Source of the DNA: Bacilli bacterium
GTDB taxonomy: Bacteria; Bacillota_I; Bacilli_A; RF39; UBA660
NCBI GenBank assembly: GCA_017887425.1
Contig: JAGHHZ010000028.1
Coordinates: 20,304-84,303 of the forward strand
Reading direction: 5' to 3'
Length of the DNA stretch: 64,000 nt
The position numbers and the translations under genes were made by a program. Positions 1 to 64,000 of the stretch are shown piece by piece. The notes under the pieces are model-generated. The model did not search any database and was not told where the DNA came from. It saw only the letters and a list, made by a program, of their open reading frames with translations. Within the stretch, counting starts at the first letter, position 1; each line of letters opens with the position of its first letter.

Positions 1-203
1 TCAGCAATATAGTTACTTACTAAATTTACTAAAACTGAAGTTCCATAGTCGTCCTTTAATTCATCAAAGAATTCTTCAGCGGTAAATTGTTTACCATTTA
101 CCTCAACTATAACTTGTTGTCCATTTTGTAATTCTGGCACTTTACCACAACCAGTAACTAAAAGTGGGACACACAATAAAAGTAATAAATATTTTTTCTT
201 CAT
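1..203 (-). CDS. PrsA/SurA-N-like foldase lipoprotein, N-terminal part (gene runs off the left edge)
   Basis: The reverse complement from the ATG at 203-201 reads MKKKYLLLLLCVPLLVTGCGKVPELQNGQQVIVEVNGKQFTAEEFFDELKDDYGTSVLVNLVSNYIA. This is a signal peptide with lipobox LVTG|C, followed by an opening typical of Firmicute PrsA-type foldases. It is not in the supplied track; track ORF 142..327(-) is in another frame. Confidence 0.6.
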   Translation of the reverse strand, partial: MKKKYLLLLLCVPLLVTGCGKVPELQNGQQVIVEVNGKQFTAEEFFDELKDDYGTSVLVNLVSNYIA

Positions 204-345
204 AATTTTTGTTCCTTTCTTTTATTTCACGCATAATCATTATAACAAAAACAGTTAAAAAAGACAATATTTTTTCATTATCTATCACAAAACTTTCAAA
301 TTTCCATACAATAATGTGAAAAGACAAAAAAGGAGGATGATTTAT

Positions 346-432
346 ATGTGTTGTAACAATGGTATATCTGGAGCTGCTATCGTATTAGTGCTTTTTATTC
401 TTTTAATAATTATACTTGGAGCTTATATTTAA
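346..432 (+). CDS. 28-aa hydrophobic micro-protein, YjcZ-like (tiny TM peptide)
   Basis: The SD AAGGAGGA at 330-337 is followed by ATG 346. The product is MCCNNGISGAAIVLVLFILLIIILGAYI, stop TAA 430-432. The VLFILLII core resembles the YjcZ family of small sporulation/membrane peptides. It is below the 60-aa cut-off of the track. Confidence 0.5.
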   Translation: MCCNNGISGAAIVLVLFILLIIILGAYI

Positions 433-451
433 GTTAAAGGAGTAATATTTT

Positions 452-562
452 ATGAATTGTGAAACATATAACAAGACATGTGATCGTGGCAATATTAATT
501 ATCTTATTATAGTTGTCTTATATATTTTATTAGCTATCATTATTGGGGCATGTCTATTTTAA
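452..562 (+). CDS. 36-aa hydrophobic micro-protein, paralogous to the preceding one
   Basis: The SD AAAGGAG at 436-442 is followed by ATG 452. The product is MNCETYNKTCDRGNINYLIIVVLYILLAIIIGACLF, stop TAA 560-562. It has the same Cys-containing polar head and LxILLxIIxGA tail as the upstream peptide, and a terminator follows directly. Confidence 0.45.
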   Translation: MNCETYNKTCDRGNINYLIIVVLYILLAIIIGACLF

Positions 563-587
563 AGAGGAGTATTCCTCTTTTTATTTT
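563..587 (+). terminator. Rho-independent terminator after the micro-protein pair
   Basis: AGAGGA-GTAT-TCCTCT hairpin followed by TTTTATTTT. Confidence 0.7.
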
Positions 588-608
588 GTTAAATTTTACA
601 AAACCCTC

Positions 609-637
609 TTTACAAAGTGAAATAAATAGAGTAAAAT
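609..637 (+). promoter_or_regulatory. Putative sigma-A promoter of the mraZ operon
   Basis: TTTACA (609-614), a 17-nt spacer, then TAAAAT (632-637). It lies about 45 nt upstream of the mraZ ATG. Confidence 0.45.
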
Positions 638-672
638 GATGGTATATAGTGGTAGTAAGTGGCTAAAAGTGG
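628..672 (+). promoter_or_regulatory. Array of 10-bp-phased direct repeats (AGTGG boxes), candidate MraZ operator
   Basis: AGTGG occurs at 648, 658 and 668 with exactly 10-bp spacing. Degenerate in-phase copies occur at 628 (AGAGT) and 638 (GATGG). The array sits between the -10 box and the mraZ start codon. Confidence 0.55.
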
Positions 673-680
673 GTGATTTT

Positions 681-1115
681 ATGTTTATGGGTGAATATCA
701 TCACACAATTGATGATAAAGGAAGAATTATTATTCCAGCTAAATTAAGATATGAATTAGGTGAGCAATTTATTGTAACTAAAGGATTAGATGGATGTTTA
801 TTTGTCTATCCTAAAGAAGAATGGAATAATATCACTTTAAAATATAAACAATTACCTAACACTAAAGATGCTAGAAACTATTTAAGATTTTTCTTATCAG
901 GTGCTACAATATGTGAATTTGATAAGCAAGGAAGATTAAATATCAGTCAACCACTAATTAAATATGCTGATTTAAAAAAAGAATGTATCATTATTGGTGT
1001 TAATGATCGATTAGAAATTTGGTCTAAAGATCGTTGGGAAGATTTCTTAAGTCAAAATGAAGACTCAATTTCTGATATAGCGGATAGTTTATTTGCTCCA
1101 AATATTAATATTTAA
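681..1115 (+). CDS. mraZ: Transcriptional regulator MraZ
   Basis: The protein starts MFMGEYHHTIDDKGRIIIPAKLR and has a second DKQGRLNIS repeat, giving two DxxxR/SpoVT-AbrB-like halves. It is followed by rsmH. The start was moved to ATG 681; the track's 636 start runs through the operator repeats. Confidence 0.93.
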   Translation: MFMGEYHHTIDDKGRIIIPAKLRYELGEQFIVTKGLDGCLFVYPKEEWNNITLKYKQLPNTKDARNYLRFFLSGATICEFDKQGRLNISQPLIKYADLKKECIIIGVNDRLEIWSKDRWEDFLSQNEDSISDIADSLFAPNINI

Positions 1116-1124
1116 GGTGAAGTT

Positions 1125-2033
1125 ATGCATGTAAGTGTCTTATTAAACGAAAGTATCGAAAGTTTAAATCTAAAAGAAGATAGTGTTATTGTCGATTGTA
1201 CTTTAGGGTATGCAGGACATAGTAGTGAAATATTAAAAAGAATCAAAAAAGGGTATTTATATGCATTTGATCAAGATAGTGAAGCAATTAAAGAAGCTAA
1301 TAAAAAGTTAAATGAAATCGGAAGTAATTATAAGATAATCAACAGTAATTTTGCTAACTTAAAAGAAGAATTAAATAAATTAAATGTTAGTGAAGTAGAT
1401 GGAATATTATATGATTTAGGAGTATCTAGTCCGCAATTAGACGAAAAGGAAAGAGGATTTAGCTTTCATCAAGATGCGAGATTAGATATGCGAATGAATC
1501 AAAATCAAGAGTTAGATGCTTATTATGTGGTTAATAATTATGAAGAAAAAGATTTAGTTAATATCTTTAGAAAATATGGCGAAGAAAAGTATGCTGTTAG
1601 TATTGCTAAAGGGATAATTAAAAATAGACCAATAGAAACTACTTTAGAACTAACAGAAGTAATTAAAGAAAATGTTCCATTTAGTTATAAAAAAGAAAAA
1701 CATCCAGCGAGAAAAGTATTCCAAGCTATTAGAATTGAAGTTAATGACGAATTGAATGTTTTTGAAAGTAGTCTAAGACAAGCTTTAGAACTAATTAAAG
1801 TTGGTGGTAGAGTAAGTGTTATAACATTTCATTCGTTAGAAGATAAAATTTGTAAAAACATATTTAACGAAGTAAGTAAAATTGATGATAGTTTAAAAAA
1901 ACTACCAGTTATTCCTTTAGAATATCAACCAAAGTATAAAATAATTGGTAGTATTACTCCTAAAGAAGAAGAATTAAATAATAATAATCGATCTAGAAGC
2001 GCTAAACTAAGAATAATTGAAAGGGTTAGATAA
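1125..2033 (+). CDS. rsmH: 16S rRNA (cytosine1402-N4)-methyltransferase RsmH
   Basis: It opens HVSVLLNE and contains DCTLGYAGHS, DLGVSSPQLD and a RSRSAKLR tail. Its position after mraZ is canonical. Confidence 0.95.
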   Translation: MHVSVLLNESIESLNLKEDSVIVDCTLGYAGHSSEILKRIKKGYLYAFDQDSEAIKEANKKLNEIGSNYKIINSNFANLKEELNKLNVSEVDGILYDLGVSSPQLDEKERGFSFHQDARLDMRMNQNQELDAYYVVNNYEEKDLVNIFRKYGEEKYAVSIAKGIIKNRPIETTLELTEVIKENVPFSYKKEKHPARKVFQAIRIEVNDELNVFESSLRQALELIKVGGRVSVITFHSLEDKICKNIFNEVSKIDDSLKKLPVIPLEYQPKYKIIGSITPKEEELNNNNRSRSAKLRIIERVR

Positions 2034-2034
2034 G

Positions 2035-2322
2035 ATGGCAAAAAGAAAAAAAGGATTAAGTAAAGGTGAAAAATTATTATACTTTAGTGGTGTATTGTGT
2101 TTTACATTAGCTATTGTAATTAAAATATTTTTCGGAGCTAGTATTGGTAATTACAAAATGAGCAACGAAAAAATAAGATATGAAATATCTAGCGAACAAA
2201 AAACAGTTGAAAGTTTGAATATGCAAGTTAGTGAACTAACTTCATTTGATAATGTTTCAAAGGTTGTCAAAGATTTAGGTTTAGCGTATAATAATGATAA
2301 TATAGTTGTTATTGACGATTAA
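2035..2322 (+). CDS. ftsL: Cell division protein FtsL (small bitopic coiled-coil protein)
   Basis: About 95 aa with a basic N-terminus, one TM segment (LLYFSGVLCFTLAIVIKIFF) and a coiled-coil-like tail. It lies between rsmH and the class B PBP. The start was taken at ATG 2035 (MAKRKK). Confidence 0.75.
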   Translation: MAKRKKGLSKGEKLLYFSGVLCFTLAIVIKIFFGASIGNYKMSNEKIRYEISSEQKTVESLNMQVSELTSFDNVSKVVKDLGLAYNNDNIVVIDD

Positions 2323-2333
2323 GAGGTGATTAG

Positions 2334-4499
2334 ATGAAAACAAGAAGTATGAAGTGGAAAACCCCAATGGTTGTTTTTTGTGTATTTCTTGTTTTTATTT
2401 TGATTTTATTTTTGCAGTATGTCTATTTATCTTTATCACCTAATGTTTATGGCATTAATATGCAAGAATTTGCTTCTAATAGAAATACTTATTCCTCACT
2501 ATTACATGCCCAAAGAGGAACAATTTATGATAGTCAAGGAGATATTTTAGCACAAGATGTTTCAAGTTACACAGTAATTGCTTATTTAGATGAAAGTAGA
2601 ACAGGTTCTTCTACCACTTTGCATCATGTCGCTGATAAACAAATGACAGCAGAAGCTTTAGCGCCTTTATTAAATATGGAAGTAGATGAAATATTAGATC
2701 TGTTAAATCGTGATGCTTATCAAGTCGAATTAGGTCCAGGTGGACGAGGAATAACTGAAATATTAAAGAAGAAAATTGAAGAGTTAAATTTACCAGGAAT
2801 CGATTTTATCGAAAGTTATAAAAGATATTATCCTAATGGTGACTTTGCTTCTTATATTGTCGGATATGCTAAAAAACAAAATGTTGAAGTTGAATTAGAT
2901 AATACAACTAGACAAGAAGAAGTATTAGTAGGAGAATTAGGAATTGAAGTTCAGTATAATGAATTATTACAAGGAACTAATGGCTATATTAGTTATCAAC
3001 AAGATCGTTATGGATATAAAATACCTGATACTCCTGAAATAAATGAACCGGCAGTTGATGGTAGTGATATCTATTTAACAATCGATGCAAATATTCAAAG
3101 AATTTTAGAATCGGTAGTTGATGAAAATGTTGAATTATATGATCCGGAATGGGTAACAATTAATGTTATGGATGCGAAAACTGGCGACATTTTAGGATCA
3201 GCTTCTAGTCCATCTTTTGATCCTAACAAATTAAATTTGACTAATTACGAGAACCCTTTAACTTCTTTTGTTTACGAACCAGGTAGTGTTATGAAGATAT
3301 ATACTTATATGTGTGCAATTGAAAAAGGAACTTATAAAGGTGATGAACTATACCAATCAGGGCACATCAACATCGAAGGAACTAATATCTATGACTGGAA
3401 TAATGTCGGTTGGGGTAAGATTACATATGACCGAGGCTTTATATTATCAAGTAATGTTGCAACTTCTAACATTATGCAAAACTTCTTGACTAAGGATGAA
3501 TTAAAAGATTGCTTAGAAAGTTATGGTTTTGGTGAAGTAACAGGAATTGAATTACCACGTGAATTATCAGGTAGTCTAGTTTTTAATTATCCAGTTGAAG
3601 TAGCTGCTGCTTCTTATGGACAAGGTATTACAACCACACCTATTCAGCATTTACAAGCTTTAAGTATCATTGCTAATGATGGTTATATGGTTAAGCCACA
3701 TATTGTTAGCAAAATTGTTCAAAACGGTGAAGTTACTTACGATAGAGAAGTTAGTAAAAGTGAAAGAATTGTCAATCAAGCAACAATTGACAAAATAAAA
3801 GAATTAATGTATGGTGCAGTTAATGATGAAGAAGGGGGAGCTATCGGATTAGCTTACCGTGTTGATGGATTAGATATAATTGGTAAAACAGGAACAGCTG
3901 AAATATACGATGCTGAAAACGGTGGTTATTTAACTGGTTGGTTAGATAATCTATATTCATTTTCCGGAATGTTTCCAGCTGATGATCCTGAGATAATTAT
4001 CTTTGTTTCAGTTAAAAGACCTAATAACGGATCTAATATTGGTATTAAAACAATGACGCAATCAGCAATTGAATCAATTGCTAAATATAAAGGTTACATT
4101 AGTAATGATACAAATGATGATACAATTAATAATGTTACTATTGAAAACTATGTTAATTTAAATTCTGAAGAAGTTGTCAAAGAATTAGAAAATAAAGGAT
4201 TAGATGTTGTTTTATTAGGTGAAGGCGATAAAATTATAAATCAATACCCAGTTTCTGGAACAACTTTATTAACTGGTGATAAAGTATTTTTACTAACAAA
4301 TGCTAAAGAAATTTTAATGCCAAATTTAGTTGATTATTCAAGAATTGAAGCGATTGCTTTATTAGAGTTACTCGATGTCGAATATGAGTTAGATGGTTAT
4401 GGCTTTGTTACTGAACAAAATATTAAAGTAGGAGAACAGATAACCGATAAAATAAAACTAACTCTAAAACAAAAATATGAAGAAGATGCGGAGGATTAA
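2334..4499 (+). CDS. Class B penicillin-binding protein (PBP2B/FtsI/SpoVD type) with two C-terminal PASTA domains
   Basis: It has an N-terminal TM segment and the transpeptidase motifs SVMK (SxxK), SSN (SxN) and KTGTA (KTG). Two roughly 60-aa PASTA-like repeats sit at the C-terminus. Confidence 0.92.
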   Translation: MKTRSMKWKTPMVVFCVFLVFILILFLQYVYLSLSPNVYGINMQEFASNRNTYSSLLHAQRGTIYDSQGDILAQDVSSYTVIAYLDESRTGSSTTLHHVADKQMTAEALAPLLNMEVDEILDLLNRDAYQVELGPGGRGITEILKKKIEELNLPGIDFIESYKRYYPNGDFASYIVGYAKKQNVEVELDNTTRQEEVLVGELGIEVQYNELLQGTNGYISYQQDRYGYKIPDTPEINEPAVDGSDIYLTIDANIQRILESVVDENVELYDPEWVTINVMDAKTGDILGSASSPSFDPNKLNLTNYENPLTSFVYEPGSVMKIYTYMCAIEKGTYKGDELYQSGHINIEGTNIYDWNNVGWGKITYDRGFILSSNVATSNIMQNFLTKDELKDCLESYGFGEVTGIELPRELSGSLVFNYPVEVAAASYGQGITTTPIQHLQALSIIANDGYMVKPHIVSKIVQNGEVTYDREVSKSERIVNQATIDKIKELMYGAVNDEEGGAIGLAYRVDGLDIIGKTGTAEIYDAENGGYLTGWLDNLYSFSGMFPADDPEIIIFVSVKRPNNGSNIGIKTMTQSAIESIAKYKGYISNDTNDDTINNVTIENYVNLNSEEVVKELENKGLDVVLLGEGDKIINQYPVSGTTLLTGDKVFLLTNAKEILMPNLVDYSRIEAIALLELLDVEYELDGYGFVTEQNIKVGEQITDKIKLTLKQKYEEDAED

Positions 4500-4575
4500 C
4501 TTCGCATTTTTTGTTGTATAAAATTTAGGAAATATTATCAATATTATCATAGAATAATATTGGAAGGAGATAATT

Positions 4576-6864
4576 ATGTTTGGACAATTTACTGAAGAAG
4601 CAAGAAAAATATTAATTAATGCGAAAATAGAAATGACCGAATTAAAACATCCTTATGTTGGAAGTGAACATTTTTTACTGGCAATTTTAAAAAGAAAAAA
4701 CAATGTTTCCAAAAAACTAAAACAATATAATTTAGATTATGAAATATTTAAAAACAAATTAATTGAAACAGTTGGTATAGGAAGTAAACAAAGTGAATGG
4801 TTTTTATATACACCTTTGCTTAAAAGAGTGATGGAAAATGCCATGTTAGATTGTAAAGAAAATAATACTGATGTAACAATCGAATCTTTATTTTCTAATC
4901 TTTTAGAAGAGGGTGAAGGTGTCGCTATTAGAATATTACTTAGTTTAAATATTGATTTAGATAGTTTATATAACGAATTTAGTTATAAAATAATCAATAA
5001 GAAAAAAAATAAAAAACTTTTATTAGAAGAATTAGGTACTGATTTAACTAAAAAAGCTAATGAATTAGATCCAGTAATTGGAAGAGACGAAGAAATCAAA
5101 AGAATAATTGAAATATTATCTCGAAGGACTAAAAATAATCCTTTATTAATTGGTGAAGCAGGAGTTGGTAAAACAGCTATTGTCGAACAGCTAAGTAAAA
5201 TGATTAGTGAGGGCAATGTTCCAAATAGTTTAAAAAACAAAAGAATTATCAGTTTAGATATGGCTACTTTAGTAGCTGGAACTAAATATCGTGGTGAATT
5301 TGAAGAAAGAGTTAAAAAAATTTTAAAGGAAGTAGAAGAGGATGATGAGATAATTTTATTCATCGACGAAATTCATACATTAGTAGGAGCTGGTGGGGCA
5401 GAAGGAGCTATCGATGCTTCTAACATTTTTAAACCGGCTTTAGCAAGGAATAAATTAAGATGCATTGGAGCTACTACTATTAGTGAGTATAAAAAATTTA
5501 TTGAGACTGATAAAGCTCTAGAAAGAAGATTTCAAAAAGTTATGGTTGATGTTCCAAATAGGGAAGTTGTTAAAAAAATATTATCAAGACTTAAACCAAT
5601 TTATGAGGATTATCACCATGTCACTATTAATGATAATATTATTGATAAGATAATTGAACTAAGTGATAAATATGTCTATGATCGTAATCAACCAGATAAA
5701 GCTATTGATATTCTAGATGAAGTGTGTGCAAAAGCAAGTTTAAAAGAAAGCAAAGAATTAACTTTATATAACAATTTAAATAAAAAACTACAAACTTTAA
5801 TTAAAAATAAAAATGAAGCTGTTAGTAATAATAATTTTAAAAAAGCTAATAGTTTAAAAAAAGAAGAATTCAAACTAATGGATAAGATTAATAATTTAGA
5901 ACTCATCTTATGCAATAAAAAAAGAAATGATGTAACTATTAATGATGTTGCTTATGTTATAAATGATAAAACCCAAATACCAATTTATGAGATATTAAAT
6001 GAAAATAACAAAGTAATAAATCAAATGAATAAAGAAATAACTGATAAAATTATCGGTCAAGATGAAGCTGTTAACGAAGTTATCAATATAGCCAAAAAAA
6101 TAAAATTAGGATTTAAAGATGATAAATGTTATTCTTTAATGTTTGTAGGACCAACCGGAGTAGGAAAAACCGAATTAGCTTTAAGCTTTGGTCATATATT
6201 AGCTGGTAAAAATGTTATTAGATTAGATATGAGTGAATTTAGTGAAGCTCATAGTGTAAGTCGTTTTATTGGTGCTCCTCCTGGATATATTGGTTATAGT
6301 GACAATAAAACAATTTTAGAAGAAATTAAAAATAAACCATTTTCTGTTCTTATTTTAGATGAAATAGAAAGAGCAAATAATAGTATTATTAATCTTTTAT
6401 TTCAAATTTTAGATAATGGTAAAATAAAAGATGCTAAGGGAGAAGAGGTCTATTTTAATAATATCGTAATTATTATGACTTCTAATATTGGGTTTGATGA
6501 AGTTAATGTCGGTTTTAATAAAAACAATAACAATATTTCTAAATTAAAAGAATATTTTAGTTTACCATTTATCAATCGTATCGATAATATTATTAGTTTT
6601 AATTCTTTAAAAGAAGAAAATATAATAAAGTTAATTGAAATAAAAATTACTAATTTGATTAATAAGTATAAAAGCAAAATAAAAGTTAAAATAGATAAAA
6701 AAGTGATTGAAGAAATATTAAATTTAAGTAATTATCAAGAGTTTGGAGCACGCAAACTTGATAAGATTATTAAAAATAAACTAGAAAATATTATTTTAGA
6801 TAAAATAATTCTAGGAAGAAAATCAGTTAATATTAAAAGTATTGAACAAATAATAAATGTTTAA
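4576..6864 (+). CDS. clpC: ATP-dependent Clp protease ATP-binding subunit ClpC-like (class I AAA+)
   Basis: It carries Clp_N repeats (HPYVGSEHFLLAIL, TIESLFSNLLEEGEGVAIRIL). D1 has GEAGVGKTA and ILFIDEIH. D2 has GPTGVGKTE and VLILDEIE. GAPPGYIGY is present. The SD GGAAGGAGA lies upstream. Confidence 0.88.
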   Translation: MFGQFTEEARKILINAKIEMTELKHPYVGSEHFLLAILKRKNNVSKKLKQYNLDYEIFKNKLIETVGIGSKQSEWFLYTPLLKRVMENAMLDCKENNTDVTIESLFSNLLEEGEGVAIRILLSLNIDLDSLYNEFSYKIINKKKNKKLLLEELGTDLTKKANELDPVIGRDEEIKRIIEILSRRTKNNPLLIGEAGVGKTAIVEQLSKMISEGNVPNSLKNKRIISLDMATLVAGTKYRGEFEERVKKILKEVEEDDEIILFIDEIHTLVGAGGAEGAIDASNIFKPALARNKLRCIGATTISEYKKFIETDKALERRFQKVMVDVPNREVVKKILSRLKPIYEDYHHVTINDNIIDKIIELSDKYVYDRNQPDKAIDILDEVCAKASLKESKELTLYNNLNKKLQTLIKNKNEAVSNNNFKKANSLKKEEFKLMDKINNLELILCNKKRNDVTINDVAYVINDKTQIPIYEILNENNKVINQMNKEITDKIIGQDEAVNEVINIAKKIKLGFKDDKCYSLMFVGPTGVGKTELALSFGHILAGKNVIRLDMSEFSEAHSVSRFIGAPPGYIGYSDNKTILEEIKNKPFSVLILDEIERANNSIINLLFQILDNGKIKDAKGEEVYFNNIVIIMTSNIGFDEVNVGFNKNNNNISKLKEYFSLPFINRIDNIISFNSLKEENIIKLIEIKITNLINKYKSKIKVKIDKKVIEEILNLSNYQEFGARKLDKIIKNKLENIILDKIILGRKSVNIKSIEQIINV

Positions 6865-6972
6865 AATAAAATGAAAAATCAAAATAAAATTTTTGATTTT
6901 TTTGCATTATTTATTTAAATCATTTATTTTGTTAAAAAAATATGTTACCATATATAATAGTGGAGGTAAAAC

Positions 6973-7290
6973 ATGAAATTAGCGATACTTATTTTAAAAG
7001 AAGAAGAATTATTAGATAAATTAATTAAAGAATTAAATGAAAATAATTTTCATAATTTGACTACGATTAATAGTGAGAGTGTAGCAACAAGTGGCAACAA
7101 TAAAAGTGTGCGGGTTTTTAGTTCCCTACGTTATATTATGAACTATTTTTATGATGATAGTAGAGTTATGCTTATTCCGATTGAGGAAGATAAAATCGAT
7201 GACTTATTTAAAGTTACATCTAATATTCTAACTAAAGATAAATATATGTTTTTAATTTTACCAGTTGATAGAATTGAAGGTAAATTATAA
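6973..7290 (+). CDS. Small cytoplasmic protein with a PII-like beta-alpha-beta pattern (function unknown)
   Basis: 105 aa. MKLAILIL / helix / NLTTINSES / loop / RVMLIPIEEDKIDDLF / MFLILPVDRIEG suggests a ferredoxin-like double beta-alpha-beta fold. The stop TAA overlaps the next ATG by 1 nt. Confidence 0.45.
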   Translation: MKLAILILKEEELLDKLIKELNENNFHNLTTINSESVATSGNNKSVRVFSSLRYIMNYFYDDSRVMLIPIEEDKIDDLFKVTSNILTKDKYMFLILPVDRIEGKL

Positions 7291-8438
7291 TGAATGTTTT
7301 AGTTAGTATTGCAGCTATTTTGTTTTTTGGAATTATTCTAGGTAAATTAATAAAATTATTTAAACTACCAGAAGTCACAGGGTATTTATTAACTGGACTG
7401 TTGATTGGTCCTTATGTTTTAAATTTAGTTAGTTTAGATGATGTCTATATATTAGAACCTTTCACAACTATTGCTTTAACTTTTATTTCGTTTTTGGTTG
7501 GAGCAGAATTAAAATGGAAATATGTCAAAAAGTTAGGTAGTAAACCGTTTGTCATTGGACTTACAACTTCTTTGTGTGCTTTGATTTTAGTAACTGTCGG
7601 TTGCATCTTAGCTGGATATGATTTTAAAATCAGCTTATTATTAGGGGCTATTGCCACATCAGCTGCTCCAGCTAGTGTTTTAATGATTGTTAAAGAATAT
7701 AAAGCGCATGGTGAGTTAACTAAAACAATGCTAAGTGTTATTGCGATAAGTGATATTTTATCGGTTATTTTATTTGGTATTTGTTTAGCTTTAGTAAAAG
7801 AAAATTCATCTATTTTACTTGTTTTAACTGAACCATTAAAAGAAATAATTATTTCTTTGTTAATTGGAGGAATTTTAGGCTATACAGTTGGTTATTTGTC
7901 ACGTTTCTTAAGAAAACATGGCGATATTATTACTTTAATTATCGTAGCTGTTTTTGTTGATATTTTGGCTTGTGATTTAATTGGAATTTCGCAATTATTA
8001 TCAGCGATGATCATGGGTATTATATTTATTAATTCCTTTAATAACCGAATTACTGATAAAGTATTAGATATTATCGATGATATTTCAACTCCTTTGCTAT
8101 TGATATTTTTTGTTTTATCAGGAGCAAGTTTAGATTTTAATGCTTTACCAACAATTGGTATACTTGGTCTAACTTATGTAATATTGCGAATAATTGGTAA
8201 AGTAATCGGTAATTTTATCGGTTCAAAAATAACTAAAGAAACTAAAAATATTACAAAATATCTAGGATTTACCTTACTATCTCAAACAGGTATAGCTATT
8301 GGTTTAGCTACTCTCGCTTCAACCGTTATTGAAAATGGTGAATTGTTAGTTGCTGTAGTTGTCGCTTCTAGTTTTATCTTTGATGTTCTTTGCCCATTAT
8401 TGACAAAATACGTCTTGAAAAAATCTAAAGAAATATAG
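7290..8438 (+). CDS. Cation:proton antiporter (Na+/H+ exchanger, CPA2-type membrane domain, no fused RCK domain)
   Basis: 382 aa and about 11-12 TM segments. It opens FGIILGKLIKLFKLPEVTGYLLTGLLIGP, which is typical of the Kef/NapA/CPA2 family. Confidence 0.8.
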   Translation: MNVLVSIAAILFFGIILGKLIKLFKLPEVTGYLLTGLLIGPYVLNLVSLDDVYILEPFTTIALTFISFLVGAELKWKYVKKLGSKPFVIGLTTSLCALILVTVGCILAGYDFKISLLLGAIATSAAPASVLMIVKEYKAHGELTKTMLSVIAISDILSVILFGICLALVKENSSILLVLTEPLKEIIISLLIGGILGYTVGYLSRFLRKHGDIITLIIVAVFVDILACDLIGISQLLSAMIMGIIFINSFNNRITDKVLDIIDDISTPLLLIFFVLSGASLDFNALPTIGILGLTYVILRIIGKVIGNFIGSKITKETKNITKYLGFTLLSQTGIAIGLATLASTVIENGELLVAVVVASSFIFDVLCPLLTKYVLKKSKEI

Positions 8439-8446
8439 GTGATAAA

Positions 8447-9481
8447 ATGTTTGAAAATTACTTTAAAAAAATGGTTAAGCTTAATGTTTTCCCAGGGTGC
8501 AATTATGCTATTATTCATAACGATAAAATAGAAGTGGGAAGTGTTGGTGCTAAAGCATTAGTTCCTAAAATAGAGAAAAACGATATTAATACTTTATATG
8601 ATATTGCGTCACTTACTAAAGTATTAGTTACTAATGTATTGATTACTAAATTATTAGAAGAAAATAAAATTAAACTAGATGATAAAGTAAATAAATATTT
8701 ACCTAAATTTAAATATGATAATATTACAATATTTCATTTATTAACCCATTCATCAGGATTAATTGCTGATGTAAACTGGAAAGAAGTTAATAATAAAGAG
8801 GAATTAATTGAATTTTTCTATAATAAAAAATTATATTATGAAACAGGAACTGATGTAGTTTATTCAGATTTAAACTTTATGTTTTTAGGTTTTATCGTTG
8901 AAAAATTATATGATAAACCATTGGATGTATTGGCTTATAAAAAAATATTTAAACCACTTCATATGAATAATACTTACTTTAATCCGACTAATAAAGAATT
9001 ATGCGCTCCAACCGAAGTAACTGATAAAAGAGGAGTTGTAAGAGGTATTGTTCACGACGAGAAAGCTTGTATGATAGGTGGTGTCTGCGGTGCTGCTGGT
9101 GTTTTTTCCAATATTTTCGATTTAGTTAAATTTGTAACCATGATTTTAAACGATGGCATGATTGGCAATAAGAGATTTATCGATAAAAAATATATTGATC
9201 TATGGGCTAAACCATTTGTTAAAGGAAAAGAAGGAAATGTAAGAGGCTTAGGTTGGGGAATTGGTAAAAGTAAAATAACCGGTTCCTTATGTAGTGATAA
9301 TACAATATATCATACTGGCTTTACTGGTAATACTTTAATTATTGATCGTGATAATAAAATAGCTATTATTCAATTATCTAATCGTATTCATCCATCACGT
9401 GATAATAAATTATTAATGGAAAAAAGAAAATATATTTTTAACTATATTTATAGAAATATCGATAAAATTCATAATCCTTAA
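8447..9481 (+). CDS. Serine hydrolase, beta-lactamase/PBP4*-like family
   Basis: An SxxK motif in IASLTKVL, plus LLTHSSGL, YSDLNF and HTGFTGN, as in class C beta-lactamase-like esterases. Confidence 0.8.
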   Translation: MFENYFKKMVKLNVFPGCNYAIIHNDKIEVGSVGAKALVPKIEKNDINTLYDIASLTKVLVTNVLITKLLEENKIKLDDKVNKYLPKFKYDNITIFHLLTHSSGLIADVNWKEVNNKEELIEFFYNKKLYYETGTDVVYSDLNFMFLGFIVEKLYDKPLDVLAYKKIFKPLHMNNTYFNPTNKELCAPTEVTDKRGVVRGIVHDEKACMIGGVCGAAGVFSNIFDLVKFVTMILNDGMIGNKRFIDKKYIDLWAKPFVKGKEGNVRGLGWGIGKSKITGSLCSDNTIYHTGFTGNTLIIDRDNKIAIIQLSNRIHPSRDNKLLMEKRKYIFNYIYRNIDKIHNP

Positions 9482-9509
9482 AAAAATAAGGATTTTTTTG
9501 ATAAATCAA

Positions 9510-9538
9510 TTGACAATTATTATAAATTATGATAATAT
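9510..9538 (+). promoter_or_regulatory. Putative sigma-A promoter for secE-nusG
   Basis: TTGACA (9510-9515), 17 nt, then TAATAT (9533-9538). A hairpin with a T-run terminating the previous gene lies just upstream (about 9474-9500). Confidence 0.5.
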
Positions 9539-9601
9539 TTATCTAGACACGAAAAGGTGTTTTTATTTTAGAAAAAAATCATATAATTAAAGAGGTGACT
9601 T

Positions 9602-9910
9602 ATGAGCAAAAAAGAAGTTACAAAAGAAAAAGATGAAAAAGAAAAAGTAACTAAAAAAGTTGAAAAAAAAGAAACTAAAAAAGACGTAAAAAAAATTGAA
9701 AAGAAAAAAGACAATAAAAAGAAAGAAAAAAAAGTAAAAAAAGAATCATTTTTCAAGTCTGTTTCAAATGAAATGGATAAGGTTCGTTGGCCATTAAAAA
9801 AAGAAATGGTTAAATATTCAATTGCAACATTATCATTTATTATTTTCTTTGCCTTATTCTTTACTTTAGGTGATTTAATTATTGCCGGTGTTAAATTGTT
9901 GGTGAGATAA
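9602..9910 (+). CDS. secE: Preprotein translocase subunit SecE with a roughly 50-aa Lys/Glu-rich N-terminal extension
   Basis: The C-terminal 50 aa (FFKSVSNEMDKVRWPLKKEMVKYSIATLSFIIFFALFFTLGDLIIAGV) are canonical SecE. It lies directly upstream of nusG with a 1-nt overlap. The SD AAAGAGGTGA precedes ATG 9602. Confidence 0.85.
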   Translation: MSKKEVTKEKDEKEKVTKKVEKKETKKDVKKIEKKKDNKKKEKKVKKESFFKSVSNEMDKVRWPLKKEMVKYSIATLSFIIFFALFFTLGDLIIAGVKLLVR

Positions 9911-10443
9911 TGGAAAAAGAATGGTACGTAGTTAATACTTATTCAGGACATGAAAGCAAAGTTAAAGAAAAATTAGAGATGCGTGCTTCTAGTATGGGTT
10001 TAGAAGACTATATCTTTAGAGTAGTTGTTCCTGAACAAACAGAAGTAGAATATAAAGATGGCGTAAAAAAAGAAAAAGTAAAGAAAATGTTTCCAGGATA
10101 CATATTAGTTGAAATGATTATGACTGATGAAGCTTGGTTTGTAGTAAGAAATACACCAGGTGTAACTGGGTTTATCGGAAGTAGTGGTAAAGGAGCAAAA
10201 CCATTCCCATTAACTCCAGCGGAAGTTGATAAAATATTAGGTTCTATGGGTATGAGCAGATTAGATATTGCTAATGAATTAAAAGTTGGCGATCAAGTTA
10301 AAGTAGTCGAAGGACCATTTGCTAATATGTATGGTAAAGTCACAAGTATTAATTTAGAAAAACAACAATTAGAAGTAGCTTTAGATCTATTCGGTCAAGA
10401 AACTAACGTCGAATTAGAATTAACCCAAATTTCTAAAGCATAA
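9910..10443 (+). CDS. nusG: Transcription termination/antitermination factor NusG
   Basis: It opens WYVVNTYSGHE, with an NGN domain and a KOW motif (GDQVKVVEGPFANMYGKV). The secE-nusG-rplK synteny is present. Confidence 0.96.
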   Translation: MEKEWYVVNTYSGHESKVKEKLEMRASSMGLEDYIFRVVVPEQTEVEYKDGVKKEKVKKMFPGYILVEMIMTDEAWFVVRNTPGVTGFIGSSGKGAKPFPLTPAEVDKILGSMGMSRLDIANELKVGDQVKVVEGPFANMYGKVTSINLEKQQLEVALDLFGQETNVELELTQISKA

Positions 10444-10576
10444 AATATTTACAAATATAAAAAAATGTGTTATTATGATTAGGCTATATATTTTATTATA
10501 TAGATGTGGGAGATTGATTTTTTAGCGGATAATCATTATTACCACAACGCGAAAAATAAAATTAGGAGGTGTTTTC

Positions 10577-10999
10577 GTGGCAAAACAAGTAGCAAGTAAA
10601 GTTAAATTACAAATTCAAGCAGGTAAAGCGACTCCAGCGCCACCAGTTGGTACTGTTTTAGGTCCAAAAGGAATTAACCTACAAGAATTTTGTACAAAAT
10701 ATAATGATGCAACTAAAGATAAAATGGGAGATGTTCTACCGGTTGAAATTACTATTTATGATGATAGAAGTTTCGATTTCGTAGTTAAAACCCCACCAGC
10801 TGCTTTCTTAATCAAAAAAGCTGCCAAAGTAAAATCAGGTTCAGCTAAAGGAAAAAAAGAAATAGTTGGTTCATTAACTAAAGAACAAGTTAAAGAAATT
10901 GCTGAGACTAAATTACCAGATTTAAATGCTAATACTTTGGAAGATGCAATCAAAATCATCGAAGGTACTGCTATAAATATGGGAATTGAAATTAAATAA
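10577..10999 (+). CDS. rplK: 50S ribosomal protein L11
   Basis: GTG start after the SD AGGAGGTG. The sequence [25 protein letters not shown] is diagnostic. Confidence 0.97.
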
Positions 11000-11056
11000 C
11001 ATAGATAATTCTATGTGGAAGGAAAAATCCGCTAGACCACATAAGGAGGTAAAAAA

Positions 11057-11752
11057 ATGAAGAAAGGTAAAAAATACGTTGAAGTAGCAAAATTAGTAGA
11101 AAAAAACAAATTATATACTAAAGAAGAAGCTATTAGTTTAGTTAAAAAAACATCAACAACTAAATTTGATGCTTCAGTTGAATTAGCTATGAATTTAAAT
11201 TTGGATACTAAAAAAGCTGATCAACAATTAAGAGGTACTATTTGCTTACCAAATGGTACAGGTAAAACTAAGAAAATTTTAGTTATTGCTAAAGGACCAA
11301 AAGCTGAAGAAGCAAGAAATGCTGGTGCTGATTATGTTGGAGATACTGATTACTTAGAAAAAATTGAAAAAGAAAATTGGTTTGATTTTGATGTGTTAAT
11401 CGCTACTCCAGATATGATGCCTCAATTAGGTAAATTAGGTAAAGTATTAGGACCAAAAGGATTAATGCCAAACCCTAAAACTGGAACAGTAACTATGGAT
11501 ATTAGTAAAGCTGTTACTGAAGTAAAACAAGGACGTATCGAATATCGTACTGATTCATATGGAAACGTTCATGTAATAATCGGTAAAGTAAGCTTTACAG
11601 AAAAACAATTACTTGAAAATTTAGAAGCCTTTGTTTCATTAATTTTAAGAACTAAACCATCAGTTGTTAAAGGAACTTATGTAAAAAATATAAGTATCGC
11701 TACAACAATGGGGCCTGGTATTAAAATTGATACAAATTCTTTTGACAAGTAA
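11057..11752 (+). CDS. rplA: 50S ribosomal protein L1
   Basis: [25 protein letters not shown] and PNPKTGTVT motifs, following rplK. Confidence 0.97.
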
Positions 11753-11764
11753 TAAATAGTATGT

Positions 11765-11905
11765 TATAATTAATTTGTTGTGTGAAGTACCGTAGACAGT
11801 AGGTGTCAGTTTGACTTAATTTCCTACCGAGGACTTAGAATAAGTTTTCTAATGCTCTATACGGTAAGTATAGAGCATTTTACGGTATATTATAATTCAA
11901 GGAGG
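11765..11905 (+). ncRNA. rplJ (L10) 5' leader with attenuator hairpin
   Basis: This is a roughly 150-nt untranslated gap before rplJ. It has paired segments GTAGG/CCTAC and a strong hairpin AATGCTCTATAC-GGTAA-GTATAGAGCATT followed by TTTT (11851-11881). That fits the L10(L12)4-controlled leader known in Firmicutes. The track ORF start at 11852 lies inside this hairpin. Confidence 0.6.
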
Positions 11906-11911
11906 TGCGTG

Positions 11912-12403
11912 ATGGCAAATCAAAAAATAATAGCTAGAAAACAAGAAACAGTTGAAGAAATAGCTGATAAAGTTAAAAACTCTGCTTCAATGGTTCTATT
12001 TGAATATCATGGCTTAACAGCAAACGAAACAATCGAACTAAGAAGAAAATTAAGAGAATCTGGCTCTAGTTATAAAGTATATAAAAACACTTTAGTAAAA
12101 AGAGCTTTAGACAGCTTAAACATCGATATGGATAGCGAATTAAATGGACCTAAAGCTATAGCTTTTGGTGAAGATGCAGTTGCTCCAATTAAAGCATTAG
12201 CAGACTTTGCTAAAGATCATCCAGCTTTAGTTATGAAAATTGGTTATGTCGATGGCGAAGTAGCTGATGAAAATATGTTAAAACAATTAGCAAGTATTCC
12301 ATCAAGAGACGGTTTACTTACTATGTTAGCATCTGGATTAATGGGTGTTGTAAAAGATTTATCAATTTGCTTAGATTTATATAGCAAAGATTTAGAAAAA
12401 TAG
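11912..12403 (+). CDS. rplJ: 50S ribosomal protein L10
   Basis: The SD AAGGAGGTG precedes ATG 11912 (MANQKIIARKQETVEEI). It contains FEYHGLTANE and lies upstream of rplL. Confidence 0.95.
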   Translation: MANQKIIARKQETVEEIADKVKNSASMVLFEYHGLTANETIELRRKLRESGSSYKVYKNTLVKRALDSLNIDMDSELNGPKAIAFGEDAVAPIKALADFAKDHPALVMKIGYVDGEVADENMLKQLASIPSRDGLLTMLASGLMGVVKDLSICLDLYSKDLEK

Positions 12404-12419
12404 AAAGGAATGATTATAA

Positions 12420-12788
12420 ATGGCAAAATTTACAAAAGATGAATTTATTAGTGGATTAAAAGAAATGACTATTCTTGAAGTTAAAGAATTAGTTGACGCA
12501 ATGAAGGAGGAATTTGGTGTTGATCCATCAGCTGTAGCTGTTGCTGCTGGACCTGTAGCTGCTGCTGCTGACGAAGGACCATCAACTGTTACAGTAACAT
12601 TAACATCTGCTGGACCTAACAAAATCGCTGTTATCAAATTAGTTCGTGATATCACTGGTTTAGGATTAAAAGAAGCTAAAGATTTAGCTGATAACGGTGG
12701 AGCTGTTAAAGAAAATATTGCTACAGATGAAGCTAATGAATTAAAAGCTAAGTTTGAAGAAGCTGGCGCAACTGTTGAATTAAAATAA
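12420..12788 (+). CDS. rplL: 50S ribosomal protein L7/L12
   Basis: An Ala/Pro-rich hinge ([16 protein letters not shown]) and C-terminal domain motifs [22 protein letters not shown] and [14 protein letters not shown]. Confidence 0.97.
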
Positions 12789-12857
12789 TTAATAAAATTA
12801 ACTTTAAGCCTGTACTAAATTAGTATGGGCTTAAAGCGTTTAAGAAAGGAAGGGTTT

Positions 12858-13439
12858 ATGAGTTATTATTTTACTAATGATGAAAGCTTAAAAAGTGAGG
12901 TAAAAAAAATAAACGTTCAAATAAACAATCTTCCTTTTTCTTTTTATACGGATAATGGTGTTTTTTCAAAAAAAGGTTTAGATTTTGGAACAAGAACTTT
13001 ACTAGAAAGTTTAACAAATATAAAAGGTGACGTTTTAGATATCGGCTGTGGCTATGGACCGATTGGTATTTATGTAGCTAAAACTTTTAAAACATCTGTC
13101 GACATGGTCGATATTAATAAAAGAAGTTTAGATTTAAGTTTAAAAAATGCCAAATTAAATAATGCAATTGTTAATATATTTGAAAGTAATTTATACGAAA
13201 ATGTTAATAAAAAGTATGATTTTATTATTACCAATCCGCCGATTAGAGTAGGTAAAAAGATACTATATCAATTATTATTTGAAGCTAAAAAATATTTAAA
13301 TAAAGATGGCGAATTATGGTTAGTTATCAATAAAGATCAGGGAGCTAAAAGTGTATTAAAAGATTTATCTTTAGAATATAAAACTAGTATTGTAACTAAA
13401 AATAAAGGTTTTTACATAATTCGTGCTATAAATGATTGA
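12858..13439 (+). CDS. Class I SAM-dependent methyltransferase, RsmC/YbxB-like
   Basis: VLDIGCGYGPIG (motif I) and ITNPPIRVGK (the NPPxH/R-type motif). It occupies the same rplL-rpoB intergenic position as B. subtilis ybxB. The start was taken at ATG 12858 (MSYYF). Confidence 0.85.
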   Translation: MSYYFTNDESLKSEVKKINVQINNLPFSFYTDNGVFSKKGLDFGTRTLLESLTNIKGDVLDIGCGYGPIGIYVAKTFKTSVDMVDINKRSLDLSLKNAKLNNAIVNIFESNLYENVNKKYDFIITNPPIRVGKKILYQLLFEAKKYLNKDGELWLVINKDQGAKSVLKDLSLEYKTSIVTKNKGFYIIRAIND

Positions 13440-13464
13440 CATGTTGATTATATTTTGATAAAAT
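13436..13464 (+). promoter_or_regulatory. Putative sigma-A promoter upstream of rpoB
   Basis: TTGACA (13436-13441), 17 nt, then TAAAAT (13459-13464). It overlaps the stop of the methyltransferase gene. Confidence 0.45.
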
Positions 13465-13524
13465 TATAAATTGGTGACATCTACTTTTGTTGCAACAAAA
13501 TTAATAGTATATAGGGGTGAAAGA

Positions 13525-16500
13525 GTGGCATATACAATCAAAAAAATTGGAGATTATCGCGAAAGAAGAAACTATGCAAAGGCAAAAAATGCAATTGAAT
13601 TAAACAATTTGTTGGAAATTCAAAAAAAATCTTATAATTGGTTCATGACTGAAGGCATTAAAGAAGTATTTGATGATATTTTTCCTGTAGAGAGTTTTAC
13701 AGGAAATTTGTCGTTGGAATTTGGTGATTTTAGTTTTGACCAACCTAAGTATTCAATCAAAGGTTGTAAAGAAAGATATGCAACCTATGCTGCACCTTTA
13801 AAAGTTGAAGCTAGACTTTTTAATGGTGAAACTGGAGAAGTAAAAGAACAAGAAATTTTCTTAGGTGATATGCCAATAATGACCGAAACAGGAACGTTTA
13901 TAATTAATGGTGCGGAAAGAGTTATCGTATCACAATTAGTTCGTTCTCCAAGTTGTTATTATGGTAAAGAAGTCGATAAGAAAAATGGAAGAGTAACAAT
14001 TACTAGTCAAATTATCCCAACACGTGGAACTTGGCTAGAATATGAAATCGATTCAAGAGATGTTATTTATGTTAGAATCGATCGTACGAGAAAAGTACCA
14101 ATTACAACATTATTAAGAGCAATCGGTTTAAATAGTGATGAAGATATTATCGATTTATTTGGTGAAAACGAATTAATCACTAAAACGATTGAAAAAGACA
14201 CTAATAAAAATACTGACGAAGCATTAATTGATATTCATTCTAAATTAAGACCAGGTGAACCATCAACTTTAGATAGTGCGAAAAATCAATTGATCACTAG
14301 ATTTTTCGATGCTTTTAGATATGATTTAGCCAAAGTTGGTCGTTATAAATTTAATAAAAAATTAAATGTTTTAGATCGTTTGTTAGGATGTAAATTAGCT
14401 GAAGATATCGTTGTTGATGACGAAGTTATTGCTAAAAATGGCGACTTAGTTACTAAAGAATTATTAGAAACATTAAGACCTGTTTTTGATGGTGGTTATG
14501 GTGTTAAAGATGTTTTAATTAACGAAGAGTTAGATAATTATAACAAAGTTCAAGTTGTTAAAGTTTATAGTAACGCTGATAAAGACAAAGTAGTTAAAAT
14601 TATCGGTAATGATCAAACTATCGATGAAAAAAGATTAACTATTTCTGATATTTATGCATCAGTATCATATTATTTAAATTTATTTGATGGTATTGGTTCA
14701 TTTGATGAAATTGACCACTTATCTAATCGTCGTGTTAGACAAGTAGGAGAATTATTACAAAATCAATTTAGAATTGGTGTATCAAGAATTGAAAGAGTAA
14801 TTAGAGATCGTATGAGTACCCAAGAAATAGCTGAAGTAACTCCTAAAAGTTTAATTAATATTAGACCACTTACCGCAGCTATTAAAGAGTTTTTTGGGTC
14901 AAGCCAATTATCACAATTCATGGATCAAACTAACCCAATTGCTGAATTGGCTAATAAAAGACGTCTATCTAGTTTAGGTCCAGGTGGACTATCAAGAGAT
15001 CGAGCTGGTATGGATGTTCGTGACGTTAATCCATCACACTATGGTAGATTATGTCCAATCGAATCTCCAGAAGGACCTAATATCGGACTTATTACTGCTT
15101 TAGCAAGTTATGCTAAAGTTAACGAATATGGATTTATTATGACACCATATCGTAAAGTTGAAAATGGTAAGTTAACTGATGAAGTTGTTTATATGACAGC
15201 TGATGAGGAATTAGATCATTATATTTCTCAAGCAACTGTTAATTTAGATGATAAAAACTGTTTTGTCGATGAAAAAGTACCAGTTAGATATCATGGTGAT
15301 AATATTATTATCGAATCTAGTAAAGTCGATTATATTGATGTCTCACCACAACAAGTTATATCAATTACAACCCAAGGTATTCCTTTCCTAGAACACGATG
15401 ATGGTAAAAGAGCCTTGATGGGTTCAAACATGCAACGTCAAGCAATTCCTTTATTAAAATCTGAAGCACCATTAGTTGGTACTGGTATTGAAGCTATTGC
15501 TGCTCGTGACGGTGGATCTGTTGTCATCGCTAATGCTGATGGGGTAGTTGATTATGTCGATGGAAGAAAAATCGTCGTTAAAACAAAAGGCAATAAAGAT
15601 ACTTATTATTTAAATGGTTATGAAAGAAGTAATAACGGAACTTGTTATCATCAAGTACCAATTGTTCGCGCTGGCGATATTATTAAAAAAGATCAAGTTA
15701 TCGCTGATGGACCTTCTTCTGATATGGGAGAAATGGCTTTAGGTAAAAACGTTACTGTTGCTTTCATGAACTTTAATGGATATAACTATGAAGATGCCGT
15801 TATTTTAAATGAAAGATTAGTATCTGATGACGTTTATACTTCAATTCATATTGAAGATTATCAAATTGAATGTCGCGATACTAAATTAGGACCAGAAGAA
15901 TTTACAAGAGATATTCCTAATGTCGGGGAAGAAGCTCGTAAAAACTTAGATGAAAATGGTATTATTCGAATTGGTACCGAAGTTAAAGATGATGATATTT
16001 TAGTTGGTAAGGTTACTCCTAAAGGAATGGCTGAACTAACTAGCGAAGAAAAATTATTACACGCTATTTTTGGTGAGAAAACAAGAGAAGTAAGAGATAC
16101 ATCATTGAGAGTTCCTCATGGTGGGGAAGGTATTGTTCACGATGTTAAAATATTTACTAAAGAAGATTCTGATGAACTACCTGCCGGTGTTTCTAAAATA
16201 GTTCGTGTTTACATCGCTCAAAAACGTAAGATTTCAATCGGTGATAAAATGGCCGGACGCCATGGTAATAAAGGTGTTATCTCATTAATATTACCTAAAG
16301 AAGATATGCCTTATATGGCTGATGGAACACCAATCGATATTTTACTTAACCCATTAGGTGTACCAAGCCGTATGAACATCGGACAAATTTTAGAAATGCA
16401 TTTAGGTGCTGCTGCTAAAAAATTAAATATTCATGTTATGACACCTGCATTTGATGGTGCAACAAGAGAAGAAATTATCGATGCTTTAAAAGAAGCAGGA

Positions 16501-17124
16501 TTAGATGAAGATGGTAAAATGGTTTTATATGATGGTAGAACTGGTGAACCATTTGATAATCGTATTTCTGTTGGTGTTATGTATATGATTAAACTACACC
16601 ACATGGTTGATGATAAATTACATGCTCGTTCAACAGGACCTTACTCATTAGTAACGCAACAACCATTAGGTGGTAAAGCACAATTTGGTGGTCAAAGATT
16701 TGGTGAAATGGAAGTTTGGGCATTATATGCTTATGGTGCTGCTCATGTATTACAAGAGATGATGACAATTAAATCTGATGACGTTGTCGGACGTGTTAAG
16801 GTATATGAAGCATTAGTTAAAGGTCAACCACTCCCACCAAGTAGTGTTCCAGAAAGCTTTAGAGTATTAATCAAAGAATTCCAAGCTTTAGGCTTAGATA
16901 TTAGTGTTTTATCAGAAAATGGCAAATTAGTTGATATGAAAGAAATCGAAGCAATGGATCAAGAAGGATTTGCTAGTGTTGAAGATTTTGAAAATAGTAT
17001 CGAACCAATGGTTATGCCTGATAGTGAACCACTTAAAGAAGATGATGAGTTTGAAGATGATGAAATCGAAGAACCAGAAGATTTAGACGAAGAATTAGAA
17101 GATATAGAGAAGGGGGCTATGTAA
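13525..17124 (+). CDS. rpoB: DNA-directed RNA polymerase subunit beta
   Basis: Diagnostic blocks [37 protein letters not shown] and [10 protein letters not shown]. The likely GTG start is at 13525 after AGGGGTGAAAG; the track start 13471 is upstream of the SD. An acidic C-terminal tail is present. Confidence 0.97.
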
Positions 17125-20100
17125 TGAATATTAATGAATTTGAAGGATTAAAAATTTCTATAGCATCTCCAGAAAAAATTCGTTCTTGGTCTTATGGCGA
17201 AGTAAAAAAAGCTGAGACTATTAATTATAGAACTTTAAAACCTGAAAGAGACGGATTATTTTGTGAAAAAATATTCGGTCCAACTAAAGATTTTGAATGT
17301 TCATGTGGTAAATATAAAAGATTAAGATATAAAAATATCGTTTGTGACCGTTGTGGAGTTGAAGTAACTCGTAGTAAAGTAAGAAGAGAACGTATGGGAC
17401 ATATCGAGTTAGCAACTCCTTGCTCTCACATTTGGTTTTTCAAAGGTGTTCCATCTAGAATTGGTCTAGTTCTAGATATGTCACCTCGTGACTTAGAAGA
17501 AGTATTATATTTTGTTAGTTATGTTGTTTTAGATCCAGGAAGTGCTCCACTAGAGAAAAAACAAACTATCTCTGATAAAGAATATCGTAGTTATTATGAA
17601 AAATATGGTAATTCATTTAGAGTTGGTATGGGTGCTGAAGCAATTAAAGAATTACTAGAACAAGTTAATCTAGAAGAAGAAGTAAATACTATTAAAGAAG
17701 AAATTGAAAGTATTAAAGACTCAACTAGTCAAAAAAGAATTAGATTAATTAAAAGATTAGATGTTTTAAATGCTTTCTTAGAATCAGGTAATCGTCCTGA
17801 ATGGATGATTTTAGAAGCACTACCAGTAATCCCTCCTGAACTTAGACCAATGATTCAATTAGATGGTGGTAGATTTGCAACATCTGATTTAAATGACTTA
17901 TATAGAAGAGTAATCAACCGTAACAATCGTTTGAAAAAATTGATGGAATTAGGTGCTCCTTCAATTATTATTCAAAATGAAAAACGTATGTTACAAGAAG
18001 CAGTTGATGCTTTATTCGATAACGGTAGACGTGGTAGAAACATAACTGGTGCTAGTAATCGTCCACTTAAATCTTTATCTAGTATGTTAAAAGGTAAACA
18101 AGGAAGATTTAGACAAAACTTACTAGGTAAACGTGTCGATTATTCAGGTCGTTCAGTTATCGTTGTTGGACCATCACTTAAAATGTATGAATGTGGTATT
18201 CCAAAAGAGATGGCTTTAGAGTTATTTAAACCACACGTTATCAATGGTTTAGTTACTAAAGAAATAGCTTCTAATATTAAAGCTGCTAAAAGAATGATTG
18301 AAAACCAAGATGAAAGAGTTTGGGATATCGTTGAAGAAAATATAGCTGAACATCCAGTTTTATTAAACCGTGCTCCAACTTTACATAGACTTGGTATTCA
18401 AGCTTTCCAACCTAAATTAATTGAAGGTAGAAGTATCAGACTTCACCCATTAGTATGTACTGCTTTTAATGCTGACTTCGATGGCGACCAAATGGCCGTT
18501 CACGTACCTATTTCTGATGAAGCACAAGCTGAAGCAAGAATCTTAATGTTAGGTGCTAATAACATCTTATCACCTAAAGATGGACAACCAATCGTTACTC
18601 CAGGTCAAGATATGATTTTAGGTAACTATTATATAACCATTGAAAAAGCTAATTTAAAAGGTGAAGGAAGAGTATTTAAAAATGATAATGAAGCTTTAAT
18701 GGCTTATGAAAGAAGAGAAATAACTCTACATACTCGTATAGCTATTCCTGTTAAATCATTTAAGCATAAAATATTTCCTGATAAATATTTAGATAAATAT
18801 TTAGTTACAACTCCAGGTAAATTATTATTTAATGAAATATTTCCTGATAGTTTCCAATATATTAACGATGGTAGCGAGGAAAATATCGAAAAAATTACTC
18901 CAAGTAAATACTTTATTGATAAAGGTAAAAATATTAAAGAAGAAATTGCTAATATGGAATTAGTTAAACCATTTGGTAAAAAAGTATTAACTAAATTAAT
19001 TGCGCAAATTTATAAAAGATATCAAACTACTGAAACTTCTGTTATGCTTGATAAAATGAAAGATTTAGGCTTTAAACATTCTACTTTATCAGGTATTTCT
19101 ATTGGTATTGGTGATATTATCGAATCTAAAACGAAACCAGAAGTTTTAAAAGAAGCTAGTTCTAAAGTAGATACGATTAATAAGCAATTTAAACGTGGTT
19201 TAATAACTGATAGAGAACGTTATGACAATGTTGTTGCAACATGGAACGAAGCTAAAAATAAGATTGCGGCTGAGTTGGAAGGATTTATTAAAACTCATAA
19301 AGATAACTCAATTTCTATGATGATCGATTCAGGTGCTCGTGGTAATATGTCTAACTATAACCAAATGGCCGGTATGCGTGGATTAATGATGAAACCAACT
19401 GGTGAAGCAGTTGAGATACCAATCACATCTTCATTTGTTGAAGGTGCTAATGTGTCAGAATTCTTCTTAGCTACTCACGGCGCTCGTAAAGGTGCTGTTG
19501 ATACAGCTTTAAAAACAGCCGATGCTGGTTACTTAACTCGTCGTTTAGTTGATGTAGCTCAAGACATGATTGTTAAAGAAGATGATTGCGGTACTAGTGA
19601 AGGTGTTGTTGTCGAGGCATTTATCGATGATAAAAACAATACTGTTGTTGAAACTCTAAGAGATCGTATCGTTGGAAGATTCACTAATAAAAGAGTTATT
19701 CATCCTGAAACTAAAGAAGTTATTGCTGAAAGAAACACTTATATTACTGAACAATTAGCCGATAAGATAATTAAAGCAGGTATTACTAAAGTACCTATTA
19801 GAACAGTTTTAACTTGTAAAACTGAACACGGTGTATGTTGCAAATGTTATGGTCGTAATTTAGCAACCGGTTCTTTAGTTGAAGTAGGAGAAGCAGTTGG
19901 TATTATGGCTGCTCAATCAATTGGTGAACCTGGTACTCAATTAACGATGCGTACCATCAACTCTGGTGGTGTTGCCGGAGATGATATTACTCAAGGTTTA
20001 CCTCGTGTTCAAGAGTTATTTGAAGCTCGTAATCCAAAAGGTAAAGCGACTATTTCTGAAATTAATGGTAAAGTTACTAAAATTGAAGAAGAAAACGGTA

Positions 20101-20759
20101 AATTTGAAATTACTGTTGCTAACGATGCAGAAACTAAAGTTCATACAACTAACTATGGCGCTAAATTAAATGTTAGTTTAAATCAAGAAGTTGAAGCTGG
20201 CGATAAATTAACATTCGGTGCTATTAACCCTAAAGAATTGTTAGTTGTAACAGATCCTATTACCGTACAACAATATATCTTATTAGAAATTCAAAAAGTA
20301 TATCAATCACAAGGTGTTAGTATTTCTGATAAACACGTTGAGATTATTGCTAAACGTATGATTTCTAAAATTAAAATTATTTCATCAGGAGACTCATTAT
20401 ATTTACCAGGTACAATGGTTAATATCAATCATTTTGCTGATGTTAATAAACAACTTATTTTGGAAGGAAAAACACCTGCTTTAGGTCGTCCTGTATTATT
20501 AGGTATTACTAAAGCAAGTTTAGAAACTGATTCATTCTTATCAGCTGCTTCTTTCCAAGAAACAACTCGTATTTTAACTGATGCTGCTATTCATGGTCGA
20601 GTTGATGAATTAAATGGTTTAAAAGAAAATGTTATTATTGGTAAATTAATTCCAGCTGGTACTGGAGCTAAGAAATATAAAAAAGTCAATTATGATTTAG
20701 AAATACCATATATTGATGATGAACCATTAGAAGCATTAGAACAAGAATTAATGGATTAA
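17124..20759 (+). CDS. rpoC: DNA-directed RNA polymerase subunit beta'
   Basis: Zn-finger [23 protein letters not shown], catalytic [12 protein letters not shown], and the trigger-loop region. There is a 1-nt TAATG overlap with rpoB. Confidence 0.98.
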
Positions 20760-20781
20760 TTTCCATTAATTTTTTGATAAC

Positions 20782-20822
20782 AAAAATAGGATTTTACTTA
20801 ATTGGTAAAATCCTATTTTTCT
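20782..20822. terminator. Bidirectional terminator between rpoC and the convergent phosphatidyltransferase gene
   Basis: An A-run, then TAGGATTTTAC-ttaattg-GTAAAATCCTA, then a T-run. The hairpin includes the TAG stop of the minus-strand gene. Confidence 0.75.
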
Positions 20823-21580
20823 ATTCTTTTAACAAATTCTTTTTCTTTTTCTGGTTCTTTTAATAAATCTTCTTTTATTTGTTGATATTCTCTTATTTCT
20901 TGTTTTATTTTGCTAATTTTATCTTCAGGTTCAACTTCATCATCTTTTTTTTCTTCAATTTTTACTTCTTTTTTACTTTCTTCTTTATCGTTTGAAACTT
21001 TATATTGAACAGCAGTAATAGCTTGAGTGATATTAGTTATTCCTAGTAAAGGTAATAAAGCGTTAATTGGTAAGTTAAAACATTTGGCTAAATATAAAGC
21101 AGTTAAAGTTACATAAAGAAAAGTAGTTTTAACTTTGCCCAGCATACTAGATTTAGGATGGTTATTATTTAATTCAGCTCTAGTATTTATTGTACTAATA
21201 GCAAATTCTAAAATCAAAGTAGGTAAGATAGTAATTGGATTAGCTATTAATAAAGGTAAAATAAGACCTAGAGTGTACATTTTATCACTTATGATATCTA
21301 ACTTTCTTCCATATTCACTAGTAGCATGCCATTTTCTAGCTAAATGACCGTCAAAAGCATCAGTTAAGCCAAAGATACCAGCAATAATAGTAGCAATTGC
21401 AAAATTGCCAATTATTGAAGCAGGAACAATTAAAAATGGGGCAACAATTCGTGATTTAGTTAGAATATTTGGTAATCTTTTTTTAAGTCTACCACTAAAT
21501 GTTTTTTCTTTTTTTAAATTATCTAAATATTCTTGTTTATTTTGGTTGTATTCTGCAATAACGCGTTTAGCTTTTGACAT
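20813..21580 (-). CDS. CDP-alcohol phosphatidyltransferase family protein (PgsA-like) with a charged C-terminal tail
   Basis: The signature D-x2-DG-x2-AR...G-x3-D-x3-D is seen as DAFDGHLARKWHATSEYGRKLDIISDK. It has multiple TM segments and a roughly 60-aa K/E-rich tail. The start was taken at ATG 21580 (MSKAKRV) after the SD AAGGAGG. Confidence 0.85.
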   Translation of the reverse strand: MSKAKRVIAEYNQNKQEYLDNLKKEKTFSGRLKKRLPNILTKSRIVAPFLIVPASIIGNFAIATIIAGIFGLTDAFDGHLARKWHATSEYGRKLDIISDKMYTLGLILPLLIANPITILPTLILEFAISTINTRAELNNNHPKSSMLGKVKTTFLYVTLTALYLAKCFNLPINALLPLLGITNITQAITAVQYKVSNDKEESKKEVKIEEKKDDEVEPEDKISKIKQEIREYQQIKEDLLKEPEKEKEFVKRIEK

Positions 21581-21803
21581 ATTAACCTCCTTAAGCACTA
21601 CTATTTTACCACATTTCTCATTATTTTCAACATAAAATTGATAATTAAATCATACAATATAGTGTATCGCAAATAGATACATATAGGAAACTCGTAGGAT
21701 TACGGTTTCCTTTTTGTCTAAAAAAATGTAAAAATGTGGTAAATAGTATTTAAATATATACAAAATATGTCGAAAAATGGTATAATTATTAATAGGTGAG
21801 GCT

Positions 21804-23813
21804 ATGAAAAAGTTAGTAAATATTTTATTAGTTTCCATAATTTTGTTTGTTAGCCTAGTTCCACCAATTCGTGCGGAAGAAGTAAGATACGGTTATGTAA
21901 ATTCTACTTCTGGAAATGGTATAAAAGTAAGAAGTGGCCCTGGAACTAGTTATAGTACTTTAAGTGACGGTTTAGCCGAAGGAGAACAAATAAAAATCTT
22001 AAGTGAGCATAAACCTGATGATGGTACTAGTAAAAGCTGTAGTTTATGGTATAAAATTGAATTTGACGAAGTTGATTCAGGAATCGGCTATGCGTGTGCT
22101 GATATGGTTAAAATAATTGAAATTCAAACTGATGAAGATTTTGAAGAAAGTTTAAAAGCATTCCCTGAAAGTTATCATGATGCTTTAAGATTATTACATA
22201 CTATTTATCCTAATGCTATTTTTAAATCATATGATACTAGATTAGATTTTAATACGGTTGTTGAAAATGAATCTTTAGAAGGTCATAGTCTAATTTGGGA
22301 TTCAAATAATTCAAGAGATGGTTTAAAATTAATGGATAGTTATAATTATAAAACCAATAAATTTGCTAATAATTATTCTGGTGGTGGTCCAACTTGGTAT
22401 GCAGCTAATTCTGAAACGATTGCTTATTATCTTGATCCAAGAAATTTCTTAACAGAATCAAGAGTATTTATGTTTGAAAGCCTATCATACAATGCTAGTA
22501 TTCATACTGAAGCTGGTGTGGATGCTATTTTAGCGGGAAGTTTTATGGCTAAAGAAAAAGTTGATGGTGGTGACAAGTCATTTGCTGAAGTTATTATGGC
22601 AGCAGGTAAAAAATATAATATAAGTCCATATTATTTAGCTAGTCGTATTTTACAAGAAACCGGTTATACTAGAAGTGCTTTAGTAAAGGGAGATTATGAT
22701 GGAAAATATGATAAATATGACGGTTATTATAATTTCTTTAACTATGATGCAACTGGTACTGACATAGTAGGTAATGGTTTAGCTTATGCTTATAAAAAAG
22801 GTTGGAATTCGGAAGAAAAAGCGATTATGGGCGGAGCTAGTTTGATTGAATCTGGTTATATTAGTTCTGGACAAGATACAAATTATTTTCAAAAATGGGA
22901 TGTTGTTTGTGATGCTAAAGATTTAGATGATTGTAGCTTTTATTGGCATCAATTCCAGCAAAATATTGAAGCTCCTTATAGTGAGGCTTATAAAACTTAT
23001 GATGGCTATAAAGAAACATTTGATGATAAATTATATACTTTACCATTAATATTTACTATTCCTGTTTATAAAAACATGCCTAAAAAAACATCTTTACCAA
23101 GTGAAGATAATCCAATTAATTATTTAAAAACCTTAACCGTTGATGGTAAGAGTGTAGCTAATTTTAATAGTTTAAAAACAGCTTATACAATTAGTATTCC
23201 AGAAACTAAAAAATCGGTTAAAATAGCGGCGACAAGAATTGAAAGTAGATCTAAGATTACAGGAACGGGAACAATTGAAATAACTAAAGATGGTCAAGTT
23301 ATCCCAATTACGGTAACTGCAGAAAACGGTGATAAGTTAGTCTATAATATTACTGTTAAGTTAACTAAAGTTGATGAAACTGCTATGACTTTAGATGAGA
23401 CGATAGAAAATATTAAATCGGGAATATTTAAAGATGGTTATGTAACGGGTTTAACTAATGTTCAAACAATTTTGGAAGCAATAACAAAAGCTAATGAATT
23501 AGCTGAAGTTAAAGTTTATAATTTAAATAATAAAGAAGTTACTAGTGGTTCAGTTGGTACTGGATATAAAGTAACTATCACAGTTGGTGAAGAAAGTAAA
23601 ACTTTTGAAGTAGTTATCTATGGCGATATTAATGGTGATAGTGAAATAACTGTTTTGGATTTATTAAGAGTACAAAAAGATATCTTAGATATTTCTAATT
23701 TATCAGATGCTCAAGCAAAAGCAGCTGATGTTAGTAAAGATGGAAAAATATCTGCTTTAGATTTATTGAAAGTGCAAAAAGATATACTGGGTATATCTGA
23801 AATTAAACAATAA
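21804..23813 (+). CDS. Secreted peptidoglycan hydrolase: signal peptide + SH3b + GH73 N-acetylglucosaminidase + cadherin-like beta-sandwich + C-terminal dockerin
   Basis: The signal peptide is MKKLVNILLVSIILFVSLVPPIRA. The SH3b domain contains GYVNSTSGNGIKVRSGPGTSYSTL. The GH73 core contains YYLASRILQETGY, YNFFNY and YFQKWD. The module YLKTLTVDGKSV...YNITVKL is cadherin-like. The last 65 aa hold two EF-hand-like dockerin repeats, DINGDSEITVLDLLRVQKDIL and DVSKDGKISALDLLKVQKDIL. Confidence 0.8.
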   Translation: MKKLVNILLVSIILFVSLVPPIRAEEVRYGYVNSTSGNGIKVRSGPGTSYSTLSDGLAEGEQIKILSEHKPDDGTSKSCSLWYKIEFDEVDSGIGYACADMVKIIEIQTDEDFEESLKAFPESYHDALRLLHTIYPNAIFKSYDTRLDFNTVVENESLEGHSLIWDSNNSRDGLKLMDSYNYKTNKFANNYSGGGPTWYAANSETIAYYLDPRNFLTESRVFMFESLSYNASIHTEAGVDAILAGSFMAKEKVDGGDKSFAEVIMAAGKKYNISPYYLASRILQETGYTRSALVKGDYDGKYDKYDGYYNFFNYDATGTDIVGNGLAYAYKKGWNSEEKAIMGGASLIESGYISSGQDTNYFQKWDVVCDAKDLDDCSFYWHQFQQNIEAPYSEAYKTYDGYKETFDDKLYTLPLIFTIPVYKNMPKKTSLPSEDNPINYLKTLTVDGKSVANFNSLKTAYTISIPETKKSVKIAATRIESRSKITGTGTIEITKDGQVIPITVTAENGDKLVYNITVKLTKVDETAMTLDETIENIKSGIFKDGYVTGLTNVQTILEAITKANELAEVKVYNLNNKEVTSGSVGTGYKVTITVGEESKTFEVVIYGDINGDSEITVLDLLRVQKDILDISNLSDAQAKAADVSKDGKISALDLLKVQKDILGISEIKQ

Positions 23814-23830
23814 AGGAGTTGAAGAACATT

Positions 23831-25342
23831 ATGAAAAAACTATATTTATTAATATTTGGAATAATTTTAAGCTTTATTTGTATTAACAATGTTGATGCAG
23901 CAACTGCAAATATAAGTGTTAGCGCATCTAAATCGCGGGTTATTGTCGGTGATACAGTTAATATAACTATCAGATTATCTTCTTCAGCTAATATTGGTAG
24001 TTGGGATTTTAATGTAATTCCATCTTCCAATTTGACTTTAATTGAACGTAGTGATGGGTATGATGGATTAAAAGTCGCGGATGCTGGAGGGGCTTCTACT
24101 AAAAGTAAAACATATACTTTTACTTTTAGAGCAAAATCAAGCGGAACTGGTAGTGTTAAAATTAGTGTTAATGAAATTTATGAGATGACAAATGATGATT
24201 CAACTCCAAAAATGCAAGTGACAACTAATAGCACAAGTTTTACTGTTATGACTCAAAGTCAGTTAGAAGCAAGTTATAGTAAAAATAATTATTTATCTAG
24301 TTTAGAAGTTGAAGGTCAAACTTTAACTCCAAAATTTGATAAAGAAACATTAGAGTATAGTTTAGAATTAGAATATGGAACAGAAAGTATTAATATCATT
24401 ACTGATACAGAAGATTCTAAAGCTAGTGTCGATGGGGATGGAGAAGTAACATTATCTCAAGGAATGAATGCAATAAAAGTTGTTGTTACTGCTGAAAATG
24501 GAAGCACTAGAATATATACTATTAATGCCACAGTTAAAGAATTAGATCCTATTAATGTTAATTTAGATGGAACTAACTATTCTGTTGTAAGAGAAGAAGA
24601 ATTTTTACCGAGTGCTAGTAGTGCTTATCAAAAAACTACTATTCAAATAGATGAAAAAGATGTACCTGCTTATTATAATGAGGTAGTTGATTTTACTTTA
24701 GTTGGTTTAAAAGATAAAGCTGGAAACATTAATCTATATATTTACAAAGATGATAATTATACTTTATATAATGAATTTAACTTTAATCAATTAAGTATTT
24801 ATTTGTTAGATATGGATGAGTCATTAATTCCAAGTGGTTATAAACAAGGAGAAATCACAATCGGTGATAGAGCAGTAACCGCTTATACAAGAGATGGTTA
24901 TGAATTTCCAATTGTCTATGGTTTAAATATTGAAACAGGGGAGAAGAACCTATATAAATATGACGCCAAAGAAAACACTTTACAACGAGTTGAAAATATT
25001 GACTCTAGTAAAGAAAGTTTATATTTTAATATTATTTTAGGTTCGTTTGGATTTACGGCTGTATCTTATTTATTCTTTATTAATTTATTAAGTAAGAAAA
25101 ATAAACAACAAAGAGAATTTTTAGAAAAAACAATGCAGATGAATATTAGTGATATCAAAATGAATAAGGACTTAGGCGATGAATTATATAAGAATACGGC
25201 ATTATCAAGAAAACAAATGAAACAAAAGAAAAAAGAAGACAAGAAAGCTTTAAAACAACAAAAGAAAGAAGCAAAAAAAGATAAAAAGACATCTAAAAAA
25301 AATAAAGATAGCAAAAATAAAGATGAAATGGCTGAATTATAG
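23831..25342 (+). CDS. Membrane-anchored cohesin-like protein (signal peptide + cohesin-like domain + cadherin-like domain + TM + Lys-rich tail)
   Basis: The signal peptide is MKKLYLLIFGIILSFICINNVDA. A roughly 125-aa beta-rich module follows (ANISVSASKSRVIVGDTVNITIRLSSSANIGSWDFNVIPSSNLTLI...GTGSVKISV) with the cohesin pattern. The module YLSSLEVEGQTLTPKFDKETLEYSLE...RIYTINATV is cadherin-like. The TM segment is LYFNIILGSFGFTAVSYLFFINLL, followed by a K-rich tail. The start was taken at ATG 23831, 12 nt after AAGGAG. Confidence 0.65.
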   Translation: MKKLYLLIFGIILSFICINNVDAATANISVSASKSRVIVGDTVNITIRLSSSANIGSWDFNVIPSSNLTLIERSDGYDGLKVADAGGASTKSKTYTFTFRAKSSGTGSVKISVNEIYEMTNDDSTPKMQVTTNSTSFTVMTQSQLEASYSKNNYLSSLEVEGQTLTPKFDKETLEYSLELEYGTESINIITDTEDSKASVDGDGEVTLSQGMNAIKVVVTAENGSTRIYTINATVKELDPINVNLDGTNYSVVREEEFLPSASSAYQKTTIQIDEKDVPAYYNEVVDFTLVGLKDKAGNINLYIYKDDNYTLYNEFNFNQLSIYLLDMDESLIPSGYKQGEITIGDRAVTAYTRDGYEFPIVYGLNIETGEKNLYKYDAKENTLQRVENIDSSKESLYFNIILGSFGFTAVSYLFFINLLSKKNKQQREFLEKTMQMNISDIKMNKDLGDELYKNTALSRKQMKQKKKEDKKALKQQKKEAKKDKKTSKKNKDSKNKDEMAEL

Positions 25343-25351
25343 CCATTTTTT
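25328..25351 (+). terminator. Rho-independent terminator after the cohesin-like gene
   Basis: ATGGCT-gaattat-AGCCAT followed by TTTTT. The hairpin spans the TAG stop. Confidence 0.6.
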
Positions 25352-25446
25352 ATTATGGATTATTATAAATTTTAGTTTCTACATTTTATTTACGTTTGTT
25401 TTTGTAATAAAAAAACTATTGCAAAGTTATTTTATTGCAATAGTTT

Positions 25447-25617
25447 TTATGCTGCTTTCTTTAAAGTTCTTAATTCTCTTGCACTCATTCTAATTGTTTC
25501 GCCATTGTCTAGAGTTACTTTTTGTAAATTTGGTTTTCTTGTATGTTTAGTAGCACGTAGAGAATGTGATCTTAAATTTCCTTTTAAAGGTTTTTTACTT
25601 GTTATTTTCTTTGCCAT
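25447..25617 (-). CDS. rpmB: 50S ribosomal protein L28
   Basis: The reverse-complement translation is MAKKITSKKPLKGNLRSHSLRATKHTRKPNLQKVTLDNGETIRMSARELRTLKKAA (56 aa). The core GN.RSH....TKR...PNLQKV is diagnostic of L28. The SD GGAGGAATTAA lies upstream and a bidirectional hairpin (about 25410-25446) lies downstream. It is below the track cut-off. Confidence 0.9.
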   Translation of the reverse strand: MAKKITSKKPLKGNLRSHSLRATKHTRKPNLQKVTLDNGETIRMSARELRTLKKAA

Positions 25618-25736
25618 GCTTTAATTCCTCCTTGTTTTTCTTCGCTACTACATTTTACTATATATTGTGAAATAAGTCAAATATTTCTTTTAAATTTGTT
25701 TAAAATATAGTAAAATAAATACTAGGAGTTGATTTT

Positions 25737-28583
25737 ATGGGACCACTTTATATTAAAACAGATAATAGTTTATTAAGTAGTTTGATTAAAATCGACGACT
25801 TAATTAATTTCGCTATTAAAAACAATATAAAAAGTTTGGCTATCACTGATGACAGTATGTATGGTGTTTTAGAATTTTATTTAAAATGTAAAAAAAATAA
25901 TATTAAACCAATTATCGGCCTAGAAATAGCTGATATTGTATTGTATGCTATTAATTATCAAGGATATCAAAATTTAATTAAATTAAGTACGATTAATTCT
26001 AAAGAAAAAGTTGACTTAAGTACTTTAATGAAATATAGTGATGAATTAGTATGTATTGTCCCATATTATAATTTAGAAAACTATGATAATTATAAATTCT
26101 ATAAATATTTATATCAAGGATATACTAATTTAGATGAAAAGAAAAGCTTAACTGGTAAAACAGTTTATTTAAATGAAGTTTTGTATTTAGAAGAAAGTGA
26201 TCGTAGTTATTTAAAATATTTATATGCGATTAATAAAGGAGTTAGTGTTAAGGAAATAAATTTAAATAAACATGATAATCATTTATTAAATTATCAATTA
26301 TATAATAATGATTGTAATGAAGAAATAATTGATTTATGTAATGCTACCTTGCCATTAAAACAAGATTTACTACCAATTTATAGCTGTCCTAACAACTTAG
26401 ATAGTTATACTTATTTAAAACAGTTAGTTATTAAAGGATTAAAAGAAATCTTTGGCGAAAAAGTAAATAAAATTTATTTAGATAGATTAAAGTATGAATT
26501 AGATATTATAAACAAAATGGGTTTTTGTAACTATTTTTTAGTTGTTTGGGATTATGTTAAATATGCTAAAGAAAATGGTATTTTAGTTGGACCAGGAAGA
26601 GGTAGTGCAGCTGGATCTTTAGTATCATATTGTCTTAATATTACTACTATTGATCCAATTAAATACGATTTATTATTTGAAAGATTTTTAAATCCCGAGC
26701 GAATAAGTATGCCTGATATTGATATTGATTTTGAATATACAAGAAGAGAAGAAGTATTAAACTATTGTATTAATAAATATGGGGATAAAAAAGTTGCTCC
26801 GATTATTACTTTTGGAACATTAGGAAGTAAACAAGTTATAAGAGATGTTGGAAAAGCTTTAAGTATCGATAGTAAATCGATCGACAGTTTTGCTAAAGCT
26901 TTAGATTCAAGACTAAGTTTATATGAAAACTATCCAAAAATAAAAAATTTTATTAAGGAAAATATCGAATTAAAAAAACTATATAAAATAGCTCTAAAAC
27001 TAGAAGGATTAAAAAGACACACTAGTATTCATGCGGCAGGTGTGGTTATGTCTAAAGAAAACTTAGATGAAATAATTCCTTTGGTCTATCACGATAATCT
27101 ATATATAACTGGTTATTCGATGGAATATTTAGAAGATTTAGGGTTACTCAAAATGGACTTTTTAGCTTTAAAAAATCTGACTTTAATCAATAATGTTTTA
27201 AAAGAAATAAATATTAAATTTGATGATATTCCTTTAAATGATGAAAAAGCTATTAAAATATTTACCGATGTTGATACAATAGGAATATTTCAATTTGAAT
27301 CAGGTGGGATGATTAATTTTTTAAAAAAATTTAAAATAAGTAGTTTTGATGATATTGTTGCCGCTATCGCTTTATTTAGACCAGGACCTATGCAAAATAT
27401 TGATACATATATTAAAAGAAAAAATGGTTTGGAAAAATATGAAATAATCAAACCATTAGAACCAATTTTAAAGTCAACTTATGGAATAATTATTTATCAA
27501 GAGCAAATTATGCAAATAGCGCATATCTTAGCTAATTATTCTTTAGCCGAAGCCGATCTTTTAAGAAAAGCGATGAGTAAGAAAAAAGAAGATATTTTAT
27601 TAAAAGAAAAAGATAAATTTATTAATCAAACTATTCAAAATGGCTATACTAAAGAAGTTGCGACTGATATATATAATTTGATTTTAAAATTTGCGTCTTA
27701 TGGTTTTAATAAAGCTCATTCAGTTTCTTATGCTTTAGTATCTTATAAGATGGCTTATCTAAAAGCACATTATTATCCTATTTTTATGAAACATTTACTA
27801 TCGATGGTGATTGGTAGTGAGATAAAGACAAGAGAATATATTAATATGTGTAAAGATGAAATCGAAGTTTTAAAGCCAGATATCAATATTAGTGACATCG
27901 ATTATATCATCAAAGATAATAAACTTATATATCCTTTAACCAATATTAAAAATGTAGGATTAATTGCGGCTAAAGCGATTGTCGAAGAGAGAAAAAAAGG
28001 AAAGTTTAAAGATGTTTTTGACTTTTTTGCGCGTTGTTATGGTAAAAGTATTAATAATAAAATAATTGAATCTTTAAATAAAGCTGGTTGTTTTTTAGAA
28101 TTTTGTAATCAAAAAACAATCGATAATAATATTGATATTTTAATTAACTATAGTGAGTTAGGTGGTTTATTAGAAGACTCTTTAAAACCAGAACTAGTTA
28201 ACTATCAGGAATATTCTAAACAAGAGCTTTTAAGTAGAGAAATAGAGGTGTTTGGAACTTATTTAAGTAGTCATCCTGTTACTAATTTAAAACATAAGAT
28301 AAAAGCAATAAACTTAAAAGATGTTGTTGATTATTATGATAAAAACATTATTGCATTAGCTTATATTGAAAGAATAAAAAGAGTTAAAACTAAAAACAAT
28401 AAAGAAATGATTTTTATAACTGGTAGTGATGAGACAAGTATTTGTGAATTTATTTTGTTTCCGAGAGAATTTTGTGATATAATTATAGGTAGTATATATA
28501 TGATAGAAGGGAAAGTCGAAAAAAGATTTGATAAATATCAAATTGTTATTAATCGAATAAAGAAGGTGGATTATGAAAAATAG
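25737..28583 (+). CDS. dnaE: DNA polymerase III subunit alpha (DnaE type), short form with a degenerate PHP motif
   Basis: Motifs GPGRGSAAGSLVSYCL, FERFLNPERISMPDIDIDF, HAAGVV, LKMDFLALKNL, FRPGPM and FNKAHSVSYAL. 948 aa. Confidence 0.93.
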   Translation: MGPLYIKTDNSLLSSLIKIDDLINFAIKNNIKSLAITDDSMYGVLEFYLKCKKNNIKPIIGLEIADIVLYAINYQGYQNLIKLSTINSKEKVDLSTLMKYSDELVCIVPYYNLENYDNYKFYKYLYQGYTNLDEKKSLTGKTVYLNEVLYLEESDRSYLKYLYAINKGVSVKEINLNKHDNHLLNYQLYNNDCNEEIIDLCNATLPLKQDLLPIYSCPNNLDSYTYLKQLVIKGLKEIFGEKVNKIYLDRLKYELDIINKMGFCNYFLVVWDYVKYAKENGILVGPGRGSAAGSLVSYCLNITTIDPIKYDLLFERFLNPERISMPDIDIDFEYTRREEVLNYCINKYGDKKVAPIITFGTLGSKQVIRDVGKALSIDSKSIDSFAKALDSRLSLYENYPKIKNFIKENIELKKLYKIALKLEGLKRHTSIHAAGVVMSKENLDEIIPLVYHDNLYITGYSMEYLEDLGLLKMDFLALKNLTLINNVLKEINIKFDDIPLNDEKAIKIFTDVDTIGIFQFESGGMINFLKKFKISSFDDIVAAIALFRPGPMQNIDTYIKRKNGLEKYEIIKPLEPILKSTYGIIIYQEQIMQIAHILANYSLAEADLLRKAMSKKKEDILLKEKDKFINQTIQNGYTKEVATDIYNLILKFASYGFNKAHSVSYALVSYKMAYLKAHYYPIFMKHLLSMVIGSEIKTREYINMCKDEIEVLKPDINISDIDYIIKDNKLIYPLTNIKNVGLIAAKAIVEERKKGKFKDVFDFFARCYGKSINNKIIESLNKAGCFLEFCNQKTIDNNIDILINYSELGGLLEDSLKPELVNYQEYSKQELLSREIEVFGTYLSSHPVTNLKHKIKAINLKDVVDYYDKNIIALAYIERIKRVKTKNNKEMIFITGSDETSICEFILFPREFCDIIIGSIYMIEGKVEKRFDKYQIVINRIKKVDYEK

Positions 28584-28929
28584 AGGATTTACATTAGCAG
28601 AATTATTAGGAGTTATTATTATTTTAGGAGTAATTGCTTTGATTGCAACTATTAGTATTACTAATAGTATGAGAAATAGTCGTGAGGAGTTATATAATTT
28701 ACAAATCAGTAATATAATTAACGGGGCAAAAACATGGGCAAGTGGTAATGTTTTTGAATTACCAGAAAATGATGGCGAAGCTATTTACTTAACTTTAGCC
28801 GAATTAAAAGAAGCTGGTTTTGTTGAAAAAGATATAACTAATCCTTTAACTGATGAATTATTTAGTGATCAATTACAAGTAAAAATTACGAAAATTGACA
28901 ATAATTATAATTATGAAATAGTAGAATAA
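28573..28929 (+). CDS. Prepilin-type N-terminal cleavage/methylation domain protein (ComGC/pseudopilin-like)
   Basis: It opens MKNRG|FTLAELLGVIIILGVIALIATISI, which is the class III signal (G-F-T-L-x-E) plus a hydrophobic helix. 118 aa. The ATG overlaps the dnaE 3' end by 11 nt. Confidence 0.8.
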   Translation: MKNRGFTLAELLGVIIILGVIALIATISITNSMRNSREELYNLQISNIINGAKTWASGNVFELPENDGEAIYLTLAELKEAGFVEKDITNPLTDELFSDQLQVKITKIDNNYNYEIVE

Positions 28930-28949
28930 AATATATTAGAGGTGAAGAA

Positions 28950-29687
28950 ATGAATATATTAGATATAGGAATTATTATATTTATCCTATTTGGAGCTGTT
29001 TTAGGTCTAAAAAGAGGATTTACTAAAGAGTTAGTTGAAGCGATAGGCTTTATCGTTGTAATTGTCTTAGCTTATTTTTTAAAAAATCCATTATCTGTTT
29101 TAATGTATGAATTTTTACCATTTTTCAGCTTTGGATTATTAAAAAATGTCGAAATATTTAATATTTTAATTTACGAAGTAATTGCTTTTCTTATTTGCTT
29201 TGCCGTTTTGTCGGCTGTTTTAAGAGTTCTTTTATTAGCGACATCTATTTTTGAAAAAATATTAAACACAACTATTATTTTAGGAATTCCATCAAAAATA
29301 GCTGGAGCTATCGTTGGTTTAATCCATCATTTTATTATATCTTTTGTAATTTTATATATTTTATCAATTTTCTGCTTTGATGTTGATTTTGTCAATGAAT
29401 CAGAACTAAAAAATAAAATATTGAACAACACACCAGTTTTATCGAATATAGCCAATCGTAGTGTTAATATTGTAAATGAATTTATCGTTTTGAAAAATCA
29501 ATATACTGATAATACGATTAGCGAAAGTGAATTTAATTATCAAGCAATCGAGTTGTTCTTAAAATATGATATTATTACACCAGAAGCTTTAGAAAAATTA
29601 ATCGAAAAAGGTAAGATTGATGAATTTGATAATTATGGTGATTTAATTAGAACGTATAAGGAGGATTCAAATGGAAATCAAGAATAA
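28950..29687 (+). CDS. cvpA: CvpA family membrane protein
   Basis: It opens NILDIGIIIFILFGAVLGLKRGFTKELV and has 4 TM segments, as in colicin V production protein family members, plus a soluble C-terminal extension. Confidence 0.75.
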   Translation: MNILDIGIIIFILFGAVLGLKRGFTKELVEAIGFIVVIVLAYFLKNPLSVLMYEFLPFFSFGLLKNVEIFNILIYEVIAFLICFAVLSAVLRVLLLATSIFEKILNTTIILGIPSKIAGAIVGLIHHFIISFVILYILSIFCFDVDFVNESELKNKILNNTPVLSNIANRSVNIVNEFIVLKNQYTDNTISESEFNYQAIELFLKYDIITPEALEKLIEKGKIDEFDNYGDLIRTYKEDSNGNQE

Positions 29688-29976
29688 AGAAGAATTTCAA
29701 AATATTATTAATAGTGACTATGCTTTAGTAGATTTTTTTGCTACTTGGTGTGGTCCTTGTAAAATGTTAAGCCCAATTATTGAGAATATTGCCAACAGTC
29801 GCGATAATATAAAAGTAGCTAAAGTCGATGTTGACAAGCACGAAGACTTGGCCAAAACTTATGGTGTTATGTCGATTCCAACTTTAATTTTATTTAAACA
29901 TGGTCAAGTAGTAGCCACTAAGGTTGGTTTTGTGGCTGAACCATTACTAAACGAATGGATTAATAGTAACCGTTAA
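29671..29976 (+). CDS. trxA: Thioredoxin
   Basis: WCGPCK active site, IPTLILFK, 101 aa. Confidence 0.95.
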   Translation: MEIKNKEEFQNIINSDYALVDFFATWCGPCKMLSPIIENIANSRDNIKVAKVDVDKHEDLAKTYGVMSIPTLILFKHGQVVATKVGFVAEPLLNEWINSNR

Positions 29977-30671
29977 TGCAACGTTATTTTAGTGAAGTAA
30001 AAAAAGACAATTTGTTTTTGTTAAAAGATGAAGATTTATACCACATTAAAACAGTTATGCGCATGAATATTAATGATGAAATCGAAGTTGTTTATGAACA
30101 AAAAGTTTACATTTGTAAATTAGATAAAAACTATAACGCAATTATTGAAAAAGTGATTGAAGATAATAAAATAAAAAAAATAAACTATGTTTTATGTGTT
30201 CCTATCTTACAAGAACAAAAAATGTCTTTTATTTTGCAAAAAGCTACGGAATTAGGTGTCGATTTAATTATTCCTATTTTAACTGCAAGAAGTATGGTCA
30301 AAGTAAAAGATAAAGAGAATAAAAAAATCGAACGTTGGAAGCGTATTTGTAAAGAGGCAAGTGAACAATCAAAAAGAGTTACTATTCCAGAAGTAAGTGA
30401 AATAAAAAAAATAACTGATTTAAATTTGGATGGATTGAAAATTGTTTGTAGTACTAAAGAAAAAGATAATACCTTAAAAAAAGTATTAAAAAATAATTTG
30501 AAATGTGATAAAATAATAATGGTTGTCGGTCCAGAAGGTGGCTTAACTTTAGATGAAGAAAATAAACTAATTGATCTTGGCTTTATACCAACTTCTTTAG
30601 GAGACAATATTCTTCGTGTCGAAACCGCACCACTTTATTTACTTAGTGTTTTAAATTATGAGATGGAGTGA
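29976..30671 (+). CDS. rsmE: 16S rRNA (uracil1498-N3)-methyltransferase RsmE
   Basis: MQRYF opening, HIKTVMRMNIND, VVGPEGGL and LGDNILRVETA. It is followed by mtaB, as in B. subtilis yqeU-yqeV. Confidence 0.9.
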   Translation: MQRYFSEVKKDNLFLLKDEDLYHIKTVMRMNINDEIEVVYEQKVYICKLDKNYNAIIEKVIEDNKIKKINYVLCVPILQEQKMSFILQKATELGVDLIIPILTARSMVKVKDKENKKIERWKRICKEASEQSKRVTIPEVSEIKKITDLNLDGLKIVCSTKEKDNTLKKVLKNNLKCDKIIMVVGPEGGLTLDEENKLIDLGFIPTSLGDNILRVETAPLYLLSVLNYEME

Positions 30672-30676
30672 TTGTT

Positions 30677-31162
30677 ATGAATTTTATTATTGATAATATT
30701 TTAACTTATAAATATGTTTATATTGGACTATTAGCTTTATTATTACTGATAATTATTTTAATTATCGTTTTAAAGCCAAAAAAAATAAAACCAATCGAAG
30801 CTAGAGTTGATGATGAACCTAAAAATAATGAGAAAACAGAAATTGAACAAGTGATTGAAGCTTTAGAAGATAGTAGTGAAAAAAGACCAATGACGACATT
30901 TGAAGAGGAACAAGAAGCTAATGCAATTATTAGTTATCAAGAACTTGTCCAAGCTGTTAATGAAAAAAGAGCACGTTTAGAAAAAGATGCACCTAAAAAG
31001 CTTGAACCAGAAGTACCTGCTGAGTTATTAGAAAATGTTGAAGAAAAACCTGAAGAACCACCAAAATTTAAAAATAGTGAGTTTATTTCACCAATATTTG
31101 GCAAAGATAGTAACAATGATAATTTTTTAAAAGAGTTAAAAGATTTTAGAAATAATTTATGA
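30677..31162 (+). CDS. Hypothetical bitopic membrane protein with an acidic cytoplasmic/extracellular tail
   Basis: It has one N-terminal TM segment (YVYIGLLALLLLIIILIIVL) followed by an E/K/P-rich low-complexity region. I recognise no family. Confidence 0.5.
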   Translation: MNFIIDNILTYKYVYIGLLALLLLIIILIIVLKPKKIKPIEARVDDEPKNNEKTEIEQVIEALEDSSEKRPMTTFEEEQEANAIISYQELVQAVNEKRARLEKDAPKKLEPEVPAELLENVEEKPEEPPKFKNSEFISPIFGKDSNNDNFLKELKDFRNNL

Positions 31163-32442
31163 AATATTATATAATTAATTTAGGCTGTAAAGTAAATGCT
31201 TATGAAGCAAAAGTTATGAGTGATTTACTTACTAATGCCGGTTTTACTAAAGGAAGTATTGACGATGCGGATATATATATTGTCAATACTTGTTTTGTTA
31301 CTAATGTTGCCGAGCATAAATCATTTCAAATGATTAGAAAAGCAATTAAACACAAACCAAAATTGGTTATTGTTTGTGGTTGTCTATCACAAATGAAAGA
31401 AAAAGAAGTATTAGCTATCGATGGTGTCAACATAGTTTTAGGAAACAAGGATAAATCTAAAATAATTGAGTATATTAATAACTATAAAGATAAGGTAAGT
31501 AAAATATATGATTTAACCAATATCGAGTTTGAAGACATGCAGTTAAATAATTTTGATAAAACAAGAGCTTTTGTTAAAATTCAAGATGGTTGTAATAACT
31601 TTTGTTCTTACTGTATTATTCCTTATACAAGAGGTAATGTTAGAAGTAAGAAAAAAGAAGATGTTATTAATGAGATTAAAAATTTAATTAATTATGGTCA
31701 TAAAGAAATTGTTTTAACTGGTATCCATACTGGTAATTACCATGATTTAGATTATGACTTTGCTGATCTTTTAAACGATATTGTTAAAATACCTAATTTA
31801 AAAAGACTAAGAATTTCTTCAATTGAAATTACGGAAATAAATGACCGGGTCATGGACGTTATTAAAAATAATGATATTTTAGTCGATCACATGCATATAC
31901 CTTTACAATCAGGTTCTAATACTATTTTAGATCTCATGAATCGTAAATATGACATTACTTACTTTATCAATAAAATAAATAAATTAAGAAATATTAGACC
32001 TTTAATTTCTATTACCACTGATGTAATAGTTGGTTTTCCAAATGAAACCGAAGAATTGTTTAATGAAACTATTGATAATATTAAAAAAATTGGTTTTGCT
32101 AAATTACATGTTTTTCCTTATTCTGTTCGTGAAGGAACTAAAGCTAGTTTAATGGATAATCAAGTACCAGAAAATATAAAAAAAGAACGAGCAAGAAAAT
32201 TAATTGATTTATCAAAAGAACTAGAAATAAATTATATTAATAATTTTATTGGTTCGTATTTAGAATTTATACCTGAAACTTATAAAGATGGTTATTTATA
32301 TGGCCATACTGGTAATTATTTATCTATTAAAGTACCAGGTGATAAAGCTTTATTAAATAAAATTGTTAAAGTAAAAATCAAGAAATTAGATTATCCTTAC
32401 TGTGTGTCTAATATATGTCAAGATACTGTTGACATTAGGTAA
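31159..32442 (+). CDS. mtaB: tRNA (N6-threonylcarbamoyladenosine37) methylthiotransferase MtaB (radical SAM)
   Basis: UPF0004 N-domain (LGCKVNAYE, NTCFVT, GCLSQ), radical-SAM CNNFCSYCIIP, and position after rsmE. Confidence 0.85.
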   Translation: MKYYIINLGCKVNAYEAKVMSDLLTNAGFTKGSIDDADIYIVNTCFVTNVAEHKSFQMIRKAIKHKPKLVIVCGCLSQMKEKEVLAIDGVNIVLGNKDKSKIIEYINNYKDKVSKIYDLTNIEFEDMQLNNFDKTRAFVKIQDGCNNFCSYCIIPYTRGNVRSKKKEDVINEIKNLINYGHKEIVLTGIHTGNYHDLDYDFADLLNDIVKIPNLKRLRISSIEITEINDRVMDVIKNNDILVDHMHIPLQSGSNTILDLMNRKYDITYFINKINKLRNIRPLISITTDVIVGFPNETEELFNETIDNIKKIGFAKLHVFPYSVREGTKASLMDNQVPENIKKERARKLIDLSKELEINYINNFIGSYLEFIPETYKDGYLYGHTGNYLSIKVPGDKALLNKIVKVKIKKLDYPYCVSNICQDTVDIR

Positions 32443-32474
32443 TCTTTATATTATACTTAAAATAGGTGATGATT

Positions 32475-32990
32475 ATGAGGTATTCTTTAGAAAGAAAAAG
32501 TTATGTTCAAGCTGTGACTGAAAATTTTCAGGACACTTTAAAAAGCTTAGCTGGTTTTGTTACATGTAGTGCGGTAACTGGCCTTGGCTTTGGTATTATT
32601 CATAGTATGAATATAACAGAATTTAGTCTAGAAAGTGATGAAAGATTAATTCCTACAATCACCGCTTTTGGAGCAGTTTATTATGCTAAAAAAGTCTATG
32701 ATAATTTTAAAAAAGATCGTGCTAGAGTCCACCAATTAGCTTTAGAAATTGATAAAGAAAGAGAACGAAGAAAAAAAGAAAGAGAAAAAGCGATGGAAGG
32801 CTTTATTACGCCTGATCAATTATCACAATTACAAACACAAAAATTATTTGATCAAGATGAACGAGTAGTTGAATTAAAAAAATATCGCGATATTTTAACT
32901 AGTGCACAAGAAGAACAAAAATCTGGCGCTACAGCAGGTAAAAGAAAATCCCTTAACAATGGAATATATAAAGCAAATGATAATTATTAA
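32475..32990 (+). CDS. Hypothetical membrane protein with a coiled-coil tail
   Basis: It has two predicted TM segments (GFVTCSAVTGLGFGIIH, IPTITAFGAVYYA) followed by a charged helix. The start is ambiguous (GTG 32466, ATG 32469 or ATG 32475). I recognise no family. Confidence 0.45.
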   Translation: MRYSLERKSYVQAVTENFQDTLKSLAGFVTCSAVTGLGFGIIHSMNITEFSLESDERLIPTITAFGAVYYAKKVYDNFKKDRARVHQLALEIDKERERRKKEREKAMEGFITPDQLSQLQTQKLFDQDERVVELKKYRDILTSAQEEQKSGATAGKRKSLNNGIYKANDNY

Positions 32991-33039
32991 GATAGATTTT
33001 TCTATCTTTTTTTGATATAATTAGAAAGGTGTTTAGTCT

Positions 33040-35244
33040 ATGAAATTATATATCAAAGGAAATTATCGTAAAACTATTTTTTCATCTAGTAAAGGCTATG
33101 TTATTGGTCTTTTTAAAGTTAGAGAAACAAACGATGAAGAAATGAAATTATATATCAATAAATCAGTAACTTTTACCGGTTATTTTCACGAATTAAACGA
33201 AGATGATATGTATTGTTTTTATGGTGAAACTGTCGATCATCCTAAATATGGTATTCAATTTCAAGTGAGTGATTATGAAAGATTAAAACCAGAAGATGAA
33301 GATGGATTAGTAGCTTTTTTGTCGAGTGATTTATTTAAAGGAGTAGGAGTTACTTTAGCTAAATCGATAGTTGATACTTTGGGTAAAAATGTTTTAGATG
33401 AAATTTTAAAAGACGAAAGTTGTTTATTGTTGGTACCTAAAATGACGGCTAAAAAAGCGCATAAAATTTATGAAACATTATCCAAATATGAAGAAAGTCA
33501 TCAGATGATAGTTTATTTAACTGATTTAGGATTCAATATGAAAGATGCTTTAGATATTTATAATATCTATAAAAAAGATACAATTGCTAATATTGAACAT
33601 AATCCTTACAAATTAATTGAAGATGCGGATGTAAATTTCGTTAAAGTCGATGAAATAGCTTTAAAATTTGATATCAAAGAAAATGATGAAAGAAGAATAA
33701 AAGCTTGTATAATTTATATTATGAATAAAATACTATTTACTAATAGTGACACTTATTTAATTTATGATGAAATTGTCGAAGGTGTTTTTAATTATTTGAA
33801 AATAGATTTAGATATCGATGAATTTGACTTGTTGTTAAATGAATTAATCGAAGAAAATAAAATAGTTTTATTAGATGATAAATATTATTTAAAGGAAATG
33901 TATGATTCAGAAACTAATATCGTTAAAGAAATAAGTTATTTAATCAATAATAAGATTTCTAAAAAAGATTTAGATACAAGAATAGAAGAGTTAGAAAGTG
34001 TTAATAATATTAAATATAACGATAAACAAAAAGAAGCGATAAAAAAATCCTTAGAAAATAATATTACGATAATAACTGGTGGACCAGGTACTGGTAAAAC
34101 AACGATTATCAAAGCTATTTGTGAATTGTATATGGAAATAAATAAATTGGATTTTGATGATGCACCAAATAAAATAGCTTTATTAGCGCCAACTGGTCGA
34201 GCTAGTAAAAGAATGAGTGAATCAACTTTACTACCAGCTAGTACGATTCATAGGTTTCTAAAATGGAATAAAGAAACAAATGAATTTTTAATCAATGAAT
34301 ATAACAAAGCATTTCAAAATTTAATTATTATCGATGAAGTAAGTATGATTGATTTAAAACTATTAGATAGTTTATTTAGAGGATTAACTAGAAATATAAA
34401 ACTAGTTTTAGTCGGTGACCATCATCAACTGCCTTCAGTTGGACCAGGTAATATTTTAAAAGATTTGATTGAAAGTGATTTAATTGATACTATTTATTTA
34501 GACACTTTATATCGGCAAGATGAAAATTCTTATATCCCAACTTTAGCTCAAGAAATTAAAAATAATGAATTAAGTGATACTTTTTTAGAAACAAAAAGTG
34601 ATTATACCTTTTTAAAATGTAGTAGTTTATCGATTAAAGAAAACTTAAAAAATTTATGTAAACAGTTAGTTGATAAAGGATATGATTATAAAAGAGTTCA
34701 AATTATGGCCCCAATGTATGCTGGTATTAATGGTATTGATAATTTAAACAAAGAACTACAAGCTATTTTTAATCCTGAAGATAATAGTAAAAATGAAATA
34801 AAATATGGCGATATTATTTATAGAGAAAATGATAAAGTCTTGCAATTAGTTAATATGCCTGAAGAAAATATCTATAATGGTGATATTGGTATTATTAAAA
34901 ATATTTTAAAAATTGACCGTAAGACATTTATTTATATTGATTTTGATGGCAATTTAGTTAAATATGAAAGTAAAGATTTAAATAAAATAACTCATGGCTT
35001 TATTATTTCGATTCATAAAGCGCAAGGTAGTGAATTTGAACTTATTGTTATGCCAATATGTAATAGTTATAAAAGGATGTTATATCGTAAATTAATATAT
35101 ACAGGAATTACAAGAGCTAAAAAGAAATTGATATTAATTGGTGAGCCACAAGCCTTTGTTTATGCTGTTAATAATAATAATGAGATAATTCGTAAAACTA
35201 ATCTTTTAGAACAGTTAAAGAATAATATTTTAAACAATGGATAA
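33040..35244 (+). CDS. recD2: ATP-dependent RecD2-like DNA helicase (SF1B)
   Basis: The N-terminal OB/HhH region is followed by Walker A GGPGTGKTT, IIDEVSMID, GDHHQLPSVGPG, SIHKAQGSEF and YTGITRAKK. Confidence 0.9.
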   Translation: MKLYIKGNYRKTIFSSSKGYVIGLFKVRETNDEEMKLYINKSVTFTGYFHELNEDDMYCFYGETVDHPKYGIQFQVSDYERLKPEDEDGLVAFLSSDLFKGVGVTLAKSIVDTLGKNVLDEILKDESCLLLVPKMTAKKAHKIYETLSKYEESHQMIVYLTDLGFNMKDALDIYNIYKKDTIANIEHNPYKLIEDADVNFVKVDEIALKFDIKENDERRIKACIIYIMNKILFTNSDTYLIYDEIVEGVFNYLKIDLDIDEFDLLLNELIEENKIVLLDDKYYLKEMYDSETNIVKEISYLINNKISKKDLDTRIEELESVNNIKYNDKQKEAIKKSLENNITIITGGPGTGKTTIIKAICELYMEINKLDFDDAPNKIALLAPTGRASKRMSESTLLPASTIHRFLKWNKETNEFLINEYNKAFQNLIIIDEVSMIDLKLLDSLFRGLTRNIKLVLVGDHHQLPSVGPGNILKDLIESDLIDTIYLDTLYRQDENSYIPTLAQEIKNNELSDTFLETKSDYTFLKCSSLSIKENLKNLCKQLVDKGYDYKRVQIMAPMYAGINGIDNLNKELQAIFNPEDNSKNEIKYGDIIYRENDKVLQLVNMPEENIYNGDIGIIKNILKIDRKTFIYIDFDGNLVKYESKDLNKITHGFIISIHKAQGSEFELIVMPICNSYKRMLYRKLIYTGITRAKKKLILIGEPQAFVYAVNNNNEIIRKTNLLEQLKNNILNNG

Positions 35245-35300
35245 AATAAAAATGTATGTTTATACATACCTTCATTTTTTCTATTTAAAGAGGTGATATT

Positions 35301-35456
35301 ATGAAAGAAGTTCTAAAAGGTGCCATGTTAATTGGAATCGGTATCGGTGCTACTGTTGCATATCAAAAATATAGTAAACCTGTAATGCAAGAAATGGAAA
35401 AATTTGCAAATAAAACAATGAAAAAAGTTAATAAAGAATTAGAAGAAATGATGTAA
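35301..35456 (+). CDS. 51-aa small membrane protein (YtxH-like pattern)
   Basis: The SD AGAGGTGA precedes ATG 35301. The product is MKEVLKGAMLIGIGIGATVAYQKYSKPVMQEMEKFANKTMKKVNKELEEMM. A terminator follows. It is below the track cut-off. Confidence 0.5.
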   Translation: MKEVLKGAMLIGIGIGATVAYQKYSKPVMQEMEKFANKTMKKVNKELEEMM

Positions 35457-35460
35457 TTGA

Positions 35461-35483
35461 AAACTTCCCCAAAAGGGAAGTTT
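35461..35483. terminator. Bidirectional terminator between the small ORF and glmS
   Basis: AAACTTCCC-caaaa-GGGAAGTTT with flanking A and T tracts. Confidence 0.75.
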
Positions 35484-37231
35484 TATTCTACTGTAACTGA
35501 CTTAGCTAAATTTTTAGGCTTATCGATATCACAATTTCTTGCTTTGGCTACATAATAAGCAATTAATTGAATTGGAATAATGGTTAGTAAAGATTGAAAT
35601 AATTTATTATCTGGAATAATTATTTTTTCATCATAAAAATCACCTTCTTCATCTAAAGAAGTAGTAGTGATATAAATAACTTTTGCGCCTCTTGCTTTAG
35701 TTTCTTTAATATTACTAATTGTTTTATCCTTTAATTCTTTATCTGTTACAATCGCTATTACTTTTGTATTATTTTCAATTAAAGAAATAGTTCCATGTTT
35801 TAATTCACCAGCTTGGTAAGCTACACTATTAATATAAGAAATTTCTTTTAATTTTAGTGAACCTTCCAAAGCTAAAGCATAATCGATACCTCTTCCAATA
35901 TAAAATATTTTTTCGTCATCTTTAATTAAATCAGCTATTTTTCTATAGTCATTTTTTAATACTTTATTTAAGTCGTTAATTAAATTATCAAATTCGTTTA
36001 TGATATTTTTAGTTTTTGAATTATAGTAAGCAATTAAACTTAATATAGCTACTTGACAACTATAAGCTTTAGTTGTCGCTACCGCTATTTCTAATCCGGC
36101 GTTTGTATAAATAACATCTTTTACTTCTCTTGCAATCGAAGAATCGATGACATTGATAATTCCTAAAGTATCACAATTATTTTTAACTTTTTTCACACAA
36201 GCTAAAGTATCAGCTGTTTCACCAGATTGCGAGATAAAAATAACTAATGTTTTTTTATTGATAAAATTGTTTTGATAACGATATTCACTAGCGATTTCTA
36301 CTTTTGTTTCAATATGACAATATTTTTCAATTAAATATTTGCCAATTAATCCTGCATGATAAGCACTACCACAAGCAACAATATGAATTTTTTGATACTT
36401 TTTGATATTTGGTAATTTTTGTTTATTATTTAAAAAAGGAAGTAGAGTATTTTTAATAACTTCTGGTTGCTCGTATATTTCTTTTAGCATGTAGTGTTCA
36501 TAATCCTGTTTTGAAATATCTTCGATACTACCATTATAAGTATAAGTCTTTTTATTTAAAATATTTAATCTTTCATTATAGATAGTTATATTATCTTTAG
36601 TTAAATGAGCAATCTCATTATCGTTTAATAATATATATTTATCTGTATGTTTTAAAATGGCTGGAATATCACTAGCTATAAATGTACCATCATCACTTTT
36701 AGCAACTATCAAAGGACTACCTTTTTTAACTGCATAAATGCTATTTAAATCATCATTTACAATAATACCTAAAGCATAACTACCTTTAACTAATTCACTT
36801 AATTTGGCTAATACTTTAATTATATTATGACTTTCTTGATATAATTTATCGATTAGACAAGCTAATACTTCAGTATCAGTTTCACTTTTAAACGAATATT
36901 CTGTTAATAGTTTTTTTAACTCCTGATAGTTTTCAATAATCCCATTATGAACTAGGGTAATACTACCTTGCTGATGGGGATGAGCATTGATTTTATTAGG
37001 ACTACCGTGAGTTGCCCATCTTGTATGGCCGATACCTAAATAAGTATCGGTATTTTTATCTATTAGGTTAATTAAATTACTTAATTTACCTTTTTCTTTA
37101 ATTATATTTATTTTATCAGTTACATAAGCGATACCACTTGAATCATAACCGCGGTATTCTAAACTAGCTAGACCTTCTAAAATGATCGGGATAGCTTTTT
37201 TCTTACCGACATAACAATAAATTCCGCACAT
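35483..37231 (-). CDS. glmS: Glutamine--fructose-6-phosphate aminotransferase (isomerising)
   Basis: The Ntn start MCGIYCYVG is at ATG 37231 after the SD GGAGG. It contains HTRWATHG, two SIS domains and the KSVTVE end. The track's longer start (37276) runs into the ribozyme. Confidence 0.96.
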   Translation of the reverse strand: MCGIYCYVGKKKAIPIILEGLASLEYRGYDSSGIAYVTDKINIIKEKGKLSNLINLIDKNTDTYLGIGHTRWATHGSPNKINAHPHQQGSITLVHNGIIENYQELKKLLTEYSFKSETDTEVLACLIDKLYQESHNIIKVLAKLSELVKGSYALGIIVNDDLNSIYAVKKGSPLIVAKSDDGTFIASDIPAILKHTDKYILLNDNEIAHLTKDNITIYNERLNILNKKTYTYNGSIEDISKQDYEHYMLKEIYEQPEVIKNTLLPFLNNKQKLPNIKKYQKIHIVACGSAYHAGLIGKYLIEKYCHIETKVEIASEYRYQNNFINKKTLVIFISQSGETADTLACVKKVKNNCDTLGIINVIDSSIAREVKDVIYTNAGLEIAVATTKAYSCQVAILSLIAYYNSKTKNIINEFDNLINDLNKVLKNDYRKIADLIKDDEKIFYIGRGIDYALALEGSLKLKEISYINSVAYQAGELKHGTISLIENNTKVIAIVTDKELKDKTISNIKETKARGAKVIYITTTSLDEEGDFYDEKIIIPDNKLFQSLLTIIPIQLIAYYVAKARNCDIDKPKNLAKSVTVE

Positions 37232-37244
37232 ATTTTCCTCCATG

Positions 37245-37392
37245 ATTAAAAAAGTGCGTAATATATTTTTTGTCATAATCTTGATTTTATGGTTTGTAAT
37301 ATATTTGCGAGAGCACGTTCCCGTAACAGTATCCGCCGAATCTTTCGATAAACTGTTAACCTCGTCAACTTTTTTAGTCCTGGCGCTAACAA
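37245..37392 (-). ncRNA. glmS: glmS ribozyme (GlcN6P-dependent self-cleaving riboswitch)
   Basis: The minus strand reads AGCGCCAGGACTAAAAAAGTTGACGAGGTTAACAGTTTATCGAAAGATTCGGCGGATACTGTTACGGGAACGTGCTCTCGC. This matches the conserved core (AGCGCCAG...GACGAGG...CGAAA...UCGGCGGAU) of the Bacillus glmS ribozyme. It lies immediately 5' of glmS. Confidence 0.9.
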
Positions 37393-37530
37393 AATAACTT
37401 TACCTCCATTAGTTATTAAGTTTTATACAACTATTATACGATATTTTAGTAATTTTGATAATAATTTAATGTCAAATAGTTGTAATTATAAGTCAATAAA
37501 ACTCCCAAAATATCTGGAGTATCTAATATA

Positions 37531-38394
37531 TTATAATAGGCGACTTATTTGTTTTTTACTTAATTTAGTTAATTTAGCTATTAAGTCGATGCTCATTCCT
37601 TCAGCCAACATATTTTTGGCAATATCTAAAATGCCTTTTTTTTCGCCTTCAATTAATCCAATCTTTTTACCTTTTTTTTCGCCTTCGATTAAGCCAACTT
37701 TTTTGCCTTCTTCTTTGCTTTGTTCAATTAAAGCATCTTGATACATTTTTCGCTCTTCTTCAGCCGTAAACCAACTAATTACTTCATCATCATTGTTAAC
37801 TTCATCAACTTTCTTTTTATATTCCATAACTTTATCACTCCTTTCAGCTAATTCAGCTAATTCTTCTTTGCCTAAACCTAACATGATAATTAGTTCATCA
37901 TTATTTTTAAACTTCTTACCATTATTATAATAATCATTAACATAAAAATCTACATTTATGTTGAAGATTGTTAAAATATCGGTTACTATTAGTTTCTTTT
38001 GCTTACTATATAGTCCTAGTTCGTCTTTCTTATATCCGTGACAATTAAAATTTAGATTTATTTGAATTATTTTTTTATTAGAATTATAAACTTTTTTGCC
38101 TTTTTCCGCTTTACTACCACATAGTTTAAAAACATAGAAAAGATTACGTGTGAAAATAAGTTTATCGAATTTAGAATTCAATTCAACATTAATATATTCA
38201 TTATTTGTGTTTATTAATAAATCTAATTTTTGAATGCGATTATTTATTTTATCAGTAACTAAATTAGGATTTAAAATATTCATATTTTCGATTTTTCTTT
38301 CTAATATTTTTTCTAATAAATCTTTTAATAATTGTCTATTATTTAAAAAGACATACATAAAAACTACCTCATGCTTAGCAGTATAATATTTCAT
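37531..38394 (-). CDS. Rpn-family recombination-promoting nuclease / putative transposase (PD-(D/E)xK, YhgA-like)
   Basis: It opens HEVVFMYVFLNNRQLLKDLLEKIL, contains LDLLINTNNEYINVELN and IQINLN, and has a C-terminal EEG..G..EG..KG repeat followed by AKNMLAEGMSIDLIAKLTKLSKKQI. All of this is typical of the Firmicute Rpn/'transposase_31' family. The SD GAGGAGGTG lies upstream. Confidence 0.75.
   Translation of the reverse strand: MKYYTAKHEVVFMYVFLNNRQLLKDLLEKILERKIENMNILNPNLVTDKINNRIQKLDLLINTNNEYINVELNSKFDKLIFTRNLFYVFKLCGSKAEKGKKVYNSNKKIIQINLNFNCHGYKKDELGLYSKQKKLIVTDILTIFNINVDFYVNDYYNNGKKFKNNDELIIMLGLGKEELAELAERSDKVMEYKKKVDEVNNDDEVISWFTAEEERKMYQDALIEQSKEEGKKVGLIEGEKKGKKIGLIEGEKKGILDIAKNMLAEGMSIDLIAKLTKLSKKQISRLL
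37637..37708. repeat. 36-bp tandem duplication inside the Rpn-family gene
   Basis: TCGCCTTCAATTAATCCAATCTTTTTACCT at 37643 matches TCGCCTTCGATTAAGCCAACTTTTTTGCCT at 37679, an offset of 36. These encode GKKIGLIEGEKK and GKKVGLIEGEKK. Confidence 0.8.
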
Positions 38395-38529
38395 GATTCA
38401 CCTCCTCATTAGTTATATAGAACAAAAGTAGGCGATTTCCTTTTTATTTTAATAAAAAAATTAAAAAAAGATAAAATTTCTGTTATTTTTAATTACTGGT
38501 TATCACAATTTTTAATTTTAACAAATTCT

Positions 38530-38574
38530 TTACAACTGTATCAATTAAATTTATTACAACTATATTGATCAATT
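38530..38574 (+). promoter_or_regulatory. Direct repeat pair upstream of the FtsX-type permease (possible operator)
   Basis: TTACAACTGTATCAATT at 38530 and TTACAACTATATTGATCAATT at 38554, 24 bp apart, about 90 bp upstream of the permease start. Confidence 0.25.
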
Positions 38575-38663
38575 ATTTAACAAATATTAGAAAAAGTGAA
38601 ATAACAAATTAATATCATTGTAATTTTTTAATTTATATTATATAATCAAAATAGGTGAATAGT

Positions 38664-40979
38664 ATGAAAATTATGGCTAAATTAACAATAAAAAATTTAT
38701 TTAAAAATAAAAAGAATTTTGTTTTATGTTTCATAAGTGTTTTACTATCTTGCATTTTATTGTTTTCCGTTGGTTTGGCGGTATCGACAATTAGACAAAA
38801 TCAAATTAATAGTACTATTGATTTATATGGCGATTATCATGCCATTATTTATAATACGACTCTTGATAAAGAAAGTTTGCTAGATAATTCTCATGTTTTA
38901 AAATACTACTACATATTTCAAGTTGATGGTAAATTATATAGTATCAGTGATAATTTTGATTTGGATTTAAAATTAAAAGGAAAACTGCCAACTAATAATA
39001 AAGAGATAATTATTAGTTCAACGACTGCTATCCAAAATGATTTAAAAATAGGAGATAGTTTTGATATTGATGGTAAAAGTTATCAAGTAGTTGGTATTTA
39101 TGAAAAAGAATATTTACAAAATATAAATTTAAAAGATTTAATTTTTACGAAAGAAAAATTAGATAATAACGAAGAAGCTGATAATAGAACTTTATATTTT
39201 ATTTATTTAAATTCTTATAAAGATATTTATGATAATTTAAGAAACATTGCCAATAATTTTCACGAGTTTTATCTTTATATCAATCATTCGTTATTATACT
39301 ATTATGCTGGAAGTGATCCAGCTAGTGTTGGGCCAAGTGATAATTCAACTGCTGTTTATTTCTTACTAACAATGTTTCTATGTTTAATTTTAGCTTTCAT
39401 CATATTTTTCATCATTTACAATGCCTTTTCAATATCAGTTAACGAAAAGAAAAAAAATTATGCCATGTATAAAAGTATTGGGGCTAGCCCTAAGCAAATA
39501 TTATTTTCAATATTTTTAGAAGCTTTAATCATTTTAGCTATTGCTATTCCTTTAGGTTTTTTATTAAGTCTAGGCTTTGTCTATTTAGTATTATCAATAA
39601 TCAATAATATGTTGTCAGGAATTGCCTCACATATTTATACTTTAGAAGTATATCCACTTTTTATAACTGTTTCTTTAATCTTTATTTTAATTAGTACTTT
39701 ATTTGCAACATTCTCAGTTGCAAGAATGGCAAGTTCTATTAATATAATTGAAGAAGTTAGACAAAACAAAAAGTTCAAACATAAAAAAGAAAAAAAGATA
39801 GTTAGAAAATTATTTGGTATTACAGGAGCTATATCAGCTAAAAGTGTAACTAGAGATCGAGCTAAATATCGAATAACTACTATTTCTATTGTTATTGGAA
39901 TAATTTTATTTTTAACCACTTCTTCTTTATTAAGTTTAATGTTATATTCTATTGAACTTTCACCTATTGATAAAACGATATATTTACAAGTACCTCAAGA
40001 AAACTATGATATAATTAATCAAATTGTTGACTTAGATACTGTTGATGATTATGTTTATGTAGATGGTGAATTTTATTTATTTGAAACTGACAATCAGACT
40101 TATAATATTAGTAATAATTTTTTGAGTGTTTATTATATTGATTCACACAGTTATCAAAGTTTAAAAGAATACTTTAATATTACTAATGACTATCCAATGA
40201 TAGTAGGTAATTCGATTAGTTTAGATGGTAATAAATTAAATGCTGAGCCATTTTTCGAAGATGAAATAATCAATTTAAAACTATATGATACAGATAATAG
40301 CTATATAAATGAATATCAAGTTAATGTTATTGATGATTATGGTAATTTAGATAAGTTTAGTAGTAATTTTACTTATAATGCAATTCCAACTTTAATTTTA
40401 GAAATGAAAGATATGAATATGGATAATATTGATTTATATATTGCTAGTGAAGATTATCTAGGATTTGATAAAGATATTCAAGAACTTATTGATGATTATC
40501 CTAATTTAAGTTATACGAACAATCTGGTTTTAATGCATAACGATATTGTTACTATTAATTGTGCTAAATTAGTTATTTATATGGCTTTAGGACTAATCGT
40601 ATTTATAACTGTTATTAGTATTATTGGAACAATAAGTGCGAATTTAAATTTAAGAAGAAGAGAATTTGCTGTTTTAAAAAGTTTAGGGTTATCTAACAAA
40701 CAATTTAATAAAATGATTTTTTATGAAAGTTTGATGTTAAGCTTAAAATCATTATTATTTGGTTTATTGATATTTATTTTAATAGCTGTAATATTTATAA
40801 GAATTACGATGATTAATGAGACAACTTTTGATAGTTTATTAGATACTCCGTTAAATATTTTTATTCCACCTTTATTAATCTGTATTTTAGGAGTAATTAT
40901 TATCAACTATTTATCTTTCTTAATTGCTACTAGAAAAATAAAAAAAGATAATATTGTCGATGTTATAAAAACATATTAA
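38664..40979 (+). CDS. ABC transporter permease, FtsX/MacB/BceB-like with two FtsX modules and large extracytoplasmic domains
   Basis: It opens KLTIKNLFKNKKNFVLCFISVLLSCILLF. The first FtsX module contains YAMYKSIGASPKQI and the second contains FAVLKSLGLSNKQF. It has about 10 TM segments. The start was taken at ATG 38664. Confidence 0.8.
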   Translation: MKIMAKLTIKNLFKNKKNFVLCFISVLLSCILLFSVGLAVSTIRQNQINSTIDLYGDYHAIIYNTTLDKESLLDNSHVLKYYYIFQVDGKLYSISDNFDLDLKLKGKLPTNNKEIIISSTTAIQNDLKIGDSFDIDGKSYQVVGIYEKEYLQNINLKDLIFTKEKLDNNEEADNRTLYFIYLNSYKDIYDNLRNIANNFHEFYLYINHSLLYYYAGSDPASVGPSDNSTAVYFLLTMFLCLILAFIIFFIIYNAFSISVNEKKKNYAMYKSIGASPKQILFSIFLEALIILAIAIPLGFLLSLGFVYLVLSIINNMLSGIASHIYTLEVYPLFITVSLIFILISTLFATFSVARMASSINIIEEVRQNKKFKHKKEKKIVRKLFGITGAISAKSVTRDRAKYRITTISIVIGIILFLTTSSLLSLMLYSIELSPIDKTIYLQVPQENYDIINQIVDLDTVDDYVYVDGEFYLFETDNQTYNISNNFLSVYYIDSHSYQSLKEYFNITNDYPMIVGNSISLDGNKLNAEPFFEDEIINLKLYDTDNSYINEYQVNVIDDYGNLDKFSSNFTYNAIPTLILEMKDMNMDNIDLYIASEDYLGFDKDIQELIDDYPNLSYTNNLVLMHNDIVTINCAKLVIYMALGLIVFITVISIIGTISANLNLRRREFAVLKSLGLSNKQFNKMIFYESLMLSLKSLLFGLLIFILIAVIFIRITMINETTFDSLLDTPLNIFIPPLLICILGVIIINYLSFLIATRKIKKDNIVDVIKTY

Positions 40980-41003
40980 AAAAGAGTTTAACGACTCTTT
41001 TTT
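40976..41003. terminator. Bidirectional terminator between the permease and the convergent mraZ-like gene
   Basis: AAAAAGAGT-ttaacg-ACTCTTTTTT. The hairpin contains the stop of the minus-strand gene. Confidence 0.65.
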
Positions 41004-41383
41004 AGTGTAGTAATATATTCATTATAATCTTCTTCTGAAGAAAATATTTGAACACTATCATAGTTACCATGAATAAACACTTTTCGATCGATGGCAAATT
41101 TCTCATCAGGATTAAAATGAATCCTTCTTTGTTTATCGACTTTAACTAAGGCGACAATTGAACTAGTTAATAAAGCAATTTTGTCTTCTTTACTATCTTT
41201 TTTTAAAAGTTTAATTTCTGATTCAACTTTTGAACAGTTAACGATAACATAAAAATTACCATTTCCTCTTTGAATAACTAATTGGTCATTTTCTTCAGCA
41301 TCAGTAAACTTTGGAAGAAAAATTCTTCCTTTACTATCAATTTTATTTTCGCTATTTCCAAAAATTGGAATACTTCCAAACAT
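40988..41383 (-). CDS. Divergent MraZ-family (double SpoVT/AbrB-like) protein, second copy
   Basis: 131 aa. NKIDSKGRIFLPKF aligns with the mraZ segment HTIDDKGRIIIPAKL. VKVDKQRRIHFN aligns with CEFDKQGRLNIS. VFIHGNYDSVQIFSSEEDY aligns with CIIIGVNDRLEIWSKDRW. The SD AAGGGGGAA lies upstream. Confidence 0.7.
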   Translation of the reverse strand: MFGSIPIFGNSENKIDSKGRIFLPKFTDAEENDQLVIQRGNGNFYVIVNCSKVESEIKLLKKDSKEDKIALLTSSIVALVKVDKQRRIHFNPDEKFAIDRKVFIHGNYDSVQIFSSEEDYNEYITTLKKSR

Positions 41384-41408
41384 TTTAATTCCCCCTTAAT
41401 TCGCCAAT

Positions 41409-41437
41409 ATTATATTTTAAATTGGATTATTTGTCAA
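41409..41437 (-). promoter_or_regulatory. Consensus sigma-A promoter driving the mraZ-like gene
   Basis: On the minus strand: TTGACA (41437-41432), exactly 17 nt, then TATAAT (41414-41409), about 25 nt upstream of the ATG. Confidence 0.65.
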
Positions 41438-41477
41438 ATTAATGTTACATTTAATTATTTAAAAAAACATATAATTA

Positions 41478-41486
41478 TGGTATAAT
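41478..41486 (+). promoter_or_regulatory. Extended -10 element (TGgTATAAT) upstream of murG
   Basis: TGGTATAAT at 41478-41486, 20 nt before the murG ATG. There is no good -35. Confidence 0.4.
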
Positions 41487-41506
41487 CAATAATAAGGATG
41501 TGGATT

Positions 41507-42589
41507 ATGAGAGTTATAATAAGTGCTGGTGGAACAGGGGGGCATATTTATCCCGCTTTAGCTATTATTAATAAAATAAAACAAAAAGAACCTAATAGTG
41601 AGTTTTTATATATTGGAACTCACGATAGAATGGAAAAAGATATTGTTCCAAAATATGGCATACCATTTAAACAAATTGAAATATATGGCTTTAATCGAAA
41701 AAAAATTCTTAAAAATTTTAAAACGATTAAATGTTTAATGAAAGCCAATAAAACTTGTCAAAAAATAATTAAGGATTTCAACCCTGATATAGTTATTGGA
41801 GTAGGGGGGTATGTAACTGTTCCAGTAATAAAATCAGCCAAAAAACTAGGATACAAAACATTTATTCACGAACAGAATTCAGTTCCTGGTAAAGCTAATA
41901 CTTATTTAAGTAATTATGTCGATATGATTGGTATTTCATTCCCAACAAGTAAACAATATTTTCCTAAAGAAAAAGTCATTCTAACTGGAAATCCTTGCAG
42001 TGAGGATGCTTTAAATGTTGTAGCTTGTGATAAAAAGGAATTTAATTTAGATAATAATAAACCATTAGTTTTATTTGTTATGGGATCTTTAGGAGCTAGT
42101 AAAGTAAATGACTTTTTAACTAAAACAATGTCTTTGTTTAACAATAAAGAATATGAAATTTTATATGTAACTGGTAAAGGTGATTATGATAAAATAAAGC
42201 AAAATAAATTTCCTAAAAATGTCAAAGTAGTTCCTTATGTCGACAAGATAACGAGAGTTATGAAAAAAACCGATATTATGGTAACTAGAGCGGGAGCTAG
42301 TACTTTAAGTGAAATAATAGCTTTGCAAATTCCTAGTATTATTATACCAAGTCCTTATGTTCCAAATAACCATCAATATAAAAATGCTTTAGATTTAGTC
42401 GAACAAGATGCTGCTTTGATGGTTGAAGAAAAAGATTTAAAAGGGGATATTATCGTAAGAACTATCGATAATCTAATTAAAGATAAGGTAAAAATACAAA
42501 ATATGAAGCAAAACTTAGCTAAATTACAAGTTAAAGATAGTGCAACAATAATTTATGATAATATAAGAAAGTTAATAGATAGGAAGTAA
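41507..42589 (+). CDS. murG: UDP-N-acetylglucosamine--N-acetylmuramyl-(pentapeptide) pyrophosphoryl-undecaprenol GlcNAc transferase
   Basis: It opens MRVIISAGGTGGHIYPALA and contains GVGGYV, HEQN and RAGASTLSE. Confidence 0.95.
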   Translation: MRVIISAGGTGGHIYPALAIINKIKQKEPNSEFLYIGTHDRMEKDIVPKYGIPFKQIEIYGFNRKKILKNFKTIKCLMKANKTCQKIIKDFNPDIVIGVGGYVTVPVIKSAKKLGYKTFIHEQNSVPGKANTYLSNYVDMIGISFPTSKQYFPKEKVILTGNPCSEDALNVVACDKKEFNLDNNKPLVLFVMGSLGASKVNDFLTKTMSLFNNKEYEILYVTGKGDYDKIKQNKFPKNVKVVPYVDKITRVMKKTDIMVTRAGASTLSEIIALQIPSIIIPSPYVPNNHQYKNALDLVEQDAALMVEEKDLKGDIIVRTIDNLIKDKVKIQNMKQNLAKLQVKDSATIIYDNIRKLIDRK

Positions 42590-42593
42590 AACA

Positions 42594-43484
42594 ATGATTG
42601 AAAATTTAAAAAAGTTAAAAGTAGGAAAAGTTGTTAGTAACCCTAAAATGAGTGATTATACAACTTATAAAGTAGGAGGCAATGCTTTAGCTATTGTATA
42701 TCCAACTGATGTAAATAATTTAGTTGAATTATTAAAATATCTTAAAAAAAATAATATAAAGCACAAAATATTAGGTAATGGCTCTAATTTGATTTTTAGT
42801 GACGAATTATATGATGGCGTGTTAATCAAATTAGAAGAATTTAATAAATTAGATATTGAAGATACTATTGTTACTGTTGGAGCTGGATACAATTTAGTTA
42901 AATTGAGTATGAAAACAGCTAGACTAGGATTATCGGGATTAGAGTTTGCAGCTGGTATTCCAGGGACTGTCGGTGGCGCTGTTTTTATGAATGCTGGAGC
43001 TTATAAATCGGATATGGGTTATATTGTTAGTGAAGTTAAAGTTCTAACTCCTGATTATCAAATTATAACTTTATATAATAAAGATTTAGATTTCCACTAC
43101 CGTACTAGTTTTTTACAAAAACATCCCGATTATATATGCTTAGAAGCTAAATTAGTTTTAAAACAAGGCGATACTGAAGCAATTATGGAAGTTATTGCCG
43201 AAAGAAAACAAAGAAGATTACTTACACAACCTTTAGAATATCCATCAGCCGGTAGTGTTTTTAGAAATCCGGAAAATGATTTTGCTGGAAGGTTGATTGA
43301 AGAATTAGGATATAAAGGCAAAAATATTGGTGGTGCTTATGTTAGCGAGAAACATGCTAATTTCATCATCAATAAAAATAATGCAACAGCTACTGATGTT
43401 AGATCTTTAATTAAAGAAATAAAGGAAAAGGTAAAAGAAAAATATAATATTGATTTAATAGTTGAACAAGAATTTGTAGATTAG
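42594..43484 (+). CDS. murB: UDP-N-acetylenolpyruvoylglucosamine reductase
   Basis: YTTYKVGG, LGNGSNLIF, GIPGTVGGAVFMNAGAY, AGSVFRNP and HANFIIN. Confidence 0.95.
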   Translation: MIENLKKLKVGKVVSNPKMSDYTTYKVGGNALAIVYPTDVNNLVELLKYLKKNNIKHKILGNGSNLIFSDELYDGVLIKLEEFNKLDIEDTIVTVGAGYNLVKLSMKTARLGLSGLEFAAGIPGTVGGAVFMNAGAYKSDMGYIVSEVKVLTPDYQIITLYNKDLDFHYRTSFLQKHPDYICLEAKLVLKQGDTEAIMEVIAERKQRRLLTQPLEYPSAGSVFRNPENDFAGRLIEELGYKGKNIGGAYVSEKHANFIINKNNATATDVRSLIKEIKEKVKEKYNIDLIVEQEFVD

Positions 43485-43492
43485 AGGTAAAT

Positions 43493-44227
43493 ATGAAAGG
43501 TAAAAAAAACAAAAAAAAAATAACAACAAAAAAAAACAATAAAAAAGTAATACCACAAAAAAAGAATTCTAAGAAAAGAAAAATAAGATATGACCGCATC
43601 TTAATTGCTTTGGTTATTGTTTTAATCATAGCTGGTTTTTTGGCCTTTTTATTTAGTTTAAAAATAACTAATATTGTAATTAAAAATAATAGTTATTTAA
43701 CTGATCAAGAAATTATCGAATTAGCTGGTATTAGTGATTATCCAGAAAGTTTAGCTAATTCGAGTACTCAAATCGAGCAACGTTTAAAAACTAATGATTT
43801 AATTAAAGACGTTAAAGTAACTAAAAAATTTTTGACGCAAGTTTATATTGAAGTAGAAGAAAATAGACCTTTATTTTATTACAATCATAATAATAAAACG
43901 GTTCTTTTAGATGGAACAAATATCGATGAGAAATATCCTGTTCCAACTGTATTAAATTATATAACTGATACTTATTATGATGAATTTATTAAAGAAATGG
44001 GTAATTTAGATTCTTCGATTTTAAATAAAATTTCCGAGATTCAATTTGATCCTAATGATGTTGATGACAATCGCTTTTTATTAACAATGAGCGATGGTAA
44101 TTATGTATATGTCAATATCAGTACGTTTTATAAATTAAATAAATATGTTTCGATTAGAGAAAGTTTACCAGATAAAAACGGTATTTTGTATTTAGATTAC
44201 GGTAATAATTTTGAAATAATTGAATAA
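43493..44227 (+). CDS. divIB: Cell division protein DivIB/FtsQ
   Basis: It has a K-rich N-terminus, one TM segment, a POTRA-like segment (ITNIVIKNNSYLTDQEIIELAGI), and sits between murB and ftsA. Confidence 0.85.
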   Translation: MKGKKNKKKITTKKNNKKVIPQKKNSKKRKIRYDRILIALVIVLIIAGFLAFLFSLKITNIVIKNNSYLTDQEIIELAGISDYPESLANSSTQIEQRLKTNDLIKDVKVTKKFLTQVYIEVEENRPLFYYNHNNKTVLLDGTNIDEKYPVPTVLNYITDTYYDEFIKEMGNLDSSILNKISEIQFDPNDVDDNRFLLTMSDGNYVYVNISTFYKLNKYVSIRESLPDKNGILYLDYGNNFEIIE

Positions 44228-44286
44228 TTATCTTTTCTTTTGAAAGAAAATATTGTATAATATTACATAGATAGTAGGTGAGTTAA

Positions 44287-45519
44287 TTGCGACATATATA
44301 CACTTGTATTGATATTGGTTCTAATAGTATTAAAATTGTCGTTTGTGAATTATATCGTGGTCGATATAATCTTTTAGCGACTTCTACTGTCAAATCAAAA
44401 GGAATTAAAAAGGGATTAATTGCCGATGTTGTCGAAGCTAAAAATTGTATCAAAAAAGCGTTTGCGGAAGTAGAGACAATGCTAGGGTTTAAAATCAAAA
44501 AAGTTATTGCTATAATTCCTAGTTATTTTTCCGAGTTTAATATTATTAAAGGAGAAATACCAATTACTAGTGAAGAAAGAATTGTAACTGGCGATGATGT
44601 TGTTAAAGTATTTCAATCTGCTATGAAAGGACAACTCGATATAACTAAAGAAATGGTTACAATTATTCCAGTTGATTTTACTTTGGATAATGAAACTACT
44701 AAAGATCCACTTCATAAAAAAAGTACAACTTTACAAACTAGAGCAGTTTTAGCGACAACACCTAAGAAGAATATATATTCAGTCGTTAATTTGTTAAATA
44801 GCCTCGGTGTTGAAGTTGTTGATATTTCTTTAGGATGCATTGGTGATATTAATACATTTAGAGACGAAAATGTTGATAGATGTATTAGTGCTGTAATTAA
44901 TATCGGTGCTGAAAAAACAGAAGTTTCTTTATATAATAAAGGCATTATCGTTAAACATAGTATAGTTAATATGGGAAGCAAAAATGTCGATAATGATATT
45001 TCTTATATGTACAATGTTAATTTAGAAGTTGCTGCTGATTTAAAAGAGCACTTTGCCCAAGCTACAAGAACTAGTGCTTCATTAAACGAACTTAAAGATG
45101 TAAAAAATAAAGAAGGACAAGTTATTCAAGTTAATCAATATGAATTAAGTGAAGTTGTTATTTCAAGATTAGATGAGATATTATCTTTAGCTAACCAGGA
45201 GTTAAATAAGTTAACTTCTCATAAACCAGAAGTAATTTATGTTACTGGTGGAATAACAAATATGATGAACTTTAGTCAAATTTGTAGAGAAAAATTAGGA
45301 AATTGTGCTATAATAGGTAGTGTGAACTTAATCGGCTTAAGAAACAATAAGTTTTCTTCAGCCATAGGTAATATAATATATTTTATAAATAAACTTAAAC
45401 TAAAAGGAAAAGATTATTCAATGGTAAGTAGTGATGAAGTGGAAATTTTATCAACACCTAGAAAGAATACGAATGATTCAATGTTAGGTAAAGTATTTGG
45501 ATATTTCTTTGGCGAATAA
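44287..45519 (+). CDS. ftsA: Cell division protein FtsA
   Basis: TTG start. It has the actin-fold phosphate-1 motif CIDIGSNSIKIVVCE, VINIGAEKTEVS and YVTGGITNM. It lies upstream of ftsZ. Confidence 0.93.
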   Translation: MRHIYTCIDIGSNSIKIVVCELYRGRYNLLATSTVKSKGIKKGLIADVVEAKNCIKKAFAEVETMLGFKIKKVIAIIPSYFSEFNIIKGEIPITSEERIVTGDDVVKVFQSAMKGQLDITKEMVTIIPVDFTLDNETTKDPLHKKSTTLQTRAVLATTPKKNIYSVVNLLNSLGVEVVDISLGCIGDINTFRDENVDRCISAVINIGAEKTEVSLYNKGIIVKHSIVNMGSKNVDNDISYMYNVNLEVAADLKEHFAQATRTSASLNELKDVKNKEGQVIQVNQYELSEVVISRLDEILSLANQELNKLTSHKPEVIYVTGGITNMMNFSQICREKLGNCAIIGSVNLIGLRNNKFSSAIGNIIYFINKLKLKGKDYSMVSSDEVEILSTPRKNTNDSMLGKVFGYFFGE

Positions 45520-45531
45520 GGGAGGATATAC

Positions 45532-46581
45532 ATGTTTGGATTAGAAATGGATCAATTAGCTAATATTAAAGTAATCGGAGTCGGTGGTGGCGGTAATAAC
45601 GCAGTTAATCGAATGATTGAATCTGGTGTTCAAGGCGTTGACTTTATCGTTGCCAATACCGATTTACAAGTTTTAAATAAATCAAAAGCTCCAGTTAAAA
45701 TTCAAATAGGAACGGATTTGACTAATGGACTTGGTGCTGGTGCTAACCCACAAATAGGTAAAGAAGCCGCTTTAGAAAGTAAAAATGAAATTGAAGAAGC
45801 TTTAAAAGGGGCTGATATGGTTTTTGTCACTTGTGGTATGGGTGGAGGTACTGGAACAGGTGCAGCTCCAGTTATTGCTGATATTGCTCAGAGTTTAGGT
45901 GCTCTAACTGTTGGTATTGTAACTAAACCATTTAGTTTTGAAGGAAGAAAAAGAATGCAACAAGCCGTTGCTGGACTAGAAGAATTAAAAAAACATGTTG
46001 ATACTTTAATTGTTATACCTAATGACCGTTTAAGAGAAATAATCGATAAAACCACACCATTATTAGATTCATTTAAAGAAGTTGATAATGTATTAAGACG
46101 TGGTGTTCAATCAATCAGTGACTTAATTGCTGTAGCTGGTCTTATTAACTTAGACTTTGCCGATGTTAAAACAGTTATGGAAAAACGTGGCAACGCTTTA
46201 ATCGGTATTGGTATGGGTGTTGGAGAAGATCGTGCTAAAGAAGCCGCATTACAAGCTGTATCTAGTCCATTACTAGAAACAGGTATTAGTGGAGCTACAG
46301 ATGCTATTATCAATGTTACAGGTGGAGCTAATTTAACTTTATTTGAAGTTGAAGAAGCTGCTGAAGCAATTAGACAAAGTGCTAATACGGATATCAATAC
46401 TATCTTTGGAGCAGTTATCAACGAGAATTTAAATGATGAATTAATTGTTACAGTTATAGCTACTGGTTTTGAAGATGAAAAACCAGCAACACATACATAT
46501 GCTAATACAACATATACTCCTTCTTCTGATGATAGCGACGATACTGATGTTCCATCATTTTTAAGAAATAGAGGATTTTAA
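45532..46581 (+). CDS. ftsZ: Cell division GTPase FtsZ
   Basis: [13 protein letters not shown], the tubulin signature [20 protein letters not shown], and the C-terminal DVPSFLR peptide. Confidence 0.98.
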
Positions 46582-46727
46582 AATATACTGTAAATAAATC
46601 GTAAAAAATTTAAATTACGATAACAATAGATTAAAAAATGAAAGAAATTTCATTTTTTTTTAGTTTTTTTTAAAAATAAAAAGGAAATTGTCAACTTTTG
46701 TCCTATATAACTTATAGGAGGCGATTT

Positions 46728-47393
46728 ATGTTTTATTTAAAAAAATATCGATATATAATTTTAAGTGGTTTACTAATTATTGTTTTTTTGTTTTTTAATA
46801 AAAATAGTGATGAGATAGAACTAACATCAGATTTATCTTTAGAAATTAAAGAAGAAGTCACCGAAGAAATTCCTAAAGAAGAAAAAATAAAAGTTGATAT
46901 TAAAGGTGCCGTTAAAAATCCCGGAGTTTATGAAATTAATAGTAATGGGCGAGTCGCTGATGCAATAGAAATAAGTGGTGGTTTAACTAATGATGCTGAT
47001 ACAAGCACTATTAATTTAAGTAAAAATTTAACTGATGAAATGGTTATAATTATTTATACTAAAGAAGAAGTTGCAGAAATGTTAAAAGGTAGTACAAGTA
47101 TTAAATATATTGAAAAAGAGTGTATTTGTCCCAAAATAGAAAATGATGCTTGTATCGATAATGTTATTGATAATAAACCAGATACTAATACTTCTAATGA
47201 ACAAAAAGTATCTTTAAATAGTGCTACTATCGATGAATTAATGCAATTACCAGGTATTGGTGAAGTAAAAGCAAAAGCAATAATCGCTTACCGAGAAGAA
47301 AATGGGGGTTTTAAAACCATCGAAGAATTGTTAGAGGTAAACGGAATTGGCGAATCTACTTTTAATAAAATTAAAGACCAACTTAGTTTATAA
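46728..47393 (+). CDS. comEA: Competence protein ComEA (DNA receptor; SLBB + tandem helix-hairpin-helix)
   Basis: A TM anchor, then VDIKGAVKNPGVYEI and LNSATIDELMQLPGIGEVKAKAIIAYREENGGFKTIEELLEVNGIGESTFNKIK. The start was taken at ATG 46728 after the SD AGGAGG. Confidence 0.9.
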   Translation: MFYLKKYRYIILSGLLIIVFLFFNKNSDEIELTSDLSLEIKEEVTEEIPKEEKIKVDIKGAVKNPGVYEINSNGRVADAIEISGGLTNDADTSTINLSKNLTDEMVIIIYTKEEVAEMLKGSTSIKYIEKECICPKIENDACIDNVIDNKPDTNTSNEQKVSLNSATIDELMQLPGIGEVKAKAIIAYREENGGFKTIEELLEVNGIGESTFNKIKDQLSL

Positions 47394-49347
47394 ATTATTG
47401 ATTTGTTTTACTGTCATTTATACTTTTTATATTACTAATAACTTGCTTTATCACTCACATTATCAAGAAGGAAGTGTTGATTTAATCGGTTATATAACAG
47501 ATATAACTTATAAAGAAGATAAAATAGATTTAGAAATTAAAGCTAAAGAAAAAATTAAAGTTAGTTATTATACTAATGACAATTTGAATCTTAAATTAGG
47601 CGATTATATAAAAATAAAAGGAGAATTAACTAAACCTTATGATAATACTATTTTTAATTTATTTAATTATCGCAAATACTTATTAAGTAATAAGATTTAT
47701 TTCATTTTAAAGGCTGATGAAATAGTCAAAATAAAAGATAACACTAATCTCTTTTATAAAATAAAAAATATTATTTATGAAAGAATGAATGATTTAAAAA
47801 CAAAAGACTATGTCAAAGCTTTTGTCTTAGGTGATAATCAAGATTTAGATGACGATATGGAAGTTATATATCAAGAAAATGGAGTTACACATCTTTTAGC
47901 TGTCTCTGGTTCCCACACCACTTTTTTAGCTTTTGTTTTATTAATTTTTTTAAAGAAGTTTAAATATAACCATATAATTATCAGTTTAGTTTTAATTTTT
48001 TATGCTTTTTTAACTAATTTTACTCCTTCTATTTTAAGAGCTGTTTTTTTATTTATGTTAAATAAGTACGATAAAAAAAAGACAATTATTATAATTGCTT
48101 GTTTGATGCTTTTATATAATCCATATTATATTTATAACGTTGGATTCCTTTTTAGCTTTGTTATATGTTTTTATTTGATTTATTTTGGTAATTTAACCAA
48201 TAATTTTAAAAATTACTTTGTTAAATTATTAATTACTTCATTAATATGTTTTGTTGCAAGTATTCCTATTATGATTAATAATTTCTATTATATTAATATT
48301 ATGAGTCCTTTAATTAATGTTGTTTTTGTTCCTTTCGTTACTTTTATTATTTTCCCATTATGTTTAATAACTTTAATCATTCCTTATTTTGATAATATAT
48401 TGTTGTTAGCTTTGAATATAATGGAACAGTTATCGTTATTTTTTAACTATTTTAATATTAACTTAATTATGAGTAAGGTTAATATATTTATTTTTATTTT
48501 ATATTATATAATTATAACTTTTATATTTATAAAACCTAAGTATTTTTATATTTTAATAATTATGATTTTTATTCATAATAACATTAAATATTTTAATCAA
48601 AACAATTATCTTACGATGATTGATGTTGGACAAGGGGATAGTATTTTATTAGAATTGAAAAATAAAAATATTTTAATCGATACGGGGGGTAATAGTTTTA
48701 GTGACTACAACATAGCAGTTAATAAACTAATTCCTTATTTTAAAAGTTTGGGAATTAAAAAGATAGATTATTTAATTTTAACCCATGGCGATTATGATCA
48801 TTTAGGTGAAGCAGTTAATTTAATCAATAATTTCAAAGTTGATAAAGTTATATTAAACAATGATAAATTTAATGATTTAGAAACAGAACTTATTAATGTT
48901 TTAAATGATAGAAATATTAATTATTTTAAAAACGTTAAACAATTAAGTATTTTTAATAATAAATTATATTTTTTAAATGATGAATTGTATAGTAATGAAA
49001 ATGATAATTCCATTGTTTTGTATGTTGTAGTTAATGATGTCAAAATGTTATTTATGGCAGATGCAGGAATTTCAGTCGAACACGATATAATTAAAAAATA
49101 TAATCTAAATGATATTGATATTTTAAAAGTAGGACATCATGGTAGTAAAACAAGTACTAGTAAGGAATTTATTACGCAAATACAACCTAAATATGCTTTG
49201 ATAAGTGTTGGAGCTAATAATTGGTATGGCCATCCCCATGAAGAAGTATTAGAAAATCTAAATAGTTCTAATATTTATCGCACCGATTTAAATGGAAGTA
49301 TTAAAATAAATTTAGATAAATTAAAAATCAAGACTTGCTTATCGTAG
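47347..49347 (+). CDS. comEC: DNA internalisation competence protein ComEC/Rec2 (competence domain + metallo-beta-lactamase domain)
   Basis: It contains THLLAVSGSH, a polytopic membrane core, and the MBL motifs IDVGQGDS and THGDYDHLG. The start is uncertain: there is no in-frame ATG near the 5' end, and a TTG near 47396, just past the comEA stop, is plausible. Confidence 0.88.
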   Translation: MANLLLIKLKTNLVYKLLICFTVIYTFYITNNLLYHSHYQEGSVDLIGYITDITYKEDKIDLEIKAKEKIKVSYYTNDNLNLKLGDYIKIKGELTKPYDNTIFNLFNYRKYLLSNKIYFILKADEIVKIKDNTNLFYKIKNIIYERMNDLKTKDYVKAFVLGDNQDLDDDMEVIYQENGVTHLLAVSGSHTTFLAFVLLIFLKKFKYNHIIISLVLIFYAFLTNFTPSILRAVFLFMLNKYDKKKTIIIIACLMLLYNPYYIYNVGFLFSFVICFYLIYFGNLTNNFKNYFVKLLITSLICFVASIPIMINNFYYINIMSPLINVVFVPFVTFIIFPLCLITLIIPYFDNILLLALNIMEQLSLFFNYFNINLIMSKVNIFIFILYYIIITFIFIKPKYFYILIIMIFIHNNIKYFNQNNYLTMIDVGQGDSILLELKNKNILIDTGGNSFSDYNIAVNKLIPYFKSLGIKKIDYLILTHGDYDHLGEAVNLINNFKVDKVILNNDKFNDLETELINVLNDRNINYFKNVKQLSIFNNKLYFLNDELYSNENDNSIVLYVVVNDVKMLFMADAGISVEHDIIKKYNLNDIDILKVGHHGSKTSTSKEFITQIQPKYALISVGANNWYGHPHEEVLENLNSSNIYRTDLNGSIKINLDKLKIKTCLS

Positions 49348-49359
49348 AAAGGAACGTTT

Positions 49360-49803
49360 ATGAATTATTATAATGAAATAAGAGAATATATTATAAACAA
49401 TGAAATAACCAAGAAAGTAAAAGATTATAGTAAAAACAAAAGTGATTTAAATACTTATTATAATGTTGGTAAATTGCTTGTAGAGGCTGGCAAACATTAT
49501 GGTGAAGGAATAATAAAAGAATATTCAAAAAAACTTAAAGCAGATGTTGGAAAACGATATACAGAAAGAACATTGCGAAGATTTAGGCAATTTTATAATT
49601 TATATGTTGAAGCAAAATGGTCGACATTGTCGACCAAATTAAGTTGGAGTCATTTTTCTAAACTGCTTTCTATAAAAAATATCGATAAAATTAATTATTA
49701 TATTAAATTAGTAAAAGAACAAAATTTATCAATTAGAGAGTTAAGAACCAAAATTCACAACAAGAATATACTATTTATGGGTGACACTACAAAAATAAGT
49801 TAA
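49360..49803 (+). pseudogene. Truncated DUF1016/YhcG-like gene (N-terminal helical domain only; PD-(D/E)xK nuclease domain missing)
   Basis: NTYYNVGKLLVEAGKHYGEGIIKEYSKKLKADVGKRYTERTLRRFRQFYNLY...LSWSHFSKLLSI...YYIKLVKEQNLSIRELRTKI matches the N-terminal half of roughly 340-aa YhcG-type proteins. The ORF stops at 147 aa and no C-terminal half follows in any frame that I could read. Confidence 0.6.
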
Positions 49804-50099
49804 AATTTTATTATGAGTGAATATATTTTATCAAAATTGGATATATTAAAAATAGAATGTCATATATTAAAAATGTGACAGAAAACTTTTTTAAAGTGAC
49901 TAATATAGTGACACTTATATGACAAGTATAGATTGAATTATAAATTATATTCTATACTTGTCCTAATGTGTACGCTAATGCTGTTAGCGTTTAATATAGA
50001 TAGGGTTACCCTAAATAAAACTAATTTAGTAATTGGTTTTAGGACTATTGATTATAAATCAATGGTCTTTTTTTTAATAAAAAACTGGTATAAACCAGT

Positions 50100-50888
50100 T
50101 TAAACTCCAACACTTCTTGTTTCAGGTAAAGTTGATGCTCCATCAATAACAAATTCAGAACCTGTAATATAATTAGATAAGTCGCTAGCTAAGAAAGCCG
50201 CTAGATTACCTAACTCTTCGATTGTTCCAAGTCTTCCCATCGGTATACCGTCAGCTATTCCCTTAATAACACTATTTGGATCATTAGCGTTACTATCTAA
50301 AGCGATGCCTTCAACCATTGGAGTCATAATATATCCTGGTAAAATAGCATTGACATTAATATTGTTTTTTGCTCCTTCCATTGCCAAACTTTTGGTAAAA
50401 CCGATTAAAGCAGCTTTAGTTGTCGCATAGGCAACTTCTCCTGGATCAGCGACCTTAGGTCCGGTTACACTAGACAAATTGACAATTTTGCCATAATTAT
50501 TTTTAATCATATAAGGGTATACTGCTTTAGTAACATTCCATGTTCCTTTGATATTGATATCGATGTGAAAATCTCTTATTTCGTCAGACATTTCTTCAAA
50601 TTTAACTAATTTAGCTACTCCAGCATTATTAACTAAAATATCAATTTTCCCATATTTTTTGTAAACAGCATCAACTATTTTATTGACCATTTCTTTATTA
50701 GTAATATCAACTTTATAACCGATGACATTTTGTGAAATTTTAACAAGTTCTCCTAAAGTATTTCCTAATTTATCAGAGTAATCTAATATAATAACCGTCG
50801 CGCCTAATTGTAAAAATGTTTTAACTATTCCTAAGCCATTTCCCATAGCGCCACCAGTAACAATTGCAATTTTTCCATTTAAATCCAT
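50100..50888 (-). CDS. SDR family oxidoreductase (UcpA/FabG-like)
   Basis: TGGAMGNGLG (Rossmann), NNAG, and the S...YATTKAA catalytic triad context, with PGYIMTPM. 262 aa. Confidence 0.88.
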   Translation of the reverse strand: MDLNGKIAIVTGGAMGNGLGIVKTFLQLGATVIILDYSDKLGNTLGELVKISQNVIGYKVDITNKEMVNKIVDAVYKKYGKIDILVNNAGVAKLVKFEEMSDEIRDFHIDINIKGTWNVTKAVYPYMIKNNYGKIVNLSSVTGPKVADPGEVAYATTKAALIGFTKSLAMEGAKNNINVNAILPGYIMTPMVEGIALDSNANDPNSVIKGIADGIPMGRLGTIEELGNLAAFLASDLSNYITGSEFVIDGASTLPETRSVGV

Positions 50889-51040
50889 TTTTTATTCCTC
50901 CATTCTTTAATTATTATATCATGATTTTGAAAATTTAAAAGTAAAATTTATGATTAAAAAGTGTCAAAAAGATTAAAATGTCATCATAAATAATGTATTT
51001 TAAGAAAAAAATGTTATAATAATAAATGAAGGTGGTTAAG

Positions 51041-52363
51041 ATGAATCAAATAATTATTATACTAGCTAAAATAGCTAGAGCAATATTACATTCTTTAGGA
51101 AGAGGAACAGCTTTTCCTGGTAAGTTAGCTTTGAAACTTAATAAAAACATATTAAACTTTTTTGAGATGCCAAAAACGACAATTTTTGTTACAGGAACAA
51201 CTGGTAAGACAAGTGTAGTAGGAACAATTTATGAAGTTTATAAACATAGTGGTTATAAAGTTGTTAGCAACATTAAAGGTTCAAATTTGATTGATGGTGT
51301 GACAACTGCAATAATAGAGGCTAGTAATATAAACGGTAAAACTAAAGTTGATGCTTTAGTTATTGAAGTTGATGAAAGATATGTAAAAGAAGTATTTAAA
51401 TATATTACTCCTAAATACTTTATAATTAATAATTTATCTCGTGATCAATTAGCCCGTAATGGTCATTTTGAATTGGTTTTTAACGAGATAAATAGAAGTA
51501 TTAATGAGAAAACTCATTTAATATTAAATGCTGATGATCCATTAGTAATTAAATTTAGTTTAAATAAAAAAAATAAAATAACTTATTATGGCTTAAAAGA
51601 AAATAAATATTCAACGAAAAAAAACAAAATCGATACTCTAGATTTAACTTATTGTCCAAAATGTCATAAAAAATTAATTTTTGATTATTTTAATTATGGT
51701 AACTTAGGGTATTATCACTGCCCAAATCACGATTATGATCGGCCTATTTGTGATTTTGAAGCAACTTTATTAAAAGATAAATTTGAAGTAGAAGATGTAA
51801 CAATAAAACTAAATAATGATGCTTTATATAATGTATATAATATGTTAGCTTGTTATTCTGTTTGTAGAGTTGATAAAGTAAAACAAGAAGATATTGTGAA
51901 CTCATTAAATCAACTATCTCTTAAAGTAAAAAGATTAAATGAATTTAAAATAAATGATAATAAAGGAGTAATCTTATTAAGCAAGAATGAAACACCACTA
52001 TCTTATAATCAGTCTTTAGAATATATCAAAGATAAAAAAGGTAGTAAAACAGTAGCCATTGGTTTTACAAGAATTAGTGGCCGTTATGATTTAAAAGATT
52101 TGTCTTGGATCTATGATATAAACTTTGAACTTCTTAATGATAAAAGTATCGAAAGAATAATTTTAATCGGTCCTTTTGCTTATGATTTAGGAGTCAGATT
52201 AAAGCAAGCTAATATTGACCCTAAAAAGTTTATGTATTGCCTAGACTATAAAAATTCTTTAGATTTCTGTTTAAAAAATGTTAAAGGCGATTTATATTGT
52301 GTTTTATATTTTGATTTAAATTATTTATATTTAGACCAACTAAAAGAAAGAGGTTTATTATGA
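51041..52363 (+). CDS. murT: Lipid II isoglutaminyl synthase subunit MurT (Mur-ligase-like, DUF1727 C-terminus)
   Basis: P-loop VTGTTGKTS, NLSRDQLARNGH, the Cys-rich ribbon YCPKCHKKL...YHCPNHD, and a C-terminal domain. It is paired with a GatD-like gene by a 4-nt ATGA overlap. The start was taken at ATG 51041 after GAAGGTGG and the TGtTATAAT box at 51012-51020. Confidence 0.85.
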   Translation: MNQIIIILAKIARAILHSLGRGTAFPGKLALKLNKNILNFFEMPKTTIFVTGTTGKTSVVGTIYEVYKHSGYKVVSNIKGSNLIDGVTTAIIEASNINGKTKVDALVIEVDERYVKEVFKYITPKYFIINNLSRDQLARNGHFELVFNEINRSINEKTHLILNADDPLVIKFSLNKKNKITYYGLKENKYSTKKNKIDTLDLTYCPKCHKKLIFDYFNYGNLGYYHCPNHDYDRPICDFEATLLKDKFEVEDVTIKLNNDALYNVYNMLACYSVCRVDKVKQEDIVNSLNQLSLKVKRLNEFKINDNKGVILLSKNETPLSYNQSLEYIKDKKGSKTVAIGFTRISGRYDLKDLSWIYDINFELLNDKSIERIILIGPFAYDLGVRLKQANIDPKKFMYCLDYKNSLDFCLKNVKGDLYCVLYFDLNYLYLDQLKERGLL

Positions 52364-53019
52364 GAATAGCTTATTTATATTATGATTTTCTCAACTTATA
52401 TGGTGAATCAGGTAATATAAAAATTATCGATAATGTTTTAAAAAGTAATAAAATCAAACATGAAATTTTATATTTATCTTTAGATGATGAATTAGATTTT
52501 GACAGTTATGATTTAGTTTACATTGGAAGTGGAACCGAAGAAAATCAAAAAATTGCGTTAAAACATTTGATGAATTATCAAGAAGATATAAAAAGATACA
52601 TTGAAGATAATAAATTTATGCTAGTGACTGGTAATAGTGTTGATATGTTTGGAGAAAAAATAATTGCCGACGAAGAATATGATGGGCTAGGAGTATTTGA
52701 TTATACTATTACTAGAGGAAAAAGAAAAATGGAGGAAGTTTATCTTGATAGTGAAATAACAAAACATAAGATCTTGGGATTTATTAATAACAATAGTTAT
52801 ATTGATGAAATAAACTTTCCTTTATTTAAAGAAGAAGGCGTTAAATATAATAATTTTTATGCCACTTATATTTTAGGCCCTATTTTAGTTAGGAATCCTG
52901 ATTTTGTTAAATATTTTTTAAATAATTTAACAGGTAAAAAATTGAAATATGATTTGAAATTAGAGACTAAAGCTTATAATGAATTTGTTAAAAATTTTAA
53001 GGAGGAAGTTTGTGAATAA
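52360..53019 (+). CDS. gatD: GatD-like (CobQ/CobB-type glutamine amidotransferase-like) partner of MurT, lacking the catalytic Cys and His
   Basis: NLYGESGNI, DLVYIGSGTE and TYILGPILVRNP align with S. aureus GatD as I recall it. The nucleophile position reads LVTGNSVDMFG rather than TICGGYQFLG. The only Cys in the protein is the penultimate residue. Confidence 0.75.
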   Translation: MRIAYLYYDFLNLYGESGNIKIIDNVLKSNKIKHEILYLSLDDELDFDSYDLVYIGSGTEENQKIALKHLMNYQEDIKRYIEDNKFMLVTGNSVDMFGEKIIADEEYDGLGVFDYTITRGKRKMEEVYLDSEITKHKILGFINNNSYIDEINFPLFKEEGVKYNNFYATYILGPILVRNPDFVKYFLNNLTGKKLKYDLKLETKAYNEFVKNFKEEVCE

Positions 53020-53512
53020 CGTAGTTGAAGCAGTTATTGAAATACCATTAAAAACCAAAAATAAATTTGAAATCGATAAAAAAACTAAACGTATTAAATT
53101 AGATCGAGTTCTTTATTCGGCGATGAGTTATCCAGCTGAATATGGTTATATTGAAAATACTTTAGCTAAAGATGGAGATCCATTAGATATTTTAGTTATT
53201 TCAAGTGAACCAACTTTCCCGGGATGCATTGTCCCAGCGAGAATAATTGGTTACTTATCGGTTGTCGACAATGGTCATGAAGATTATAAATTAATTTCAG
53301 TAGTAGATGTTGACCCACGATATAGTGAAATCAAATATTTAGACGATTTATCAGATTTTACATTAGATGAAATCAAAAATTTCTTTCAAAATTATAAAAC
53401 TTTACAAAATATTGAAGTTAAAGTTTATGACTATCACGATTCTACGAAAGCTTTAGAGTTGATTAGTGAATGCCAAAAAAGATATGAAGAAAATGCTAGA
53501 AAAAATGATTAA
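53012..53512 (+). CDS. ppa: Inorganic pyrophosphatase (family I)
   Basis: GTG 53012 after the SD AAGGAGGA. It contains VIEIP, KFEIDK, YPAEYGYIENTLAKDGDPLDILV and DYKLI. Confidence 0.92.
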   Translation: MNNVVEAVIEIPLKTKNKFEIDKKTKRIKLDRVLYSAMSYPAEYGYIENTLAKDGDPLDILVISSEPTFPGCIVPARIIGYLSVVDNGHEDYKLISVVDVDPRYSEIKYLDDLSDFTLDEIKNFFQNYKTLQNIEVKVYDYHDSTKALELISECQKRYEENARKND

Positions 53513-53550
53513 TATGTGATATGATATTAAGGGAAGTTAAAGGTGAATAT

Positions 53551-54519
53551 ATGAAAAAGTCCAATATTATAAGTATAATCTTAATAGTTGTTTTAGTATC
53601 TTTTGTCGGCTATTATGCATATCAACAATTGAATCAAGAAGAGGTTCAACCATACGAAACTAAATTAATAAATTATAGTAATGAAGTAAAAGAACTAATT
53701 ACAAATAGTGATTATTCTTTTGATAGTACTTTAATTGATTCTGAATGGTTAGATAATAATTTAGAATCAACCATTAGTTGTGCTGAAGTTTACTATTCTA
53801 ATGATGATATGGTTTTATTACATGATTGTGAAGTTCCAAACGAAGAAGGAAAATACTATTTTTATAATAAAACATATACTGAGCAAACTGATGAGTATAA
53901 AAAAGCTTATGAAGAAATTAAAAATCAAGAAATTAACATTGAAAAAGGAAATTTACTTTCCGATATTGTCACTATTGATTTAGAACTAGGAATTGAAGAG
54001 ATTGATTCTTGTTCTAACGAAGGAATTTGTCCGACTGGTACAGAATTTGCTATTCAAGTTAATGACTCTACAGCTTATCGTTTTTATGTTTTAACTGATG
54101 ATGGTGAAAAAGTAGAACTTATTATGGATCGCAATTTAGTTAATCACGTTGTATGGGCACCTTCAGATAATGGTGATGGTCCAACTGACACTTTAGAACA
54201 ATTACAACAAGCTACTGAAAATTGGACTAATATTCCTTTAAGAAATTATCGAGTTACCGATGATAATGTCGATAAAGTTTATGACGATATTCATATAAAG
54301 ACAAGAGCAACAATACCTTCTTATACTAAATTAGTCGGAATTGATCCAGTTCTTCCTAATTGGTTATATAATAATTTAGAAAATGGTTATTGGTTAAGCA
54401 GTGCTAGTAAATCAATGTCATTCTATGCTTGGATTGTTCAAGCCGATGGTACAATTGATACTGCTGATGTTAGTAGTGAAGATTATGGAATTCGACCAGT
54501 AATCACAATTTATAAATGA
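53551..54519 (+). CDS. Membrane-anchored extracytoplasmic protein with a C-terminal DUF1566/Lcl-C-like motif
   Basis: The N-terminal TM segment is IISIILIVVLVSFVGYYAY. The C-terminus GYWLSSASKSMSFYAWIVQADGTIDTADVSSEDYGIRPVITI resembles the YW(S/T)S...AW.V...G......YGVRPV signature. The start was taken at ATG 53551. Confidence 0.5.
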   Translation: MKKSNIISIILIVVLVSFVGYYAYQQLNQEEVQPYETKLINYSNEVKELITNSDYSFDSTLIDSEWLDNNLESTISCAEVYYSNDDMVLLHDCEVPNEEGKYYFYNKTYTEQTDEYKKAYEEIKNQEINIEKGNLLSDIVTIDLELGIEEIDSCSNEGICPTGTEFAIQVNDSTAYRFYVLTDDGEKVELIMDRNLVNHVVWAPSDNGDGPTDTLEQLQQATENWTNIPLRNYRVTDDNVDKVYDDIHIKTRATIPSYTKLVGIDPVLPNWLYNNLENGYWLSSASKSMSFYAWIVQADGTIDTADVSSEDYGIRPVITIYK

Positions 54520-54547
54520 TATTGATAATTCAATATCTTTTTTTTGA
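54518..54547 (+). terminator. Rho-independent terminator
   Basis: GATATTGA-taat-TCAATATC followed by a T9 run, overlapping the TGA stop. Confidence 0.65.
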
Positions 54548-54553
54548 TTTTAA

Positions 54554-54582
54554 TTGACCATGATTAAAAACAATGCTATACT
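54554..54582 (+). promoter_or_regulatory. Sigma-A promoter with an extended -10 for the unknown ORF and Xer recombinase
   Basis: TTGACC (54554-54559), 17 nt ending in TGC, then TATACT (54577-54582). The track's TTG start at 54554 is the -35 box itself. Confidence 0.55.
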
Positions 54583-54598
54583 GATAATAGGTGGTAAT

Positions 54599-55372
54599 AT
54601 GGAAAGAACACTAAGTTTGGTTTTAGATGAGGAAGGTTTTGTAAGTCTTACTTTAATGCAAGATGATGCTATCAAGATAGATGAATTTACGACTAAAAAG
54701 TTTGAAGATTCAGAACAAATTAGAGAACATTTTAAAAGTCAAATTGATAATTATCTTGAAGAAAATAAACGATATGTTGAAGCAATAAGTAAAGGAAGAG
54801 GAAAAAACTTTCGAGGACGAATTGTTATTTTGGAGCCTCACGAGCATGATGGTTCATTGTATTTCATTGAAAAAAGAGTTTTATATAAAAAAAATTTAGT
54901 TGCTTTTAAAGAGATGATTAAAGATAAACCAACTATGCAAAGATTTTTACAACTAGAAAGAATTGGTTTTAATCAATATGGTTTTAGAAAATTAATTTCG
55001 CCATTTCTAACAAGAGAAATTAAATATACAAACTATCAAGTAAAAAGCCGGATTGATTTTTTAAGAAGAGAAATAAAAAGAAATAAAAATAATTTTTATG
55101 ATATTTTAAGAATAATTTCTAAAGCTTATGAAACAGAAAGAAGAAATCGACCATATTTAAAAACAATTGAAGCAATATATAAAGAGAGTAAACCTAAACC
55201 TAATATAGAAAATGTAACGCAAGATAATTTTCCAGAAAAAGAATTTTATACAATTGATGGTGTTTCTTATCCTGTTGATGAAATACCATTTGACTTAGAT
55301 GAATTGAGGTATATGGAAACAGACTATTTACCTGATGGTTTGGGTGATATTCATGAAAAAAGAAAGTCTTAA
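54599..55372 (+). CDS. Hypothetical cytoplasmic protein (about 257 aa, basic, no family recognised)
   Basis: The SD AGGTGG precedes ATG 54599 (MERTLSLVLDEEG). There are no TM segments. Its 3' end overlaps the next gene by 20 nt. Confidence 0.55.
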   Translation: MERTLSLVLDEEGFVSLTLMQDDAIKIDEFTTKKFEDSEQIREHFKSQIDNYLEENKRYVEAISKGRGKNFRGRIVILEPHEHDGSLYFIEKRVLYKKNLVAFKEMIKDKPTMQRFLQLERIGFNQYGFRKLISPFLTREIKYTNYQVKSRIDFLRREIKRNKNNFYDILRIISKAYETERRNRPYLKTIEAIYKESKPKPNIENVTQDNFPEKEFYTIDGVSYPVDEIPFDLDELRYMETDYLPDGLGDIHEKRKS

Positions 55373-56231
55373 TTTTTATAAATATTTAGAAGATAAAGGA
55401 TATTCTTTAAATACTATTAAAAGCTATGAAAAAGATTTAAATCAATTTTGTGAATTTGCTAAAGATATTGATGTAAAAAAAATCGACTATAATTTTATTA
55501 GAAAATACTTACAATTTTTATATAATAAAAAATATACTAATAAAAGTGTTAGTCGTCATATTAGCAGTTTAAAAAGCTTTTTCAAATATTTAACTAAAAT
55601 AGGAAAAATAAAAGAAAATCCTTGTGTTTTAATAAGTAGTCCTAAGGTAGAAAAAAAATTACCTAACTATATAAATTATAATGATTTGGAAGTGTTATTT
55701 AGTATACCTGATAAAAACGATGTTTTAGGTTTACGCAATTTACTTATTTTAGAACTGTTATATTCGTGTGGTGTTAGAGTTAGTGAGTTAGTCAATATTA
55801 AACTAAGTGATATCGATTTTAACAATAATCGAATTTTAATTTTAGGAAAAGGTAGCAAAGAAAGATATGTTTTATATGGGAGTGTTTGTCAAGAATTATT
55901 AGATAAATATATAAAAAATAGTCGTAGTAAGTTAAATAAAAACAGTGAATATTTATTATTAAATAAATTTGGTAATAAAATAAGCGATCGAGCGATTAGA
56001 ATGATTATTGATGATATCGTTAAAAAAAGTAGTTTAAAATTAAATATATCACCACATACACTAAGACATACATTTGCGACTCACTTATTAAATGAAGGAG
56101 CGGATTTAAAAATTGTTCAAGAGTTATTGGGACATGAAAATATATCGACAACTGGTATATACACACATGTTTCTAATGAGCATTTAAGGAAGGTATATTT
56201 AGATGCTCATCCAAGAGCAAAGAAGGAGTAA
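55353..56231 (+). CDS. Tyrosine recombinase, XerC/XerD family
   Basis: The N-terminal SAM-like domain contains YSLNTIKSYEKDLNQF. The catalytic residues appear in the contexts CGVRVSEL, GKGSKER, HTLRHTFATHLL and LGHENISTTGIYTHV. XerC versus XerD cannot be decided by eye. Confidence 0.88.
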   Translation: MKKESLNFYKYLEDKGYSLNTIKSYEKDLNQFCEFAKDIDVKKIDYNFIRKYLQFLYNKKYTNKSVSRHISSLKSFFKYLTKIGKIKENPCVLISSPKVEKKLPNYINYNDLEVLFSIPDKNDVLGLRNLLILELLYSCGVRVSELVNIKLSDIDFNNNRILILGKGSKERYVLYGSVCQELLDKYIKNSRSKLNKNSEYLLLNKFGNKISDRAIRMIIDDIVKKSSLKLNISPHTLRHTFATHLLNEGADLKIVQELLGHENISTTGIYTHVSNEHLRKVYLDAHPRAKKE

Positions 56232-56233
56232 TT

Positions 56234-56854
56234 ATGGCAAAATTATATTTTAATTATGGTGCGATGAGCGCTGGAAAAACAATCGAAGTTATAACAACAG
56301 CTTATAAATATAATTCAAGAGGAATGAAAGCTTTGATAATAAAGCCTTCTGTTGATACTAAAGGCGGTGATTTAGTAACATCCCGTATTGGTATGAGTCA
56401 AAAAGTTGATATTTTATTAAGACCAGAAGAAAGTTTATTTGACTATTTAAAAAACTATAGTGATATTACTTGTTTAGTTGTTGATGAAGCTCAATTTTTA
56501 ACGGAAAGACAAGTCTTAGAACTAGTTATTATTACTAAAGATTGGAATATTCCAACTATATGTTATGGCTTGAAAGTTGATTTTCAAGGTAAATTATTTC
56601 CGGGTAGCGAAGCTTTGCTTAGATATGCTGACTCACAACAAGAATTAGTTGCTGTTTGTGAATGTGGCAAAAAAGCACGATTCAATGCCCGTAAAGTTAA
56701 CGGTGAATATGTTTTTGATGGTGAACAAGTTTTAATTGGAGCTGATGAAGCCTATGACCCACTATGTGAAACGTGTTTTATGAACAAAGTTTTAAAACCT
56801 CATTCAAAACAATTTCAAAAAATATATTATCAATCAAAAAAAATTAAGGAGTAA
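56234..56854 (+). CDS. tdk: Thymidine kinase
   Basis: YGAMSAGKT P-loop, VVDEAQFL, and Zn-ribbon cysteines CECGKKA...CETCF. Confidence 0.95.
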   Translation: MAKLYFNYGAMSAGKTIEVITTAYKYNSRGMKALIIKPSVDTKGGDLVTSRIGMSQKVDILLRPEESLFDYLKNYSDITCLVVDEAQFLTERQVLELVIITKDWNIPTICYGLKVDFQGKLFPGSEALLRYADSQQELVAVCECGKKARFNARKVNGEYVFDGEQVLIGADEAYDPLCETCFMNKVLKPHSKQFQKIYYQSKKIKE

Positions 56855-56856
56855 TT

Positions 56857-58527
56857 ATGAAAAAAATAATATTTATAATTTTTACATTTTTGTTTTGTAC
56901 AAGTACAGCTTTAGCTACTAATCACATTTATGATATCGATATGGAAATATATGTTGATAAAAACGGAACGGCCTCTATTACTGAAACATGGGTAGTGGAT
57001 GGAAGCGATGGCACTGAATGGTATAAAGTATATAATAATTTAGGTAACTCAGAAATAACCGATTTTACTGTGTCGATGGATGGTAATCCTCTAACTTACA
57101 AAAAGTGGGATGTCGATGAATCATTGAGTGAAAAAAAAGGCTACTATGGAATAAATTATACTTCTAATGGATTAGAACTTTGTTTTGGAAAATATGATTA
57201 TAAACGTCATGAATTTACGTTGAACTATAAAATATCTAATTTTATTTTAAATACTAGTGACTATCAAGTTATTTATTGGAATTTGATAGATAGATTATCT
57301 TCTGTTGATTTTGAAAACTTTTCTATTGTTTTATCTAGTTACTATGAATTTCCTAATGATTTACCAGTTTGGGGATATGGACATAAAGGTTATGCTTATG
57401 TAGAAAATGGGAAAATATATCTATCAAACGAAGGGGATATGAATGGTCAATATGTTGTTTTATTAGCGCAATTTCCTTTAAATACATTTAATACAACTAA
57501 TAGTAGTTCACGTTATGATACATTTGACGACGTACTAGCAGCTGCAGAAAATGGTTCTTTTGATTACGATTACTCATATGACGACAGTAGCGACATTAAC
57601 CCGATTTTTGGCATGTTTATAATCATTTATACATTTTTTATGATTTCCTTACCTTTCATATTAATTCGTATTTTAACAACTTCAAGTAAATATGGCTTTA
57701 TCAATAACAAAACTATTACTAAACAAAATACACCTTATTTTAGAGATATTCCATGTAATAAAGATATCTATTATGCTAATGCTTTAGTTAAATTAAATGG
57801 TTTTAGTAAATCTAAATCTAATATTTTAGGAGCTATTTTACTTAAGTGGGTTAAAGAGAAAAAAATAAACGTTATTAAAAACGAAAAAAATACTCAGCTA
57901 CAATTTGATGAAAATATGATTCTTTCTGATGTTCTAGAAGACGAATTATATCAAATGATGTATAAAGCTAGTAAAGATGGAATTTTAGAAAATAAAGAAC
58001 TAGAAAAATGGGCTAAAAAGAATTATAGTAAATATTTAGATATTTTTAGTAGAATAGAAGATAGTAAAATAGCTGAATTAAGACATGCTGGACATATTTA
58101 TAGAAGGCAAAACAAAAGCGAATGTAAATATAAAAATGTCATGGATGATATTTTGTATGAAGATTCTAGAAAACTATATGGTTTGAAGTTGTTTTTAGAA
58201 GATTTTTCTTCGATTAATACCAAAGAAGTAATTGACGTTCATCTATGGGATGAATATTTGATGTTTGCTTACCTTTTTGGTATTGCCGATAAAGTAGCTA
58301 AGCAATTAAAGAATATGTATCCTGAATATATTGAAAATTTAGATAATAACATTGATTTTGACACGATTATTTTCTTTAATGCTATTTCAACCAGATCAAT
58401 TTCAGCAGCTAATAGCGCTCGAGCAAGTGCACAATCTTATTCTTCTTATTCATCTGGTGGTGGGGGATTCTCATCAGGTGGAGGAGGAGGCGGTTCCTTC
58501 GGTGGAGGAGGCGGAGGAAGCCGTTGA
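56857..58527 (+). CDS. DUF2207-like membrane protein with a Gly-rich C-terminal tail
   Basis: It has a signal peptide, an extracellular beta-rich N-domain, TM segments, a cytoplasmic region (HLWDEYLMFAYLFGIADKV) and the tail SGGGGFSSGGGGGGSFGGGGGGSR, which is characteristic of this family. Confidence 0.7.
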   Translation: MKKIIFIIFTFLFCTSTALATNHIYDIDMEIYVDKNGTASITETWVVDGSDGTEWYKVYNNLGNSEITDFTVSMDGNPLTYKKWDVDESLSEKKGYYGINYTSNGLELCFGKYDYKRHEFTLNYKISNFILNTSDYQVIYWNLIDRLSSVDFENFSIVLSSYYEFPNDLPVWGYGHKGYAYVENGKIYLSNEGDMNGQYVVLLAQFPLNTFNTTNSSSRYDTFDDVLAAAENGSFDYDYSYDDSSDINPIFGMFIIIYTFFMISLPFILIRILTTSSKYGFINNKTITKQNTPYFRDIPCNKDIYYANALVKLNGFSKSKSNILGAILLKWVKEKKINVIKNEKNTQLQFDENMILSDVLEDELYQMMYKASKDGILENKELEKWAKKNYSKYLDIFSRIEDSKIAELRHAGHIYRRQNKSECKYKNVMDDILYEDSRKLYGLKLFLEDFSSINTKEVIDVHLWDEYLMFAYLFGIADKVAKQLKNMYPEYIENLDNNIDFDTIIFFNAISTRSISAANSARASAQSYSSYSSGGGGFSSGGGGGGSFGGGGGGSR

Positions 58528-58659
58528 TTAAAGTCTTTAATTAGACTTTTTTCTTTTTTTAATAAGTACAAATAATGTAAAAAGAATAAAAATATATTCT
58601 TTTTTTCTTTATTTCATGCTATAATTTAAGTGTGTTAGATAATGAGGAGGGCAAGATAT

Positions 58660-61290
58660 ATGACACAATATGTATATTCCTTTAGTGAAGGAAACAAAGA
58701 TATGCGTAATCTATTAGGAGGTAAAGGAGCTAACTTAGCTGAAATGAAAGGTTTAGGTCTACCGGTCCCTGATGGATTTACAGTAACGACTGAAGCTTGT
58801 AATAAATATTATGATGATGGTGAAAAGATAGCTGACGAAGTTATTGAACAAATTATGAATAAATTAAATAAACTAGAAAAAAGTTCTGGTAAAAAAATGG
58901 GTGATTTAGAAAATCCATTATTAGTATCAGTAAGAAGTGGTGCGAGAGCTAGTATGCCAGGTATGATGGATACAGTTCTAAATTTAGGATTAAATGACGA
59001 AGTCGCTAAACATTTTAGTGAAAAAATTGATAACCCAAGATTTGTTTATGATTCATATAGAAGATTTATTCAAATGTTTGCTGATGTTGTTAAAGGATAT
59101 CCTAAATCTAGTTTTGAAAGAGTATTAGATGAGTTTAAAGAAAATAAAGGTGTTTCATATGATACTGATTTAACAGCTGATGACATGAAAGAAATTACTG
59201 AAAAATTTAAATCTATCTATAAGGAACTAGCTGGTGAAGAGTTCCCCCAAGAACCTAAAGAACAATTAATCGAAGCAGTTACAGCTGTATTTAGATCTTG
59301 GAATAATGAAAGAGCAATTATTTATAGAAGAATGAACGATATTCCAAGTAGTTGGGGAACTGCTGTTAACGTTCAAGAAATGGTATATGGTAATAGTGGC
59401 GACAAGTCAGGTACTGGTGTTGCATTTACAAGAAACCCAGCAACTGGTGAAAACAAATTATATGGCGAATATTTAATTAATGCGCAAGGAGAAGATGTCG
59501 TAGCTGGTATCAGAACACCTCAACCTATTTCTACTTTAGCTAGTGTTATGCCTGAAGTATATGACCAATTTGCTAAAATAGCTAAAACTCTAGAAAATCA
59601 TTACAAAGATATGCAAGATATGGAATTTACAATTGAAAATGGTAAGTTATTTATGTTGCAAACAAGAAATGGTAAAAGAACAGCTCCTGCTGCTTTAAAA
59701 GTTGCTGTTGATTTAGTAAATGAAGGAATGATTACTAAAGAAGAAGCTTTACTTAAAGTTGAACCTAAACAATTAGATCAATTATTACACCCAATGTTTG
59801 ATAATGAAGCACTAAAGAAAGCAAAACCTATTGCTAAAGGATTAGCTGCATCTCCTGGAGCTGGAACAGGCCGTATTTACTTTACAGCAAGTGATGTAAG
59901 CGAAGCTAAAAAAAGAGGTGAAGAAACATTATTAGTAAGATTAGAAACTTCACCAGAAGATATCCAAGGAATGAATGATGCTAATGGTATATTAACTGTT
60001 CGTGGTGGTATGACATCACATGCGGCTGTTGTTGCTCGTGGTATGGGTAGATGCTGTGTATCTGGCTGTGGCGAATTAATTATCGATGAAGAAAATAAAA
60101 CTTTAAAAACAAAAGATGGCAAAGTATTTAAAGAAGGCGATTACTTATCTATCGATGGTTCAACAGGTAATGTATATGGTGAAGAGATTAAAACTGTTGA
60201 AGCAACTATTAGTGGTGATTTTGAAACATTCATGAACTGGGCTGATGCTACTAGAAGATTAAAAGTAAGAACTAATGCTGATACACCTAAAGATGCAATT
60301 CAAGCTCGTAAATTTGGAGCTGAAGGAATCGGTTTATGTCGTACTGAACACATGTTCTTTGAAACTGATAGAATCTTCAACTTTAGAAGAATGATTTTAG
60401 CTGATAATCTAGAGCAAAGAGAAGAAGCTTTAGAAAAAATCTTACCTTATCAAAGAGGCGATTTTGAAAAATTATTTGAGGCAATGGAAGGAGATCCAGT
60501 TGTAATTAGATATCTTGACCCACCTTTACATGAATTCTTACCTCATACAATTGAAGAAATGAAACTTTTAGCTGAAAGTTTAAATATTAGTTTAGAAACA
60601 ATTCAAAATAGAATTGATGCTTTAAAAGAGTTTAACCCAATGATGGGACATCGTGGATGTCGTTTAGCTATCACATATCCAGAAATTGCTAGAATGCAAA
60701 CTAGAGCGGTTATTGAAGCTGCTATTAATGTTAATAAAAAGGGTATGAATGTAACTCCTGAAATTATGATTCCATTAGTTGGCGATGTTAAGGAATTAGA
60801 ATATGTTAAAAATATCGTAGTTGAAGTAGCTGATAAAATTATTAAAGAAAATAATGTTAACTTACAATATAAAGTTGGAACTATGATTGAAATTCCAAGA
60901 GCGGCTTTAACTGCTGATGAAATTGCTAAACAAGCTGAATTCTTCAGTTTTGGAACTAACGACTTAACACAAATGACTTATGGATTCTCAAGAGATGATG
61001 CTGGCAAATTCTTAAATGATTACTATGATAAAAAAATCTTTGAAAGTGACCCATTTGCTAAATTAGATCAAACTGGTGTTGGTCAATTAGTTGAAATGGC
61101 AGCTGTTAAAGGTAGAAAAACAAGAAGTGATATTCATTTAGGTATTTGTGGCGAACATGGAGGAGATCCTTCAAGTGTTGAATTCTGTCATAGAATTGGC
61201 TTAGATTATGTATCTTGTTCTCCATTTAGAGTGCCAATTGCTAGACTTGCTGCAGCTCAAGCTGCTATCAAGAATGGTGGGCAATTATAA
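58660..61290 (+). CDS. ppdK: Pyruvate, phosphate dikinase
   Basis: LGGKGANLAEM, the phospho-His loop RGGMTSHAAVVARGMG, GLCRTEHMF, FSFGTNDLTQ and ICGEHGGDP. The start was taken at ATG 58660 (MTQYVYSF) after GAGGAGG. Confidence 0.96.
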   Translation: MTQYVYSFSEGNKDMRNLLGGKGANLAEMKGLGLPVPDGFTVTTEACNKYYDDGEKIADEVIEQIMNKLNKLEKSSGKKMGDLENPLLVSVRSGARASMPGMMDTVLNLGLNDEVAKHFSEKIDNPRFVYDSYRRFIQMFADVVKGYPKSSFERVLDEFKENKGVSYDTDLTADDMKEITEKFKSIYKELAGEEFPQEPKEQLIEAVTAVFRSWNNERAIIYRRMNDIPSSWGTAVNVQEMVYGNSGDKSGTGVAFTRNPATGENKLYGEYLINAQGEDVVAGIRTPQPISTLASVMPEVYDQFAKIAKTLENHYKDMQDMEFTIENGKLFMLQTRNGKRTAPAALKVAVDLVNEGMITKEEALLKVEPKQLDQLLHPMFDNEALKKAKPIAKGLAASPGAGTGRIYFTASDVSEAKKRGEETLLVRLETSPEDIQGMNDANGILTVRGGMTSHAAVVARGMGRCCVSGCGELIIDEENKTLKTKDGKVFKEGDYLSIDGSTGNVYGEEIKTVEATISGDFETFMNWADATRRLKVRTNADTPKDAIQARKFGAEGIGLCRTEHMFFETDRIFNFRRMILADNLEQREEALEKILPYQRGDFEKLFEAMEGDPVVIRYLDPPLHEFLPHTIEEMKLLAESLNISLETIQNRIDALKEFNPMMGHRGCRLAITYPEIARMQTRAVIEAAINVNKKGMNVTPEIMIPLVGDVKELEYVKNIVVEVADKIIKENNVNLQYKVGTMIEIPRAALTADEIAKQAEFFSFGTNDLTQMTYGFSRDDAGKFLNDYYDKKIFESDPFAKLDQTGVGQLVEMAAVKGRKTRSDIHLGICGEHGGDPSSVEFCHRIGLDYVSCSPFRVPIARLAAAQAAIKNGGQL

Positions 61291-61356
61291 GAAGTAGATA
61301 AACCCTTATTTTATAGAGATTTTCTATTGCTTATATAAAGCTTATTTAATAATATA

Positions 61357-61408
61357 AAGACTAAATCTGAATATATAATCGCATATATTCGCTGATTTGG
61401 TCTTTTTT
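61357..61408 (+). terminator. Long compound hairpin terminator after ppdK
   Basis: The outer stem is AAGACTAAATC / GATTTGGTCTT. The inner stem is GAATATAT / ATATATTC around the loop aatcgc. TTTT follows. Confidence 0.7.
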
Positions 61409-61446
61409 AGTGGTATTCTGCGATGAGTATTGGAGGTAATTTATTG

Positions 61447-61923
61447 ATGAAATTGATGTATTCAAGACCAATTTTAAGAGATTTATCGCAAGGCTCAAGG
61501 ATAGCTTTTGCAAGGCAGTTTAGAGGTAAGACACAAGATGAGATATCTGGTTTATTAGGCGCTACAGGTGCTAATAGACGTCGTACAATGACTAGATATG
61601 AGAAGGGTGATAGAAATCCTAATGTAACTAGAACTAAGCTTATTGCTGATTTATTGGGTGTTAGCTATCATGCAATTAAGCAATATGATTACAATGATTC
61701 ATTAGACTTTATTTATATCTTACTATGGCTGGAAGAACTATTACCAAATTATCATTTTGATGTTGATGATGTGGTTATTACTGATCGAGATTTTATTGAT
61801 AATGTTAAGATGTTTTTAAAAGAGTGGGACACCATGAGGAAAAGAAGAAGGAATAGAGAGATAAAGTATTCCACATATATAGATTGGAAACTAACTTATT
61901 TCCAAGGTAGTAAAGATGAGTAA
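61447..61923 (+). CDS. XRE-family helix-turn-helix protein
   Basis: IAFARQFRGKTQDEISGLLG...YEKGDRNPNVTRTKLIADLLGVSYHAI has the Cro/C1-type HTH pattern. The SD GGAGG lies 9 nt before ATG 61447. Confidence 0.7.
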   Translation: MKLMYSRPILRDLSQGSRIAFARQFRGKTQDEISGLLGATGANRRRTMTRYEKGDRNPNVTRTKLIADLLGVSYHAIKQYDYNDSLDFIYILLWLEELLPNYHFDVDDVVITDRDFIDNVKMFLKEWDTMRKRRRNREIKYSTYIDWKLTYFQGSKDE

Positions 61924-62767
61924 TGCAAAGAAGATTAGGTTAGTTGATATTATGCCATTTAAAGATCATCCATTTAATGTTGAAGTAGATAGTTCATTAC
62001 ATGAACTAGCCCAAAGCATTAAGGAAAATGGCTTATTAAATCCTGTTATCGTTAGACCTAGAGACAATAAGTTTGAAATGGTATCAGGACATAGGAGATT
62101 AAAAGCACTTGAGATTAATGGTGCAGATGAAGTTGATGCTTATATTAAGGAGCTGACTGATGATGATGCTGTAATATTTATGGTTGATTCTAATCTTCAA
62201 AGAGAAAAGTTATTACCTAGTGAAAAAGCATTTGCATACAAAATGAAAATGGATGCCATGAAGCACCAAGGAAAGAAATTAAGTACTTCGGCAACCGAGT
62301 TGCACAAGTCAAGAGATGCTATTGCTAAAGGTGAATCTGGTGAAATGGTTAGGAGATATATTAGGTTAACTTATCTCATACCTGAATTATTGAGGATAGT
62401 AGATAATACTGCCAAGTATAATGATAAGCATAATATTACCATGGGTATTAAGCCTGCTGTAGAGCTTTCATATTTGACTAAAGATGAACAAACATTAGTT
62501 TATTCTACAATGATTTATGATGATTTGAGTCCTTCTCATGCTCAAACAATAAGAATAAGGAAACTAAGTGAGCAAAAGAGGTTGAATGCAGAAGAATTGG
62601 AAAAGATTCTATCTGAAGAGAAGGGGAATCAGCATGAGCAAATCTCTTTTAATAGGGAAAATATAGAGAGAGTATTGCCTTATGAACTTACTAAGAGAGA
62701 TAAGAGATATATTGAAGAGTATATAATTAAAGCAATTGAAGCTTATAATGTAACTAATACTAAATGA
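61916..62767 (+). CDS. ParB N-terminal (ParB/Srx-like nuclease) domain protein
   Basis: FKDHPFNV...LAQSIKENGLLNPVIVRP....EMVSGHRRLKA and DSNLQRE..LPSEKAFAYK are typical of ParB-like proteins carried by Firmicute conjugative or phage elements. It overlaps the HTH gene by 8 nt. Confidence 0.75.
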   Translation: MSNAKKIRLVDIMPFKDHPFNVEVDSSLHELAQSIKENGLLNPVIVRPRDNKFEMVSGHRRLKALEINGADEVDAYIKELTDDDAVIFMVDSNLQREKLLPSEKAFAYKMKMDAMKHQGKKLSTSATELHKSRDAIAKGESGEMVRRYIRLTYLIPELLRIVDNTAKYNDKHNITMGIKPAVELSYLTKDEQTLVYSTMIYDDLSPSHAQTIRIRKLSEQKRLNAEELEKILSEEKGNQHEQISFNRENIERVLPYELTKRDKRYIEEYIIKAIEAYNVTNTK

Positions 62768-62787
62768 GTATGCAAAACAAAAGATGA

Positions 62788-64000
62788 CTATTTGTCATCT
62801 TTTAAAATCCAACCAATTCTACTAATTCCGTTTCTAAATAATGAATTTTGGGAATTCAATTCACAATAGATTTTTCTTATAATATTTATATGATATTCTT
62901 CTAACTTTTTGAATGCTTCTCCAATTTCTTTTTGTTTATCAAATGGGATAATAGGAATCGGAAGTTCTTTAAAGGTAGTAAGGTTAACTTTTTTTGATTT
63001 AGCATTTGCCATATTATCATTATTAGCCCATGTGCGAAAGTAGTCTGATTCAAGTATATTTCTTAAATAATATGGATCTATAACATTTCTGTCATATTTA
63101 ATGATGTAAATATTTTCGTTGAAACCAATGTTATTATAAGGTTCTTCAATAACAACGGTTTTTATATCATGTTCGCCGACAGCAAAAAGAATGTCTCCAA
63201 TTTCAATGTTGGTTTCTTTTTTGATAAATTCAAGGGATTTTTTGTCCATTCTGTCAGTTTTTTTATTAGGATAAATTCTTCCGTTTTCCATTTCGGCTGC
63301 TGATATATATAAATATTCTCCAGTCTTACTAACATTTAATTTACTTTTTCTAACACCATTTGCAATTCTTATTATTGAATCATCTTTCATCCGTCCTGCT
63401 TTAACATATTGAATATTAGTTTTACATAGTAATTTCATGTCTTCTATAAAATATGTAAATTCTCTAAGGTCTTTTAGAAAATAATGACGTTGAATATCAA
63501 TCTTTTCGTGGTATAAATTATCCGTCTCGTCTGAAATATCAATTGGTTTTATATCATACTCTTTTGCTTCAATTTTGTGTTCATAAGGGATGTATTTTTT
63601 TAGCTCTAAAGAGTAATTATTTCTAACTATTTCCTCTAAGGTTGCTAGATGTGACATCTTTCCATCGGTTTTTCTCAATTTTACGTATGATGTTATTAAG
63701 TCAATATCTGAGTCACGTAGTATGTTCTTTTTTCCGTCTTGACTAAATATGTTTTCTGCATTAACAAATAATATATTGTTGTTGTCCTTATTCTTTCTAA
63801 TAACCATCATACAAACTTCTTTTGAAACATTAGCAAACAAATTATCAGGAAGATAAATTATTGTATCTATAAGATTTTGTTCAACTAGATATTTCCTTAT
63901 TGATGTTTCTACTTGATTAGTTCTTGATAACATGTTAGGTGTATCAATAACAACTGCAACGCCATTTTCATTTAAACTGTATATAATCGGATATATAAAT
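62788..64000 (-). CDS. N6-adenine DNA methyltransferase C-terminal region fused to a single HsdS-like target-recognition domain (5' end outside the window)
   Basis: The frame stays open upstream of the track's Met to position 64000 (..NENGVAVVIDTPNMLSR..). The segment KYLVEQNLIDTIIYLPDNLFANVSKEVCMMVI...NNYSLELKKY resembles the tail of type I/IIG gamma-class methylases. The distal half has HsdS hallmarks: GDILFAVGEH, DPYYLRNILESDYF and LPIPIIPFDKQKEIGEAFKKLEEY. Confidence 0.6.
   Translation of the reverse strand, partial: FIYPIIYSLNENGVAVVIDTPNMLSRTNQVETSIRKYLVEQNLIDTIIYLPDNLFANVSKEVCMMVIRKNKDNNNILFVNAENIFSQDGKKNILRDSDIDLITSYVKLRKTDGKMSHLATLEEIVRNNYSLELKKYIPYEHKIEAKEYDIKPIDISDETDNLYHEKIDIQRHYFLKDLREFTYFIEDMKLLCKTNIQYVKAGRMKDDSIIRIANGVRKSKLNVSKTGEYLYISAAEMENGRIYPNKKTDRMDKKSLEFIKKETNIEIGDILFAVGEHDIKTVVIEEPYNNIGFNENIYIIKYDRNVIDPYYLRNILESDYFRTWANNDNMANAKSKKVNLTTFKELPIPIIPFDKQKEIGEAFKKLEEYHINIIRKIYCELNSQNSLFRNGISRIGWILKDDK

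Follow-up and report, generated by a model that had tools for sequence, protein, structure and literature searches.

A conserved gene pair of gut Firmicutes predicted to hold a GH73 peptidoglycan hydrolase on the membrane through a cohesin-dockerin contact

Organization of the locus

Two adjacent open reading frames (ORFs) lie within positions 21804-25342 of the 64 kb stretch of DNA analyzed here (the window), which comes from a gut bacterium that is uncultured, where a first-pass annotation had placed them, together with the following signals:

21757..21786, + strand: candidate sigma-70 promoter 5' of gene 1 (TATACA, 18 nt, TG-TATAAT; consensus scan, pattern match only)
21794-21801, + strand: gene 1 ribosome-binding site AGGTGAGG, after the candidate promoter (sequence read directly)
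21804..23813, + strand: gene 1, predicted secreted dockerin-bearing GH73 peptidoglycan hydrolase, 669 aa (ORF, domain matches, homologs)
23813..23818, + strand: gene 2 ribosome-binding site AAGGAG, overlapping the gene 1 stop codon (sequence read directly)
23831..25342, + strand: gene 2, predicted type I membrane protein with one cohesin, 503 aa from ATG (ORF; start revised)
25325..25349, + strand: terminator-like hairpin and T-run, overlapping the gene 2 stop codon (pattern scan: 10-bp stem, then TTATTATGGA)

A TTG at 23819 was rejected as the start of gene 2, because it abuts the ribosome-binding site and the Met of ATG 23831 is invariant in 32 homologs. Counted from this ATG, gene 2 begins 18 nt past the gene 1 stop, in agreement with the first-pass annotation. 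Considering this short gap, the separate ribosome-binding site of gene 2 and the terminator 3' of it, the two genes form an operon, with the hairpin marking its end. Polysaccharide-degrading genes were absent from the 20 larger annotated genes of the window, as had been remarked before, and no further dockerin or cohesin ORFs were found in its 64 kb. The genome encodes peptidoglycan synthesis and division proteins (PBP2x-like, MurG, MurB, MurT, GlmS, FtsA, and FtsZ); thus, the organism makes peptidoglycan, the predicted substrate of the hydrolase. The pair is not phage-borne, since no relative was found in the viral collection.

Gene 1 encodes a GH73 enzyme with a type I dockerin

The product of gene 1 is composed, in order, of a signal peptide, an SH3b domain, a GH73 glucosaminidase, a cadherin-like module, an X module, and a type I dockerin:

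21804..21875, + strand: signal peptide, aa 1-24 (hydrophobic aa 1-25; cleavage after IRA inferred by eye)
21918..22109, + strand: SH3b (SH3_3) domain, aa 39-102 (Pfam E=1.1e-5, 26.0 bits versus cutoff 27)
22389..23021, + strand: GH73 N-acetylglucosaminidase domain, aa 196-406 (AtlE/SagB similarity; NCBIfam SagB)
22654-22656, + strand: predicted catalytic Glu285 (aligned with the AtlE Glu)
23127..23357, + strand: cadherin-like beta-sandwich module, aa 442-518 (Pfam 19.1 bits; similarity to gene 2 module)
23376..23612, + strand: X module of no family, N-terminal to the dockerin, aa 525-603 (kept with the dockerin in Vescimonas)
23619..23789, + strand: type I dockerin, aa 606-662 (Pfam; solved dockerins; conserved Ca ligands)
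23625-23687, + strand: dockerin repeat 1, aa 608-628, DINGDSEITVLDLLRVQKDIL (direct match to the repeat quoted in the first-pass annotation)
23727-23789, + strand: dockerin repeat 2, aa 642-662, DVSKDGKISALDLLKVQKDIL (likewise a direct match)

The hydrophobic segment at aa 1-25 is the only one in the protein. Similarity of the GH73 domain to solved enzymes was evident for AtlE (4pi7, 6.2e-16), SagB (6fxp, 1.5e-13; 6u0o, 1.8e-13), and the Atl glucosaminidase (6fxo, 2.7e-12), and the NCBIfam SagB model matched with E=1e-17 and 64.3 bits, far under its cutoff of 425; the Pfam model PF01832 did not reach its cutoff (16.5 versus 30.2 bits). Glu285 aligns with the Glu of the AtlE 'VETG' motif, the residue replaced by Ala in the mutant entry 4pi8, and is invariant in 121 of 121 relatives. 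As judged by these alignments, the catalytic domain is clearly GH73 with its catalytic Glu intact.

With regard to the accessory modules, the proposed SH3b domain is a borderline case: its score is slightly under the PF08239 cutoff, although this family is precomputed on many gene 1 orthologs; in more distant loci the module is missing or undetectable. The cadherin-like module is under the PF12733 cutoff of 24.2 bits, but shares 30% identity (E=2e-11) with the corresponding module of gene 2, so that the two are paralogous and the earlier view of a common module is upheld. The X module and dockerin together are 38% identical to their Vescimonas counterpart, and the X module gave tblastn matches in part of the loci only.

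Type I dockerins are built from two repeats of about 22 residues, in each of which a helix comes after a Ca loop that is EF-hand-like and has Asp/Asn at positions 1, 3, 5, and 12, and DINGDSEITVLD and DVSKDGKISALD show this pattern. Dockerin_1 (PF00404) covers its full model (1-57) here with E=1.6e-13 (51.1 bits versus cutoff 22.9), and the solved dockerins 2ccl, 1ohz, and 5lxv_B were also matched. Gene 1 has 1031 homologs and, among the matches listed, nearly all carry PF00404. Ca ligands D608, D612, D619, D642, and D653 are each retained in 97% or more of 121 relatives. The first-pass description of an exported GH73 protein ending in a dockerin with two textbook repeats is therefore borne out.

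The two repeats are symmetric at positions 9-11, 15, and 20. At position 10, identity between repeats is 0.85 within a genome versus 0.26 between genomes, and at position 11 the values are 0.69 and 0.29; such concerted change was absent at the variable non-contact positions 2, 4, 7, and 16. Judging from these alignments, the repeats co-evolve specifically at the classical cohesin-contact positions and, because the change is limited to them, the pattern points to selection for a protein partner rather than gene conversion. The internal symmetry suggests that the dockerin is probably of the dual-binding-mode type. In Vescimonas, the second repeat has lost its Ca ligands, implying that binding details may differ between lineages.

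Gene 2 encodes a membrane protein with a single predicted cohesin

Gene 2, for which 693 homologs were detected, has the following parts:

23831..23899, + strand: signal peptide MKKLYLLIFGIILSFICINNVDA (hydrophobic aa 1-26; cleavage site inferred)
23900..24268, + strand: predicted compact cohesin module, about 120 aa (homolog HMM, profile versus PDB, AF2, Foldseek)
24293..24532, + strand: cadherin-like beta-sandwich module, aa 159-238 (PF12733 E=1.7e-9)
24545..25018, + strand: membrane-proximal all-beta ectodomain of no known family (AF2 pLDDT 90.2; two 'NxYxYD..nTLQRY'-type repeats)
25025..25090, + strand: single transmembrane helix, aa 399-420, ATG numbering (hydropathy)
25091..25339, + strand: cytoplasmic tail, 83 aa (composition: 28 K/R, 14 D/E)

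The signal peptide, cadherin-like module, and single helix agree with what had been described before: hydropathy supports the topology, and PF12733 scored 38.5 bits (cutoff 24.2) with the module present in 32 of 32 homologs. This arrangement fits a predicted outward-facing tether. The tail was also correctly noted as Lys-rich in this protein, but this is not a conserved feature, because the Vescimonas tail is acidic and Pro/Glu-rich. The membrane-proximal beta ectodomain had no match in Pfam, in PDB sequences, or by Foldseek (best E 0.14); it was detected in 1872 clusters (50% identity), and its place within the protein is the same in nearly all cases.

The window protein itself does not match the Pfam cohesin model PF00963 at E up to 1. 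However, 17 of 32 full-length homologs match PF00963 (best 4.8e-9), and a profile of the module searched against the PDB retrieved solved cohesins (3l8q, 3.2e-5; 5g5d, 3e-4; 2y3n, 5e-4), which make up roughly two-thirds of the 35 listed matches. The AF2 model of the module is confident (pLDDT 95.4, pTM 0.86), and its top Foldseek match in the PDB is 4ums (E 5.6e-6, TM 0.74), the cohesin of P. cellulosolvens ScaB. Seven of the top 10 are cohesins, and the cohesin matches include 5lxv, 2w1n, 2xdh, 5n5p, and 6kgf; other beta-sandwiches were matched as well, namely the CLIPPER domain 9ifr (TM 0.72), CARDB, and TRAP-beta. Based on the family-level HMM matches, the profile search, and the predicted fold, the N-terminal module of gene 2 is assigned as a cohesin.

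The two genes are strictly co-inherited

A total of 450 dockerin-cohesin loci were detected. Of 80 loci from different species-level genomes, 79 have the dockerin gene immediately upstream of the cohesin gene, and the remaining one is truncated by the end of its contig. Conservation does not extend to the flanking genes of these loci (rpoC in 8, dnaE in 3, and a pgsA-like gene in 20). Dockerin and cohesin ORFs each number exactly one per locus (1.08 Mb in total, about 16 kb per genome). The same adjacent pair is present in the cultured species Vescimonas fastidiosa (Oscillospiraceae, class Clostridia). Co-occurrence in relatives, a point on which the first-pass reading depended, is thus observed: the two genes are strictly co-inherited, and hundreds of gut Firmicutes have kept them as a pair.

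Comparison with known systems

A cellulosome comprises a multi-cohesin scaffoldin with a carbohydrate-binding module (CBM) that organizes dockerin-bearing polysaccharide-degrading enzymes. This was rejected for the present pair, which has a single cohesin, no CBM, and a peptidoglycan hydrolase as its sole dockerin cargo, with no others in the window or the 80 loci. Anchoring scaffoldins such as C. thermocellum SdbA/OlpB and P. cellulosolvens ScaB are similar in that a cell-bound cohesin captures a dockerin partner (here predicted) and that the dockerin follows the type I pattern of two symmetric repeats; however, a transmembrane helix, in place of SLH or sortase, is the predicted anchor here, there is one cohesin of compact size (about 120 aa), and both a CBM and polysaccharide-degrading cargo are lacking.

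Cohesin-dockerin pairing outside cellulose degradation is also found in C. perfringens, where X82/FIVAR-Doc modules join secreted glycoside hydrolases such as NagH and NagJ/GH84C, and its cohesin structures 2w1n, 2jh2, 2vo8, and 2ozn were among the sequence and fold matches of the gene 2 module. Those modules join secreted toxin enzymes acting on host glycans, whereas a membrane anchor and a peptidoglycan cargo are predicted here. Stand-alone cohesin or dockerin modules exist in organisms without cellulosomes, for example the Archaeoglobus fulgidus cohesin 2xdh, which is among the top 10 fold matches; in such survey cases, neither a cargo nor a physiological role is defined, in contrast to the present pair with its explicit cargo and operon partner.

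In S. aureus, the GH73 glucosaminidase SagB is held at the membrane by a protein partner, SpdC, that positions it on glycan strands (Schaefer et al., bioRxiv 10.1101/2020.05.21.109470). The present enzyme belongs to the same GH73 subfamily and would likewise bind a membrane protein, but SagB has its own N-terminal transmembrane helix and SpdC is an 8-TM CAAX-protease-like protein, in contrast to a soluble enzyme with a predicted non-covalent tether to a single-pass, long-stalk protein. Membership of the SagB-SpdC system was rejected considering the NCBIfam score (64.3 versus 425 bits), the signal peptide as the only export element of the enzyme, and the single helix of its partner. We judge that the pair adds to the non-cellulosomal cohesin-dockerin systems and may be functionally analogous to membrane-tethered SagB-SpdC.

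The closest precedent is one dockerin and one cohesin linked to a GH73 enzyme in Ruminococcus bicirculans (Wegmann et al. 2014, cited by Ze et al. 2015, PMC4611034), again a non-cellulolytic gut Firmicute whose only cohesin-dockerin pair is tied to GH73. This is a one-sentence genomic remark, and our comparison is with that description alone. The R. bicirculans pair is probably the same system, since Vescimonas, which also belongs to the Oscillospiraceae, was found to carry the pair. In the literature searched, we found no account of its architecture, membrane anchor, conservation, or function; hence, the earlier statement that a dedicated GH73 scaffoldin is not known to be characterised still stands, although this one-line mention means that it is not wholly unprecedented.

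Proposed mechanism and alternatives

We consider it probable that the pair is a non-cellulosomal cohesin-dockerin device of minimal size, by which a peptidoglycan N-acetylglucosaminidase is kept attached to the outside of the cell's own membrane. The two products would be exported via Sec signal peptides, and gene 2 would be retained in the membrane by its C-terminal helix, with the cadherin-like module and the novel beta domain forming a stalk that displays the single cohesin at its tip. Gene 1, without an anchor of its own, would plug its C-terminal Ca-binding dockerin into this cohesin. GH73, assisted in some lineages by the wall-binding SH3b module, would then cut glycan strands of the own wall, its presumed substrate, within the tether's reach, with wall remodelling, glycan-strand trimming, or daughter-cell separation as likely roles. 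The two-part tether of a wall hydrolase suggested by the first-pass annotation, as opposed to a cellulosome, is largely supported by the domains, the cohesin assignment, the co-inheritance, and the single cohesin.

The physiological role, that is, autolysis of self versus lysis of others, would be read by analogy with AtlE and SagB. These closest characterized relatives are housekeeping autolysins, which makes it unlikely that the tethered GH73 is instead a surface lytic weapon or scavenger attacking the walls of neighbours for competition or amino-sugar harvest. Such a role would suit a reduced-genome, dependent gut lineage, and the best-matching relatives are indeed small-genome MAGs (one complete chromosome of 1.31 Mb), several labelled Mollicutes or Mycoplasmatota; it would also suit an enzyme that sits at the end of a long multi-module extension, and Bensoussan et al. 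(2017, PMC6487960) proposed that lysozyme-like modules linked to dockerins in rumen metagenomes act in attack or defence. However, a membrane anchor lying beneath the own wall is badly situated for contact with other cells, the ORF listing of the operon shows no evident immunity gene, and the single-copy pair is also kept in Vescimonas, outside the small-genome lineage.

Marginally less likely still is an absence of binding between the two modules, with the cohesin-like module being a structural beta-sandwich or having another ligand, the dockerin binding something else, for example a wall polymer or a cohesin encoded elsewhere in the genome, and the adjacency reflecting only a shared envelope role. 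The missed Pfam match and the resemblance to CLIPPER and other beta-sandwiches described above are compatible with this, as is dockerin-cohesin mutual information (mean 0.121, 99th percentile 0.266) not above that of a same-phylogeny control, the C-terminal domain (0.120 and 0.263). Against it are the strict adjacency over very divergent genomes despite flank turnover, the one-to-one dockerin:cohesin count in all sampled DNA, PF00963 matches in over half of the gene 2 homologs, and the concerted change at dockerin contact positions, which argues for a protein partner. The least probable alternative, that the pair is the visible part of a larger cellulosome- or amylosome-like complex in which dockerin proteins encoded elsewhere share the same membrane cohesin, can point to the R. 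bromii amylosomes as reported in PMC4611034, where a non-cellulolytic gut Firmicute carries many dockerins, but the scaffold has one cohesin, neither the 64 kb window nor the flanks of the 80 genomes (about 1 Mb) yielded a second dockerin or cohesin, and the same source mentions one dockerin and one cohesin, tied to GH73, for R. bicirculans.

Beyond the tethering device itself, a broader and distinctly speculative reading is that the pair serves as a housekeeping machine widespread among anaerobic gut Firmicutes. The scaffold would then, via its beta ectodomain and variable tail, position or gate the autolysin in time with growth or division, making the pair a counterpart of SagB-SpdC or FtsEX-PcsB that is built from cohesin and dockerin. 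Considering that the pair spans Bacilli-like and Clostridia lineages, a role in wall maintenance could predate the recruitment of cohesins and dockerins to cellulosomes. Anyhow, a connector known from the cellulosome apparently serves here to keep a cell-wall enzyme at the organism's own membrane.

Organization of the gene pair

With a G+C content of about 27%, the window is AT-rich, and two open reading frames were listed on the same strand at 21804-23813 and 23819-25342. They correspond to gene 1, encoding a secreted protein of 669 aa, and gene 2, encoding a membrane protein of 503 aa (the scaffold). Considering that the junction between them reads TAA-AGGAG-12 nt-ATG and that the Met at this ATG is invariant in 32 homologs, gene 2 starts at 23831 with its own ribosome-binding site, 18 nt past the gene 1 stop codon, which agrees with the spacing proposed in the first-pass annotation. 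The two genes form an operon, with the following features:

Upstream of gene 1: extended -10 promoter-like site and ribosome-binding site (pattern match)
21804-23813 (+): gene 1, SH3b, GH73, cadherin-like module, X module and dockerin
23831-25342 (+): gene 2, cohesin, cadherin-like module, membrane-proximal domain, transmembrane (TM) helix and tail
24545-25018 (+): membrane-proximal all-beta ectodomain of gene 2 (C-domain), about 150 aa (aa 239-396 in ATG numbering)
Overlapping the gene 2 stop codon: hairpin followed by a T-run (pattern match)

The dockerin-bearing GH73 enzyme

Both the dockerin and the GH73 glucosaminidase first read from the gene 1 sequence were borne out. A full-length type I dockerin was detected by Pfam at aa 606-662 (E=1.6e-13, well over the cutoff). 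The Pfam GH73 model gave a low score (16.5 bits), whereas comparison with solved GH73 glucosaminidases of Staphylococcus aureus gave E values of 6e-16 for AtlE and 1.5e-13 for SagB; the NCBIfam SagB model matched at E=1e-17, yet far under its strict cutoff. Glu285 aligns with the AtlE catalytic Glu, the residue replaced in mutant entry 4pi8, and is invariant in all 121 family members, as are the Ca-ligand aspartates of the dockerin. The closest characterised relatives of the enzyme are staphylococcal autolysins. An SH3_3 domain scored slightly below the Pfam cutoff, and the cadherin-like module gave a weak Pfam match. Because the signal peptide is its sole hydrophobic segment, the gene 1 protein itself lacks a membrane anchor.

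The membrane scaffold and its cohesin

The first-pass annotation had also assigned a cohesin-patterned module to the N-terminus of gene 2. This assignment holds at the level of the family, but the window protein itself has no direct Pfam cohesin match: a Pfam search with it returned the cadherin-like model and a weak BatD match, and Pfam and PDB sequence searches together yielded just weak BatD and SoxZ matches and no cohesin, so that family-level profiles were required for detection. PF00963 was matched by 17 of 32 full-length gene 2 homologs (41-69% identity; best 4.8e-9). The top PDB matches of a profile built from the module only were the solved cohesins 3l8q (3.2e-5), 5g5d (3e-4) and 2y3n (5e-4), and the rest of the list consisted mostly of cohesins. 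An AlphaFold2 model of the module (pLDDT 95.4, pTM 0.86) best fitted cohesin structures (top 4ums, TM 0.74; cohesins were 7 of the top 10), among them those of C. perfringens GH84C and A. fulgidus, both non-cellulosomal, and R. flavefaciens cohesins solved with dockerins. These three independent lines, i.e., homolog HMM matches, profile search and modelled fold, establish the module as a cohesin. Ranking second among the structural matches of the model (23900-24268) was a non-cohesin, the 'CLIPPER' domain from a fibrillar adhesin of Gram-negative origin (9ifr, TM 0.72), which, as far as the modelled structure goes, suggests fold kinship of the CLIPPER and cohesin domain types.

The cadherin-like modules of the two proteins are paralogous (30% identity, E=2e-11), consistent with the earlier view that both carry the same module. 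The C-domain of gene 2 was confidently modelled as all-beta (pLDDT 90, 14 strands) and contains two 'NxYxYD..nTLQRY'-like repeats; no relatives were found by Pfam, PDB-sequence or Foldseek searches (best E 0.14). At 50% identity, 1,872 protein clusters contain the domain, 829 of them at E up to 1e-10. Where the 150 matches listed are full-length proteins (400-600 aa), it starts at approximately residue 215-250, and a cohesin and a cadherin-like module nearly always precede it. Gene 2 ends in a single TM helix followed by a basic tail of 83 aa (25091-25339; 28 K/R in 83 aa), the Lys-rich tail anticipated from the sequence. The scaffold has the topology of a type I membrane protein whose cohesin sits at the distal tip.

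Conservation and linkage of the pair

A scan with one genome per species revealed at least 450 loci with gene 2 relatives, and 80 loci (92% to 37% identity) were kept, all from uncultured gut Bacilli, 'Mollicutes' or CAG:762-type MAGs with several inconsistent labels. Some MAGs with close relatives of the pair bear the names Muribaculaceae, Clostridium sp., Roseburia sp. or Candidatus Ruminococcus (L017, L018, L020, L023, L026, L033, L048, L065, L069 and others among the numbered loci). Since their sequences cluster with those of 'uncultured Bacilli' and Mycoplasmatota MAGs, these labels look unreliable. Candidatus Faecisoma, a named relative, is placed by NCBI in Mycoplasmatota incertae sedis.

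In domain-wise tblastn, a dockerin directly precedes the cohesin gene in 79 of the 80 loci and a GH73 domain is present in 77, and each locus missing either is cut by a contig end; the expected co-occurrence of the two genes in relatives was thus observed. The flanks are not conserved (rpoC in 8/80, dnaE in 3/80 and a pgsA-like gene in 20/80). Because the flanks vary while the dockerin-cohesin adjacency stays, the pair travels as a unit, and conserved housekeeping synteny was ruled out as the cause of the adjacency. Phage origin was also ruled out, as a scan of a viral collection found no relatives. In one locus (L011, 4365-4448) the dockerin has a single repeat, the stop codon being reached 36 aa into the extracted segment, which looks like inter-repeat recombination or assembly collapse.

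A tblastn search across plasmid records revealed the same arrangement in Vescimonas fastidiosa MM35, a cultured member of the Oscillospiraceae (class Clostridia):

L081 4200-7707, equal to NZ_AP023416.1 503342-506849 (pMM35_01, 861 kb replicon, human-gut Clostridium): Vescimonas pair

WP_212821509.1 contains SH3b, GH73, an X module and a dockerin, and WP_212821511.1, 10 nt downstream, contains a signal peptide, cohesin-like and cadherin-like modules, the C-domain known from gene 2 and a TM helix; its N-terminal module matched the cohesin profile of the window family (hhalign 96%, E=2.5e-9). Matches listed in a homolog search with the Vescimonas scaffold were variants of at least 85% identity. 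Repeat 2 of the Vescimonas dockerin (L081 ~5770-5960) is without Ca-ligand residues (QLSGS-KIAATS), and its helix is a near copy of that of repeat 1 (AATDLLAVKKHILGT vs AATSLLAIKKHILGT). The tail of this scaffold (L081 ~7260-7704) is acidic and Pro/Glu-rich; the cytoplasmic tail is conserved in presence but not in composition.

Evidence bearing on dockerin-cohesin recognition

A comparison of 78 genomes showed concerted evolution of the two dockerin repeats. Variable positions 2, 4, 7 and 16 show little or no within-genome excess, in contrast to those tabulated.

Repeat-repeat identity of the dockerin by position
Position; within genome; between genomes
9; 0.60; 0.25
10; 0.85; 0.26
11; 0.69; 0.29
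15; 0.45; 0.14
20; 0.92; 0.53

In type I dockerins, positions 10 and 11 are the classical residues of cohesin contact. Symmetry at particular positions speaks for selection by a partner and for a putative dual binding mode, not for gene conversion. For 76 pairs, normalised mutual information between dockerin and cohesin did not exceed that of same-phylogeny controls; helix positions 14, 15, 10 and 11 had slightly higher values to the cohesin than to the controls, although not convincingly. That the two proteins are non-interacting neighbours would fit the mutual information result; set beside the repeat symmetry and the persistent adjacency, it is less well supported than docking.

HMMs built from 78 dockerins and cohesins were used to scan 1.08 Mb of locus DNA, and one dockerin ORF and one cohesin ORF were found per locus, with a single marginal extra cohesin match; the same HMMs detected no other dockerin or cohesin ORFs in the 64 kb window. 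The possibility that the pair belongs to a larger complex is likewise less well supported.

Other genes in the window

A protein with a prepilin-type N-terminal motif (MKNRGFTLAELL...; 28573-28929, directly after dnaE) and a ComEC/Rec2 homolog (47347-49347) are competence or pseudopilus components in a small-genome organism. The window also contains an Rpn-family recombination-promoting nuclease or transposase-like gene (37531-38394, minus strand) and, at 62788-63933 (minus strand), a C-terminal HsdM fragment joined with an HsdS-like region (type I restriction-modification). No NCBIfam model matched the two sizeable ORFs at 53521-54519 (332 aa) and 56857-58527 (556 aa) with E values up to 1e-5.

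Discussion

The organism makes peptidoglycan: genes for a class B PBP resembling PBP2x, a PBP4B-like protein, GlmS, MurG, MurB, MurT, FtsA and FtsZ lie in the window. The most economical reading of the pair is a membrane-tethered autolysin with putative docking: the cohesin of the single-pass membrane protein would capture the soluble GH73 enzyme, which would then cut the cell's own wall within reach of the stalk. The first-pass annotation had proposed such a tether, and domains, co-occurrence and topology support it, this support stopping short of the binding step. A surface weapon against other bacteria, a type of role raised for dockerin-lysozymes (PMC6487960), is less well supported than the tethered autolysin.

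The pair lacks the multiple cohesins, CBM and polysaccharide-degrading cargo that define a cellulosome. To our knowledge, nearly all work on cohesin-dockerin pairs concerns them as connectors in cellulosomes and amylosomes, and non-cellulosomal pairs are already known; the present pair is best placed among the latter. S. aureus SagB-SpdC offers a parallel, in that its GH73 glucosaminidase is scaffolded by a membrane protein on glycan strands as they are made (bioRxiv 10.1101/2020.05.21.109470). A membrane protein is likewise proposed here to position such an enzyme; however, non-covalent cohesin-dockerin docking is predicted instead of a TM helix with an 8-TM partner, and the pair lacks the defining features of that complex. 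Novelty is moderate: a one-line remark associates one dockerin and one cohesin with a GH73 in Ruminococcus bicirculans (Ze et al. 2015, PMC4611034), and our literature searches found no paper on the membrane-anchored scaffold, its conservation or function, nor any for RF39 or Vescimonas combined with dockerin. Public names of the pair proteins are generic. The RefSeq GO term of the Vescimonas peptidoglycan hydrolase, 'polysaccharide catabolic process', is apparently due to the dockerin only, which flags a systematic error in genome annotation.

Because V. fastidiosa MM35 is cultured, the tether hypothesis is directly testable. The pair is not a one-genome curiosity, occurring in at least 450 species-level genomes and two bacterial classes that include abundant human-gut taxa. 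Cellulosome biology gains a minimal one-to-one pair in which specificity and origin can be studied, and for peptidoglycan biology the pair may represent a new modular way of spatially confining a GH73 glucosaminidase, comparable with SagB-SpdC. The connector appears here to keep a potentially lethal wall-cutting enzyme on the membrane of the producing cell.

What the first reader, a model, noticed from the sequence alone, without database searches (positions are those of the whole stretch)
52360..53019. GatD partner of MurT has lost both glutaminase catalytic residues
The gene is translationally coupled to murT by an ATGA overlap and aligns along its length with S. aureus GatD as I remember it.

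At the nucleophile position, S. aureus has TICGGYQFLG (Cys94). This protein has LVTGNSVDMFG, with Gly91 at that position, encoded by GGT 52630-52632. At the His position, S. aureus has GTYLHGPIL (His189). This protein has ATYILGPIL.

The only Cys in the whole 219-aa protein is the penultimate residue. A class I amidotransferase cannot hydrolyse glutamine without that Cys. Either lipid II amidation here uses free ammonia through MurT alone with a structural pseudo-GatD, or the pair has been repurposed or is decaying. MurT itself keeps an intact P-loop.
Basis: partly seen in the sequence, partly recalled or inferred. Interest (0 to 1): 0.65.

Follow-up and report, generated by a model that had tools for sequence, protein, structure and literature searches.

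The report
Glutaminase-dead GatD partner of MurT
The cell-wall amidation enzyme pair MurT/GatD in this gut bacterium carries a GatD subunit that cannot split glutamine, and this is the conserved state of a large, undescribed family in uncultured gut and rumen Firmicutes that most likely uses free ammonia instead.

Summary
ORF 52360..53019 is a GatD homologue, translationally coupled to murT by an ATGA overlap. It has Gly91 where S. aureus GatD has Cys94 and Leu172 where it has His189.

It is not a local loss or decay.
- Every relative examined has Gly at the Cys position and I/L/T/V at the His position. These are 120 close homologues, 149 of the top 150 representatives clustered at 50% identity, 120 profile hits and 82 genomic loci.
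- All keep an almost invariant T-G-N elbow.
- dN/dS is 0.13-0.26.
- All 82 loci have murT directly upstream.
- The AlphaFold model (pLDDT 96.8) matches GatD crystal structures at TM 0.88.

The scaffold, the MurT-interface residues, the lid Tyr and the Arg128 equivalent are retained. The partner MurT keeps its ATP, acceptor and "negative gate" residues, but it replaces the canonical N-D-N-A-A-D motif with S-R-[RK]-Y.

Hosts are uncultured gut and rumen Bacilli ("Mollicutes-like") and Clostridia.

The best explanation is ammonia-dependent lipid II amidation with an obligatory, remodelled pseudo-GatD. The precedent is the S. aureus GatD C94G mutant. A repurposed ligase that adds another amine cannot be excluded. 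I found no paper describing this family. I rate it a new variant of a known kind, of moderate to high interest.

The parts
50927..50954 (+). Promoter-like site (TTGAAA-16-TATGAT) in the intergenic region upstream of murT
   Evidence: Consensus scan, 10 of 12 matches. This is weak evidence because the region is AT-rich: 45 sites were found against 30 expected.
51026..52363 (+). murT-like Mur ligase (445 aa as listed; the likely true start is ATG 51041, giving 440 aa)
   Evidence: Pfam Mur_ligase_M plus MurT_C. PDB best hit is S. aureus MurT, E=7e-56. NCBIfam MurT equivalog scores 211 bits against a cut-off of 800. The L001 ortholog is 440 aa.
51194..51214 (+). MurT P-loop G57-T-T-G-K-T-S63
   Evidence: Read directly from the sequence. 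Conserved as G-[ST]-x-G-K-[TG]-S in 80 of 82 partner MurTs.
52073..52117 (+). MurT C-terminal-domain segment I350-S-G-R-Y-D-L-K-D358-L-S-W-I-Y-D364. A subfamily-specific S-[RG]-[RK]-Y motif replaces the canonical N-D-N-A-A-D-G-R. It is followed by the retained interface Asp (equivalent to Sa D349) and the S-W-x-[YW]-D gate.
   Evidence: Alignment to S. aureus MurT. Conservation across 82 partner MurTs: S351 81/82, Y354 81/82, position 358 D58/E24, W361 82/82, D364 81/82.
52360..53019 (+). gatD-like gene: a glutaminase-dead CobQ-type class I amidotransferase fold (219 aa)
   Evidence: AlphaFold model pLDDT 96.8. Foldseek best hit is S. aureus GatD 6h5e_A, TM 0.88.
52627..52638 (+). Nucleophile elbow T90-G91-N92-S93, where canonical GatD has I-C-G-G. 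GGT 52630-52632 sits at the Cys94 position.
   Evidence: Gly at this position in 127/127 representatives, 82/82 loci and 121/121 profile hits.
52864..52896 (+). T169-Y-I-L172-G-P-I-L-V-R-N179 loop. Leu172 (TTA 52873-52875) sits at the His189 position.
   Evidence: Position 172 is I/L/T/V/S across the family. G173, P174 and N179 are invariant.
53012..53512 (+). Family I inorganic pyrophosphatase. It probably starts at GTG 53012, overlapping the gatD-like stop by 8 nt, and is co-oriented in the same operon in this clade only.
   Evidence: Pfam Pyrophosphatase E=3.6e-53. An AGGAGG site lies at 53000-53005. The same gene order occurs in L001-L007. It is probably not functionally part of the system.

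Best explanation
The pair is a lipid II D-iso-glutamate amidating complex whose GatD subunit is a conserved pseudo-glutaminase.

**Proposed mechanism.**
- MurT activates the alpha-carboxyl of D-iGlu of lipid II with ATP, as canonical MurT does.
- The nitrogen is not released from glutamine. It comes from free NH3/NH4+, which is abundant in the gut and rumen habitats where this family is found.
- The GatD-like protein is kept because MurT needs it as an obligatory structural partner.
- Its remodelled former active-site pocket (T90-G91-N92, E/D95, R122, lid Y14), together with the acidic gate of MurT (D/E358, D364), probably still forms the entry or capture site for the nitrogen nucleophile.

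**Shown here.** The catalytic Cys and His are lost. The fold, the interface and the MurT catalytic residues are retained. The gene is under purifying selection. It is invariably coupled to murT. The window encodes peptidoglycan synthesis genes.

**Inferred.** That the substrate is lipid II, that the donor is ammonia, and that the pocket plays this role.
For: 1. **No canonical glutaminase chemistry.**
- Gly replaces Cys94 and a hydrophobic residue replaces His189 in every family member examined.
- S. aureus C94G/S/A and H189A mutants are dead for glutamine use.

2. **Direct experimental precedent.** S. aureus MurT with GatD-C94G, the same substitution, keeps NH3-dependent lipid II amidation at pH 8.5. 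MurT alone is inactive with any donor.

3. **The gene is functional.**
- dN/dS is 0.13-0.26, against 0.08-0.20 for murT and 0.06-0.12 for ppa.
- The AlphaFold model has pLDDT 96.8, and GatD crystal structures are the best fold matches at TM 0.81-0.88.

4. **MurT-interface and scaffold residues match canonical GatD.** These are Y14, G15, G18, N19, D51, G56, G58, G98, R122, G140, F141, N143, G173, P174, L176 and N179.

5. **The partner MurT keeps its functional residues**:
- the P-loop;
- E114, D116 and E117;
- acceptor-carboxylate Asn87;
- the R139-D-Q..R144 loop and K320;
- the acidic gate and Trp facing GatD.

6. **Genomic coupling.** murT lies immediately upstream in 82 of 82 loci, and there is no conserved third gene that could supply a glutaminase.

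7. **The organism makes peptidoglycan.** The window holds a PBP2x-like gene, murG, murB, divIB, ftsA, ftsZ, and glmS with its ribozyme.

8. **Habitat.** All 80 genome hits are gut or rumen MAGs, and these habitats are ammonia-rich (established knowledge).

9. **The invariant Gly fits the structure.** The nucleophile position has a strained backbone conformation (Phi 49.5, Psi -114 in S. aureus GatD).
Against: - No biochemical or muropeptide data exist for any member.
- In S. aureus the NH3-dependent activity was seen only at pH 8.5, not at pH 7.5, so extra adaptation must be assumed.
- The former pocket is remodelled rather than relaxed. T90, N92 and E/D95 are newly conserved, and R122 is kept.
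- MurT has gained an invariant S-R-[RK]-Y motif next to the interface Asp. A merely structural subunit would not obviously need either change, which leaves room for another ligand or donor.
- I could not check whether the same genomes hold a second, intact gatD.
- Both proteins score far below the NCBIfam equivalog cut-offs.
Confidence: 0.5

Rival explanations
1. Repurposed ligase. The divergent MurT and pseudo-GatD attach a nucleophile other than ammonia to the activated carboxyl of the stem peptide. Candidates are an amino acid, an amino-acid amide or a diamine, as in alpha-carboxyl-substituted or group-B cross-linked peptidoglycans. The former glutamine pocket and the MurT S-R-[RK]-Y motif would bind that nucleophile.
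For: - Both sides of the interface are remodelled and then conserved. GatD-like has T90, N92 and E/D95 in place of I, G and Q, and keeps the substrate-capturing Arg and the lid Tyr.
- MurT replaces N-D-N-A-A-D with S-R-[RK]-Y plus a 2-residue insertion, and K-N-P-A-G with K-[HN]-E-N.
- This MurT segment corresponds to the amino-acid-binding motif of MurE. S. aureus MurT could replace MurE in vitro.
- Both proteins fall far below the equivalog cut-offs.
Against: - The family spans many lineages of Bacilli and Clostridia. No common unusual substituent on residue 2 is known for them (my own knowledge, not tested here).
- The basic S-R-R-Y motif is equally well explained as recognition of the free carboxylate of meso-diaminopimelate in the stem peptide.
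- The narrow acidic gate of MurT is retained.
- No extra gene for making a special nucleophile is conserved nearby.
Confidence: 0.2
2. Non-canonical amidohydrolase. The complex still liberates ammonia from glutamine or another amide, using a different nucleophile. Candidates are the near-invariant Thr90 next to the old Cys position, or Ser351 of MurT inserted in trans.
For: - T90 is T/S/C in 121 of 127 representatives and T in 82 of 82 loci.
- The glutamine-capturing Arg and the lid Tyr are retained.
- MurT S351 and Y354 are invariant next to the interface Asp.
- 31 of 82 loci have a His two residues before the old His position.
Against: - No general base is conserved across the family. The window protein has Tyr170 and Leu172, and none of its His residues is conserved.
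- Thr90 occupies the residue before the elbow tip. Its neighbours do not fit the small-x-Nu-x-small pattern.
- S. aureus C94S is inactive.
- No class I amidotransferase fold with a Thr nucleophile is known to me.
Confidence: 0.12
3. Sensor subunit. The GatD-like protein still binds glutamine without hydrolysing it, and so tunes an ammonia-dependent MurT to nitrogen status.
For: - The pocket architecture is retained: R122, Y14, N143 and G56/G58.
- The organism still runs glutamine-dependent chemistry, since GlmS keeps its Cys1.
Against: - The idea is purely inferential.
- Q98, which contacts substrate in class I amidotransferases, is replaced by E/D, and the oxyanion residues are changed.
- There is no precedent in MurT/GatD.
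Confidence: 0.07
4. Decaying pseudogene, or an assembly or sequencing error at the catalytic codons.
For: None beyond the absence of Cys and His.
Against: - The reading frame is intact, and the same residues occur in hundreds of independent assemblies.
- dN/dS is 0.13-0.26.
- The predicted fold is of very high confidence.
Confidence: 0.01

Closest known systems
Canonical MurT/GatD lipid II isoglutaminyl synthase (S. aureus 6GS2/6H5E, S. pneumoniae 6FQB, S. pyogenes 9SQ9)
   Same: - Two-gene murT-gatD operon with overlapping stop and start.
- GatD fold with the extra C-terminal helix (TM 0.81-0.88).
- MurT central domain, MurT_C domain and Zn-ribbon insertion.
- P-loop, Mg and acceptor residues, the interface Asp (Sa D349) and the Trp/Tyr-Gly contact.
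- Lid Tyr and the Arg128 equivalent.
   Different: - GatD lacks Cys94 (Gly), His189 (Leu/Ile/Thr) and Gln98 (Glu/Asp), and the elbow G-G is replaced by N-[SA].
- MurT lacks the N-D-N-A-A-D motif and has S-R-[RK]-Y instead.
- Identity to canonical proteins is only about 25% for GatD and about 30% for MurT.
- Both proteins fall far below the NCBIfam equivalog cut-offs.
S. aureus GatD C94G laboratory mutant (Munch et al. 2012, PMC3266927)
   Same: Same residue change at the nucleophile. The mutant complex with MurT has lost glutamine-dependent amidation of lipid II but keeps ammonia-dependent amidation, and GatD is still required.
   Different: - It is an engineered single substitution in an otherwise canonical pocket.
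- It was active only at pH 8.5.
- The natural family has additional conserved changes on both subunits.
Ammonia-dependent carbamoyl-phosphate synthetase I of ureotelic animals (established knowledge, not tested here)
   Same: A glutamine amidotransferase-type enzyme that has lost the catalytic Cys of its class I glutaminase domain. It keeps the dead domain as a structural part and uses free ammonia.
   Different: - It has a different synthetase (ATP-grasp) and a fused domain rather than a separate subunit.
- It is eukaryotic and is activated by N-acetylglutamate.
Archaeal 'MurT-like' proteins without GatD (Leonard et al. 2025, PMC11915815)
   Same: Divergent MurT relatives that evidently work without a glutaminase.
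   Different: Those proteins have no GatD partner at all. Here the partner is always present and conserved.

Membership tests
GatD (glutaminase subunit of lipid II isoglutaminyl synthase) | CobQ-type class I amidotransferase fold with an extra C-terminal helix | tested here: met
   Pfam GATase_3 scores 43.9 bits against a cut-off of 27. The AlphaFold model has pLDDT 96.8 with helix 200-218. GatD chains are the nine best PDB matches at TM 0.81-0.88, while other class I amidotransferases reach about 0.6.
GatD (glutaminase subunit of lipid II isoglutaminyl synthase) | Encoded directly downstream of murT | tested here: met
   ATGA overlap in the window. murT lies directly upstream in 82 of 82 loci.
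GatD (glutaminase subunit of lipid II isoglutaminyl synthase) | Catalytic Cys (Sa C94) in the nucleophile elbow | tested here: not met
   Gly91 in the window. Gly is found at this position in all relatives examined.
GatD (glutaminase subunit of lipid II isoglutaminyl synthase) | Catalytic His (Sa H189) | tested here: not met
   Leu172 in the window. The position is I/L/T/V across the family.
GatD (glutaminase subunit of lipid II isoglutaminyl synthase) | Glutamine-capturing Arg (Sa R128) and lid Tyr (Sa Y17) | tested here: met
   R122 is kept in 107/127 representatives and 80/82 loci. Y14 is kept in 120/127 and 82/82.
GatD (glutaminase subunit of lipid II isoglutaminyl synthase) | Curated equivalog score (NCBIfam NF045636 / NF052463) | tested here: not met
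   83.7 bits against a cut-off of 400, and 73.2 bits against 450.
GatD (glutaminase subunit of lipid II isoglutaminyl synthase) | Glutamine hydrolysis coupled to lipid II amidation | not testable with these tools
   This needs an enzyme assay.
MurT (Mur-ligase-like subunit) | Mur_ligase_M and MurT_C domains, P-loop, Mg and acceptor residues | tested here: met
   Pfam domains. PDB best hit is MurT at E=7e-56. G57..S63, E114/D116/E117, N87 and the R139-D-Q..R144 loop are conserved.
MurT (Mur-ligase-like subunit) | Cys-rich Zn-ribbon insertion | tested here: met
   C210, C213 and C232 are conserved in 81/82. The fourth ligand is H235 in the window and Cys in 68/82 relatives.
MurT (Mur-ligase-like subunit) | Interface Asp completing the triad (Sa D349) and the S-W-x-[YW]-D gate | tested here: met
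   D358 in the window (D 58, E 24 across relatives). S360 and W361 are kept in 82/82 and D364 in 81/82.
MurT (Mur-ligase-like subunit) | D-N-A-A-D-type motif preceding the interface Asp | tested here: not met
   It is replaced by [VI]-S-[RG]-[RK]-Y with a 2-residue insertion.
MurT (Mur-ligase-like subunit) | Curated equivalog score (NCBIfam NF052464 / NF045635) | tested here: not met
   211 bits and 198.6 bits, both against a cut-off of 800.
Pseudoenzyme (catalytically dead homologue kept by selection) | Catalytic residues absent, but sequence under purifying selection and fold intact | tested here: met
   See for the missing residues. dN/dS is 0.13-0.26. Model pLDDT is 96.8.

The most novel reading that the evidence does not exclude
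The divergent MurT and the Cys-less GatD-like protein form a new kind of lipid II-modifying ligase. The former glutaminase pocket, together with the MurT S-R-[RK]-Y loop, has become a binding site for a nucleophile or nitrogen donor other than glutamine-derived ammonia. Two versions are possible. In one, the site binds an amino acid or diamine that is ligated to the stem peptide. In the other, a composite active site with a non-Cys nucleophile is formed. Either way, the product would be a peptidoglycan chemistry not yet assigned to any enzyme, in uncultured gut Firmicutes.
Probability: 0.2. Interest if true: 0.85.

Novelty: new variant of a known kind. Interest (0 to 1): 0.62.

Why it matters
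- **Essential enzyme and drug target.** MurT/GatD is essential in S. aureus, S. pneumoniae and M. tuberculosis and is being pursued as a narrow-spectrum drug target. A widespread natural family that has no glutaminase chemistry would show that peptidoglycan amidation can run on free ammonia in vivo.
- **A natural experiment on GatD's second role.** It would show what GatD does for MurT besides making ammonia.
- **Selectivity of inhibitors.** Inhibitors aimed at the GatD cysteine would be predicted to spare many gut commensals.
- **Annotation.** These proteins are currently called 'glutamine amidotransferase' or 'hypothetical protein'.
- **Wall-bearing relatives of Mollicutes.** Uncultured lineages with 1.1-1.5 Mb genomes keep the pair, which suggests it is important to them.
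- **If the pair has been repurposed.** It would point to an unassigned peptidoglycan modification.

Tried and rejected
- **Decay or sequencing error.** Rejected.
- **A conserved third gene beside the pair** (separate glutaminase, transporter). Clustering the ORFs within 3.5 kb in 81 loci found only variable housekeeping neighbours.
- **Cultured members, to link to known wall chemistry.** Two cluster look-ups and a profile search returned only MAG-derived entries, named 'glutamine amidotransferase', 'hypothetical protein' or 'CobQ-like'.
- **A diverse canonical GatD set.** The profile search returned almost only streptococci. This was enough for a contrast but not for a rooted tree.
- **NJ tree.** One split separates all 32 canonical from all 128 Cys-less sequences. 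Midpoint rooting falls inside the very diverse Cys-less group and says nothing about direction.
- **Family size from the profile search.** The count of 2582 hits at E<=1e-20 cannot be used, because canonical GatDs also reach 160-193 bits on that profile. Only the 120 hits listed, all at 302 bits or more, were checked, and all are T-G-N.
- **MurE in the loci, to decide Lys or mDAP type.** None was present.
- **Second gatD.** None in the 64 kb window.
- **Literature.** Four searches and six papers gave no description of a Cys-less GatD.
- **Pocket geometry.** The structure tool returns no coordinates, so the pocket and the position of Thr90 could not be inspected.
Full report
**1. The observation**

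ORF 52360..53019 (+) encodes 219 aa. Its ATG overlaps the TGA of the upstream 445-aa ORF (51026..52363) in an ATGA.

The upstream protein has the Mur_ligase_M and MurT_C domains. The ORF itself matches GATase_3.

Against PDB sequences, the best hits are S. aureus GatD (E=3e-18), then S. pyogenes and S. pneumoniae GatD. The printed alignments put query L-V-T-G91-N-S-V-D-M-F-G against L-T-I-C94-G-G-Y-Q-F-L-G, and T-Y-I-L172-G-P-I-L against T-Y-L-H189-G-P-I-L.

GGT at 52630-52632 encodes Gly91 and TTA at 52873-52875 encodes Leu172. The single Cys is residue 218. The MurT P-loop (G57-T-T-G-K-T-S63) is intact.

**2. Not a local accident**

Four independent samples of relatives give the same picture.
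- All 120 closest homologues (67-97% identity, from independent assemblies) keep T-G-N-S-x-D-[ML]-F-G and T-Y-[IV]-L-G-P-I-L-V-R-N.
- In an exhaustive search of a library clustered at 50% identity, 149 of the best 150 representatives have T-G-N-[SA]-x-E-x-[FL]-G, with no Cys and no His at the two positions. These reach down to 33% identity and E about 1e-24.
- Among 127 full-length representatives, Cys94 is Gly in 127, and His189 is I/L/T/V/S/N.
- A profile search gave another 120 members, all with T-G-N.

On a profile built from this family, members score at least 300 bits, while canonical GatDs score 160-193 bits. An NJ tree has one split separating all canonical from all Cys-less sequences.

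**3. Functional, not decaying**

dN/dS between the window gene and six orthologues is 0.13-0.26. This is close to murT (0.08-0.20) and ppa (0.06-0.12).

An AlphaFold model built on 45 family members has mean pLDDT 96.8. Its nine best PDB matches are GatD chains (TM 0.81-0.88, E down to 2e-19). Other class I amidotransferases reach only about 0.6.

**4. What is kept and what is changed in the GatD-like protein**

These positions are conserved in the family and identical to canonical GatD: Y14 (lid/plug Tyr, Sa Y17), G15, G18 (contact with the MurT Trp), N19, D51, G56, G58, G98, R122 (Sa R128, the glutamine-capturing Arg), G140, F141, N143, G173, P174, L176 and N179.

The conserved differences cluster at the old active site:
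- I93 becomes T90 (82/82 loci);
- C94 becomes G91;
- G95 becomes N92;
- G96 becomes S/A;
- Q98 becomes E/D;
- H189 becomes a hydrophobic residue.

The invariant Gly fits the strained backbone angles reported for the nucleophile position. So the pocket has been remodelled and then held fixed. It has not been relaxed.

**5. The partner MurT**

In 82 of 82 loci murT lies immediately upstream.

The partner MurTs keep all of the following (roles taken):
- the P-loop;
- E114, D116 and E117;
- Asn87, which binds the acceptor carboxylate (Sp N85);
- the R139-D-Q..R144 loop and K320;
- the Zn ribbon;
- the acidic gate facing GatD: D/E358 (equivalent to Sa D349), S360, W361, W/Y363 and D364.

They differ from canonical MurT just before the interface Asp. 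N-D-N-A-A-D-G-R is replaced by x-x-[VI]-S-[RG]-[RK]-Y, with a two-residue insertion (S351 and Y354 in 81/82). K-N-P-A-G becomes K-[HN]-E-N.

A canonical Clostridial pair (P0245, locus L083) keeps the canonical MurT motifs, so the MurT changes go together with the Cys-less GatD. Both window proteins score far below the NCBIfam equivalog cut-offs: 83.7 against 400 for GatD, and 211 against 800 for MurT.

**6. Who has it, and in what context**

A scan of one genome per species found at least 591 relatives. The best 80 are all gut or rumen MAGs:
- uncultured Bacilli;
- 'Tenericutes', 'Mollicutes' or 'Mycoplasmatota' bins;
- Candidatus Faecisoma and Candidatus Coprovivens;
- Erysipelotrichaceae, Ruminococcus, Oscillospiraceae, Acutalibacteraceae, Lachnospiraceae and Saccharofermentans.

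Members also sit on single contigs of 1.13 and 1.49 Mb.

The window is 27.6% GC. It encodes a PBP2x-like transpeptidase, MurG, MurB, DivIB, FtsA, FtsZ, and GlmS behind a glmS ribozyme. The organism therefore makes peptidoglycan. GlmS keeps its Cys1, so glutamine-dependent chemistry has not been abandoned in general.

No third gene is conserved next to the pair. The window holds no second GatD homologue.

**7. Mechanism**

Munch et al. showed that S. aureus MurT with GatD-C94G loses glutamine-dependent amidation but keeps NH3-dependent amidation, and that MurT alone is inactive with any donor. This explains both the loss of the catalytic residues and the strict retention of the subunit and its interface.

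The habitats are ammonia-rich (established knowledge). Ammonia-dependent carbamoyl-phosphate synthetase I, which keeps a Cys-less glutaminase domain, is a well-known parallel (established knowledge).

Two points limit my confidence to about 0.5. The S. aureus NH3 activity was seen only at pH 8.5. And both sides of the interface have been remodelled and then conserved, which suggests the site still binds something. A plausible refinement, which is inference, is that T90/N92/E-D95 together with the MurT acidic gate capture NH4+.

**8. Rivals**

- **A ligase that adds another amine or amino acid to the stem peptide (0.2).** The MurT motif change sits at the position equivalent to the amino-acid-binding motif of MurE, and S. 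aureus MurT can replace MurE in vitro. However, the basic S-R-R-Y motif could simply recognise the free carboxylate of meso-diaminopimelate.
- **A non-canonical hydrolase with Thr90 or MurT Ser351 as nucleophile (0.12).** No general base is conserved, although 31 of 82 loci have a His two residues before the old position.
- **A glutamine-sensing subunit (0.07).**
- **Decay or error (0.01).**

**9. Novelty**

Papers on MurT/GatD structure, distribution and phylogeny describe Cys94 and His189 as conserved and do not mention a Cys-less group. Four full-text searches found nothing.

Databases call the members 'glutamine amidotransferase', 'CobQ-like' or 'hypothetical protein'. No NCBIfam or Pfam model is specific for them.

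I rate this a new variant of a known kind. It is a conserved pseudo-glutaminase form of MurT/GatD, with a co-diverged MurT.

**10. Limits**

- There is no biochemistry for any member.
- No cultured member was identified.
- Whole genomes could not be searched for a second gatD.
- No model coordinates were available to inspect the pocket.
- Canonical sampling was too narrow for a rooted tree.

Noticed in passing
L083 6001-6702 (GCA_045538875.1, JAZQEG010000002.1): A canonical, Cys-bearing GatD (A-I-C-S-G-Y-Q) has Tyr instead of the catalytic His (T-Y-I-Y-G-P-L-L-P-K-N-P). Its MurT partner is fully canonical (GTNGKTT, N-D-N-P-S-D-G-C-D). It may be a second, independent way of altering the triad.
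   Followed up: partly
31 of 82 loci, e.g. L016, L022, L025, L038 (GatD-like ORFs): Many Clostridial members of the Cys-less family carry His two residues before the old His position (T-H-L-T-G-P). The window clade has Tyr there. It is unexplained whether this His, together with the invariant Thr90, has a role.
   Followed up: partly
window 53012-53512 (+): A family I inorganic pyrophosphatase probably starts at GTG 53012, behind AGGAGG at 53000-53005, and overlaps the gatD-like stop by 8 nt. The order murT, gatD-like, ppa is shared only by the closest relatives (L001-L007).
   Followed up: partly
window 51026-51043 (+): murT more likely starts at ATG 51041 than at 51026. The Shine-Dalgarno sequence AAGGTGG lies at 51029-51035, and the orthologue in L001 is 440 aa.
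   Followed up: partly
window 51653-51730 (+), MurT residues 210-235: The fourth ligand of the MurT Zn ribbon is His235 in the window (C210, C213, C232, H235). 68 of 82 relatives have Cys at that position.
   Followed up: no
window 21804-25342 (+): Two adjacent genes encode a 669-aa protein with a C-terminal type I dockerin domain and a 507-aa protein with a cadherin-like domain. This is unexpected in a 27.6% GC, small-genome 'Mollicutes-like' Bacilli lineage.
   Followed up: no
window 35483-37398 (-): A glmS ribozyme (37250-37398, 63.9 bits) lies upstream of glmS. The listed ORF start is too far upstream: the true start is the ATG of M-C-G-I, so the catalytic Cys1 is intact.
   Followed up: partly
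window 56857-58527 (+): A 556-aa secreted or membrane protein has no family match. It ends in a Gly-rich tail (SSGGGGFSSGGGGGGSFGGGGGGSR).
   Followed up: no
window 37531-38394 (-) and 62788-63933 (-): The window holds a PD-(D/E)XK transposase-family gene, and a fused N6-methylase / type I specificity-domain gene near the window end.
   Followed up: no
L084 (OW818670.1, 1,494,278 bp) and L001 (ERZ28756714 contig_10664, 1,134,481 bp): Two very long single contigs of small-genome relatives carry the Cys-less pair. They are the natural genomes for testing whether any second gatD exists.
   Followed up: no
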